From Paracoccaceae bacterium (GTDB taxonomy: Bacteria; Pseudomonadota; Alphaproteobacteria; Rhodobacterales; Rhodobacteraceae): DNA of 35,899 nt. Numbering within the stretch: the stretch's first letter is position 1; each line of letters starts with the position of its first letter. The notes under the pieces were generated by a model. That model was not told the origin of the DNA, did no database searches, and worked only from the letters and a program-made list of their open reading frames with translations. Positions 1 to 35,899 of the stretch are shown piece after piece. The stretch is taken from contig JAASTF010000001.1 in the NCBI GenBank assembly GCA_021767525.1, forward strand, positions 1 through 35,899. The letters run 5' to 3'. A program made the position numbers and the translations under genes.

Positions 1-353
1 GCCACGCCGCCGGCCAGCAGCAGCGCCTGTTTCACATCCGCCTCGCCCTGGTACATGGCGATCCAGTTTTCCAGCGTTGCGGCATCCTTGATGATACGCG
101 CGGGGAAATGCGGCATCACCTTGTAGCCCTGGTCATTCAGCCGCTTGGCCGTGGCCACCATGTCGGCGATCGGCGTGCCGTCGATATGGGCGATATAGAC
201 GCGGGTGCCCTCGGGCAGCAACTCGCGGAAATCCTCGACCTTTTCGGCGGTGCGCGGCATCACCTCGATCGAGTAATCCTGCAAGAACGCTTCGACCTTG
301 GGATCGACCGTCTTGATGTTCTCGTCACGCTTCTTGAAATTCAGCAAAGCCAT
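1..353 (-). CDS. metF: Methylenetetrahydrofolate reductase, N-terminal part (runs off window start)
   Basis: Not in ORF track. Manual translation from ATG at 353 gives MALLNFKKRDENIKTVDPKVEAFLQDYSIEVMPRTAEKVEDFRELLPEGTRVYIAHIDGT...VMPHFPAR...ALLLAGG, the pattern of alphaproteobacterial MTHFR-family proteins; GGGAGG RBS upstream. Confidence 0.8.
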   Translation of the reverse strand, partial: MALLNFKKRDENIKTVDPKVEAFLQDYSIEVMPRTAEKVEDFRELLPEGTRVYIAHIDGTPIADMVATAKRLNDQGYKVMPHFPARIIKDAATLENWIAMYQGEADVKQALLLAGGV

Positions 354-379
354 CGCGGCCTCCCAGACGCCCTTTGGGG

Positions 380-676
380 TCATGCCCAACCATCGTTTGC
401 GATCAGCGCCTTGATGCGGTCCTGATCGTACTCTGCCTCCAGCCTGTCGGCCTCGGCCTGGGCGACCTCTTCGGGGTCGCCTTCCACGGTGTAGGGGGCC
501 GCCTTGCGCCATTCGGCCAGGTAGGCGTCGGTATCGGCGGCGCCAACCTTCATGGCGGCGCGGTCGATCGCCTGCTCGAACCGTTCGGGCAGCGGACGCT
601 TGGCGCCGCGCCGCCCCTTGCCGACGATGACCTGCGCGGGGATATCCCGCCAGTAAACGATCGTGACATCGGGCAT
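380..676 (-). CDS. Small 'virulence factor' family protein (Virulence_fact-like), 98 aa
   Basis: MPDVTIVYWRDIPAQVIVGKGRR..KRPLPERFEQAIDRAAM...DAYLAEW motif; GAGGA RBS before ATG 676, so the 877 start in the ORF track is rejected. Confidence 0.8.
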   Translation of the reverse strand: MPDVTIVYWRDIPAQVIVGKGRRGAKRPLPERFEQAIDRAAMKVGAADTDAYLAEWRKAAPYTVEGDPEEVAQAEADRLEAEYDQDRIKALIANDGWA

Positions 677-918
677 CTGCGTGATTCCTCTTACTCCGTG
701 GCCCCGGTTGTAGGGCAGCGCGTCTGCGACATGAGGGCGGTTTTCGACACTCCCGCCGACATCCGCGACCATTTGGCAATAGCAGAGGACGGCAAGCGCA
801 GGCCACCGGCAGCGACCATCAAAATCGTGAACATCTTTATGAGTGAACCATGGCGGCGCTTGCGCGACGGGTCGCAAGCGATTAGTTTGAAGGCAACTCG
901 AAATGGAGGGCGTGTAAA

Positions 919-2031
919 ATGGCGCCCAAGCGTCCGAAAGGTGCGGGCGCGTTCCCTAAACCGGTTGCAACCCCCGCGCCGAACCCGCCGGATCCGGCCG
1001 AGCTGTATGCCGCGCTGGATCTTGGCACCAACAGTTGTCGTATGCTGATCGCCCAACCCAAGGGCAGTCAGTTTCACGTGGTCGACAGTTTTTCCAAATC
1101 GGTGCAATTGGGCGCCGGTCTGGAACAAACCGGCCGTCTAAGCCGTGCCTCGATGCGTCGCACGGCGCAGGCATTGCGTATCTGCCAGCAAAAACTGAAG
1201 CGCCACAAGGTGCGCCGGATGCGCCTTGTCGCGACCGAAGCGTGCAGGCGCGCCAAGAACGCCAATGACTTCATCCGCCAGATGCACCGCGAAACCGGGC
1301 TGAAGCTGGAAATCATCCAGCCCGAGGAAGAGGCGCGGCTGGCCGTCATCTCCTGCGCGCCGCTGGTCAGCACCCGGACCGAACAGTTGCTTGTGGTCGA
1401 TATCGGCGGCGGCTCGACCGAACTGGTGTGGATCGACCTGTCCAGCGTGCCGCAGCCCGAACGCCCCCGCGCGATCATGCGGTTGCATGCGGGCTTTCAC
1501 CCCACCGACAGCCCGTTTCCCGCGGCCAAGGTGGTCGATTGGATCAGCGTGCCGCTGGGCGTCGCCACCCTGCGCGACCAGTTCAACGATGTCGAAGACG
1601 ACGCCGCGCGCTTTGCCCTTATGTCGTGGTTTTTCGAGGAAAACCTGGCCGAGTTCGCCCCCTACAAAGACGAACAGACGCGCGAGGGGTTCCAGATCGT
1701 CGGCACCAGCGGCACCGTCACCACCGTCGCCGCCAGCCACCTCGGGCTGAAACGCTATGACCGCACCAAGGTCGACGGGCTGCGCATGACCTCGGACCAG
1801 ATCGACCGCGTGATCCGGGGCTACCTTGCCCTGGGCCCCGCCGGGCGGCGGCGCGATCCGCGCATCGGGCAGGACCGGCAGGCCCTGATCATGTCGGGTG
1901 CGGCGATCCTTCAAGCGCTGTTGCGCTGCTGGCCCACCGACCGGCTTTCCGTGGCCGATCGCGGCTTGCGCGAGGGGCTGCTTTACGCGCAAATGAGCGC
2001 CGATGGCGTGCTGGAAAACGGACCCTTCTGA
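919..2031 (+). CDS. Ppx/GppA family exopolyphosphatase (short form without HD domain)
   Basis: ALDLGTNSCR, VATEACRRA, EEEARL, DIGGGSTE, GTSGT and GLREG ASKHA/Ppx motifs; GGAGGG RBS. Confidence 0.92.
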   Translation: MAPKRPKGAGAFPKPVATPAPNPPDPAELYAALDLGTNSCRMLIAQPKGSQFHVVDSFSKSVQLGAGLEQTGRLSRASMRRTAQALRICQQKLKRHKVRRMRLVATEACRRAKNANDFIRQMHRETGLKLEIIQPEEEARLAVISCAPLVSTRTEQLLVVDIGGGSTELVWIDLSSVPQPERPRAIMRLHAGFHPTDSPFPAAKVVDWISVPLGVATLRDQFNDVEDDAARFALMSWFFEENLAEFAPYKDEQTREGFQIVGTSGTVTTVAASHLGLKRYDRTKVDGLRMTSDQIDRVIRGYLALGPAGRRRDPRIGQDRQALIMSGAAILQALLRCWPTDRLSVADRGLREGLLYAQMSADGVLENGPF

Positions 2032-2043
2032 AAAGGCCCCCGC

Positions 2044-2760
2044 ATGAGCAAGAAACCCACCGGCAAGAACACCTCGGGCCGCGGTCAGCGCGATCTGAAG
2101 GTCAAGGTCAAGACCGCCCGCGGTCGCAAGCTGTCGTCGACGCGCTGGTTGCAGCGGCAGTTGAACGACCCTTACGTGGCCCGCGCCCGCAAAGAAGGCT
2201 ATCGCGGGCGGGCGGCCTTCAAGATCATGGAACTGGATGACAAGTTCCGCTTTCTCGTGCCCGGCGCGCGGGTCGTCGATCTGGGCTGCGCGCCCGGCGG
2301 CTGGATCCAGGTGGCCGTGCCCCGCATCAACGCCCTGGGTGAAAAATCGGGCAAGGCGCAGGGCCGTATCATCGGCGTCGACCTGCAAGAGGTCGAACCG
2401 ATCGCCGGCGCCGAGATCCATCAGCTCGATTTCCTGGACGACGGCGCCGATGACAAGGTCAAGGAATGGCTGGGCGGACAAGCCGACGTTGTGATGAGCG
2501 ACATGGCCGCCGCCAGTTCCGGCCACAAGCAGACCGACCATTTGCGCATCATGGCCCTGTGCGAGGCCGCGGCCTATTTCGCCTTCGACGTGCTGGAAGA
2601 GGGCGGAACCTTCGTCGCCAAGGTTCTGGCCGGCGGGGCCGAGGGCGACCTGCAAAAACTGCTGAAACAGAAATTCGCCAAGGTCGCCAATGTGAAACCG
2701 CCCGCAAGCCGGGCGGACAGCTCGGAAAAATTCGTCGTCGCCACCGGGTTTCGCGGCTAG
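2044..2760 (+). CDS. rlmE: 23S rRNA 2'-O-methyltransferase RlmE (FtsJ/RrmJ)
   Basis: [55 protein letters not shown] motifs (K-D-K-E tetrad). Confidence 0.96.
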
Positions 2761-2963
2761 GCCACGGGCGCCGCAGAACCGGGGGCACCACGCCGCGTGG
2801 GTCGGTCATGCCGGGTGATACCGGGCGACCTGTCCTGCGCCGGTGCATCGATATCGCGCTGGCGCCGCGCCAGCCGCGCGCGCACCTGGGCGGCCAGCGT
2901 TTCGTGCCGCAGATACTCGAACAAGCGCATGTGACGTGTGGAAACGGGGGTGAGGTCACTCAT
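2757..2963 (-). CDS. Hypothetical small basic protein, 68 aa
   Basis: Fills the gap between rlmE and the aminotransferase; AGGA upstream of ATG; stop overlaps rlmE stop by 4 nt; no recognisable motif. Confidence 0.4.
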
Positions 2964-3126
2964 GGGGGTATCCTGCCGTTGCGCGTGCTACGATTTGGTT
3001 AAGCTGGACGGCGATTGCGGCGGATTTGGCCCCGCGATCCGGCGTTTTGGTGCCGGCCGCATCCGCGATTGCATCCGCGGGCGCGCCGCGCCACTCTCGC
3101 GCCGCTCCGACTCGAAAGGCCCTCAC

Positions 3127-4371
3127 ATGTTCGCAGCCGAAACCCTTGCCGCCATCCGCGACCGCTTTGCCCATGTCGACACCTGCCCGATCACTGGCCC
3201 GCGGGTGTTTTTTGAAAATGCCGGCGGCGCGCTGACGCTGAAATCGGTGGTCGAAACCACGGCCACTTTCGCCGCGATCCCCGACAACCAGGGCCGCGCC
3301 AACCCGGCCAGCACGCATCTGATGCAGATCATCGCCAAGGCCCGCGACGACATGAAGCTGCTGCTGAACGCACCGGGCGGCCAGGTCATCGTCGGCGAAA
3401 GCGGGACCGAAATGCTCTATCGGATGATCCGCAGCGCCGCGATGGGCACGGGCCCCGGCCCGGTTATCGGCAGCACGCTGGAACACCCCGCCTCGCGCAG
3501 CGCGGCGCGGTTATGGGCGGAACGATCCGGGCGCAACTACATCGCCGTGGCCCATGACGACGCCACCGGCACGGTAACGCCCGATCACTATCGCCCGCAT
3601 CTGCGCCCCGATCTGGCCATCGCCACGATCATCCACACCAGCCCCGTCACCGGCATGGGCGTCGACGTGGCCACGATCGCCGCCGAAATTCGTGCTGTCG
3701 CACCCAAGTGCCTTATCATCGTCGATGGCATCCAGCACGCGGCCCACGGCTTGATCGACCTGACGGCGGCGGGCGTCGACGGTTATGCGATCTCGCCCTA
3801 CAAGATGTTTTCGTGCCACGGCTATGGCGTGGCATGGCTGTCGGATCGCCTCGCCGCCCTGCCCCACGAGGCGCTGGTCGGTGGCCCAGCCGAAAACTGG
3901 GAGCTGGGCACCCGCGACACCGGCGCCTATGCCACGCTGTCGGATGTGGTGGCCTATCTCGATTGGCTGGGTGGTTCGATTTCCACCGAAAGCGACCCGC
4001 GCGCGCGGATCGAGGCGGCGGGCGCCGCCATCCACGCCCATGAACATGCGCTGTGCGACGCGATGCTGCACGGCACCGGTAACCACGCGGGCCTGACCGC
4101 CCTGCCCGGCGTGCAGATCATCGGCGGGGCGGAAAACCCGGCCCGCGAAGGGCTGGTCAGTTTCTGGCACGACGGGCTCGCGTCGGCCGATATCGTCGCC
4201 GGGCTCGAGGCGCGCGGCCTGCGCGTGCATATCCGCAAGGCCGACCACTATTCGGGCAACATCCTTGACCCGCTGGGCCGGCCCGACTGCGTGCGTGTGT
4301 CGCTGGCGCATTACAACAGCCTGGACGAGGTGGCGCAGTTTCTGGACGCCATGCAGGACATCGCCGGCTGA
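3127..4371 (+). CDS. Class V PLP-dependent aminotransferase / cysteine desulfurase-like protein
   Basis: FFENAGG, LEHPA, VDGIQHAAH, SPYKMF (PLP Lys), ELGT and VRVSLAHYNSLDEV motifs; AAAGG upstream of ATG 3127 (ORF-track start 2938 is too long). Confidence 0.88.
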   Translation: MFAAETLAAIRDRFAHVDTCPITGPRVFFENAGGALTLKSVVETTATFAAIPDNQGRANPASTHLMQIIAKARDDMKLLLNAPGGQVIVGESGTEMLYRMIRSAAMGTGPGPVIGSTLEHPASRSAARLWAERSGRNYIAVAHDDATGTVTPDHYRPHLRPDLAIATIIHTSPVTGMGVDVATIAAEIRAVAPKCLIIVDGIQHAAHGLIDLTAAGVDGYAISPYKMFSCHGYGVAWLSDRLAALPHEALVGGPAENWELGTRDTGAYATLSDVVAYLDWLGGSISTESDPRARIEAAGAAIHAHEHALCDAMLHGTGNHAGLTALPGVQIIGGAENPAREGLVSFWHDGLASADIVAGLEARGLRVHIRKADHYSGNILDPLGRPDCVRVSLAHYNSLDEVAQFLDAMQDIAG

Positions 4372-4374
4372 TCG

Positions 4375-5127
4375 CTAACCGCGGATGTTGCGCTCCATCA
4401 TCCGCTGGTAAAGGCGCGGCGCGGCACGGTTGATCCACCAGGCCAGCCGCGCCACCCGGCCCACCGGGATCATCGGCGCACCGCGGTCGAGCCCGCGCAG
4501 GATGGCCGCGGCGGCGTCTTGCGGCGACATGTAATCCAGCCCGTCCGCCGCGGCGCCCGGTCGCACGATCCCATCGGCACCGGCCTGCGCGCCCGTGTTG
4601 GTCGCCACGAAGGACGGCGCCGCAACCTGCACCCGCACCCCATGCGCGGCCTCTTCCGAGCGCAGGGAATGAAAGAACCCCTCCAAGGCGTGTTTCGACG
4701 CGGCATAGGCGCTGCGGTGGTAGAGCGGCGAAAACCCCGCAACCGAAGATATAGCCAGATGGGTGCCACCCGCCTTGCGCACCGCCCCCAACAGGTGCCG
4801 CGCCATGCCGACGGCGGCAAAGTAATTGATCTCGAACACCTGGCGGTGGGTCGCCTCGTCCAGCCGCTCGAACGGGCCGATATGGGTGATCCCGGCGTTA
4901 TAGACGGCCAGATCGACACGGCCCTCGGCCTGAATGACCTGCACACAGGCCGCCGCAAGCGCCGCCTGGTCGGTCAGGTCGCAGGCGATCAGCCGCCGCC
5001 GGTCGGTCGGGCGGACATGCGCGACAGCACGATCCAGCAGCCACACCCGCCAGCCCCGCGCCTCAAGCGCGTCGGCCAACGCCAGACCCAGCCCCCCGGC
5101 CCCGCCCGAGATCACCGCGACCTTCAC
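4375..5127 (-). CDS. Short-chain dehydrogenase/reductase (classical SDR)
   Basis: SGGAGGLG, NAG, SSVAG and YAASK motifs; GTG start at 5127 overlaps upstream stop (GTGA). Confidence 0.9.
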   Translation of the reverse strand: MKVAVISGGAGGLGLALADALEARGWRVWLLDRAVAHVRPTDRRRLIACDLTDQAALAAACVQVIQAEGRVDLAVYNAGITHIGPFERLDEATHRQVFEINYFAAVGMARHLLGAVRKAGGTHLAISSVAGFSPLYHRSAYAASKHALEGFFHSLRSEEAAHGVRVQVAAPSFVATNTGAQAGADGIVRPGAAADGLDYMSPQDAAAAILRGLDRGAPMIPVGRVARLAWWINRAAPRLYQRMMERNIRG

Positions 5128-6038
5128 AAGCCTGCATCCTTCATCCACAGATCGAACACCTGTGCGCTGCTCAGCTCGGGGCGATAGCCAAAGCGCTTTT
5201 TCAGCGCCGTGTTGTCCAGCACGGGGCGGTATTGCAGAAACCGCACCTGCTCGGGGCCATAACGGCTTAGTCTCAGGGGCCGCGCCACGGCCAGCGCCGC
5301 GCGCAGCGCCCAGGGCGGCAGGCGCAGCACCGGCTTGTGCAATCGCCGGGCAATCGCCTCGATCGACAACGCGCCGTCGCCGGCCACGTTATAGACGCCC
5401 GGTGGCCCATTCCCCGCAGCGCGCGCCAGCACCCGGGCCAGGTCGCGCGTCCAGATAAAGACGAAAGGGCTGGCGCTGCCGCTTACCGCCAACAGGCGCG
5501 GCTTGTGAAACAGCGCGGTGATCTGGTTGTCTGTGCCGGTCCCCAGCACCGTGCCAACCCGCAGCACGACCTGCTCCAGCTCGGGGTGCTCGCGCCGCGC
5601 CTGGGCCAGCATTTCCTCGACCTGGCGCTTGTGATCGGCATAGGCGAATTCGGGATTGCCCCGCAAAGGGCAGTCTTCGGTCAGCGGCACCGGATTGTCG
5701 GGGTGATACCCGTAAGCCGCGCCCGACGAGGTGACGACCAGCCGCCGGACCCCGTGGGCAAGACAGGCCGCAAGCACCTTGCGCGTGCCCTCGACATCCA
5801 CGGCATGGGCCTTTTCGCGCGGCACATCCGCCCCCATGACCGAGGCCAGGTGCACGACCACCCTGGGGCGATGCGCGCCGATCACGCGGTCGGGGTCGTC
5901 GGTGGTAACATCTAGCCGCGCGTTGTTGGGGGCCTTGGCGGGCGGGACAAGGTCGGTGGCCAGGGCGTCGCCCCCCAATTCGCGCAGCAGAACGCGCCCA
6001 ATCATGCCGCCTGCGCCGGTGATCAGAACGTCGCTCAT
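5124..6038 (-). CDS. NAD-dependent epimerase/dehydratase (extended SDR)
   Basis: TGAGGMIG, VVHLAS, VTSSGAAYG, YADHK, GVYNVAG motifs; ATG 6038 overlaps upstream stop (ATGA). Confidence 0.9.
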   Translation of the reverse strand: MSDVLITGAGGMIGRVLLRELGGDALATDLVPPAKAPNNARLDVTTDDPDRVIGAHRPRVVVHLASVMGADVPREKAHAVDVEGTRKVLAACLAHGVRRLVVTSSGAAYGYHPDNPVPLTEDCPLRGNPEFAYADHKRQVEEMLAQARREHPELEQVVLRVGTVLGTGTDNQITALFHKPRLLAVSGSASPFVFIWTRDLARVLARAAGNGPPGVYNVAGDGALSIEAIARRLHKPVLRLPPWALRAALAVARPLRLSRYGPEQVRFLQYRPVLDNTALKKRFGYRPELSSAQVFDLWMKDAGL

Positions 6039-6937
6039 GCCACCACGCCCCTGCGCGCAAAAAGTGACGACACGACAAAGCCGGTCAGCACGTGCCATAT
6101 GCCCCAAAAGGCCGCCACGATGGCCATGCCGCCGATGCCGCCGAAAAAGCCGAATATCAGCACCAGCCCGAGGCCCGAATTCTGGATGCCGGTCTCGATC
6201 GTCACGGCGCGCCTATCGAAGGGCGCCAGGCCCGCCAGGCTGGCCAGGCCAAAGCCCCCCGCCAGCGCCAGCGCGTTATGCGCCGCGACCAGCCCGGCAA
6301 TGCCGGCGCTGAACTCGAGGAAATAGGTCCAGTTGGCGCGCAGGGCCAGCACGATGAACAGCACGAAAATCGCCATCGACAGCCATTGCAACGGCCGGCG
6401 CAGCCGGGCGGTGATATCCGGCCGCCGCATGTTCAGCACAATTCCCAGCACCAGCGGCAGAATCAACATCAGCCCCACGGTGATCGCCACTTGCACCGGA
6501 TCGATGGCAGTGGCTTGCAGGATGGCGCGGCTGGGGGCGTAAAGACTGCCCCAGAACGCGATGTTCAGCGGCGTCAGCACGATCGCCCCCACGGTGGCGA
6601 AGGCCGTCAGCGACACCGATAGCGCCGCGTTGCCCCCGGCCCGGTGCGTGAAAAAATTCGAGATATTGCCCCCCGGGCAGGCCGCGACCAGCATCAGCCC
6701 CAGCGCGATCGACGCCTGCGGGCGCACCGCCAGCACCAGCAGAAAGGTCAGCGCCGGCAAAAGCATGAATTGCGAGACGAGCCCCGTCAAAACCGCGCGT
6801 TTTCGATGCCAAAGCGCGCGGAACTGCGCCGGCGTCAGGTCGATGGCGACCGAGAACATGACGATGGCCAGGATCGCATTCAACGCCTGCAACGCCGCGG
6901 GGCTGAAATTCAGCGCGACGCTGTCGATTCCGGTCAT
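6035..6937 (-). CDS. Bile acid:sodium symporter (BASS/SBF) family transporter
   Basis: Multi-TM protein with ACPGGNISN, GNAALSVSLT and IETGIQNSGLG signatures. Confidence 0.92.
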   Translation of the reverse strand: MTGIDSVALNFSPAALQALNAILAIVMFSVAIDLTPAQFRALWHRKRAVLTGLVSQFMLLPALTFLLVLAVRPQASIALGLMLVAACPGGNISNFFTHRAGGNAALSVSLTAFATVGAIVLTPLNIAFWGSLYAPSRAILQATAIDPVQVAITVGLMLILPLVLGIVLNMRRPDITARLRRPLQWLSMAIFVLFIVLALRANWTYFLEFSAGIAGLVAAHNALALAGGFGLASLAGLAPFDRRAVTIETGIQNSGLGLVLIFGFFGGIGGMAIVAAFWGIWHVLTGFVVSSLFARRGVVA

Positions 6938-8250
6938 GCCCGCGCCCCCCCAAGACGCCGGATCCAGCCGGTCACCGCACGGCGATAGGTGGCCTTGTCG
7001 ACGTAATAGGCCATGCGCGGCAGCTTCAGATAGGACATGCCGCCCGTCGCGCGTGTGAACCCGCGGGCCTTTTCCTGTTGCAGCGCCCGCGCGCCCGGCG
7101 TGCCGTCGCGCAGTCCGCGAATGTAACGCGCGACCATCTCGGCCTGTTCGTGCCGGCCCTGCCAGCCCAGGCCGGTCGCCTCGATCATGCCCAGAACGAA
7201 CAGGTCGTCGCGGGCGGGATGCATGGCGTTCAGATACAGATGCGGCGCATCGCCCTGCCAGTTCAGAAGATCGCGGTCGATGAACGGGTAATGCAGCTTG
7301 TAGCCGGTGGCCGCCAGAACCATGTCATACTCGGCCTGGCTGCCATCGGCAAAATGCACGGTCTTGCCGTCAAACCGCGCGATATCGGGCCGCACGGTCA
7401 GGTCGCCGTGGCCGGCATGGAACAGCACCTGGCTGTTCACGACAGGGTGGCTTTCGTACAGGCGGTAATCGGGCTTGGGAAAGCCGTATTTCGACGGGTC
7501 GCCCACGAACCATTTAAGGATCATCCCGTCCACCCGCCGCTTCAACCACATCGGCAGGCGGATCGCACCGCCCATCGTGTCGGCAGGCCGGCCGAAGACA
7601 TATTTCGGCACGAAGTAATAGCCCCTCCGCATCGACAGGTCGCAGCTTAGCCCGTGGTGGATGGCATCGACCGCGATATCGCAGCCAGAATTGCCCGCAC
7701 CGATCACCAGCACCCGCTTGCCACGGAACTGGTCGGGATAGCGATAGGCCGAGGCGTGGATCAGCTCGCCGGTGAAATCGCCCTCGAACCGGGGCATGTT
7801 GGGTTCGGACAGGGTGCCGTTGGCGATCAGCACCCCGGCGAATGTCTCGGCATGGGTGCCGGTTTCATCTCGCCATGTCAGCCGCCAGCCGTCACCGTCC
7901 TTGCCCAGCGGCTCGGCGCGGACGACCTCGGCACCAAAACGGAAATGCCGCCGCAGATCGTAGCGATCCGCGAAATCGCGGAAATACTGCCGCATCGCGG
8001 TATGCGAGGGGTATTCAGCCACCTCGTCACGCATCGGGAAATCGGTGAATTCCGTCATTGTCTTGGACGAGATCAAATGCGCGGTTTCGTACATGGTCGA
8101 GCGCGGGTTATCTATGTCCCACAGCCCGCCGACATCGGAATGCAGCTCGAACCCCTGGAACGCAAGGCCCTGCTCGGTCAAGGTTTTCGCGGCGGCCAGC
8201 CCCATCGGGCCGGCGCCGATCAACGCGAGGCGCCCATTGGTTGCGATCAT
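6934..8250 (-). CDS. Flavin-containing monooxygenase (class B FMO)
   Basis: GAGPMG (FAD), GGLW, FTGELIHASAY (FMO fingerprint FxGxxxHxxxY), GAGNSG (NADPH), ATGY; GGAG RBS. Confidence 0.93.
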   Translation of the reverse strand: MIATNGRLALIGAGPMGLAAAKTLTEQGLAFQGFELHSDVGGLWDIDNPRSTMYETAHLISSKTMTEFTDFPMRDEVAEYPSHTAMRQYFRDFADRYDLRRHFRFGAEVVRAEPLGKDGDGWRLTWRDETGTHAETFAGVLIANGTLSEPNMPRFEGDFTGELIHASAYRYPDQFRGKRVLVIGAGNSGCDIAVDAIHHGLSCDLSMRRGYYFVPKYVFGRPADTMGGAIRLPMWLKRRVDGMILKWFVGDPSKYGFPKPDYRLYESHPVVNSQVLFHAGHGDLTVRPDIARFDGKTVHFADGSQAEYDMVLAATGYKLHYPFIDRDLLNWQGDAPHLYLNAMHPARDDLFVLGMIEATGLGWQGRHEQAEMVARYIRGLRDGTPGARALQQEKARGFTRATGGMSYLKLPRMAYYVDKATYRRAVTGWIRRLGGARA

Positions 8251-8277
8251 GCGTTTCTCCCTGTTCGCGCGTTTATG

Positions 8278-8293
8278 TTGAACAGTTGTTCAA
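8278..8293. promoter_or_regulatory. Inverted repeat TTGAACA-GT-TGTTCAA, probable TetR operator
   Basis: Perfect 7-bp AT-rich arms in the 62-bp gap between the divergent FMO and tetR starts. Confidence 0.75.
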
Positions 8294-8312
8294 GTTAAGG
8301 CAAGGTTTTTTC

Positions 8313-8972
8313 ATGACGGCCATGACTGACCAGAACCCGCCGCGCCAGCGCGCGCCCTCGGCCCGGGCCAAAGCCCGGCACGCCGCGATCCTTGATGCGG
8401 CCGAACGGGTATTCGCCGCGCGCGGCTTTGACGGGGCGACGATCCGGGACATCGCGACAGCGGCCGACGCGCCGGTTGGGCTGGTGCATCACCACGGGGG
8501 CGGCAAGGCCGCGCTGTTCGCGAAAGTGGTGGCACGGCGGGCCGATGCGCTGTCGGCGCTGCGCCTTGCCGCGCTCGACGCGGCGGCGCGGCCGCTGACC
8601 TTGCGGGCGATCCTGACCGCCTTTATCGCGCCCTATCTTAAGCAGGCCGAAACAGGCGGGCCGCAATGGCTGGCCTATGCGCGGCTGGTGGCGATGGTGT
8701 CGGCCGATGAAAGCTGGTCGGATATCTCGGCGCGGCATTTCGATCCGACGGCCGCGCGCTTTATCGATGCCATAGCCGCGCTTTATCCCGCCGCACCCAG
8801 GGCCACGATCGCGCAGGGGTTCGTGTATGCCGTGTCGATGATGCTGGCCCATGTGACCGCGGGCTGGCGCGTGGGCGCCTTGGGACGGAGCGGCGCGCAT
8901 CCCGGGCCCGAAGGGCTGGTGGCCTTTGCCGAGGCCGGCCTGCGCGCCCTTCTGGACAGGCCGGCCGACTAG
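8313..8972 (+). CDS. TetR/AcrR family transcriptional regulator
   Basis: AILDAAERVFAARGFDGATIRDIATAADAPVGLVHHHGGGKAALF N-terminal HTH; start at ATG 8313 or 8322. Confidence 0.9.
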   Translation: MTAMTDQNPPRQRAPSARAKARHAAILDAAERVFAARGFDGATIRDIATAADAPVGLVHHHGGGKAALFAKVVARRADALSALRLAALDAAARPLTLRAILTAFIAPYLKQAETGGPQWLAYARLVAMVSADESWSDISARHFDPTAARFIDAIAALYPAAPRATIAQGFVYAVSMMLAHVTAGWRVGALGRSGAHPGPEGLVAFAEAGLRALLDRPAD

Positions 8973-8981
8973 CCCCCGGCC

Positions 8982-9947
8982 CTATTCGGCCAGGTGGCAG
9001 GCCACGCGCGTTTCACCGATCCGGCGCATCTCGGGGCGTTCCTTGCTGCACCGCTCGACCGCGATGGGGCAGCGCGGGTGAAAAGCGCAGCCAGTGGGCG
9101 GGTTGATCGCATCGGGAATTTCGCCCTTGGGCGGCTCGACCTCGCGGCCGAAGGCGTCCATGCGCGGCGCCGCATCGAACAGCATCTGCGTATACGGGTG
9201 CTTGGGCGCGTCGAACAGCCGGTCGCGCGGCGCCTCTTCCACCAGGCGGCCCAGATACAGCACGCCGATCTTGTCGGCCATGTGATGCACCACCGTCAGA
9301 TCGTGGCTGATGAACAGATAGGTCAGCCCCAGATCCTTGCGCAGGTCCGACATCAGGTTCAGCACCTGCGCCTGCACCGACACGTCCAGCGCCGAGGTCG
9401 GCTCGTCGCAGACGATGATCTTGGGCCCCGAGGCCAGCGCCCGCGCGATGCAGATCCGCTGCCGCTGACCGCCGGAAAACTCGTGCGGATACTTGGCCGC
9501 GTCCTTGGCCGACAGGCCCACCTGCTCCAGCAGCCGTTCGGCCAGCCCGGTGGTGTCGCCACCCTTGGCCGCGACGGGTTCGTTGATGATTTCGCGCACG
9601 CGCCAGCGCGGGTTAAGCGAGGCATAGGGATCCTGGAAAATCATCTGGATGTCGGCGCGCACCGCCTCGATCTTGCTCGCATCGGTTTCGGTCGCCAGGT
9701 CCACGCCCTCGACCTCGACCTTGCCCTTGCTGGGCGGCACCAGCCCGACCACGATCTTGCCGATGGTCGACTTGCCCGAGCCGCTTTCGCCCACCAGTGC
9801 GTAGACGCTGTTTTCCTCTATCTCGAAACTCACCTCTGAAACGGCGGTCAGCAACGCCTTGGGCAGCCGCTCGATCACGCGGTTCAGCCAGGGTTTCGAT
9901 ACGTCGAAAACCCGGGTCAGGCTTTCGATCTTGATGATCGCGCTCAT
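8982..9947 (-). CDS. Peptide/nickel ABC transporter ATP-binding protein (DppF/OppF-like)
   Basis: GESGSGKS, FSGGQRQR, VCDEPTSALD, KHPYT and C-terminal GCAFHPRC. Confidence 0.95.
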   Translation of the reverse strand: MSAIIKIESLTRVFDVSKPWLNRVIERLPKALLTAVSEVSFEIEENSVYALVGESGSGKSTIGKIVVGLVPPSKGKVEVEGVDLATETDASKIEAVRADIQMIFQDPYASLNPRWRVREIINEPVAAKGGDTTGLAERLLEQVGLSAKDAAKYPHEFSGGQRQRICIARALASGPKIIVCDEPTSALDVSVQAQVLNLMSDLRKDLGLTYLFISHDLTVVHHMADKIGVLYLGRLVEEAPRDRLFDAPKHPYTQMLFDAAPRMDAFGREVEPPKGEIPDAINPPTGCAFHPRCPIAVERCSKERPEMRRIGETRVACHLAE

Positions 9948-10942
9948 GCGCTCACCTCGTCTTTTTGCTTGGTGTTCAACGGGAACCAGCAGGCGGCGCG
10001 GCCGTCACAGGTATCCAGCGTCGGGCCCGGATTGGCACGGCAGCGGTCCTGCGCGTAATCGCAACGCGGGTGAAAGGCGCAGCCATCGGGCAGATTGCCC
10101 AGCCGCGGCATCGCGCCGGGGATCTGGCGCAGCCGTTCCTTGCCTTGGCTCGCCAGCGGGGTCGAGGCCATCAGGCCCGCGGTATAGGGGTGGTGGGCTG
10201 CGGTAAGCACCTCGCGCACCGGCCCCAGTTCGGCCAGGCGGCCGGCATACATCACCGCCACGCGATCGGCGGCCTCGGCGATCACGCCCATGTCGTGGGT
10301 GACCAGCATGACCGCCACGCCCTTTTCGCGGCACAGACGTTTCAGCAGCGCCACGATCTGCGCCTGCACCGACACGTCCAGCGCCGTGGTAGGTTCGTCC
10401 GCGATCACCAGGTCCGGCTCGGCGCAGAGCGCCAGCGCGATCACCACGCGCTGCCGCATCCCGCCGGAAAACTCGTGCGGGTAGCTGTCGATCCGCGAAC
10501 GGGCGGCAGGAATGCCCACCTCTTCCAGCGCGGCGATGGCGCGGTTGCGCGCCTCGGTCTGGCCAACCTTCAGGTGTTCCTGGATCGTTTCGGTCAGCTG
10601 GTCGCCCACCGTCAACAACGGGTTGAGCGAGGTCAGCGGATCCTGAAAGATCATGCCCATCATCTTGCCGCGCAACCGGCGCAGCGCCTCGCCCTTGAGG
10701 GTGTGAATGTGCTGGCCCGACAGCAATATTTCGCCCGACGTGATACGCGCGGGGCGATCCAGCAGGCCCACCACGGCATTGCCGGTCATCGACTTGCCCG
10801 CGCCGGATTCACCCACGACGCCAAGGATTTCACCGGCATGGATGTCGTAGCTGACGTTGTCGACGGGCCGCAGGATGCCGTGGCGCGTGGGGATTTCCAC
10901 CACCAGGTTGCGAACGGACAAAACGGGGGTTTTCTCGGTCAT
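9944..10942 (-). CDS. Peptide/nickel ABC transporter ATP-binding protein (DppD/OppD-like)
   Basis: GESGAGKS, FSGGMRQR, IADEPTTALD, HHPYT, GCAFHPRC; ATG 10942 overlaps upstream stop (ATGA). Confidence 0.94.
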   Translation of the reverse strand: MTEKTPVLSVRNLVVEIPTRHGILRPVDNVSYDIHAGEILGVVGESGAGKSMTGNAVVGLLDRPARITSGEILLSGQHIHTLKGEALRRLRGKMMGMIFQDPLTSLNPLLTVGDQLTETIQEHLKVGQTEARNRAIAALEEVGIPAARSRIDSYPHEFSGGMRQRVVIALALCAEPDLVIADEPTTALDVSVQAQIVALLKRLCREKGVAVMLVTHDMGVIAEAADRVAVMYAGRLAELGPVREVLTAAHHPYTAGLMASTPLASQGKERLRQIPGAMPRLGNLPDGCAFHPRCDYAQDRCRANPGPTLDTCDGRAACWFPLNTKQKDEVSA

Positions 10943-11880
10943 CTCAGCCTCGGGTTCAATGCGTCGCGCAGCCAGTCGCCCAGCAGGTTGATCGACAGCG
11001 CCAGCGCCAGCAGCGTGGCCGCCGGGAAGAACAGGATCCACCATTCGCCCGAGAACATGAACTCTTGCCCGATGCGAATGAGCGTGCCCAGGCTGGGCTT
11101 GGTCGGCGGTGCGCCCACCCCGAGGAACGACAGCGTCGCCTCGGCGATGATGGCCAGCGCCAGGCTGATCGTTGCGATCACAAGCACGGGGTTCAGAACG
11201 TTGGGCAGGATGTGGCGCAGCATGATCGCAAAGGGCGAACGCCCGATCAGCCGGGCGGCCTGCACGTATTCCCGGTTTTTCTCCACCAGCGTGGCCCCAC
11301 GCACGACGCGGGCGAACTGCACCCAATCCGACAGGCCGATGGCCAGGATCAGCACCCAGATCGCCATCTGGTCGCGGTATTCGGGCGGCGTGATGCCCTT
11401 GGCGATGCCGAAAATCAGCATCGCGACGAGGATCGCCGGAAAGGTCAGCTGCACATCAGCCACGCGCATGATGATGGTTTCGGTCCAGCCGCCCAGGTAG
11501 CCCGCCAACAGGCCAAGCGCGACGCCCAGCACCATCGCCAGCAGCACCGCGGCAAAGCCCACGAACAGCGAAATGCGCATCCCGTAAAGGATGGTGGAAA
11601 ACACGTCGCGGCCTTGGTCGTCGGTGCCCAGGATGAAGTAATCGCCAGTGAACTGGTTGGCCTGGTTCGGCGGCGTGAACCCGTTCATCAGGTTCAGCGT
11701 GGCCGGATCGAACGGGTTATGCGGCGCGATCAGCGGTGCCAGCACGGCGCCGATCACCAGAACCAGCACGACGAAAGCCGACACGACGGCCACGGGCGCG
11801 TGGCGGAACGACCAGGCCAGGTCGCTGTCCCAGGCGCGGCGCAGGCGCGACGGGCGGATTTCCTGTTGAATATCGGCCAT
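10939..11880 (-). CDS. Peptide ABC transporter permease (DppC/OppC-like)
   Basis: LGTDDQGRD, EYVQAARLIG (EAA loop), HILPN, EATLSFLGVG. Confidence 0.95.
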   Translation of the reverse strand: MADIQQEIRPSRLRRAWDSDLAWSFRHAPVAVVSAFVVLVLVIGAVLAPLIAPHNPFDPATLNLMNGFTPPNQANQFTGDYFILGTDDQGRDVFSTILYGMRISLFVGFAAVLLAMVLGVALGLLAGYLGGWTETIIMRVADVQLTFPAILVAMLIFGIAKGITPPEYRDQMAIWVLILAIGLSDWVQFARVVRGATLVEKNREYVQAARLIGRSPFAIMLRHILPNVLNPVLVIATISLALAIIAEATLSFLGVGAPPTKPSLGTLIRIGQEFMFSGEWWILFFPAATLLALALSINLLGDWLRDALNPRLR

Positions 11881-11881
11881 A

Positions 11882-12865
11882 TCAGTGCCCCCCTGCCGTG
11901 CGGTCGACGCGCAGGCGCGGGTCGATCGCGAAATAGAGCATGTCGACGATCAGGTTGATGCCGACGAACATCACCGAGATCAGCATCAGATAGGCGGCCA
12001 TCACGGGGATATCGACGAACTGGATCGCGTTGATGAACAGCAAGCCGACCCCCGGCCACTGAAACACCGTTTCGGTAATGATCGCAAAGGCGATGATACT
12101 GCCCAGCTGCAGGCCGGTGATGGTGATGACCGGCACCAGCGTGTTTTTCAGCGCGTGGCGGAAATTGATCGATTTCTCGCGGATTCCCCGGGCGCGGGCA
12201 AAGCGGATGTAATCCATGCGCAGCACTTCGAGCATCTCGGTGCGCACAAGGCGCATGATCAGCGTCATCTGGTAAAGGCCCAGCGTGATCGCGGGCAATA
12301 TCAGCGCCTTAAGCCCGCTTTCCGTCAAAAACCCTGTGGTCCAGCCGCCGATGCGCGTGACCTCGCCGCGCCCGAAACTGGGCAGCCAGCCCAACTCGAC
12401 CGAGAAGACATAGATAAGCAGGATACCGATCAGGAAGGTGGGCAGCGACACCCCGATCAGTGACGCGGTCATGATGATATTGGCGGAAATGCCGCTTCGT
12501 CGGATGGCGGTGAAAATCCCCAGCGCTATGCCGCCCAGCAAGGCCATCAAGCCCGAGACAAAGGCCAGCTCCAGCGTGGCGGGCAGACGTTCCAGCAAGA
12601 TTTCCGACACCGGGCGGCCCTGACGATAGCTTAGGCCGAAATTGCCCTGCGCGGCCTGTTCCAGAAAGCGCCAATATTGCACGACGAACGGCTGATCCAG
12701 CCCCAGCTGTTCGCGCAGGCGTTCGATATCGGCCTGTGTGCGTTCCTGGCCCAACATGTTGTCGACAGGGTCGCCGACGAAGCGGAACATGGCAAAGGCC
12801 ACAAGCCCCACCACGAACAGCACCAGGATCGATTGCAGGACCCGACGGATGATATAGGCGAGCAT
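11882..12865 (-). CDS. Peptide ABC transporter permease (DppB/OppB-like)
   Basis: GLDQP..VQY, GNFGLSY, RLPATLEL, DYIRFARARG, ETVFQWPGVG, IDPR. Confidence 0.95.
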   Translation of the reverse strand: MLAYIIRRVLQSILVLFVVGLVAFAMFRFVGDPVDNMLGQERTQADIERLREQLGLDQPFVVQYWRFLEQAAQGNFGLSYRQGRPVSEILLERLPATLELAFVSGLMALLGGIALGIFTAIRRSGISANIIMTASLIGVSLPTFLIGILLIYVFSVELGWLPSFGRGEVTRIGGWTTGFLTESGLKALILPAITLGLYQMTLIMRLVRTEMLEVLRMDYIRFARARGIREKSINFRHALKNTLVPVITITGLQLGSIIAFAIITETVFQWPGVGLLFINAIQFVDIPVMAAYLMLISVMFVGINLIVDMLYFAIDPRLRVDRTAGGH

Positions 12866-12889
12866 GTCACGCTCCGTTCAAAGCGGAAA

Positions 12890-12945
12890 GCCGCGCCCGC
12901 TGGCAGCAGGCGCGGCCCAGATCGGGCGGGGACCGGCCCCGCCCG
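12890..12945 (-). terminator. Two GC-rich stem-loops after the substrate-binding protein gene (mRNA stabiliser / partial terminator)
   Basis: CGGGCGGGG-ACCGG-CCCCGCCCG (12923-12945) and GCCGCGCC...GGCGCGGC (12890-12916), followed on the minus strand by TTTCCGCTTT. Confidence 0.6.
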
Positions 12946-12953
12946 CAAGTGGC

Positions 12954-14531
12954 TTAGTTGATCTCGAAGAACTTGAACTTCGGATCGTCCTCGGGGCTCA
13001 CTTCGATGCCGACCTTTTCAGCCATACCCCAATTCAGCACCTGGTGGTGGATCGGGATATAAAGCTGCTCTTCCTGCACAACGTTCCAAATCGACTGGAT
13101 CGTGTCGTTACGCTTGTCCAGGTCGGTTTCCGACGCCAGCGACTGGATCATCTGGTCAACCTCGGCGTTCGAAAAGCCGGTGCCGTTCCAGCTGCCACGC
13201 TCGCTGCCGCGGGTATGGACGAGGAAGTTGAAGATGTATTCGGAATCATAGGTCGGCACGCCCCAACCCAGCATGTAGAAATCCGTTTCATCATTGGTGA
13301 TAAGCGGGAAATGCTGCGCCTTTGGCTTGGCATCCAGGTTCACGGTGATGCCGATCTGCGCCAGCATGCCGACGGCGGCCTGGCAGATCGCCTCGTCGTT
13401 CACGTAGCGGTCGTTCGGGCAGTCCAGCTGGATCGAGAAGCCATCGCCATAGCCGGCCTCTTCCATCAGGGCGCGCGCGGCGTCCAGATCGGTTTTCGAG
13501 GCGCTGTCCATCTCTTCGGTCCAGCCATTGACGAAGGGCGGTGCGATCATGCCGGCGGGCGCGCTTTGGCCGCGCATCACCACCTGCTTGATGGCGTCGC
13601 GGTTGATCGCCATCGACATCGCGCGGCGCACGCGCACATCGGCCAGCGGGTTCTTGCCTTCGACATCGTCATTGGCGATGTCGTCCGACCCCTGGTTCAT
13701 GCCGAAAAAGATCACGCGGTTCTGCGGCGCGGTCTTGACCACCAGGCCCTCGGTTTCGGCAACACGGCCAAGGTCCTGCACCGGCACGTCCTGGATGAAA
13801 TCGACCTCGCCCGACAGCAGCGCGGCCACGCGGGTCGCGGCGTTCTGGATCGGGGTATAGACGATCTCGGTCACGTCCAGCGGAAACTGGTCGGCGCCCC
13901 AGTAGTTTTCGTTCAGCGTCAGAACGGTTTTCACGTCCGGCTCGCGGCTGACCAGCTGGTACGGGCCGGTGCCGTTGGTGTTGGTGGTGGCAAATGTCTT
14001 TTCGCCGCCCTCCACGTCTTGCACGTCGACCGTGCCATTCGCTTCGGCCCAGCCCTTGTCCATCATGAACAGGTTGGTCAGGTTCGACGGCAGGATCGGG
14101 TTCGGACCGTCGGTCACGAATTCAACGGTGTGATCGTCGACCGCGCGCACCTCGGTGATCGAGGTCAGCAGTTCCTTCATGTCCGAGTTTTCGGACTTGG
14201 CGCGGTTGATCGAGAACACCACGTCCTCGGCGGTGAAGTCAGCACCGTCATGGTACGTCACGCCCTGACGCAGGTTGAACACCCACACGTTCGGGTCGCC
14301 CTCTTTCGGGGCCCAGTCGGTGGCCAGCGCCGGTTGGAAGGCGCCGGTCATGTCACGGATGATCAGCGGCTCGTAGATCTGGTGGGCCAGCGTGTGGGTG
14401 GGGCCTTCGTTCTGGGCGTGGGGGTCCAGCGTCAGTGAATCGCCCGCGCGCGCCCAGCGCAGCGTCTCGGCCGAGGCCGACAGCGCCGTGCTTGCCAGCA
14501 AGGCTGCGGCCAAAAATGCAGTCTTTTTCAT
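12954..14531 (-). CDS. ABC transporter substrate-binding protein, family 5 (DppA-like)
   Basis: Signal peptide MKKTAFLAAALLASTALSASA; TLDPH, YEPL, LRQGVTYHDGADFTAEDVVFS, GTGPY, DVRVRRAM; GGGAG RBS. Confidence 0.95.
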   Translation of the reverse strand: MKKTAFLAAALLASTALSASAETLRWARAGDSLTLDPHAQNEGPTHTLAHQIYEPLIIRDMTGAFQPALATDWAPKEGDPNVWVFNLRQGVTYHDGADFTAEDVVFSINRAKSENSDMKELLTSITEVRAVDDHTVEFVTDGPNPILPSNLTNLFMMDKGWAEANGTVDVQDVEGGEKTFATTNTNGTGPYQLVSREPDVKTVLTLNENYWGADQFPLDVTEIVYTPIQNAATRVAALLSGEVDFIQDVPVQDLGRVAETEGLVVKTAPQNRVIFFGMNQGSDDIANDDVEGKNPLADVRVRRAMSMAINRDAIKQVVMRGQSAPAGMIAPPFVNGWTEEMDSASKTDLDAARALMEEAGYGDGFSIQLDCPNDRYVNDEAICQAAVGMLAQIGITVNLDAKPKAQHFPLITNDETDFYMLGWGVPTYDSEYIFNFLVHTRGSERGSWNGTGFSNAEVDQMIQSLASETDLDKRNDTIQSIWNVVQEEQLYIPIHHQVLNWGMAEKVGIEVSPEDDPKFKFFEIN

Positions 14532-14722
14532 GGTTTACTCCCTGTTTTTGCCGGATCGATGCCCGGCCTGATGCGAGGCAAAATAAACAAATCCCCTATA
14601 CCTTCAAGCAATCCCGCGCCAAATTCGACCGCCGATACGCGGGACGCGACGTAAAGTTTCGGTGCAAGCTTGCGTGTCTGAACGGGATTTGTGCATTTGT
14701 GAAAGTTGCCAATCGCGGCGAC

Positions 14723-14731
14723 TGCTATACT
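14723..14731 (+). promoter_or_regulatory. Candidate extended -10 promoter element (TGCTATACT) for the RND operon
   Basis: TGnTATACT about 50 bp upstream of the MFP ATG; no convincing -35 at canonical spacing. Confidence 0.35.
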
Positions 14732-14779
14732 GTTTTCCAAGGCCGCGCGCCGTTGCGCGGTGCAACGCAAGGCACTTGC

Positions 14780-15880
14780 ATGTCCTTTTTCAAACAAGTC
14801 CTTATCCTGGCCCTTCTGGCCGGGCTTGGCTATGGCGGGTACTGGGCCTACACCGAACATTTCGCACCGCAAACCGCGGCCGACGCCGCCGGTCAGCGCG
14901 GATCGCGCCCCGCTCCGGTCGAAGTGGCGATAGCCAGGTTGCAACGCCTGCCCGAAATCGTCGAGGCGGTGGGAACGACCCGCGCGCTGCAATCCGTCGA
15001 AATCGTGCCCGAGGCCAGCGGCAGGATCGAAGAAATGCGGTTCAACCCCGGTCAGCAAGTGGAACAGGGGCAGGTCCTGGTGCGGCTGGACGATACGATT
15101 GCCCGCGCCGACATGGTCGAGGCCCGCGCCCAGCTGACCGAGCGCGAGCGCACCGTCGAGCGCGCGCAGCAACTGCGCGAAACCAACGCGGTGGCCGCCG
15201 CGACGCTGGACCAGGCCGAGGCCCGCCTGGCCGAGGCCCGCGCGCAGTTCGATCGCGCCGAACAGCGGCTGGCCGAACGCACGATCCGCGCGCCTTTCGA
15301 CGGGGTTCTGGGCCTGGCCGAGGTCGATATCGGCGCCCGCGTCAATGCCGGCACGGTCATCGCCTGGCTTGACGACCTGTCCGAGGTCGAGATCGATTTC
15401 GCCCTGCCCGAAACCTTTTTCTCGCGCGTGCGCGTCGGCCAGACCGTGACGGCCACCAGCGCCGCATTTCCGGGGCGCGCCTTTACCGGGCAGATCGATG
15501 CGGTCGACAGCCGGATCGATCCGGTGGGCCGATCTTTCCGCGCCCGCGCCCGCATCCCAAACCCCGACAACACGTTGCCGGCGGGCATGTTCATGTCGCT
15601 GGAGCTGACCCTGTCGAACCCCGAGGTCGTCACCATCCCCGAAGAAGCGTTGGTGTACCAGGCGGCGGAAACCTATGTTTTCATCGTCGAAGACGAGACC
15701 GCCCGCCGCGTAACCGTCAGAACCGGGCCGCGCCGCGATGGCATGGTGGCCATTCTTGACGGCGTGCCCCCTGAAACCGCGGTGGTTGTTCGTGGCCTGC
15801 ACCGGGTCCGCGATGGCGGCGCGGTCAGCGTGCGCAGCCAGGACGAAAGCGCCTCAACAGCATCCGAGCGCGACTCATGA
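14780..15880 (+). CDS. RND efflux periplasmic adaptor (MFP) subunit
   Basis: N-terminal TM anchor, GQQVEQGQVLVRLD, coiled hairpin, TIRAPFDG, LPAGMF; start at ATG 14780. Confidence 0.93.
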   Translation: MSFFKQVLILALLAGLGYGGYWAYTEHFAPQTAADAAGQRGSRPAPVEVAIARLQRLPEIVEAVGTTRALQSVEIVPEASGRIEEMRFNPGQQVEQGQVLVRLDDTIARADMVEARAQLTERERTVERAQQLRETNAVAAATLDQAEARLAEARAQFDRAEQRLAERTIRAPFDGVLGLAEVDIGARVNAGTVIAWLDDLSEVEIDFALPETFFSRVRVGQTVTATSAAFPGRAFTGQIDAVDSRIDPVGRSFRARARIPNPDNTLPAGMFMSLELTLSNPEVVTIPEEALVYQAAETYVFIVEDETARRVTVRTGPRRDGMVAILDGVPPETAVVVRGLHRVRDGGAVSVRSQDESASTASERDS

Positions 15881-18800
15881 CCCTGTCGGACATTTCCGTG
15901 CGCCGCCCCGTTCTGGCGGCGGTGGCCAGCCTATTGCTGATCGTTTTCGGCCTTGTGGCCCTGCGCGACATCCCCGTGCGTGAACTGCCCGACGTGGACA
16001 ACGCCGTGGTCACCGTCTCCACAACCTACCGCGGCGCCGCCCCCGAGGTGATCGACACGGATATCACCGAAACGATCGAGGGCGCCGTCGCCTCGATTTC
16101 CGGCATTCGCTCGATCAGTTCGGAAAGCCGCCAGGGACGGTCGCGGGTGACCATCGAATTCGGCACCGGCCGCGATATCGACGTGGCCGCGAACGACGTG
16201 CGCGACGCGGTGGGCCGGGTGCGCGACGATCTGCCCGACGCCGCCGACCAGCCCGAGGTCGAAAAAAGCGACGCCGACGCCGACCCGGTTATGCGCCTTG
16301 CCGTCGTGTCCGACCGCATGAGCACCGCCGAGATCACCGATTACGTCGACCGTTTCGTGGCCGACCGGCTGGCCACGCTGAACGGTGTCGCGAACCTGCG
16401 CGTCTATGGCGAACGGTCCTTCGCGGTGCGCATCTGGCTGGATCGCCGCGCCCTGGCCGCGCGCAAGCTGACCGTGGCGGATGTGCAGACCGCCCTTTTG
16501 CGCAATAACGTCGAACTGCCGGCGGGCGAGGTGACCTCGCGCGACAGGCAATTGACCGTGCGCCTTAACAGCCGTCTGCAAAGCATCGAGGATTTCCGCG
16601 ACGTGGTCGTGGACCGCGTTGCCGGATATGCGGTGCGCCTGGGCGATGTGGCCCGTGTCGAACCCGGTGTGGCCGACGATTCCACCATCGCACGCAGCGA
16701 CGGGCGCGACGCTGTGGGCATCGCCGTGCAGCGGCAAAGCCAGTCGAACACGCTGGAAATCTCGAACGCGGTGCGCGCCGAGATCGACCGTTTGCGGCCC
16801 ACCCTGCCCGAGGGCATGGAAATACTGGTGGGGTCGGATGACGCCTTGTTTGTCGGCGCCTCGATCCGCGAAGTGGTGAACGCGCTGATGATCTCGCTTG
16901 GGCTGGTGGTTCTGGTGATCCTTCTGTTCCTGCGCAGCCTGCGGGCCACGCTGATCCCGGCCATCACGATTCCGATTTCGCTGGTGGGGGCCTTTACGCT
17001 GTTCGCGGCATGGGGGTTTTCGCTGAACACGCTGACGCTGCTGGCGCTTCTTCTGGCCATCGGCCTGGTGGTAGATGACGCCATCGTGGTGCTGGAAAAC
17101 ATCCAGCGCCGGATCGAAAACGGCGAGCGGCCCCTGGTGGCGGCGTTGAAGGGGTCGAAACAGGTCACGTTCGCGGTGCTGGCCACCTCGGCCACGCTGA
17201 TCGCGGTGTTCGTGCCGCTGTCCTTCATGCCGGGCCAGGTGGGCCGCCTGTTCATCGAATTCGGCTGGGTCATGGCTGGCACCGTGGCGATTTCCACCTT
17301 CGTTGCGCTGACGGCCTGCCCCGCGCTGGCCTCGAAAATCCTGAAACCCGGCACCGGCGCGGTCGCCGATGACGAAGACGGCCCCCGCGGCCCGCTGCAA
17401 CGCGGGTATGCCAAGCTGCTGGGCGGGGCGATGCGCATCCCGCTGGTGGTGCTTGTCGTGGCGGGCGTCATCACCGGGGGCGCGGCGCTGTTCTACGAGG
17501 GCCTGCCGCGCGAACTGGCCCCGCGCGAGGATCGCGGCGTGGGCTTTGTGCCGCTGACCGCACCGCAGGGCAGCACGGTGGAATACACCGACCGTGCCGC
17601 CCAACAGGTGGAAGAGATCATTGCCCCCCTGCGCGATCAGGGCGTGGTGGAAACGGTCTTTACCTTCACGGGATGGGGCAACCGCTCGTACCGGTCTTTC
17701 GTTGTGTTCCGCCTGGCCGAATGGGACGAACGCGAGATGAGCGCCTCCGAGGTCGCCGGATCGCTGGTTCCGCAGATCACCCAGATGACCGTCGCGCGCG
17801 GCTTTCCGATCACGCCGGCGGGGCTGGGCCTGCGCGGCAACTCGACCCCGCTGCGCGTGGTGATCAGCGGGCCCGATTTCGACAGCGTGAAAACCTGGGC
17901 CACGACGATGCTGGAGCGCGCGCAGGACATCGAAGGCTTGGTGAACCCAGAAATCGACTATGAGCAGAACCTGCCGCAACTGGATGTGCAGGTCGACCGC
18001 GCGCGCGCCGATGACCTGGGCATCCCGGTCGAGGTGATCGCCAGCACGATGCAGACCATGCTTGCCTCGCACCAGGTCACGACCTTCGTCAGCCGCGGCC
18101 GCGAATACCCGGTGATCGTGCAGGCCGAGGAAAACGACCGCCGCACGCCATCGGATATCGACAACATCTATATCCGCGCGGGCGATGGCGAAACGCTGGT
18201 ACCGCTGGGCGCGCTGGTGACGGTGCGGGAAAACGCCGCCTCGTCGTCTCTGCGGCGGTTCGACCGCCTGCCGTCGATCCAGCTGTCGGGGGCGCTGGCA
18301 CCGGGCTATGACCTGGGCACCGTTCTGGCACAGGTCGAGGAACTGGCCGCCGAGGTCATCCCCCCCGAGGGCAAGCTGGGATACGAAGGGCAATCACGCA
18401 CGTTCAAGGATACCTCGTCGGGCGCGGTGACCGTCTTTGCGATGGCGCTGCTGATCGTGTTCCTGGTGCTGGCTGCGCAATTCGAAAGCTTCATTTCGCC
18501 GGTGATCATACTGCTGACCGTGCCGACAGCGGTGGCCGGGGCGATCTATGCGATGGCGCTGGGGGGGCTGTCGCTAAACGTCTACAGCCAGATCGGGATC
18601 ATATTGCTGATAGGATTGGTCGCCAAAAACGGCATCCTGATCGTGGAATTCGCCAATCAGTTGCGCGATCAGGGCGTCGCCGTGCGCGACGCGGCGATCC
18701 GCGCGGCCGTGCTGCGCCTGCGGCCCATCGCGATGACCGTCATTTCCACCGTTCTGGGCGCCCTGCCCCTGGTGCTTGCCACCGGCGCCGGTGCCGAAAG

Positions 18801-18966
18801 CCGCAATGCCATCGGCACGGTGATTATCGCCGGGCTGGTGATGTCGGCGGCGCTGATGCTGGTGGTGACGCCGGTGCTGTATGACCTGCTGGCCCGGTTC
18901 AGCCGCCCGCGCGGTGCCGTCGAAAAGGAGCTGGACGAAGCCTTTGCCAACACGCCCGCCGAATAG
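15877..18966 (+). CDS. RND efflux permease (AcrB/MdtB-like, HAE1)
   Basis: 1029 aa; RRPV, GLVVDDAIVVLENI, KNGILIVEFA, RLRPIAMT proton-relay motifs; ATGA coupling with the MFP. Confidence 0.96.
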   Translation: MTLSDISVRRPVLAAVASLLLIVFGLVALRDIPVRELPDVDNAVVTVSTTYRGAAPEVIDTDITETIEGAVASISGIRSISSESRQGRSRVTIEFGTGRDIDVAANDVRDAVGRVRDDLPDAADQPEVEKSDADADPVMRLAVVSDRMSTAEITDYVDRFVADRLATLNGVANLRVYGERSFAVRIWLDRRALAARKLTVADVQTALLRNNVELPAGEVTSRDRQLTVRLNSRLQSIEDFRDVVVDRVAGYAVRLGDVARVEPGVADDSTIARSDGRDAVGIAVQRQSQSNTLEISNAVRAEIDRLRPTLPEGMEILVGSDDALFVGASIREVVNALMISLGLVVLVILLFLRSLRATLIPAITIPISLVGAFTLFAAWGFSLNTLTLLALLLAIGLVVDDAIVVLENIQRRIENGERPLVAALKGSKQVTFAVLATSATLIAVFVPLSFMPGQVGRLFIEFGWVMAGTVAISTFVALTACPALASKILKPGTGAVADDEDGPRGPLQRGYAKLLGGAMRIPLVVLVVAGVITGGAALFYEGLPRELAPREDRGVGFVPLTAPQGSTVEYTDRAAQQVEEIIAPLRDQGVVETVFTFTGWGNRSYRSFVVFRLAEWDEREMSASEVAGSLVPQITQMTVARGFPITPAGLGLRGNSTPLRVVISGPDFDSVKTWATTMLERAQDIEGLVNPEIDYEQNLPQLDVQVDRARADDLGIPVEVIASTMQTMLASHQVTTFVSRGREYPVIVQAEENDRRTPSDIDNIYIRAGDGETLVPLGALVTVRENAASSSLRRFDRLPSIQLSGALAPGYDLGTVLAQVEELAAEVIPPEGKLGYEGQSRTFKDTSSGAVTVFAMALLIVFLVLAAQFESFISPVIILLTVPTAVAGAIYAMALGGLSLNVYSQIGIILLIGLVAKNGILIVEFANQLRDQGVAVRDAAIRAAVLRLRPIAMTVISTVLGALPLVLATGAGAESRNAIGTVIIAGLVMSAALMLVVTPVLYDLLARFSRPRGAVEKELDEAFANTPAE

Positions 18967-18976
18967 GCTGGCACCG

Positions 18977-19019
18977 AAAAAGAAAACGCCCCGGATCCCC
19001 GGGGCGTTTCCGTTTTTTT
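18977..19019. terminator. Bidirectional rho-independent terminator
   Basis: AAACGCCCCGG-ATCC-CCGGGGCGTTT hairpin flanked by an A-run and a T-run, between convergent RND and AKR genes. Confidence 0.85.
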
Positions 19020-19033
19020 GGCTCTAGGGGCGG

Positions 19034-19897
19034 TTAAGCCGCGCCGCTATAGACCGGAAAGACGCTGGCATCGCCATAATCCTTGGCCTCGATCCCCTTC
19101 AGCACGTCCATATCCGCGTCGGAAATTTCGAAATCCACGTCGGCGTTGGATTTCATATGCTCGGGATTGCCGGTTTTCGGCAGGGCCAGCAGCCCCAGTT
19201 GCAGCACGTAGCGAATGCAAAGCTGCGGCACCGTCACGTCGTATTTCTCGGCAATCGCCTTGATCTCTTCATTGTCCAGGATCTTGCCGTGGCCGATGGG
19301 CGAATAGGCTTCGACCAGCATACCCTTGTCCTTGGCATAGTCGATCAGGTCGAAAGGCGTGTTTCCCACATGCGCGAGGATCTGGTTGATCATCGGCTTG
19401 GTGCCGGCGTTTTCGATCAGGTTGTCCAGGTCCTGCTTTTGAAAGTTCGACACGCCGATGGCGCGGATCTTGCCGGCCTCGACCGCCTCTTCCAGCGCCT
19501 TCCAGGCAGCCAGGTTACCGTCGAAAAAGCGGTCGTCGCCGCCAAAGTGATCCCAGGGCTGCGGGCTGTGGATAATCATCAGATCGACATGGTCGAGGCC
19601 CATCGTCTCAAGCGAGCCGTCGATGGATTTCTTGGCCTCGTCATACTCCTTGATCCCGGCGTCCAGCTTGGTCTGCACGAAAATCTTGTCGCGCGGAACA
19701 CCGCAGGTGCGAATGCCTTCACCCACGCCGCGCTCGTTGCCATAGGCCTGCGCCGTATCGATGTGACGATAGCCGATATCAATGGCCGCCTTGACGGCCT
19801 CGGCGGCCTTGTCGTCATCGATCATCCAGGTGCCCAGCGCCAGCTTCGGGATGGCGACACCGTTCGGCAGGGTTTGCGTTTCGTGAAGCATCTTCAT
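19034..19897 (-). CDS. Aldo/keto reductase (2,5-DKG reductase-like)
   Basis: LGTW, GYRHIDTAQAYGNE, TKL, IHSP, IGVSNF, AYSPIG, LPKT (D-Y-K-H tetrad). Confidence 0.95.
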   Translation of the reverse strand: MKMLHETQTLPNGVAIPKLALGTWMIDDDKAAEAVKAAIDIGYRHIDTAQAYGNERGVGEGIRTCGVPRDKIFVQTKLDAGIKEYDEAKKSIDGSLETMGLDHVDLMIIHSPQPWDHFGGDDRFFDGNLAAWKALEEAVEAGKIRAIGVSNFQKQDLDNLIENAGTKPMINQILAHVGNTPFDLIDYAKDKGMLVEAYSPIGHGKILDNEEIKAIAEKYDVTVPQLCIRYVLQLGLLALPKTGNPEHMKSNADVDFEISDADMDVLKGIEAKDYGDASVFPVYSGAA

Positions 19898-20033
19898 GAT
19901 GGGGTTCCTTTCCTTCGCGCGCCCCGATGCGGGCCGCGTGTATATGGGATTGCACCGGTGTCGTAACCGGCCTGTTCGACGGACCTAAGTGCCGATGCCG
20001 CGATGAATAATCGTCGAATTCCTTATGCCATTC

Positions 20034-20048
20034 ATGAGCAGCGCTCAT
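20034..20048. promoter_or_regulatory. Putative LysR box ATGA-N7-TCAT (T-N11-A) upstream of the AKR gene
   Basis: ATGAGCAGCGCTCAT; one of three matching boxes in the cluster. Confidence 0.65.
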
Positions 20049-20154
20049 TTCTGGGCGATCGGCATCCGGCGGGAAGGAAAACGGCGCCCGGGCGTCTTCA
20101 AGGGCCAAAACGCATCCCGCGCCGCCCGGTTCCACCCGCGCGGCGCCGGCAGCG

Positions 20155-20610
20155 TCATTCAACCAGTTCGATCCGCACCGAAACCGGCCCGTCGCGCAGC
20201 AAGGGCGCAAGCGAGCCGTCGAAGGCCCCAACCCGCACCAGCCCGCGCGCGCGTTGAAACGGCTTGTAGAAAATCGCCAGGTTCCCCCACGGCGCATACA
20301 CCGTGATGTCACCGGTTTCGGGCTTGTAGCTGTCCGGCGCATCCGAGATGTCCAGCGCGCGCGGCAGGTCGGCGACCTTTTCGATCCCGTGGTAATCGGT
20401 CAGCACCAGCTCAAGCGGCAGCATCGCGGCGAAATCCCGGCCTGCCGTGCTGTCGTCCAACCGTGCGGGCAACATGTCGTCGCCCGCGATCACATGAATG
20501 CGTGTCATGCCGTCGCCTCCGCTTGCGCTGTTCTGTGCCGTGGCCATGTGCGCGCAGACCGAAAAGATACCAACAAGCACGGCGCCGCCGATCTTTTTGC
20601 CATGGAACAT
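20155..20610 (-). CDS. Cyclophilin-like fold protein with signal peptide
   Basis: LDDSTAGRDFAAMLPL, DYHGIEK, GDITVYAPWGNLAIFY pattern; hydrophobic N-terminus ending ATA-Q. Confidence 0.85.
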   Translation of the reverse strand: MFHGKKIGGAVLVGIFSVCAHMATAQNSASGGDGMTRIHVIAGDDMLPARLDDSTAGRDFAAMLPLELVLTDYHGIEKVADLPRALDISDAPDSYKPETGDITVYAPWGNLAIFYKPFQRARGLVRVGAFDGSLAPLLRDGPVSVRIELVE

Positions 20611-20715
20611 GCCTGCATCCTTTCGCCAGTTGCATACGCGCCCAACCGCCGGTGGGCTTGGCCAGTATCACCCGCCGCCCCGAAAACGGGAATAGTGTCC
20701 GATCGCATGGCAGCC

Positions 20716-20730
20716 ATGACCGCCCCTCAT
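20716..20730. promoter_or_regulatory. Putative LysR box ATGA-N7-TCAT in the divergent cyclophilin-like/lysR promoter region
   Basis: ATGACCGCCCCTCAT, roughly midway between the two divergent starts. Confidence 0.6.
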
Positions 20731-20833
20731 CAATCGCGCCGTAAAAGCCCGGCTATCAGGTGGACGGCGACAAGCCTGCCCTTGTATTCTGCCCCTTGTC
20801 ACTTGCCCCGCCCAAGCCACGGATCGAAAGCCC

Positions 20834-21739
20834 ATGCTTCGCGAAAACATCAACGACCTGATCGCCCTTGCCGCGGTTGCCGAAGAGCGCAGCTTTACCC
20901 GCGCCGCCGCGCGCCTGAACGTGTCGCAATCGGCGCTCAGCCACACGATCAAGGGGTTGGAACAGCGCCTCGGGATGCGGCTGTTGACGCGCACCACCCG
21001 CTCGGTCGCGCCGACGATAGAAGGCGAAGACCTGCTGGCCACCCTGACCCCCTGTTTCGAGATGATTGAATCCCGCCTGCGCGCGCTGAATGACGCCCGC
21101 GACCAGCCCACCGGCACCGTGCGGATCGCCGCCACCGAATACGCGATCGAAACGCTGCTTTGGCCCAAGCTGTCTCCGGTGCTGAAGCAGCACCCGGCGA
21201 TCAACATCGAATTCGTGATGGATTACGGCTATACCGATCTGGCCGAGGCGCAATGCGATGCCGGCGTGCGCTATGGCGAACAGGTCAGCGAGGGCATGAT
21301 CTCGATGCGGATCGGCCCGGACGAGCGGATGATCTGTGTCGCCGCCCCGGCCTATTTCGATGCGGCCGGCAAACCCGCCACGCCGCAGGACCTGTCGGAT
21401 CACCGCTGCGTCAACCTGCGCCTGTCGACCCACGGCGCGCTTTACGCGTGGGAGTTCGAGGATGCCGATGGCAGCGAAATCCGCGTCAAGGTGCAGGGCC
21501 AGGCCTGTTTCAACACGATCAACCCGGTGTTGCAGGCGGCGCGTGACGGCCACGGCATCGCGATGGTGCCCGAACGGCTGGCACAGCCGCACCTGGACAG
21601 CGGCGCGCTGCACGTTTGCCTGGACAGCTACTGCCCGCTTTTTCCGGGCTTTCACCTCTATTACCCCAGCCGTCTGCGCCCCTCGTCTGCGTTCGGGGTG
21701 GTTCTGGATGCGCTGCGGGATAATAAGCAGCGGTCATGA
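20834..21739 (+). CDS. LysR family transcriptional regulator (CrgA/PgrR-like)
   Basis: SFTRAAARLNVSQSALSHTIKGLEQRLGMRLLTRTTRSV HTH; DAGVRYGE, YAWEF, GFHLYYPSR. Confidence 0.95.
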   Translation: MLRENINDLIALAAVAEERSFTRAAARLNVSQSALSHTIKGLEQRLGMRLLTRTTRSVAPTIEGEDLLATLTPCFEMIESRLRALNDARDQPTGTVRIAATEYAIETLLWPKLSPVLKQHPAINIEFVMDYGYTDLAEAQCDAGVRYGEQVSEGMISMRIGPDERMICVAAPAYFDAAGKPATPQDLSDHRCVNLRLSTHGALYAWEFEDADGSEIRVKVQGQACFNTINPVLQAARDGHGIAMVPERLAQPHLDSGALHVCLDSYCPLFPGFHLYYPSRLRPSSAFGVVLDALRDNKQRS

Positions 21740-21753
21740 ATGCGGCTCATGAC
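21733..21753. promoter_or_regulatory. Putative LysR box GTCATGA-N7-TCATGAC upstream of the CMD operon
   Basis: GTCATGAATGCGGCTCATGAC with perfect 7-bp arms, overlapping the lysR stop codon. Confidence 0.7.
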
Positions 21754-21837
21754 TGGCGTGACAGCCGCCGCCATTAAGCCCGCCACGCGCGGCCCCACAT
21801 CATCGGAAAGCCCGTCATCCAACCAAAGGAGCATCCG

Positions 21838-22599
21838 ATGAAACGCCGTCTTACCACCGCCGCCCTGGCCCTGATCGCCTCTGGCGCCACCGCCCAGACG
21901 CTGGGCGACACCCTGCCCGACGAGGTGGGCCGCGTTGCACCGGCGCTGCACGCCTACGCGCAGGACGACCTGCTTGGCACCGTTTGGGCCGACCCGGCCC
22001 TGGGCACGCGCGACCGGGCGCTTGTGACGTTCGCGGCGCTGGTCACGCGGCAGGACAGCGCCGATCTGCCCGCCATAATCGCGGTTGCGCTGGATGCCGG
22101 GGTCACCCCGGCCGAGCTGTCGGAGACGGTCACGCATTTGGCCTTTTACACCGGCTGGGGCAATGCCCTGTCCGCCGCGCGGGCGATGGCGCCGGTATTC
22201 GCGGCGCGCGGCATCACCGCAGACAGCCTGCCGCCAGCTGACCCGACGCTCTTGCCGCTGGACCAAGAGGCCGAAGCCGCACGCGAAGACCTGGTGCGCG
22301 GTTTGTATGGCGATGTCAGCATGGGTGTGGTCGACACCACCCGCGACCTGCTGTTCCGCGATCTGTGGCTGCGCCCCGATTTGGCGCCGCGCGACCGCAG
22401 CCTTGTGACCGTTGCGGCGCTGATCGCGGCAGGGCAGTCGGAACAGATGACATTTCACCTGAACCGCGCGATGGATAACGGGCTGACCCGCGCCGAAGCG
22501 GGCGCGATGCTGTCGCATCTGGCCTTTTATGCCGGCTGGCCACGCGTCTTTTCCGCCCTGCCCGTCGCGAAAGAGGTCTTCGAGGCGCGCGCCGACTGA
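21838..22599 (+). CDS. Carboxymuconolactone decarboxylase (CMD/AhpD-like) family protein, tandem domains, with signal peptide
   Basis: Two repeats L..RDR.LVT.AAL...HLAFY.GW; AAGGAG RBS. Confidence 0.9.
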   Translation: MKRRLTTAALALIASGATAQTLGDTLPDEVGRVAPALHAYAQDDLLGTVWADPALGTRDRALVTFAALVTRQDSADLPAIIAVALDAGVTPAELSETVTHLAFYTGWGNALSAARAMAPVFAARGITADSLPPADPTLLPLDQEAEAAREDLVRGLYGDVSMGVVDTTRDLLFRDLWLRPDLAPRDRSLVTVAALIAAGQSEQMTFHLNRAMDNGLTRAEAGAMLSHLAFYAGWPRVFSALPVAKEVFEARAD

Positions 22600-22629
22600 C
22601 ACCCTGCCGCAAAGCAAAGGAGGACCGGC

Positions 22630-23268
22630 ATGAAGATCGGCATTCTGGGATCGGGCCTGATGGGCGCAACGCTGGGGCGTCTTTGGGCGGCCTGCGGCCA
22701 TGACGTGACCTTTGCCTATGCCCGCAGCGAAGAAAAGCTTGCGCGGCTTGCCCGCCAATGCGGCGCGGCGCATGGCAGTATCGCACATGCGGTCGAAGGG
22801 GCCGATGCCCTGTTACTGGCGGTGCATTGGTCGCGGGTGCCTGACGTGTTGGAACAGGCCGGTTCGCTTGACGGTCAGGTGGTTCTGAATTGCTGCGTGC
22901 CTTTGAACGATCAGAACACGCAGCTTGTGGTCGGCACCACCAGTTCGGGCGCCGAGGAATTGGCAAAACGGCGCCCCGGTGCGCGCTGGGTCGCCTGTTT
23001 CAACACCACCCCGTCGGAAAGCTTCGATCCCGTTTTCGCGCGCAAGGGAGGCGCAAATCCCCCGCAGGTTCTGACCTATGGCGATGACGCAGCGGCCAAG
23101 GACATCGCAGGCGGGCTGATCCGCGATATCGGTTTCGCACCGCTGGAAGCGGGCGGGTTGCAAAACGCCCGTTTCATCGAACCTTTCGCACTGGCCACGG
23201 TGGAGTTGGCCTATGTCCAGCCGGGCGGCCCGGCGCTGGTCTATCATTTTGAAAAACTGGGCGGCTGA
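22630..23268 (+). CDS. NADP oxidoreductase (F420-dependent NADP reductase-like family)
   Basis: [50 protein letters not shown] motifs; AGGAGG RBS. Confidence 0.88.
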
Positions 23269-23295
23269 TCCGCGCCCGCATCAAGGAGCAACACA

Positions 23296-23691
23296 ATGAA
23301 AATCACCCGATCCGGCACCAACCCGTCGATGGCCGGCCCCGCCGAATGGTTCACCGGCACCGTGCGCCTGGACCCGCTATTCGCGGCCGAGGCGCCCGGG
23401 CGCACGGCCGGCGCGCATGTCACCTTTGAACCCGGCGCGCGCACCGCCTGGCACACGCACCCCGCGGGCCAGACGCTGATCGTCACGTTCGGGCGTGGCC
23501 GTGTTCAGCGCGAAGGCGGCCCCGTCGAAGAAATCGCCGCCGGAGACGTCGTTTGGTTTCCTGCCGGGGAAAAACACTGGCACGGCGCGGCACCCGACAC
23601 CGCCATGAGCCACATTGCCATCCAGGAAAGCATCGATGGCAGCGCCGTCACCTGGATGGAGCATGTCTCGGACACGGATTACGGGGGCTGA
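23296..23691 (+). CDS. Cupin domain protein
   Basis: [49 protein letters not shown]; AAGGAG RBS. Confidence 0.93.
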
Positions 23692-23939
23692 ATGGCCCGC
23701 CTGCGCCGGGACGGCGTCTTGACGACCGGCGTAATCGGTCGCGCGGGGGCAGGCGCCACATGCGCCGCCCCCGTCATGTCATGCCGGCCGATCCCGGCGC
23801 CATAGCCCTTGGCGCAAAGGCCGGACAGCACGATCTTTCGACACGCCTGCCGCAAGATGCGCGCACGGGCATGATTTGGGCTGGGCCACTCTGGCCGGGA
23901 GGCGCGCCGGCGATCAGAAACGCGCGTGGCGCGGAGTTG

Positions 23940-24866
23940 TCAGAATGCGACCTTGTCGCCGCCCTTGAGGTTCAGGATCTCGCGCGCCTCGTCGGGTGTG
24001 GCGACCTCAAAACCCAGATGCTCGACCATCTCGCGGGCCAGCGTCACCTGCTCGGCGTTGCTTTGGGCCAGTCGGCCGCGTCCGGCGTAAAGCGAATCCT
24101 CCAGGCCCACGCGCAAATGCCCGCCCAGCAGGACCGATTGCAACGCGACGGCCATCTGCGCCTTGCCCGCCCCCAGAACCGACCATTGGTAATCCTGCCC
24201 GAACAGCCGGTCGGCGGTGCGGCGCATATGCTGAACATCTTCGGGATGCGCGCCGATCCCGCCCAAAACGCCAAAGACGGACTGAACGAAAAACGGCGGC
24301 GTCACCAGCCCGCGCTGCACGAAATGCGCCAGTGTGTACAGGTGGCCGATATCGTAGCACTCGATTTCGAACCGGGTGCCATTGCCGGCGCAGGTGGTCA
24401 GGATGCTTTCGATATCGGCGAAGGTGTTGCGGAAAACGCGGTCGCGAGAGCCCTCGATATAGGGTTCTTCCCAGTCGTGCTGAAAGGTCTTGAGCTTGTC
24501 GAGCACTGGGTAAATCCCGAAATTCATCGACCCCATGTTAAGCGAGGCGATCTCGGGCTTGAACACCGCCGCCGGGCCCAGCCGCTCGTCGACCAGCATG
24601 GTGGGCGCCCCGCCGGTGGTGATGTTGATCACCACGTCCGAGCGCTGCTTGATAACGCCCAGGAACGGTTCATACGCCTGGGGCGACTGATCGGGCTTGC
24701 CGGTTTCCGGGTCGCGGGCATGCAGATGGACGATGGCAGCCCCCGCCTCGCGGGCGGCCAGCGCCTCGTCCGCGATCTGGCTGGGGGTGATCGGCAGGTG
24801 GGGCGACATCGAAGGCGTGTGAATGGCGCCGGTGACGGCGCAGGTGATGATGACTTTGCGGGTCAT
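23940..24866 (-). CDS. Beta-keto acid cleavage enzyme (BKACE / DUF849; 3-keto-5-aminohexanoate cleavage family)
   Basis: KVIITCAVTGAIH, AGAAIVHLHAR (HxH), ASLNMGSMNF, EIECYD, RVGLED; GAGG RBS before ATG 24866. Confidence 0.93.
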   Translation of the reverse strand: MTRKVIITCAVTGAIHTPSMSPHLPITPSQIADEALAAREAGAAIVHLHARDPETGKPDQSPQAYEPFLGVIKQRSDVVINITTGGAPTMLVDERLGPAAVFKPEIASLNMGSMNFGIYPVLDKLKTFQHDWEEPYIEGSRDRVFRNTFADIESILTTCAGNGTRFEIECYDIGHLYTLAHFVQRGLVTPPFFVQSVFGVLGGIGAHPEDVQHMRRTADRLFGQDYQWSVLGAGKAQMAVALQSVLLGGHLRVGLEDSLYAGRGRLAQSNAEQVTLAREMVEHLGFEVATPDEAREILNLKGGDKVAF

Positions 24867-25116
24867 GGGCAACCTCGGAACTGGGTTTCTGATAGGAATA
24901 GCGACAGCGCCGGGACCAGCGCAATAGCCACGGGCGCCCACAAGGCAGACCGCCACCGCCGACAGCGCCGCGCCGATGCTTGTGTTGCGCAAGACAACGC
25001 GCGGGATTGATGCGGCCGACCGGCCACCCCACAACCCCTGGTCGCATTTCCGGCGCAGCGGCACAAAAGCCCGCGAAACAACCGCCGCAAAGCCTCCGGT
25101 GACGGCGACAAGGTTG

Positions 25117-25145
25117 TTGACAGGTATCGCGGCAATCGCTGGAAT
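25117..25145 (+). promoter_or_regulatory. Candidate sigma70 promoter for the phosphoesterase operon (TTGACA-N17-TGGAAT)
   Basis: Perfect -35 hexamer, weak -10; GGGGGA RBS before ATG 25161. Confidence 0.4.
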
Positions 25146-25160
25146 GACGCAGGGGGAATT

Positions 25161-26552
25161 ATGGTCAACTGGGTATGCGTTTCTGATCTTCATGCCGGTG
25201 GGCTGACCAGCCTCTTGCACGAGATCGACCGCCTGTCGGACGGCGCGCCGCGCGTCACGGCGGCCTTTTCCGCCGCGCTTGCCGCGTTTCTGGACGACCT
25301 GCGCCCGGACGACGCGCCCAAACCGCAACTTATTCTGCTGGGCGACGTTCTTGATCTGCAATTCGCAAAACGCAGCGCGGCGACGCGCGACGCGGTTGCG
25401 TTTCTCGCCCCCTTGGCCGAAGCGGGCTGTTTCGCACCCACGGTGATCGCGACGGCGGGCAACCACGACCACAGCCTGTGGACCGAGGCGCGGCTGGCCA
25501 TGGAGGCCCGCGCCTTCGAACAGGGGCGCGATGACAGCCCGGTGCACACCCCCGCCTTTGGGCCCGCCGAAGCGGCGCAAAGCGCGTTGTTGCAGGCGGT
25601 GTTGCGCAAAGCGGGCTTCGGATCGCTGGACCTGCGCTATCCCAATATCGGTTTTGCCGACGGCCGCCGTGCGGTGGTTCTGCATCACGGCCATTACATC
25701 GAAGACGCCTATCGCGTCGTCAGCACGGTGAAAGCCGCGCTTGGCGCGGATCGCGCCACGCCGATGACGGTCGGTACCCTGGCGGCGGAAAACGCCAGCT
25801 GGATCGATTTCGCCTGGTCGCCCTTGAACGACGCCGATGGGCTGGAGCGGCTGTACCAGAATTTCCTGACCACCGCCGGCTTTCGCCGCATCACGCGCGG
25901 CTGGACCGACCGGGCCGCCGCCGCGCTGTCGCGGGCGCTGCCCCTGCCCGGCAATCCGATGATGCAGCAGGCCCTGCGCGCCATCACCAAAGCGGGGGTC
26001 GAGGCCACGCTGGGCCGCGCGCGCGACACCGAAAGGATGGCCGAGGTGCTGTCGCTGACCGACAGCGGCCGTGCCGGGCTGCTTTGGTATCTGGAACAGC
26101 CGGTGCTGGAACAGATGAGGGCCGAAATCCCGGACTTCGAGGGCGAGGTCACTTTCGTGATGGGGCACACGCATCGCCCGTTCGCGATGCGCGTCAAGCC
26201 GCGCGGCTATGGCGACACGGTGCGCGTTTACAATACCGGCGGCTGGACGTTGAACGGCCCGCGGCTCGACAATGCCGAGGGCGCGGCCCTTGTGCTGATC
26301 GACGATCGGCTGAACACCGCCGCGTTGCGGCTGTTTTCGACCCCGCGCAATGGCAAGGTGCCCGACGCCCGGATCGAGATGCTGTCGAACGGCCATGACG
26401 ATGAAACCGCGTTCCAGCACAAGCTGGACACCAGCCTGAAACGCACCCGGCCCTCGTGGGACCGCCTGACCCAAGAGGTGACGAACGCCTATGTCGCGCG
26501 CCAAGAACTGCTGATCTCGATGACCGCCGCCTTTGACGAGGCGGCGGAATGA
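25161..26552 (+). CDS. Calcineurin-like metallophosphoesterase
   Basis: All five motifs present: SDLH, LGDVLD, GNHD, HHGH, MGHTH, plus NTGGW. Confidence 0.88.
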   Translation: MVNWVCVSDLHAGGLTSLLHEIDRLSDGAPRVTAAFSAALAAFLDDLRPDDAPKPQLILLGDVLDLQFAKRSAATRDAVAFLAPLAEAGCFAPTVIATAGNHDHSLWTEARLAMEARAFEQGRDDSPVHTPAFGPAEAAQSALLQAVLRKAGFGSLDLRYPNIGFADGRRAVVLHHGHYIEDAYRVVSTVKAALGADRATPMTVGTLAAENASWIDFAWSPLNDADGLERLYQNFLTTAGFRRITRGWTDRAAAALSRALPLPGNPMMQQALRAITKAGVEATLGRARDTERMAEVLSLTDSGRAGLLWYLEQPVLEQMRAEIPDFEGEVTFVMGHTHRPFAMRVKPRGYGDTVRVYNTGGWTLNGPRLDNAEGAALVLIDDRLNTAALRLFSTPRNGKVPDARIEMLSNGHDDETAFQHKLDTSLKRTRPSWDRLTQEVTNAYVARQELLISMTAAFDEAAE

Positions 26553-29500
26553 CGCCCGGGTTCAAACCGATCTCGACCGATTTCGCCACGCTTGCAAAGT
26601 GCGATTTCGATGTGATCGTCGTCGGCTCGGGTTACGGCGGGTCGGTTGCGGCGTCGCGCCTGGCGCGCTGCGGCAAATCTGTGGCCGTTCTGGAACGCGG
26701 GCGCGAGATCGTGCCGGGCGAATACCCGCGCGATGCGGGCGCGGTGTCGGGCGCGTTTCAAACCACTCTGTCCGGCGACACGATCGGCGAACGGGATGCG
26801 CTGTTCGACCTGCGGGTGTTTGACGACATGACCGTTCTGGTCGGGTGCGGCCTGGGCGGCACGTCGCTGATCAATGCCAATGTCGCCATTGCGCCCGAGC
26901 CGCGCGTGTTCGACGCCTGGCCGCAGCCGCCCGAAGGCGACTGGCCCACCGCGCTGGCCCCGCACCTGGCGCAGGCACGGGCCATGCTGGGCTCGACCTC
27001 TTATCCGGCCCACAAAACGCCGCCGAAACTGCACGCGATGCAGCGGATCGCCGCGGGGCTGGGCCGCAATTTGCAGCGCCCCGATATCAACGTGACCTTT
27101 CGTGACGGGCCGAACGCCGCCGGTATCTGGCAACCCGCCTGCGTCGATTGCGGCGACTGCGTGACCGGCTGCAATTATGGCGCCAAGAACACGACGCTGA
27201 TGAACTATCTGCCCGACGCCCACGCCTTTGGCGCAACGCTGGTGACAGGGGCCGAGGTTCTGACGGTCGCCCGCATCGCGCCCAAGACGCCCGACGCCGC
27301 CCCGCGCTGGCACGTCACGGCCCGACCGGTCACCGACGCCCCCGCCGCGCCTGCGCGGGGGCTGACGGGCGATGTTGTGATCCTTGCCGCCGGAACGCTG
27401 GGCAGCACCGAAATCCTGTTGCGCAGCGCCGCCGACCTGCCGCTAAGCCCCCGGCTGGGGCACGGCTTTTCCGGCAATGGCGACAGCTGGTCGCTTGGTT
27501 TCAATGCCAACATGCCGGACGAAACCGGCCGGCGCGCCGCCGTTTACGCGATCGGCGCAGGCCCGCATGGCATCCCCCCCGGCCCGGCCCCGACGGGGCC
27601 CGATTTGCACCGCCCCGGGCCGTGCATCACCGGCATGATCCATGTGACCGACCCGGCACTGGACAAAACCGTGATGATCGAAGAGGGCGTGATCCCCGGC
27701 GCCTTCGCCGCCGCCTGCGCCGTGGGCATTCCCGGGCTTGCCACGCTGGAAAGCGATCCGTTTCGGTATGGCGACCTGGCGCAGCGCGCCGGTGACATGG
27801 CCGATCTGGCCGCAAACATCACGGGCGACCCGGCAAAGCTGGCGGACAGCGTGTATGACGGCCCCGTGTCGCGCACCCTGCCTTTTCTGACCTTCAGCCA
27901 CGATGCGGCCGCGGGCGGGATGACATTGCGCCACGGCCGGGTATCGGTCAGCTGGGAGGGTGCGGGCCAGGATGCGGCCCTGGCCCATTCCGATGCGGCG
28001 CTGAAAAAGGCCTGCGACACGATCCAGGCAGAATATCTGCGCTTTCCCACCGCCTTGGATGCTTTCGGCAACCGAACGATGGTGGTCCATCCTCTGGGCG
28101 GCTGCGCGATCGGCGCCGATGCGACGACGGGCGTCGTCGACACCGAATGCCGGGTGTTCGACGGCCGGGGCGACGTGCATCAGGGGCTTTACGTTATGGA
28201 CGGCGCGATTATCCCCACGGCACTGGGCGCAAACCCGCATCTGACGATCACCGCGCTGGCCGAACGCGCGGTCACGCGGCTGGCCGAGGCCCGGCATTGG
28301 CATATCGACTGGGCCCCGCCCCCAGACCGCCAAAGCACGCCCACGGACAGCACACCCGATTACGCGCAGGTGCTAAAGCAGGTGATCGACGGGCTTCAGG
28401 CCATCGCCACCGCCATCGACGGCAAGGCGTTCGAACTGGCGCGATTGCTGCTGATGGGGGCCTGGCGTCAGGTCATCGAGTTTGCCCGGCAACGCGACGA
28501 CAGGCTGACGGGCGGGCGGCACAACTTTCCCACTGTCGAGCGTTTCATCCGGTATTTCGGCACGCCCGAGGCATTGGTGTCGACGACCGGCCCCATCATC
28601 GGGCAATTCCTCGACATCCTCGTGCCGCTGCAAATGACGGTCGACAAGGGCGATCTGCCCGCCCTGCTGGTCCTGCTTGAACGAAAGCTCGGGGATTTTT
28701 CGCCCGCCGCCCGCTTCCCCGAGGAAATGGCCGGGCATATCTCGCCCATTGGGGTCGACGATCCCGAAAGCGGCTTTGACGCGCACGACATTCTGGGCGA
28801 AGGGGCCTGGCCCTGCCATCTGAAAGCCACGCTGACGGCCGACCGCATCGCGGCCCTGGGCGCCGAGCCCGTGGGCAGCGCCGAGATGAAACACGCCAGC
28901 TTCACCTGCGCGGGGCTGGGCGGCACGTTTCACCTGACAGGGACCTTCAAGTTTCTCGCGCTCGACCCGCGCGCGGTGGACCGCTGGCGCGTCACCTATG
29001 ACGGGCGACTGACGCATGACGATGGCACCTCTTTCATGTTTCGCGGGCGCAAGACGCTGCAACATCGCAAGGGCGGGCATTGGTGGCGCGATCTGTGCGA
29101 TCTGGATGTCGATATCCTGGACGGCGACACGCCGGTTGCGCGCGGGCGGATGCAGGTCAGCCTGGAAAACGCGATCCGGCAGGCGCACGGCTTTGACGTG
29201 CGCTATGACGATTTGACGGATGCGCCGCAGTCGGTCTGGGACAGGATCAAGGAAACCGTCGGCGGTGGCGCGGACTGGCCGATCTGCAAAAGGCCCGATG
29301 TGTCCAAGCTGCCGGCGCTGTTTCGCGAAACCGGCTTTCGCGTGCTTTGCGCCAAGGCGGCGCTGGCGATACTTGATGCCGACGCAGCAAAAACACGGGC
29401 GCCCGCCCCTTCGGAACAGGTGGCGCAGGCGTTCAAGGCGCGCTTTCTGGCGCGGGCGGCAGGGCTGGTGTTTCGCAGCTATGGCGGGATCTACGCCTAT

Positions 29501-30730
29501 GGCGTCAACTTTCCCTATCGCGATCTGCAAGACACGCCCCCGGCCCGGCCCGACCTGCCGACGCCCGAGATCCTGTACCCCGAACCCGAGCCGGGCGTGG
29601 TTCTGAAACTGACCCGCTATCGCAAACCCCGTCCGGATGGCGCGCCGTTGAAAGGCCCGGTGATCCTGGCCAACGGTTTCGGCGTCAAGGCGTCGGCCTT
29701 TGCGGTGCCGACGACGTTCACCAACATCGTGGAAATGCTGGTCGAAGACGGGTTCGACGTGTGGTTGTTCGACTATCGCGGCAGCGGTGATGCTGCCGGC
29801 AGCACGACACGCTTTACCATCGATGACGTAGCGCAAAAGGACTGGCCCGCGGCGATCGACATGGTTCTGGCCCGCACCGGTGCCGCAAAGGTGCAGGTTC
29901 TGGCGCATTGCGTCGGATCGCTGTCGCTGTTCATGGCCGTGCTGGCGGGCGAAAGGCGCATCCGTTCGATCATCGCCTCGCAAGTGGGCGCGCACGGGAT
30001 CGTCAACTGGTTCAAGAATGCCCAGTTCGACGCCCAGATCGGCGGTGCTGTCGCCAACGGCCTGCCGCCCGCACTGTGGCCTCTGGTGGACATGCTGGGC
30101 CTCGATGACGAGCTGGCGACGCTGGCCAGGACCGGCCTGCCGGTCGTCGATGTGCGCGCGCCCACCGAAACCTATTCCGCGCCGCTGAACGCCGCGATGG
30201 ACGCGCTGCTGTGGTCGGTGCCGCATTTCTCGGATGTGCCCTGCAAGAACCCGACCTGCCATCGCATCAACTTTGTCTATGGCCCCACCTACCGGCACGA
30301 GAACCTCAACCAGGCCACACATAATTACATCCACCGGATGTTCGGCCCTGTCTCGTCGACGCCGTTTCTGCATCTTGCGCTGATGTTCGACGCCGGCAAA
30401 CTGCTCAGCGCGACGCTGGCTCCCGATGGCACGGTCCGGCCCGACGGCAAGACCCGGTATTACGACGGCCACGCCAACCTGGATATGCCGGTGCATTTCT
30501 TTTCCGGGGCGCAAAACCCCGAAATCCTGCCCGAAGCGACGCTGCGCAGCTATCACTGGCTGCGCCGCGTGAACGAAAGGCCCGACCGCTATACCAGGCA
30601 TGTTTACCAGGGCTATGGCCACATGGACTGCTTTGTCGGACGCGATGCATGGAAAGACATCTTTCCCGACCTTCTTGCCCTTTTGAACGACCCCGAAAAG
30701 GCCGCGAAACGCTATGCCGACGACACCTGA
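26549..30730 (+). CDS. Fusion protein: cholesterol-oxidase-like GMC oxidoreductase + uncharacterised middle domain + alpha/beta hydrolase (1393 aa)
   Basis: VGSGYGG, LERG, GLGGTSLINANV, CVDCGDCVTGC, AAGTLGSTEIL, HPLGGC, GLYVMDG..IPTALGANP; C-terminal GFDVWLFDYRGS, AHCVG, GYGHMD; ATGA coupling with the upstream gene. Confidence 0.9.
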   Translation: MTPGFKPISTDFATLAKCDFDVIVVGSGYGGSVAASRLARCGKSVAVLERGREIVPGEYPRDAGAVSGAFQTTLSGDTIGERDALFDLRVFDDMTVLVGCGLGGTSLINANVAIAPEPRVFDAWPQPPEGDWPTALAPHLAQARAMLGSTSYPAHKTPPKLHAMQRIAAGLGRNLQRPDINVTFRDGPNAAGIWQPACVDCGDCVTGCNYGAKNTTLMNYLPDAHAFGATLVTGAEVLTVARIAPKTPDAAPRWHVTARPVTDAPAAPARGLTGDVVILAAGTLGSTEILLRSAADLPLSPRLGHGFSGNGDSWSLGFNANMPDETGRRAAVYAIGAGPHGIPPGPAPTGPDLHRPGPCITGMIHVTDPALDKTVMIEEGVIPGAFAAACAVGIPGLATLESDPFRYGDLAQRAGDMADLAANITGDPAKLADSVYDGPVSRTLPFLTFSHDAAAGGMTLRHGRVSVSWEGAGQDAALAHSDAALKKACDTIQAEYLRFPTALDAFGNRTMVVHPLGGCAIGADATTGVVDTECRVFDGRGDVHQGLYVMDGAIIPTALGANPHLTITALAERAVTRLAEARHWHIDWAPPPDRQSTPTDSTPDYAQVLKQVIDGLQAIATAIDGKAFELARLLLMGAWRQVIEFARQRDDRLTGGRHNFPTVERFIRYFGTPEALVSTTGPIIGQFLDILVPLQMTVDKGDLPALLVLLERKLGDFSPAARFPEEMAGHISPIGVDDPESGFDAHDILGEGAWPCHLKATLTADRIAALGAEPVGSAEMKHASFTCAGLGGTFHLTGTFKFLALDPRAVDRWRVTYDGRLTHDDGTSFMFRGRKTLQHRKGGHWWRDLCDLDVDILDGDTPVARGRMQVSLENAIRQAHGFDVRYDDLTDAPQSVWDRIKETVGGGADWPICKRPDVSKLPALFRETGFRVLCAKAALAILDADAAKTRAPAPSEQVAQAFKARFLARAAGLVFRSYGGIYAYGVNFPYRDLQDTPPARPDLPTPEILYPEPEPGVVLKLTRYRKPRPDGAPLKGPVILANGFGVKASAFAVPTTFTNIVEMLVEDGFDVWLFDYRGSGDAAGSTTRFTIDDVAQKDWPAAIDMVLARTGAAKVQVLAHCVGSLSLFMAVLAGERRIRSIIASQVGAHGIVNWFKNAQFDAQIGGAVANGLPPALWPLVDMLGLDDELATLARTGLPVVDVRAPTETYSAPLNAAMDALLWSVPHFSDVPCKNPTCHRINFVYGPTYRHENLNQATHNYIHRMFGPVSSTPFLHLALMFDAGKLLSATLAPDGTVRPDGKTRYYDGHANLDMPVHFFSGAQNPEILPEATLRSYHWLRRVNERPDRYTRHVYQGYGHMDCFVGRDAWKDIFPDLLALLNDPEKAAKRYADDT

Positions 30731-33700
30731 GGGCGACACGCGCTGGACGGCGATCCTGTCGGCGGACATGGCCGGCTTTACCGAGATTTCGCAGGCCATC
30801 GGCCCCGAGCGGGTCTATGCCTTGCTGACCATCGTGCTGGATCACGCCCGCGCCGCCATCGCCGCCCATGACGGGCATGTGGTGGATACCGCGGGCGATG
30901 GCATCCTGGCCGCCTTCGGTGCACCGCGGGCGCTGGAAAACGCGGCGCTTTGCGCCTGTCGCGCGGCGCTTGATTTTCAGGACCGGCTGCAACGCGAACG
31001 GCAGCGGCTGGAATCCGAATTCGACGCCCTGATCCTGTTCCGGGTGGGCATCGCCGGCGGCAACACGATGGTCGCGCGGCTGGACGATGGCGGCATCAAG
31101 GTGGTCGGTCCCGCGGTCAACACCGTGGCGCGCCTGCAGGATCTGGCCATGCCGGGCGAAACGCTGATTTCCGACGCGGTGCGCCAACAGGCCGAGGGCC
31201 ATGTCAGAAGCGCCGATATCGGGCATGTCACCTTGAAAGGTTTTCCCGATCCGGTGCGGGTTCACAAGCTGGAAGGCGCCGAGGTGGCGGTCAGCAGCTT
31301 CGACGCCGCGCGCCGGCGCGGCCTGGTCGGGCTGGTGGGTCGCGGGCCCGAGTTGCGGCAGATCCTGTCCGCCCTGTCCGACCCCTCCGATCACGGCGTC
31401 ATGTTCCTGCGGGGCCCTGCGGGCATAGGCAAATCGCGCCTCGCTCACGAGGCCAGCATCGCAAGCGGCCTACGGGTGTTGACCGGCCAATGTCAGCCTT
31501 CGTCGAACTCGCGCGCCTACCAGCCCTTTTCCGAGATCTTCCGCCAGGCCGCCGATGTGGCAGCAGACGGCGACGTGCCAGACCCCGCGGCGCCCATCCT
31601 GATGCGCCACCCCGATTTGAGGGCCGAGTAGGCGGATATCGGCGCCGGTGACGACATACGTGACCAAACCGGCCGCGCGTTGCGGCTGCGCCTGCTATAC
31701 CTGAAGCTGCTGGAACGGATCGCCAGTGACGCCCCGACGCTGTTCGTGATCGAAGATGCCCATTGGATCGATCCGGCCTCTGGCGCCCTGCTGGCGCGGC
31801 TGGTGGAAAGCGGCCTGCCTTTGCTGCTGACGGCACGCCCCGGCCATGACCCGGACTGGATCGCGCGAGACAACGTGACCGTGCTGGACCTGGCGCCGCT
31901 GGATGACCCTGACATCGCGCGCATCGCGCAGGCGACGATCGCCATGCCGATCTCGGACAGGGTGGCACGTTTCGTGACCACGAAGGCCGAAGGCAACCCG
32001 CTGATCGCGCAGGAAATCGCCCGCGCACTGTCACAGGACGGGCATTTGGCGATAATCGACACCGGTGCCGACATGCAGCACGATCCCGGCCCGCTGGTGA
32101 CCGGCCAGCTAGAGCAGATGGTGCTGTCACGTATCGACCGGCTGGGTGCCACACAGCAGGAAACGATGCGTTTTGCCTCGACCATCGGTCGCGTTTTCGC
32201 CGCCTCGACGCTGGAGGCCGCGTTGCAGCGCCCCGCCGACCTGGCTGGTATCGCCCAGACCCCCGGCCTGATCGAACAGGTGGCGCCCGGGCGATGGCGC
32301 TTTGTACATGCGCTGATCCGCGACGCAGTTTACGGCAGCCTGCTGTCTGCCCACCGCCGCGAGGTGCACCACAAGATCGCCCGGGCGCTGGACGCCGCGC
32401 AAGGCAACGACAGCGATCTGGCGGCGGCTGTCGCGCATCATTATCTGCACTCGGACGCGCCCGAACTGGCCGCGCCGCATCTTGTGCGCGCCGCCGGGCA
32501 CAGCCTTGGCGCCTATGCGCTGGCCGAAACCGATGCCTTGTCGACCCGGGCCCATGACCTTGAGGTGCGCAATCCCGGTCTGCTGGACGATCGCAGCTAT
32601 GCCGACATGGCGGTGTATTGGCTACGCGCGATGGACAACATGGGCGATTTCCGGCGCGGTATGGCCCTGTCGCGGCAATTGCTGCCCCGGCTCGAGGCGA
32701 TGGGCTATTCCACGTCGCTGGGCATTTCCCGGATGCTGACGACAATCGCCCTGACCCACGCCTGGGACTATGACGCCGCCCACCGGATGGCGCAAACGAC
32801 GCTGGACCAGGCCGAAAGGCAGGGCGACGACTGGGGCGCGGCTTGGGCCAAGGTCGCCCTGATGCGGATCTTTGACGAAAGCAAGCGCGCCGATATCGCC
32901 ACGATCGAGCGGCTCTCTGCCGAAATCGCGCCCGTCGCCCTGCAAACCGACGACCGTCACATGGCGATGACGGCGCACTACCTGTTGTCGTCCGCTTACC
33001 GCTCGACCGGGCAGCGGCGCAAGGCGCTGGCGCAGGTCAAGACCATCGAAACCTTCTCGGTCACCCAAAACGACCGGCGGGCCATGGGCTATGCGAAATG
33101 GGCCCGCGCGCTGGTTCACGCGGTCGAAGGCGACCCGCAACGCGCTCATGACGCGATACGGGACGCGCGCGATTACGTCATCCCCGGCTCGGGCGATGAA
33201 AGGGTCAGCCTGGGCATCGTCTATTTCTGCGCCTCCTTCCTGGGCGCGCCCGGCGACGCCCCCGCCGGAATCGCCGCGCTGGAACACGAGGCCGCGCGCA
33301 TGGCCGACCGCAACATCGAGGGCTCGATGGCCTATACAAGCGCCTTCGCCGATCTGCGCGCAGGCGCCCTGGCCCGTGGCTGGCGCAAGCTGAACGCGTT
33401 GGAGCGGTATATCGGCCCAAAAGGCAACGTGAACCTGATGCACCAGGTTCTTGCCACGCGCTGCGAAATCCTGTTGGCGCTGGCCGGGCTGATCGATCCC
33501 GCGTCCGAGCGGCCGCAAGGCGCGCCCGGCCGTCCAGCCACCCGCCCCGGCCTTGCAGATATGCTGCTTTACGCGCAGCTTCGGCCGCGCGCCCTGCGCC
33601 TGGCCGAACGAACGATCGCCGCCAGCCACGCCCTGCCCAACGGGTTGGAAAGCGCGCATAGCACACGGCACACCATTGCCCTGGGCCTGATCCACCTGGC

Positions 33701-33815
33701 CCGCGGGCATCGGCAACAGGGCCGTGCGCTGCTGCAAGACGGGTTGGCCCTGGCCGAAAGCGAGGGGGTCGACATTCTGGCCCGCCGCGCCCGAACCGCG
33801 TTGGAAGCGGGCTGA
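30714..33815 (+). pseudogene. Class III nucleotide cyclase-STAND (AAA) ATPase-helical repeat protein, interrupted by one in-frame TAG at 31629-31631
   Basis: ORFs 30714..31631 and 31680..33815 are in the same frame with only one stop between them. Cyclase motifs SADMAGFT, AGDG, VNTVARL; Walker A GPAGIGKS before the stop; Walker B FVIEDAHWID, TARP, EGNPL, FVHALIRDAVY after it. Confidence 0.85.
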
Positions 33816-33866
33816 ACGCCCGCGCCGTGCGTCATTTTCCTCGGCACGGGGGGCGGTCTGTGCTAG

Positions 33867-33885
33867 TGATTTGCCAATCAAATCA
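33867..33885. promoter_or_regulatory. Inverted repeat TGATTTG-N5-CAAATCA upstream of the Crp-family gene
   Basis: Perfect 7-bp AT-rich arms immediately before the start codon. Confidence 0.5.
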
Positions 33886-33890
33886 GATCG

Positions 33891-34610
33891 GTGGCGTATA
33901 TGAACGGCGAGGCGGCTTCTGATGGCGATCTGCGCCGCATTTTGATCCGCGCCTTGGGCGATGATGCGCCCGAGGCCTTGTTCGGCACCGCCCGGCCCGT
34001 GCGCTTTGCCCGCGGGGCGACGATCTTTTCGATCGGCGATCCGGGCACCGGCGTGATCCTGATCGAAAGCGGACGGGTCGAGGTGTCGACCATGTCGGTC
34101 GCGGGGCGCAAATCGGTGCTGGCCCATATGGGCCCCGGCGCGCTTTTGGGCGATATCGCCGCCTTGGACGGGGGCGGTCGGTCAGCCGATGCGGTGGCCG
34201 CGACCGACGTGACCGGGCGGTTCCTGCCGCGCGAGACTTTGCTGAAGTTCATCGGCGCGCACCCGGCGCTGGCCCGCGCGATCATCGTCGAGCTGTGCCG
34301 AAAGGCGCGCAATGCCTCGGATATGTTCGTCACGCAAACCCTGCCCGAGGCCGAGGCGCGACTGGCGCGTGCCCTGTTATGCCTGTTCGATGGCTGGGGC
34401 ACCGCCGACAGCTACGGCGCGATCACCCTGACCGAACGGTTTTCGCAACAGGACCTGGGCGCCTTTTGCAGCCTCGCGCGCGAAAATGTCAGCCGTCAGA
34501 TCACCGCCTGGACCGCGCAGGGTATCCTGGCCAATCGCGACCGCCGGCTGGTTCTGCTGGACCGTGCGCGGCTGCAGGCTTTGGCCGAGGGCTGGACATC
34601 GCAGACCTAA
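33891..34610 (+). CDS. Crp/Fnr family transcriptional regulator (cNMP-binding domain + HTH)
   Basis: IFSIGDPG, IESGRVEV, GPGALLGDIAALDGGGRSADAVA, FSQQDLG....ARENVSR; no Fnr Cys cluster. Start GTG 33891 or ATG 33900. Confidence 0.92.
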   Translation: MAYMNGEAASDGDLRRILIRALGDDAPEALFGTARPVRFARGATIFSIGDPGTGVILIESGRVEVSTMSVAGRKSVLAHMGPGALLGDIAALDGGGRSADAVAATDVTGRFLPRETLLKFIGAHPALARAIIVELCRKARNASDMFVTQTLPEAEARLARALLCLFDGWGTADSYGAITLTERFSQQDLGAFCSLARENVSRQITAWTAQGILANRDRRLVLLDRARLQALAEGWTSQT

Positions 34611-35899
34611 AAGGCGCACGGGCCTGCGTCGCTGCGCACCATGCGCAGCACGACCGAGCGTGCGAACAGCTCTTCCAGCGGGCTTTCGATGTCAGGGCTC
34701 AGCCCGGTTATACCCAGCAACGTGTCGCGGCGACGCTCGAAATCGGCCGTGTCGGTGAACCTGCCAAAGCGCGGCAGGAACGACTCAAGCGTACCGGCGG
34801 CGGCGCTGGCATCGATCAGTTGGGTCATCGGCGCATGGGTGCCATCTGCCAGCGTGACCAGGACGCGCGGCAGGGCTGCGGCATCCATCAATTCGCCCAG
34901 ACGCCGCATCGCGCCCAGCCGGCGCCCTTCGGCAAGGTAGTAATTCAACCGGTCTGGCGCGGCGGTGCCCGAGGGGCCATCCCAGGACGGGCTTGCCAGG
35001 CCGATCATGTCGATCTGAACAGTGGCGTTGCCCACCAGGCAGCTTTCCAGCGTCTCGGCGATCCGCGCGAAATAGCTGACACCGTCGGGTGTGACGACGG
35101 GATCGGTCAGGTTCGCCGTATCCGCTCCCCAGTCGAACGCGCCTTGCGGCGTTTCACCGCTGCGCACCGGCGTGGTGAAAAAGGGCAGGACAAGCGCGTT
35201 CTGCAGCCCTTGCACCGCCGCCTCGTCGCCCCCTGGCAGGGTGATCGATGTCTGAAAGATATGCGCATTGACACCGGCCGGCGCATCGCCGTCCGGCGGC
35301 ACCCGGATGGCGGGGGTCACGATCAGCGCGGCGGGTGCCGCGCCAGAAGGGACCGGCCACTGGCCCAGCGCCAGGCCCAGCGCCCCTTGCTGGGCGATCA
35401 GCGCTGACAACTTGTCATCGAGCAGCGTGACAAGCGCGGCCCCGCTGCGATCACCGGTAAGCTGCGCGGCAAGCGTCGCACCCAGCCGGGTGCCATCGGC
35501 CAGGGCAAGGCGCAATTCGCGCAATTCATGGATCAGACCGCCGGCGCCATCCGCCCCGTCGAAAAACGCCAGCATATGATCCGGCAAATCCAACCGGCTG
35601 GTGGCAGGACCGGCCCCGGCAAAGACGATTTCCAAAGCCTGCGCCATCGAGATATCGCCGCCCAAATGGCCGCGCACCGTGTTCAGCGCCGCCAGTATCG
35701 CGGCCACGTCGATCCGCGCCGGGTCGGGGTTGGACAGGGCGATCGCGATGCTTTGGCGCGCCTTAAGCATGATCGGGTCAGCCAGTCTTGGTGCGGGGGT
35801 CGCCCCGGCCATCACCGCCTGTGTCAGGATTTCAAGGCTTGTATGGCCCAGGTCCACCGTGACTGCCGCGGCCTGGCCCTGCCCGGCCTCCTTCTGCGC
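34607..35899 (-). CDS. Hypothetical protein, C-terminal part (5' end outside window), with probable divergent OmpA/MotB-like C-terminal domain
   Basis: Frame is open from the window edge (AQKEAGQGQAAAVTVDLGH...). AFDWG...FARIAETL...VQIDMIGLAS...NYYLAEGR...ARSVVL resembles the OmpA_C pattern. Confidence 0.7.
   Translation of the reverse strand, partial: AQKEAGQGQAAAVTVDLGHTSLEILTQAVMAGATPAPRLADPIMLKARQSIAIALSNPDPARIDVAAILAALNTVRGHLGGDISMAQALEIVFAGAGPATSRLDLPDHMLAFFDGADGAGGLIHELRELRLALADGTRLGATLAAQLTGDRSGAALVTLLDDKLSALIAQQGALGLALGQWPVPSGAAPAALIVTPAIRVPPDGDAPAGVNAHIFQTSITLPGGDEAAVQGLQNALVLPFFTTPVRSGETPQGAFDWGADTANLTDPVVTPDGVSYFARIAETLESCLVGNATVQIDMIGLASPSWDGPSGTAAPDRLNYYLAEGRRLGAMRRLGELMDAAALPRVLVTLADGTHAPMTQLIDASAAAGTLESFLPRFGRFTDTADFERRRDTLLGITGLSPDIESPLEELFARSVVLRMVRSDAGPCAF

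Follow-up and report, generated by a model that had tools for sequence, protein, structure and literature searches.

What does a gene cluster do that places a metallophosphoesterase, an oxidase-hydrolase fusion and a nucleotide cyclase joined to a STAND NTPase beside a Crp-family regulator? The question is raised by contig JAASTF010000001.1 of assembly GCA_021767525.1, of which positions 1 to 35,899 of the forward strand form the window, i.e. the whole stretch of DNA analysed (35,899 nt) and the reference for all coordinates. The features are:

25117..25122, + strand: TTGACA, a -35-like hexamer 5′ of the phosphoesterase gene (comparison with the closest loci)
25161..26552, + strand: Metallophos phosphoesterase ORF, 463 aa (ORF call, Pfam domain)
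26549..30730, + strand: GMC + alpha/beta hydrolase fusion ORF, 1393 aa (ORF call, Pfam domains)
30714..33815, + strand: cyclase-STAND gene, 1033 codons, interrupted (ORF call, motifs)
31629..31631, + strand: in-frame TAG, codon 306 of the cyclase-STAND gene (reading frame, second assembly)
33867..33885, no strand: perfect 7-bp inverted repeat TGATTTG-N5-CAAATCA, just 5′ of crp (sequence inspection)
33891..34610, + strand: crp gene (ORF call)
34607..35899, - strand: convergent ORF, the last 430 aa of a membrane protein of ~945 aa (ORF call, contig C190 overlap)

The ATGA overlap between the phosphoesterase and fusion genes (26549-26552) and the 17-nt overlap between the fusion and cyclase-STAND genes (30714-30730) were present as originally predicted, and the crp gene indeed starts after a gap of 75 bp. 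The convergent gene, previously described as OmpA-like, does overlap the crp stop codon, by 4 nt, but its likeness to OmpA proved weak (see below). The hexamer TTGAC(A/T) stands at the equal position in 10/10 of the closest loci, the present one counted. Simple promoter scans returned nothing at either promoter, no full sigma-70 site was found 5′ of the phosphoesterase gene, and no CRP box with up to 2 mismatches precedes this gene in 9/9 close loci. The inverted repeat was not seen 5′ of the other crp genes checked. According to the neighbourhood survey, the genes flanking the module are metabolic and transport genes, with no defence islands.

The same survey upheld the claim of a conserved co-located module, as the genes co-occur above chance. 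Among 400 genomes of the family, 11 carry the phosphoesterase; a GMC-hydrolase orthologue is present in 10 of them and a cyclase-STAND gene adjoins the phosphoesterase in 11/11. The complete trio (phosphoesterase, GMC-Cys-hydrolase fusion and cyclase-STAND) stands together in 10/400 family genomes, and one genome, G333, has the phosphoesterase and cyclase-STAND without the GMC. Some cyclase-STAND occurs in 97/400, and the best 10 family matches to ours, a set that counts the query genome itself and G000, all lie next to a phosphoesterase gene. The phosphoesterase and cyclase-STAND trees, the latter made with FastTree only, recover identical 9-row and 19-row clades although the gene order is shuffled; 4 wHTH-STANDs, the distant STAND fragment of L046 and the second STAND of L081 are omitted from them. 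The genes with their overlaps are confirmed, as is their co-occurrence, and the phosphoesterase, GMC-Cys-hydrolase and cyclase-STAND are a co-inherited three-gene unit, joined by a Crp.

This linkage is not obligatory. Of 80 phosphoesterase loci, 22 have both GMC and cyclase, 32 GMC only, one cyclase only (the contig ends there) and 25 neither; the phosphoesterase accompanies the GMC-hydrolase in 54/80 and the cyclase in 23/80, the cyclase being missing from 57/80. Genes for cNMP-binding/Crp proteins are found in 14/80 loci, 13 of these 14 with a cyclase, which supports the proposed pairing of a writer (class III cyclase) with a reader (Crp). The third-gene slot may hold cyclase-STAND, wHTH-STAND-TPR (4 loci), cyclase-TPR (2), GGDEF, a LuxR response regulator, a kinase or nothing. 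Split versions of the module add patatin, ADC-like or FAD-oxidase genes, and TIR-, SAM- and zinc-ribbon variants occur among the relatives. The module was not found in 4/4 genomes of the same genus; the phage collection search gave no match and the plasmid search 1 record.

The fusion begins with a cholesterol-oxidase-clade GMC flavoprotein (aa ~17-585) that has the GMC fold, the HPxGG active-site His and a Cys-rich, Fe-S-type motif, CxxCxxCxxGC, found in 50/54 loci. Its best PDB matches are the Streptomyces class I cholesterol oxidase ChoA (1B4V/4U2L, E 6e-23), and it scores 178.6 bits with the class I cholesterol oxidase model NF058674 (NCBIfam), far below the cut-off of 850 bits. A helical insert and an unnamed beta domain follow (aa ~605-885); both fold searches for the beta domain were filled by the hydrolase and the Atlas gave unnamed clusters only. 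The C-terminal part is a lipase/PhaC-fold alpha/beta hydrolase with a Cys nucleophile (HCVG, C1121; H1358), which VIA-align superposed on dog gastric lipase (Z 32.2, rmsd 3.4, 335 aligned) and PhaC (Z 26.7).

The phosphoesterase is calcineurin-like and has every metal motif (SDLH, GDVLD, GNHD, HHGH, GHTH). All five class III PDE motifs defined in PMC4222275 (D..GD..GNH[E/D]..H..GHxH) are present; they are common to the whole superfamily. In the predicted model (pLDDT 88.5 overall) a large helical insert of residues ~180-322 (helices 182-322) sits where LpxH has its lipid-binding cap, and among the Foldseek matches listed the first 14 were all LpxH, with CpdA-type Rv0805 at rank 46. In VIA-align, LpxH (Z 12.2, rmsd 4.3, 224 aligned) came narrowly behind the PolD DP1 exonuclease (Z 13.5, rmsd 4.6, 227 aligned), and Mre11/SbcD was the first, weak match of the sequence profile; given these matches, the lipid assignment is not exclusive. 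GNHD is invariant in 43/43 phosphoesterases, and the Asn-Arg of LpxH motif III (N79-R80) is not found. The CpdA/SpdA family models in NCBIfam gave no match at E 0.01; as a positive control, the SpdA-like gene of another locus, L106, matched SpdA at 8e-50 and CpdA at 2e-23; the G240 neighbour matched SpdA with 170 bits.

Fused relatives also tie this enzyme to the GMC-hydrolase. The coral protein P0167, one predicted gene model, is a GMC-hydrolase-Metallophos fusion whose phosphoesterase part aligns over 84 columns only (hhalign E 8e-9), and 3 bacterial proteins among 108 matches are GMC-hydrolase-PhoD fusions; no fused form of the phosphoesterase family itself appeared among proteins of 897-2560 aa, which is weak evidence. 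Complex prediction for hydrolase and phosphoesterase gave 0.51 against 0.00 for the best control, with runs sharing at least 65% of contacts and partner pLDDT of at least 79. We regard this as weak support: the mark was reached by 116/157 solved and 2/215 mismatched pairs, and scores at or below 0.60 belonged to 18/157 solved pairs and to both mismatches that reached it. Because the phosphoesterase follows the GMC-hydrolase more than the cyclase, has LpxH as its closest model and is linked to GMC-hydrolases by fusions, it is probably not the CpdA-type cNMP eraser proposed before and is likely the third enzyme of the GMC/hydrolase module. The three activities likely process a lipid, since their fold neighbours are LpxH, gastric lipase/PhaC and cholesterol oxidase, and the earlier claim of a coupling to a lipid-type enzyme gains support.

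The catalytic residues of the class III cyclase are intact (D18, D62, N136, R140 and K175; PF00211, 47 bits). Its base-selecting pair is D58 + K129, and Asp + Lys recurs in 8/8 of the closest cyclases; the first residue is acidic in 14/18 clade rows (Glu in 5) and Lys in 1. CyaB has K/T and Cya2 E/G at these columns, and the other cyclase of the same genome carries K/T. The pair is not that of adenylate cyclases (Lys + Asp/Thr), nor the textbook guanylate pair (Glu + Cys/Gly): its first residue is acidic, here Asp, but its second is Lys. A K-to-E change moves Ma1120 toward GTP (PMC4215837). Because Asp/Lys stands where adenylate cyclases have Lys and Asp/Thr, the product is probably a cyclic nucleotide other than cAMP, probably cGMP. 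The cyclase is followed by a STAND NTPase with conserved motifs (Walker A GPAGIGKS, Walker B LFVIEDAHW) and by helical repeats; AAA_16 scores above cut-off in the orthologues, TIGR03903 matches in part, and the proposed role of STAND as a ligand gate is supported as likely.

In the present genome the cyclase-STAND frame is interrupted. The original prediction only hinted at this by speaking of a repaired cyclase; we located the TAG inside the NTPase domain, between Walker A and Walker B. None of the 9 other family orthologues with the highest scores is interrupted by a stop. The same TAG, with no alternative letter, is found in a second assembly, a 9.35-kb contig of run X1, which may be the source sample of the present assembly; that contig differs at 9 other places and not there, which disfavours an assembly error. 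No CTA-anticodon tRNA for amber read-through was among the 40 tRNAs found in the assembly, which is 90% complete. The truncated product would be a cyclase domain lacking its sensor, so that in this genome the circuit is probably silent, or was lost only recently.

The Crp-family regulator is GlxR/Clr-like (Clr, at E 1.6e-22, is one of the solved structures nearest to it), with an RS phosphate motif (GGRSA) and a recognition helix RENVSR (R-E-x-x-x-R), both signatures of cNMP-activated Crp in PMC10187061. The other marks of such proteins, E72 and T127-S128, are altered: the C-helix Thr (T127 equivalent) is Ala in all 9 Crp of the subfamily compared, and the E72 equivalent is Asp in the present copy and Glu in 8/8 orthologues. 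Crp is probably the reader of the cyclic nucleotide: a perfect TGTGA-N6-TCACA box lies near 12/20 Crp-subfamily loci; it scores best of 320 control palindromes (12 against 7 for the next, mean 0.39), and 72 control loci held 2 perfect boxes, both in a single locus with another Crp. In 4 of the 8 phosphoesterase-linked Crp loci, the DNA covered contains no perfect box. Boxes at other loci point to Tad pilus/caspase genes, adhesins and P47 clusters.

The sole perfect box in the 3.3 Mb genome lies 138 nt 5′ of the convergent operon. The convergent ORF continues past the window into contig C190, a join that rests on a unique 149-nt overlap and on full-length relatives. The six-gene operon there has the box at its head and encodes a VPLPA-CTERM protein, three helical ORFs, a patatin and, last, the OmpA-like ORF; a VPLPA-CTERM gene follows the box in 3 further loci (matches below cut-off). 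Pfam OmpA (PF00691) had no match in this ORF nor in 27/27 relatives scanned, hhalign of its end with two OmpA domains was weak though in register (E 0.14 and 0.024), the best OmpA cluster in the Atlas (0.84) is a lead only, and the PDB sequence search with the family returned coiled-coil noise only. Its proposed place in the core of the module did not stand: the gene is part of a separate patatin-linked cassette, absent from 80/80 phosphoesterase loci, and metagenome contig L120 has the six convergent genes without Crp or box. Because the genome's only perfect box heads its operon, the gene is likely output, and the operon as a whole the likely Crp target in this genome.

Taken together, we favour, at about even chances, a circuit for local sensing. 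Its sensor arm would consist of the three enzyme activities, acting on a lipid to give a product that the STAND helical repeats would detect. The activated cyclase would then form a cyclic nucleotide other than cAMP, probably cGMP; loaded with it, Crp would bind TGTGA-N6-TCACA and turn on expression of the convergent surface/membrane operon. We infer that the enzymes act upstream of the cyclase because they share with it a promoter without a CRP box; the linkage would be explained just as well if STAND responded to the substrate of the enzymes, or to the enzymes as such. A tentative extension is an NLR-like receptor guanylate cyclase with its own ligand-making trio, in which the ligand for STAND would be made from a host or membrane lipid and an insulated relay of cGMP and Crp would turn on plug-in operons for colonisation or attack (Tad pili, adhesins, patatin, P47 cassettes).

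A doubtful alternative is a catabolic or remodelling lipid operon, alongside which the STAND-cyclase would respond to the substrate or to some unrelated cue, and whose enzymes would dampen the signal or be independent of it. The exchangeable third gene and the split versions fit such an operon, as do the roles in surface lipids described for ChoD-like GMCs (PMC11060060). The operon's regulator should then control it, yet the enzymes in the 9 close loci have no CRP box 5′ of them and the boxes point at other operons; moreover, a flavin oxidoreductase lies directly 5′ in the cyclase-STAND+Crp loci of G369 and G379 too.

It is unlikely that the locus is an anti-phage or conflict system. On this view the STAND cyclase, similar to Avs/Pycsar, would detect infection, and the cell would be killed by the enzymes or by patatin and membrane proteins that Crp induces. 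The module is rare and patchy, with the negative result in its genus, has an NLR-like architecture with TIR-, SAM- and zinc-ribbon variants, and its targets include patatin, hydrophobic-hairpin ORFs, caspases and P47 clusters. However, PADLOC 2.0 found no Avs match for the present cyclase-STAND or 4 intact orthologues, contrary to the Avs-like antiviral reading given before, and its PycC/PycTIR matches cover only shared domains, at fold level. The flanking genes and the empty phage search also speak against it, and the cyclase's neighbour is not a Pycsar TIR/transmembrane effector but a DNA-binding Crp (cNMP-binding + HTH_Crp_2), whose targets include Tad pili and adhesins.

Very unlikely is the self-contained writer/eraser/reader circuit first proposed, with the phosphoesterase degrading the cNMP: the five PDE motifs, the GMC-less pair in G333 and the agreeing trees would suit it, yet most phosphoesterase loci lack a cyclase, CpdA/SpdA models recognise the control gene and not this one, the cap is LpxH-like, GMC-hydrolase fusions exist, and even SpdA at the Sinorhizobium meliloti cyaD1 locus is reported as lacking 3′,5′-cAMP activity (PMC4222275).

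Cyclase-STAND-TPR proteins are common, as the family survey shows, and we know of no ligand for any of them. The present subfamily, with its defined enzyme set, Crp box and target operons, makes ligand, messenger and output testable in cultured strains, among which Litorisediminicola beolgyonensis CCUG 62953 (L030), Jannaschia sp. Os4 (L047) and Aliiroseovarius salicola KMU-50 (L039) carry the locus intact. The Asp/Lys pocket is a predicted new nucleotide-selecting pair that possibly widens bacterial cGMP signalling, and an unstudied three-enzyme lipid module is defined from bacteria to a coral. The open-access texts searched contained nothing on this module, the coral fusion or a Roseobacter cGMP-Crp.

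Among known systems, mycobacterial Rv0386-type and TOMM kinase/cyclase NTPase proteins have the order cyclase, NTPase (AAA_16/NB-ARC) and helical repeats, with Walker motifs. Domain order and Walker motifs are common to both; the present subfamily differs by the absence of a C-terminal HTH, by its Asp/Lys pocket and by co-inheritance with the enzyme pair. From cholesterol oxidase/ChoD, gastric/lysosomal acid lipase and PhaC, the fusion differs by being fused, by the Cys-rich motif and by the Cys nucleophile; the activity of mycobacterial ChoD on cholesterol is itself disputed. LpxH, as described in PMC6286764, has a calcineurin-like core whose motifs IV and V are separated by a helical cap, as does the phosphoesterase, in which His replaces the essential Arg80, the cap is about twice the size, identity is 11-19% and the context is not that of lipid A. 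Avs/AVAST and Pycsar resemble the locus in STAND-TPR architecture and in a class III cyclase adjoining a cNMP reader, but here no Avs model matches and the reader is an HTH transcription factor. A locus with cyclase, Crp and phosphoesterase has a precedent: the cyaD1-clr-smc02178-spdA locus of S. meliloti also combines a class III cyclase, a Crp reader, a metallophosphoesterase and a Crp-box target (PMC4222275, PMC10127613). As those accounts present it, the S. meliloti enzyme is a receptor adenylate cyclase and the box is TGTT-N8-AACA, whereas here the cyclase is STAND-gated with an Asp/Lys pocket, the phosphoesterase is not SpdA-like, a GMC-Cys-hydrolase is attached and the box is TGTGA-N6-TCACA. 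Another comparable system is gcyB-gcyC-cgrA of Rhodospirillum centenum (PMC10187061), where alphaproteobacterial cyclase genes are likewise linked to a Crp with a perfect TGTGA-N6-TCACA and the messenger is cGMP, as predicted here; relative to that system as described there, the present locus adds the lipid-enzyme trio, the loss of the C-helix Thr and swappable neighbouring target operons.

We re-examined the window and recovered the five ORFs, the two overlaps, the 75-bp gap and the overlap of convergent stops exactly as in the original prediction. The block and its Pfam matches are as follows:

25161..26552 (+), phosphoesterase: Metallophos
26549..30730 (+), GMC-Cys-hydrolase fusion: GMC and abhydrolase
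30714..33815 (+), cyclase-STAND: Guanylate_cyc and AAA_16
33891..34610 (+), Crp: cNMP_binding and HTH_Crp_2
34607..35899 (-), convergent OmpA-like ORF: no Pfam match

The window is the entire contig C187 of assembly G000, and its closest kin are marine Rhodobacterales-type alphaproteobacteria. The convergent ORF extends onto contig C190 via a unique 149-nt overlap, and relatives of 940-1006 aa align in register with both pieces. A perfect inverted repeat 5′ of crp (33867-33885) is a possible regulator site. The region 919-24863 is ordinary in content (Ppx, FtsJ, aminotransferase V, SDRs, FMO, peptide ABC transporter, RND efflux, aldo-keto reductase, BKACE), and several ORFs (3511-4311, 8295-8900, 20756-23247) had no Pfam or NCBIfam match in the frames tried.

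The nearest match of the GMC domain is class I cholesterol oxidase, with a score far below the cut-off of that class. Its CxxCxxCxxGC motif, found in 50/54 loci, suggests an iron-sulfur cofactor. The cholesterol-oxidase annotation says little: whether mycobacterial ChoD acts on cholesterol is disputed, and the M. smegmatis orthologue of ChoD influences glycopeptidolipid acetylation (PMC11060060). The C-terminal domain of the fusion resembles gastric lipase and PhaC in fold. Its nucleophile elbow is an invariant His-Cys, and the sequence suggests a Cys-His-Asn or Cys-His-Asp variant of the triad. An invariant Asn (N738 in alignment A2; window 28304-30727) would occupy the usual triad-acid position of lipases.

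The phosphoesterase model (pLDDT 88.5) carries a large helical insert at the site of the LpxH lipid-binding cap, and VIA-align gave Z values of 13.5 for PolD DP1, 12.2 for LpxH and 9.2 for Rv0805. Arg80 of LpxH (PMC6286764) is missing, so the enzyme is LpxH-like but no LpxH. A coral gene model (P0167, Oculina patagonica KAL9984021.1) fuses GMC, Cys-hydrolase and a metallophosphoesterase with the same motif style as that of the window. In three bacterial proteins, GMC and Cys-hydrolase are joined to PhoD instead. A predicted hydrolase-phosphoesterase complex scored 0.51, with the best control at 0.00. Without prior support, predictions in this range are wrong more often than right, and this one lends such a complex weak support. 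The three activities form a module that probably works on a lipid. The module is probably cytoplasmic, since no hydrophobic leader was found on the enzymes.

The cyclase keeps all catalytic residues. At the two positions that select the base, 8/8 closest cyclases carry Asp and Lys; in the same columns CyaB has Lys/Thr and Cya2 has Glu/Gly. Because GTP is favoured when the first residue is acidic (PMC4215837) and an Asp/Lys pair would complement guanine, the predicted product is likely cGMP. The second cyclase of this genome is of the Lys/Thr type, which would permit insulation of the signal. The Crp resembles GlxR and Clr. It retains both the RS and the R-E-x-x-x-R signature and no longer has the Thr that contacts cAMP (signatures and position per PMC10187061 and PMC10127613). 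Its subfamily, present in 15/400 family genomes, also adjoins cyclase-STANDs downstream of other flavin oxidoreductases (genomes G369, G379). The oxidoreductases preceding cyclase-STAND and Crp at loci L108 (4660-9595) and L116 (3556-9367) are of other kinds (FAD_binding_4/BBE; amine-oxidase-like plus ADC fusion), hinting at a general design in which an oxidase would make the ligand.

In the cyclase-STAND frame, codon 306 is a TAG that interrupts the gene after Walker A and before Walker B. A 9.35-kb contig from a second assembly (run X1) covers the TAG with no difference there and nine elsewhere, five of them inside the gene and every one silent. GC3 of the gene is 0.81, similar to its neighbours, and the other best family orthologues are uninterrupted (9/9). 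Together these point to a lesion that is probably real and recent, and the stop probably disables the circuit in this genome.

The sole perfect copy of the proposed Crp site, TGTGA-N6-TCACA, in the 3.3-Mb assembly (C190:7160-7175, locus L015) stands 138 nt 5′ of six co-oriented genes terminating at the crp stop:

C190 (L015) into the window, convergent to crp: VPLPA-CTERM protein, three helical ORFs, patatin, OmpA-like membrane ORF
L015 3181-6291 (-): the three helical ORFs (452, 254, 327 aa), which match no family and are found in L120 too

Two of the helical ORFs have hydrophobic segments, a possible resemblance to multi-component alpha-helical pore formers. Patatin recurs beside a 750-1270-aa membrane protein (L015 1-3154 (-) with window 34607-35899; L120; L123) whose family has a divergent OmpA-like end, 30 relatives and no Pfam name.

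A perfect box lies near 12/20 loci of the Crp subfamily, the highest score when 320 palindromes of this kind were compared; 72 control loci held two. The extended consensus of 14 boxes is TGTGA(C/T)GCGC(G/A)TCACA. The operons faced differ, comprising Tad pilus/caspase clusters, cadherin or RTX adhesins, an OmpA protein and VPLPA-CTERM-headed P47 clusters. Upstream of the phosphoesterase we found a conserved TTGAC hexamer and no perfect box. Because boxes face other operons, none precedes the phosphoesterase, and patatin and the OmpA-like ORF form a separate cassette elsewhere (L120, L123; 1/330 order genomes), we place the enzymes, on sequence grounds, on the input side of the circuit, with the convergent operon probably a plugged-in target. 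In three family genomes (L107 10274-15554, L109 4088-9466, L112 4097-9483), VPLPA-CTERM and Clostridium_P47-family clusters are headed by Crp and a CRP box. A cluster of Tad-pilus, caspase-DUF4384, FGE-sulfatase and OmpA genes repeatedly adjoins this Crp subfamily (L118/L013, L119, L106, L026, L027, L032).

The co-occurrence across genomes expected of a module was borne out for the enzymes and the cyclase-STAND. Among 400 family genomes, the phosphoesterase is present in 11, with an adjacent cyclase-STAND in 11/11 and a hydrolase orthologue in 10/11. Cyclase-STANDs of any sort occur in 97/400, and the ten top matches to an intact orthologue are precisely the phosphoesterase-adjacent ones. A search of 4 same-genus genomes found the fusion in none. 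In the best 80 of 368 GTDB phosphoesterase loci, surveyed with profiles built in part from the same 80 loci and with cyclases confirmed by Pfam, 22 carry both GMC and cyclase, 32 GMC without cyclase, 25 neither, and one, where the contig ends, cyclase without GMC. cNMP-binding/Crp genes occur in 14 of these loci, with GMC in 14/14 and cyclase in 13/14. The OmpA-like ORF, originally counted as part of the module, is found in 0/80, as is patatin. Gene order varies (cyclase divergent or downstream; crp convergent, downstream or upstream). A 9-row clade including the window and a 19-row alphaproteobacterial clade recur in both trees, that of the phosphoesterase and that of the cyclase-STAND. Beyond the 19-row clade the enzyme pair adjoins TIR-, SAM-, zinc-ribbon- or BTAD-cyclase-STANDs, wHTH-STAND-TPR, cyclase-TPR, GGDEF or LuxR regulators. 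GMC, phosphoesterase and hydrolase are separate genes at L088, L094, L095 and L102, neighboured by patatin, ADC-like or FAD-oxidase genes; at L034 (11410-15556) two frames hold GMC-hydrolase, through a real split or a frameshift error.

We propose a chain with about an even chance of being right as a whole: the enzyme trio would process a lipid, the helical repeats of the STAND would sense a product, the cyclase domain would synthesise a cNMP, probably cGMP, and Crp would activate the adjacent surface operon. A catabolic operon acting in parallel, with the sensor co-travelling, is less likely, though the strongest of the rivals. A defence system is improbable; the original prediction had named antiviral Avs proteins among the STAND ATPases, and no Avs match was found. 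Least probable is the proposed role of the phosphoesterase as cNMP eraser, since CpdA/SpdA models do not match it but do match a short phosphoesterase at a separate cyclase-STAND-Crp locus (G240), and Foldseek ranked LpxH first and CpdA-type Rv0805 46th.

Our search of the open-access literature found no paper on this module, and the block belongs to neither Avs nor Pycsar. It would work like the R. centenum gcy-cgrA system and the S. meliloti cyaD1-clr-spdA locus, yet is a member of neither; the phosphoesterase of the latter did not cleave 3′,5′-cAMP (both points on S. meliloti from PMC4222275). The local cyclase-Crp circuit itself is of a known kind, and it is the attached enzyme module that is uncharacterised.

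What the first reader, a model, noticed from the sequence alone, without database searches (positions are those of the whole stretch)
31629..31631. Single in-frame amber stop splits the cyclase-STAND gene between Walker A and Walker B
Seen: reading through ...DLRAE*ADIGAGDDIRDQTGRALRLR... gives one continuous 1033-codon protein with no frameshift or other decay. The stop leaves a 305-aa product holding the whole cyclase domain plus Walker A, and removes Walker B, the winged helix and the sensor repeats. Inference: a recent nonsense mutation (e.g. from TTG, TGG, CAG or GAG), a sequencing error, or readthrough. A truncated product could be a cyclase freed from STAND control, or the system may have been switched off because it is costly.
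Basis: partly seen in the sequence, partly recalled or inferred. Interest (0 to 1): 0.7.

Follow-up and report, generated by a model that had tools for sequence, protein, structure and literature searches.

The report
Nonsense-broken cyclase in conserved signalling module
A premature stop codon, present in three assemblies of what is probably one marine sample, cuts a bacterial signalling-enzyme gene that is whole in its relatives; it is most likely an ordinary, very recent knock-out, but the gene sits in a conserved gene cluster we did not find in print, whose cyclase is predicted to make cGMP.

Summary
The TAG at 31629-31631 is there: codon 306 of a 1033-codon class III cyclase–STAND–helical-repeat gene, between Walker A and Walker B. 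Three assemblies carry it (the window, a Logan contig at depth 13, an ENA contig). They probably come from one sample but differ at nearby polymorphic sites, so a base-call error is unlikely. All 24 aligned homologues and 16 of 16 related loci are open across the site, a variable linker; the nearest have Tyr/His/Asn/His/Asp there. Nothing points to recoding: no PylS, no CUA tRNA, RF1 present, no hairpin, no ribosome-binding site at 31680. The part behind the stop shows no decay, so the mutation is young. Best reading: recent nonsense knock-out of an accessory sensor (about 0.72). A deregulated cyclase-only product remains possible (about 0.12; precedent: mammalian truncated sAC). More interesting is the context: this phosphoesterase gene lies with a cyclase-STAND gene in 11 of 11 family genomes that have it, with a cholesterol-oxidase-like/hydrolase fusion in 10 and often a Crp. 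The cyclase has Asp58/Lys129 where adenylate cyclases have Lys/Asp, predicting cGMP.

The parts
31629..31631 (+). In-frame TAG, codon 306, in the helical insert between strands 2 and 3 of the STAND NTPase sheet
   Evidence: Sequence; same letters in the Logan contig; model places helices at 300-304 and 308-311, strands at 229-233, 254-259, 342-347, 370-374, 388-392
30714..33815 (+). Whole cyclase–STAND–winged-helix–helical-repeat gene, 1033 codons with one internal stop
   Evidence: model mean pLDDT 86; Foldseek hits class III cyclases and the STAND-TPR protein 6mfv
30714..31631 (+). Predicted truncated product, 305 aa: complete cyclase domain plus Walker A and 2 of 5 NTPase strands
   Evidence: same sequence on record from NCBI, Logan and ENA
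30885..30887 (+). Asp58, first base-selecting position of the cyclase (Lys in adenylate cyclases, Glu in Cya2)
   Evidence: phmmer alignments to 2w01, 6fht, 1wc0, 3mr7; D in 23 of 24 homologues, one lacking the region
31098..31100 (+). Lys129, second base-selecting position (Thr in CyaC, Gly in Cya2)
   Evidence: K in 18, R in 4, T and A in 1 each of 24 homologues
31413..31436 (+). Walker A (GPAGIGKS), intact, before the stop
31740..31757 (+). Walker B (LFVIED), intact, after the stop
   Evidence: E347 and D348 in 24 of 24 homologues
31680..33815 (+). 711-aa downstream ORF that gene callers start at a TTG; probably not a real gene start
   Evidence: anti-Shine-Dalgarno duplex -1.7 kcal/mol against -3.4 to -9.4 at the four real starts
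25161..26552 (+). Calcineurin-like metallophosphoesterase, first gene of the module; intact
   Evidence: Pfam PF00149 E 6e-6; GNHD and GHTH motifs in the translation and in 14 of 15 related loci for GHTH
26549..30730 (+). Cholesterol-oxidase-like GMC oxidoreductase fused to an alpha/beta hydrolase with Cys at the nucleophile elbow (AHCVG); overlaps the cyclase start; intact
   Evidence: closest solved sequences: cholesterol oxidases (E 7e-21) and lysosomal acid lipase (E 4e-5)
33900..34610 (+). Crp/Fnr-family regulator (cNMP-binding plus HTH), likely reader of the cyclic nucleotide; intact
   Evidence: a Crp-type gene lies next to the module in 6 of 12 related loci scanned

Best explanation
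A single TAG interrupts the cyclase-STAND gene at codon 306, and it is most likely a very recent nonsense mutation that knocked out an accessory ligand-sensing cyclase in this population. Shown: the stop is in three assemblies, relatives are continuous, the site is a variable linker, and the part behind the stop is not decayed. Inferred: translation ends at residue 305, leaving a cyclase domain attached to two of five strands of the NTPase sheet. That stub probably cannot fold as a nucleotide switch, so sensing is lost and the product is probably unstable or unregulated. The likeliest single-base origin is TAC/TAT (Tyr); CAG or GAG are possible. Inferred for the intact system: the helical-repeat sensor binds a ligand (perhaps a lipid- or sterol-like substrate or product of the neighbouring oxidase-hydrolase), the STAND switch brings cyclase domains together, they likely make cGMP, the Crp reads it, and the phosphoesterase may remove it or act on the same substrate. 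The module is patchy among relatives, so its loss is probably cheap.
For: Stop real: a Logan contig of 9350 nt (depth 13.2) spans 24828-34177 with 9 other letters, none at the TAG. The 305-aa and 711-aa products are on record from NCBI, Logan and ENA. The ENA contig (43,296 nt) is a different assembly from the window (35,899 nt); its Crp has N8/H17 like the Logan contig and unlike the window, so consensuses that differ at 31322 (window against Logan) and at 33921/33949 agree at the TAG. Ancestrally one gene: 24 of 24 aligned homologues of 38-65% identity are continuous; 16 of 16 related loci have no stop between Walker A and B; a search of 167-534-aa proteins found only the window's own product, a fragment that clusters with a 1051-aa protein, and one 37% match that runs past Walker B. 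Young: departures from conserved columns are 6 of 78 before and 15 of 172 after the stop, inside the 4-22% range of intact homologues; terminal branch 0.43 before, 0.31 after; 5 of 5 differences between window and Logan contig in the gene are synonymous, 4 behind the stop. Dispensable: found in 7 of 400 family genomes at E<=1e-30 and 0 of 4 congeners. Not a noisy assembly: of 14 in-frame-stop candidates in the genome, only this one has a Pfam domain across the stop.
Against: No raw reads or RNA were available, only contigs, which drop minor alleles. The holding run matches the window exactly over long contigs, so it is probably the source sample, not an independent one. The other three genes of the module are intact, and lack of decay fits retained function as well as youth. 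The stop spares the whole cyclase domain, which a gain-of-function allele would also do. No homologue closer than 65% was found, so the parent codon is inferred. The four synonymous differences behind the stop lie within 34 nt and probably count as one event.
Confidence: 0.72

Rival explanations
1. The stop is a gain-of-function allele: it frees the cyclase from STAND control, the 305-aa protein dimerises and makes cyclic nucleotide all the time, the Crp is permanently on, and the allele spread for that reason.
For: The cyclase domain (13-186) is whole, with D18, D62, N136 and R140 kept, and the model joins it to the NTPase by a low-confidence linker at 190-205. Mammalian sACt arises from a premature stop that removes the STAND-containing tail and has higher specific activity than the full form (PMC12802110, passages). 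The Crp and phosphoesterase genes are intact, and the TAG is in all three consensuses.
Against: No family of cyclase-plus-half-STAND proteins was found among 7998 scored candidates of 167-534 aa, and 0 of 16 related loci are cut there. The product carries a half-built NTPase (2 of 5 strands), likely a degradation signal (inference). Bacterial STAND domains are usually thought to activate by oligomerising (recalled), so removal could equally leave the cyclase inactive. A random nonsense hit falls behind the cyclase domain about 82% of the time, so the position is no evidence.
Confidence: 0.12
2. The TAG is an artefact of library or assembly, or only one allele of a population that also holds an intact gene.
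For: All assemblies probably share one sample. The population is mixed: a bubble at 34148-34262 has two forms at depth 10.8 and 5.9. Contigs drop rare variants. Only 1 run held the stretch.
Against: Three assemblies that choose different alleles elsewhere agree here; depth 13; no alternative letter listed at 31629-31631 with the threshold at 1 in 100; the genome shows no other domain-internal stop among 14 candidates.
Confidence: 0.08
3. The TAG is read through (programmed or by a suppressor), giving regulated amounts of short and full-length protein.
For: The site is a variable linker that tolerates at least eight residues, so any inserted residue would probably work. Nothing behind it has decayed. 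The tRNA list is incomplete (no Phe, Asn, His or Ile tRNA among 39), so a suppressor could be unassembled.
Against: The stop is in no relative. No PylS, no CUA-anticodon tRNA among 39, RF1 over the cut-off, TAG ends 367 of 2589 coding-like frames. The 102 nt from the stop fold no better than shuffles (z 0.06); no Rfam match.
Confidence: 0.05
4. The gene has split into two working genes, with a restart at or near TTG 31680, and the halves reassemble.
For: Gene callers annotate a 711-aa ORF from 31680.
Against: No ribosome-binding site at 31680 or at any start before Walker B (-1.7 kcal/mol or weaker); the first ATG is 104 codons on. The cut would part one beta-sheet between two chains. No relative is split there.
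Confidence: 0.03

Closest known systems
Young bacterial nonsense pseudogenes of signalling genes (general class; own knowledge)
   Same: One premature stop, intact relatives, no decay yet, patchy accessory gene.
   Different: Nothing essential; here the catalytic domain is spared.
Class III cyclase–STAND (AAA_16)–TPR proteins; PH0952-type STAND-TPR structure 6mfv
   Same: Guanylate_cyc plus AAA_16, winged helix and helical repeats; Foldseek 6mfv E 4e-11.
   Different: The near clade has D/K at the base-selecting sites, whereas the commonest pairs in 142 other cyclase-bearing loci were K/T (28) and Q/T (20) and none was D/K; it is tied to a phosphoesterase and a GMC-hydrolase gene. The name PH0952 is recalled.
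Mammalian soluble adenylyl cyclase, sACfl and truncated sACt (PMC12802110, passages)
   Same: Cyclase followed by a STAND region; a premature stop yields a cyclase-only form, reported as more active.
   Different: sACt is made by conserved exon skipping and ends after the catalytic domains; here the stop is in no relative and leaves half an NTPase.
Guanylate cyclases Cya2 (2w01) and PfPucC of Pucsar (bioRxiv 10.64898/2026.08.12.744502, passages)
   Same: Acidic residue at the first base-selecting site; PfPucC uses E118/K195 for guanine in its model, four residues before the second metal Asp, the same spacing as D58/D62.
   Different: Asp instead of Glu; fused to STAND; partner is a Crp transcription factor, not a TIR or membrane effector. 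Not aligned directly to PfPucC, and that preprint's legend writes Gly118 where the text has Glu118.
Rhodospirillum centenum gcy–cgrA and Sinorhizobium meliloti cyclase–Clr–SpdA loci (PMC10187061 passages; PMC4222275 abstract start only)
   Same: Alphaproteobacterial cyclase next to a Crp that responds to cNMP; a phosphodiesterase was described for the S. meliloti system.
   Different: No STAND sensor or GMC-hydrolase fusion is mentioned in the passages seen.

Membership tests
Nonsense pseudogene | Relatives encode one uninterrupted protein | tested here: met
   24 of 24 aligned proteins; 16 of 16 loci
Nonsense pseudogene | The stop is in the organism's DNA | tested here: met
   Three assemblies; probably one sample; no raw reads
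Nonsense pseudogene | The stop removes essential parts | tested here: met
   Walker B, 3 of 5 NTPase strands, winged helix and repeats lost
Nonsense pseudogene | Relaxed selection behind the stop | tested here: inconclusive
   No decay seen: fits a very young lesion but does not show loss of function
Nonsense pseudogene | No functional product | not testable with these tools
   No RNA holder listed; needs proteomics or assay
Programmed readthrough / pyrrolysine / stop reassignment | Stop position conserved in relatives | tested here: not met
   0 of 16 loci and 0 of 24 proteins
Programmed readthrough / pyrrolysine / stop reassignment | Decoding machinery (PylS, CUA tRNA) or loss of RF1 | tested here: not met
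   genome 90% complete and tRNA list incomplete
Programmed readthrough / pyrrolysine / stop reassignment | RNA structure behind the stop | tested here: not met
   z 0.06; no Rfam match
Class III cyclase–STAND–TPR protein | Two metal aspartates and the Asn/Arg transition-state pair | tested here: met
   D18, D62, N136, R140
Class III cyclase–STAND–TPR protein | STAND NTPase with Walker A/B, winged helix and helical repeats | tested here: met
   In the read-through product
Guanylate cyclase | Acidic residue at the first base-selecting site instead of Lys | tested here: met
   D58 aligns with Glu of 2w01 and Lys of 6fht, 1wc0, 3mr7; roles of the sites from PMC4215837
Guanylate cyclase | Makes cGMP from GTP | not testable with these tools
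   Needs an assay; PMC4215837 warns that residue swaps often lower activity rather than switch it
Pycsar / Pucsar antiphage systems | Stand-alone cyclase with a cNMP-binding TIR or membrane effector | tested here: not met
   PycC models match only the cyclase domain (best E 1e-13); the neighbour has an HTH, not TIR/TM
Cholesterol oxidase (NF058674) | Score over the curated cut-off | tested here: not met
   178.6 against 850 bits: related fold family only

The most novel reading that the evidence does not exclude
The gene belongs to an undescribed roseobacter signalling module: a STAND-controlled guanylate cyclase with a reversed Asp/Lys base pocket, a Crp-type cGMP reader, a metallophosphoesterase and a sterol-oxidase-like/Cys-hydrolase fusion that together sense and process a lipid-like compound. 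In this population the amber stop may have turned it into a sensor-free, always-on cyclase, a bacterial parallel of truncated mammalian sAC. The probability given is for the module working as one cGMP circuit; the always-on allele on top of it is about 0.1.
Probability: 0.35. Interest if true: 0.55.

Novelty: new member of a known kind. Interest (0 to 1): 0.25.

Why it matters
The stop itself matters little: it is one more young loss-of-function allele in an accessory gene. The module could matter. Few bacterial cGMP circuits are characterised, and the ligands and outputs of the large bacterial cyclase-STAND family are mostly unknown (own knowledge). A family with a fixed set of neighbours (oxidase-hydrolase, phosphoesterase, Crp) offers a direct guess at ligand, messenger and reader. 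The natural truncation is a ready-made test of whether a bacterial STAND domain restrains or activates its cyclase.

Tried and rejected
Raw reads: none offered; no RNA holder listed. Runs X2 and X3 held only short, dissimilar pieces. The first genome-wide screen for in-frame stops (9 candidates) missed this very gene; a looser one gave 14 including it. It sees only in-frame stops with long coding flanks, not frameshifts, so it is no full pseudogene count; for 5 of the 13 other candidates only one side had a Pfam match. Single-sequence fold of the 305-aa product gave pLDDT 37 and is uninformative. CAP-type TGTGA-N6-TCACA sites upstream of the phosphoesterase: best 8 of 10 matches in 3 of 16 loci, 7 of 10 in the window, no shuffle control, so no support. 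Promoter/terminator scan at chance level. Crp decay considered: its Glu-to-Asp change in the ligand pocket (E85D) also occurs in 6 of 95 homologues, including two of the three nearest, so it is no sign of decay. The phosphoesterase had no relative among solved structures and no match in 400 genomes drawn across the class at E<=1e-25. Metagenome scan gave mostly distant cyclase-STAND loci, none closer than 35%. The Atlas look-up of the oxidase-hydrolase and the deep profile search of the phosphoesterase returned no answer, so the middle domain of the fusion and the module's range outside this family stay open. Literature: four term searches for the gene combination found 0, 0, 0 and 1 unrelated paper; the library lacks most subscription papers. 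No supplements were read; those of the Pucsar preprint may bear on the D/K claim.

Full report
Observation. The window is the whole of contig C187 of a fragmented genome (416 contigs, 90% complete, 4.9% contamination). The one run that holds it is labelled marine metagenome, and named homologues point to the roseobacter group (inference). The frame 30714-33815 has one internal stop, TAG at 31629-31631, codon 306 of 1033. Pfam finds the cyclase at 13-186 and AAA_16 at 207-367, across the stop. An AlphaFold model from a 25-sequence alignment (mean pLDDT 86) shows cyclase, a loose linker (190-205), a five-stranded NTPase sheet, a winged helix and helical repeats; the stop lies in the helical insert after the second strand. 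Foldseek matches class III cyclases and a STAND-TPR structure.

Is the stop real? Of 3 runs laid, one covers the region. Its 9350-nt contig (depth 13.2) spans the gene with 9 other letters and none at the TAG. The 305-aa and 711-aa products are on record from NCBI, Logan and ENA. The ENA record lies on a 43,296-nt contig and the NCBI one on 35,899 nt. The ENA Crp differs from the window's at two residues, the same two that the Logan contig changes. So three assemblies that pick different alleles nearby agree on TAG. Against independence: seven of the eight longest contigs of that run over 4001-24000 match the window without a difference, so it is probably the source sample; the population is mixed (bubble at depth 10.8 and 5.9); contigs hide minor alleles.

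Was it one gene? The search returned 35 proteins at E<=1e-60, one the window's own; the best 24 others were aligned and all run through the site. That search sees only 568-1808 aa, so shorter forms were sought apart: 3 hits among 7998 candidates, namely the window's product, a 504-aa fragment that clusters with a 1051-aa protein, and a 408-aa 37% match that includes Walker B. At DNA level 16 of 16 related loci are open between Walker A and B. One of them (L116) has a frameshift much later, near residue 620. The column of the stop is variable (A 8, D 5, E 4, H 2, K 2, Y, N, S), with Y, H, N, H, D in the five nearest. Of the codons one base from TAG, Tyr fits best; that is inference.

Recoding or restart? 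No PylS, no CUA-anticodon tRNA among 39 tRNAs (list incomplete), RF1 present, TAG ends 367 of 2589 coding-like frames, no unusual fold behind the stop (z 0.06), no Rfam match. Starts between the stop and Walker B have no ribosome-binding site. A screen of the genome gave 14 in-frame-stop candidates; in the 13 others no Pfam stretch crosses the stop. An earlier, stricter screen missed this gene, so sensitivity is limited.

Age. The part behind the stop departs from conserved columns at 15 of 172 sites (8.7%), against 6 of 78 (7.7%) before it; intact homologues range 4-22%. The terminal branch is shorter behind the stop (0.31) than before it (0.43). All 5 window-versus-Logan differences in the gene are synonymous, 4 of them behind the stop but within 34 nt. 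The lesion is therefore young; these tests cannot tell a young dead gene from one still in use.

The module. Close orthologues were found in 7 of 400 family genomes and 0 of 4 congeners. The upstream phosphoesterase was found in 11 of the same 400. In all 11 a cyclase-STAND gene lies in the same cluster, in tandem or divergent, and the GMC-hydrolase fusion is there in 10. Four further loci from other collections (L022, L026, L114, L115) have all three genes. A Crp-type gene is adjacent in 6 of 12 loci whose neighbours were scanned (42 of the ORFs listed). Kin are not independent, but identities go down to about 30% and gene order varies. The fusion's closest solved relatives are cholesterol oxidases and acid lipases, far below the family cut-off; its hydrolase has Cys at the nucleophile elbow.

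The messenger. Asp58 aligns with the Glu of guanylate cyclase Cya2 and with Lys in adenylate cyclases; Lys129 aligns with Gly of Cya2 and Thr of CyaC. Adenylate cyclases use Lys/Asp at these sites (PMC4215837, passages). D58 is in 23 of 24 near homologues and K/R129 in 22 of 24. A cGMP-making Pucsar cyclase has Glu118/Lys195 at the guanine edge in its model (10.64898/2026.08.12.744502, passages). So cGMP is predicted for this clade. Against a family-wide claim: among 16 module loci only 3 have D/K and 1 E/K; others have T/N, E/N, K/D and more. Uridylate cyclases also use an Asp and an Arg (PMC11224242, passages), so a pyrimidine is not excluded. cGMP-responsive Crp proteins next to cyclases are known in alphaproteobacteria (PMC10187061, passages).

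Mechanism and verdict. Most likely (0.72) a recent nonsense mutation has removed the switch and sensor of an accessory cyclase. The freed-cyclase reading (0.12) has a precedent in mammalian sACt (PMC12802110, passages) but no support in this family. Artefact or mixed allele 0.08, readthrough 0.05, true split 0.03. The stop is ordinary. The gene cluster was not found in four literature searches or in this scan's earlier notes and is the part worth following. Interest 0.25.

Noticed in passing
window 25161-34610; L107, L022, L112, L026, L108-L111, L114, L115, L219-L223: Conserved cluster of metallophosphoesterase, GMC oxidoreductase/alpha-beta hydrolase fusion, cyclase-STAND and often Crp; tandem in some genomes, divergent in others; not found in the literature searches.
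   Followed up: yes
window 30885-30887 and 31098-31100: Base-selecting residues are Asp/Lys, the reverse of adenylate cyclases; they vary widely in distant members of the module, suggesting different messengers.
   Followed up: partly
window 29549-30730: The hydrolase domain has Cys at the nucleophile elbow (AHCVG), with weak matches to PHA synthase models; it could be an acyltransferase rather than a hydrolase. The domain at about residues 600-1000 of the fusion has no Pfam match.
   Followed up: partly
window 33182-33215, 34148-34262, 16713-16812: Differences between window and Logan contigs come in tight clusters between long identical stretches, like recombination tracts from a related strain; two haplotypes at about 2:1 at 34148-34262.
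   Followed up: partly
window 33921, 33949: Two amino-acid differences (D8N, R17H) between haplotypes in the Crp N-terminus.
   Followed up: partly
L022:13666-15840; L108:6552-9002: Caspase-domain (Peptidase_C14) genes lie near the module in two loci, next to the Crp in L108.
   Followed up: no
L116:849-3957; L107:4851-8946: Related genes with frameshifts: the cyclase-STAND of L116 near residue 620, and the GMC-hydrolase of L107; real or assembly error not checked.
   Followed up: no
L026:1384-2803: Two cNMP-binding genes (one Crp, one without a detected HTH) follow the GMC-hydrolase gene.
   Followed up: no
window 34607-35899 (-): 430-aa open-ended gene with no Pfam, NCBIfam or PADLOC match, converging on the Crp; not seen in related module loci.
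   Followed up: no
window about 25115-25120: A TTGACA/TTGACT hexamer lies 40-55 nt before the phosphoesterase start in the window, L107, L108 and L109: a likely conserved -35 element.
   Followed up: no
G036:C1:1256356-1258029 (L018): A distant cyclase-STAND homologue in another genome also shows one TAG inside the match.
   Followed up: no
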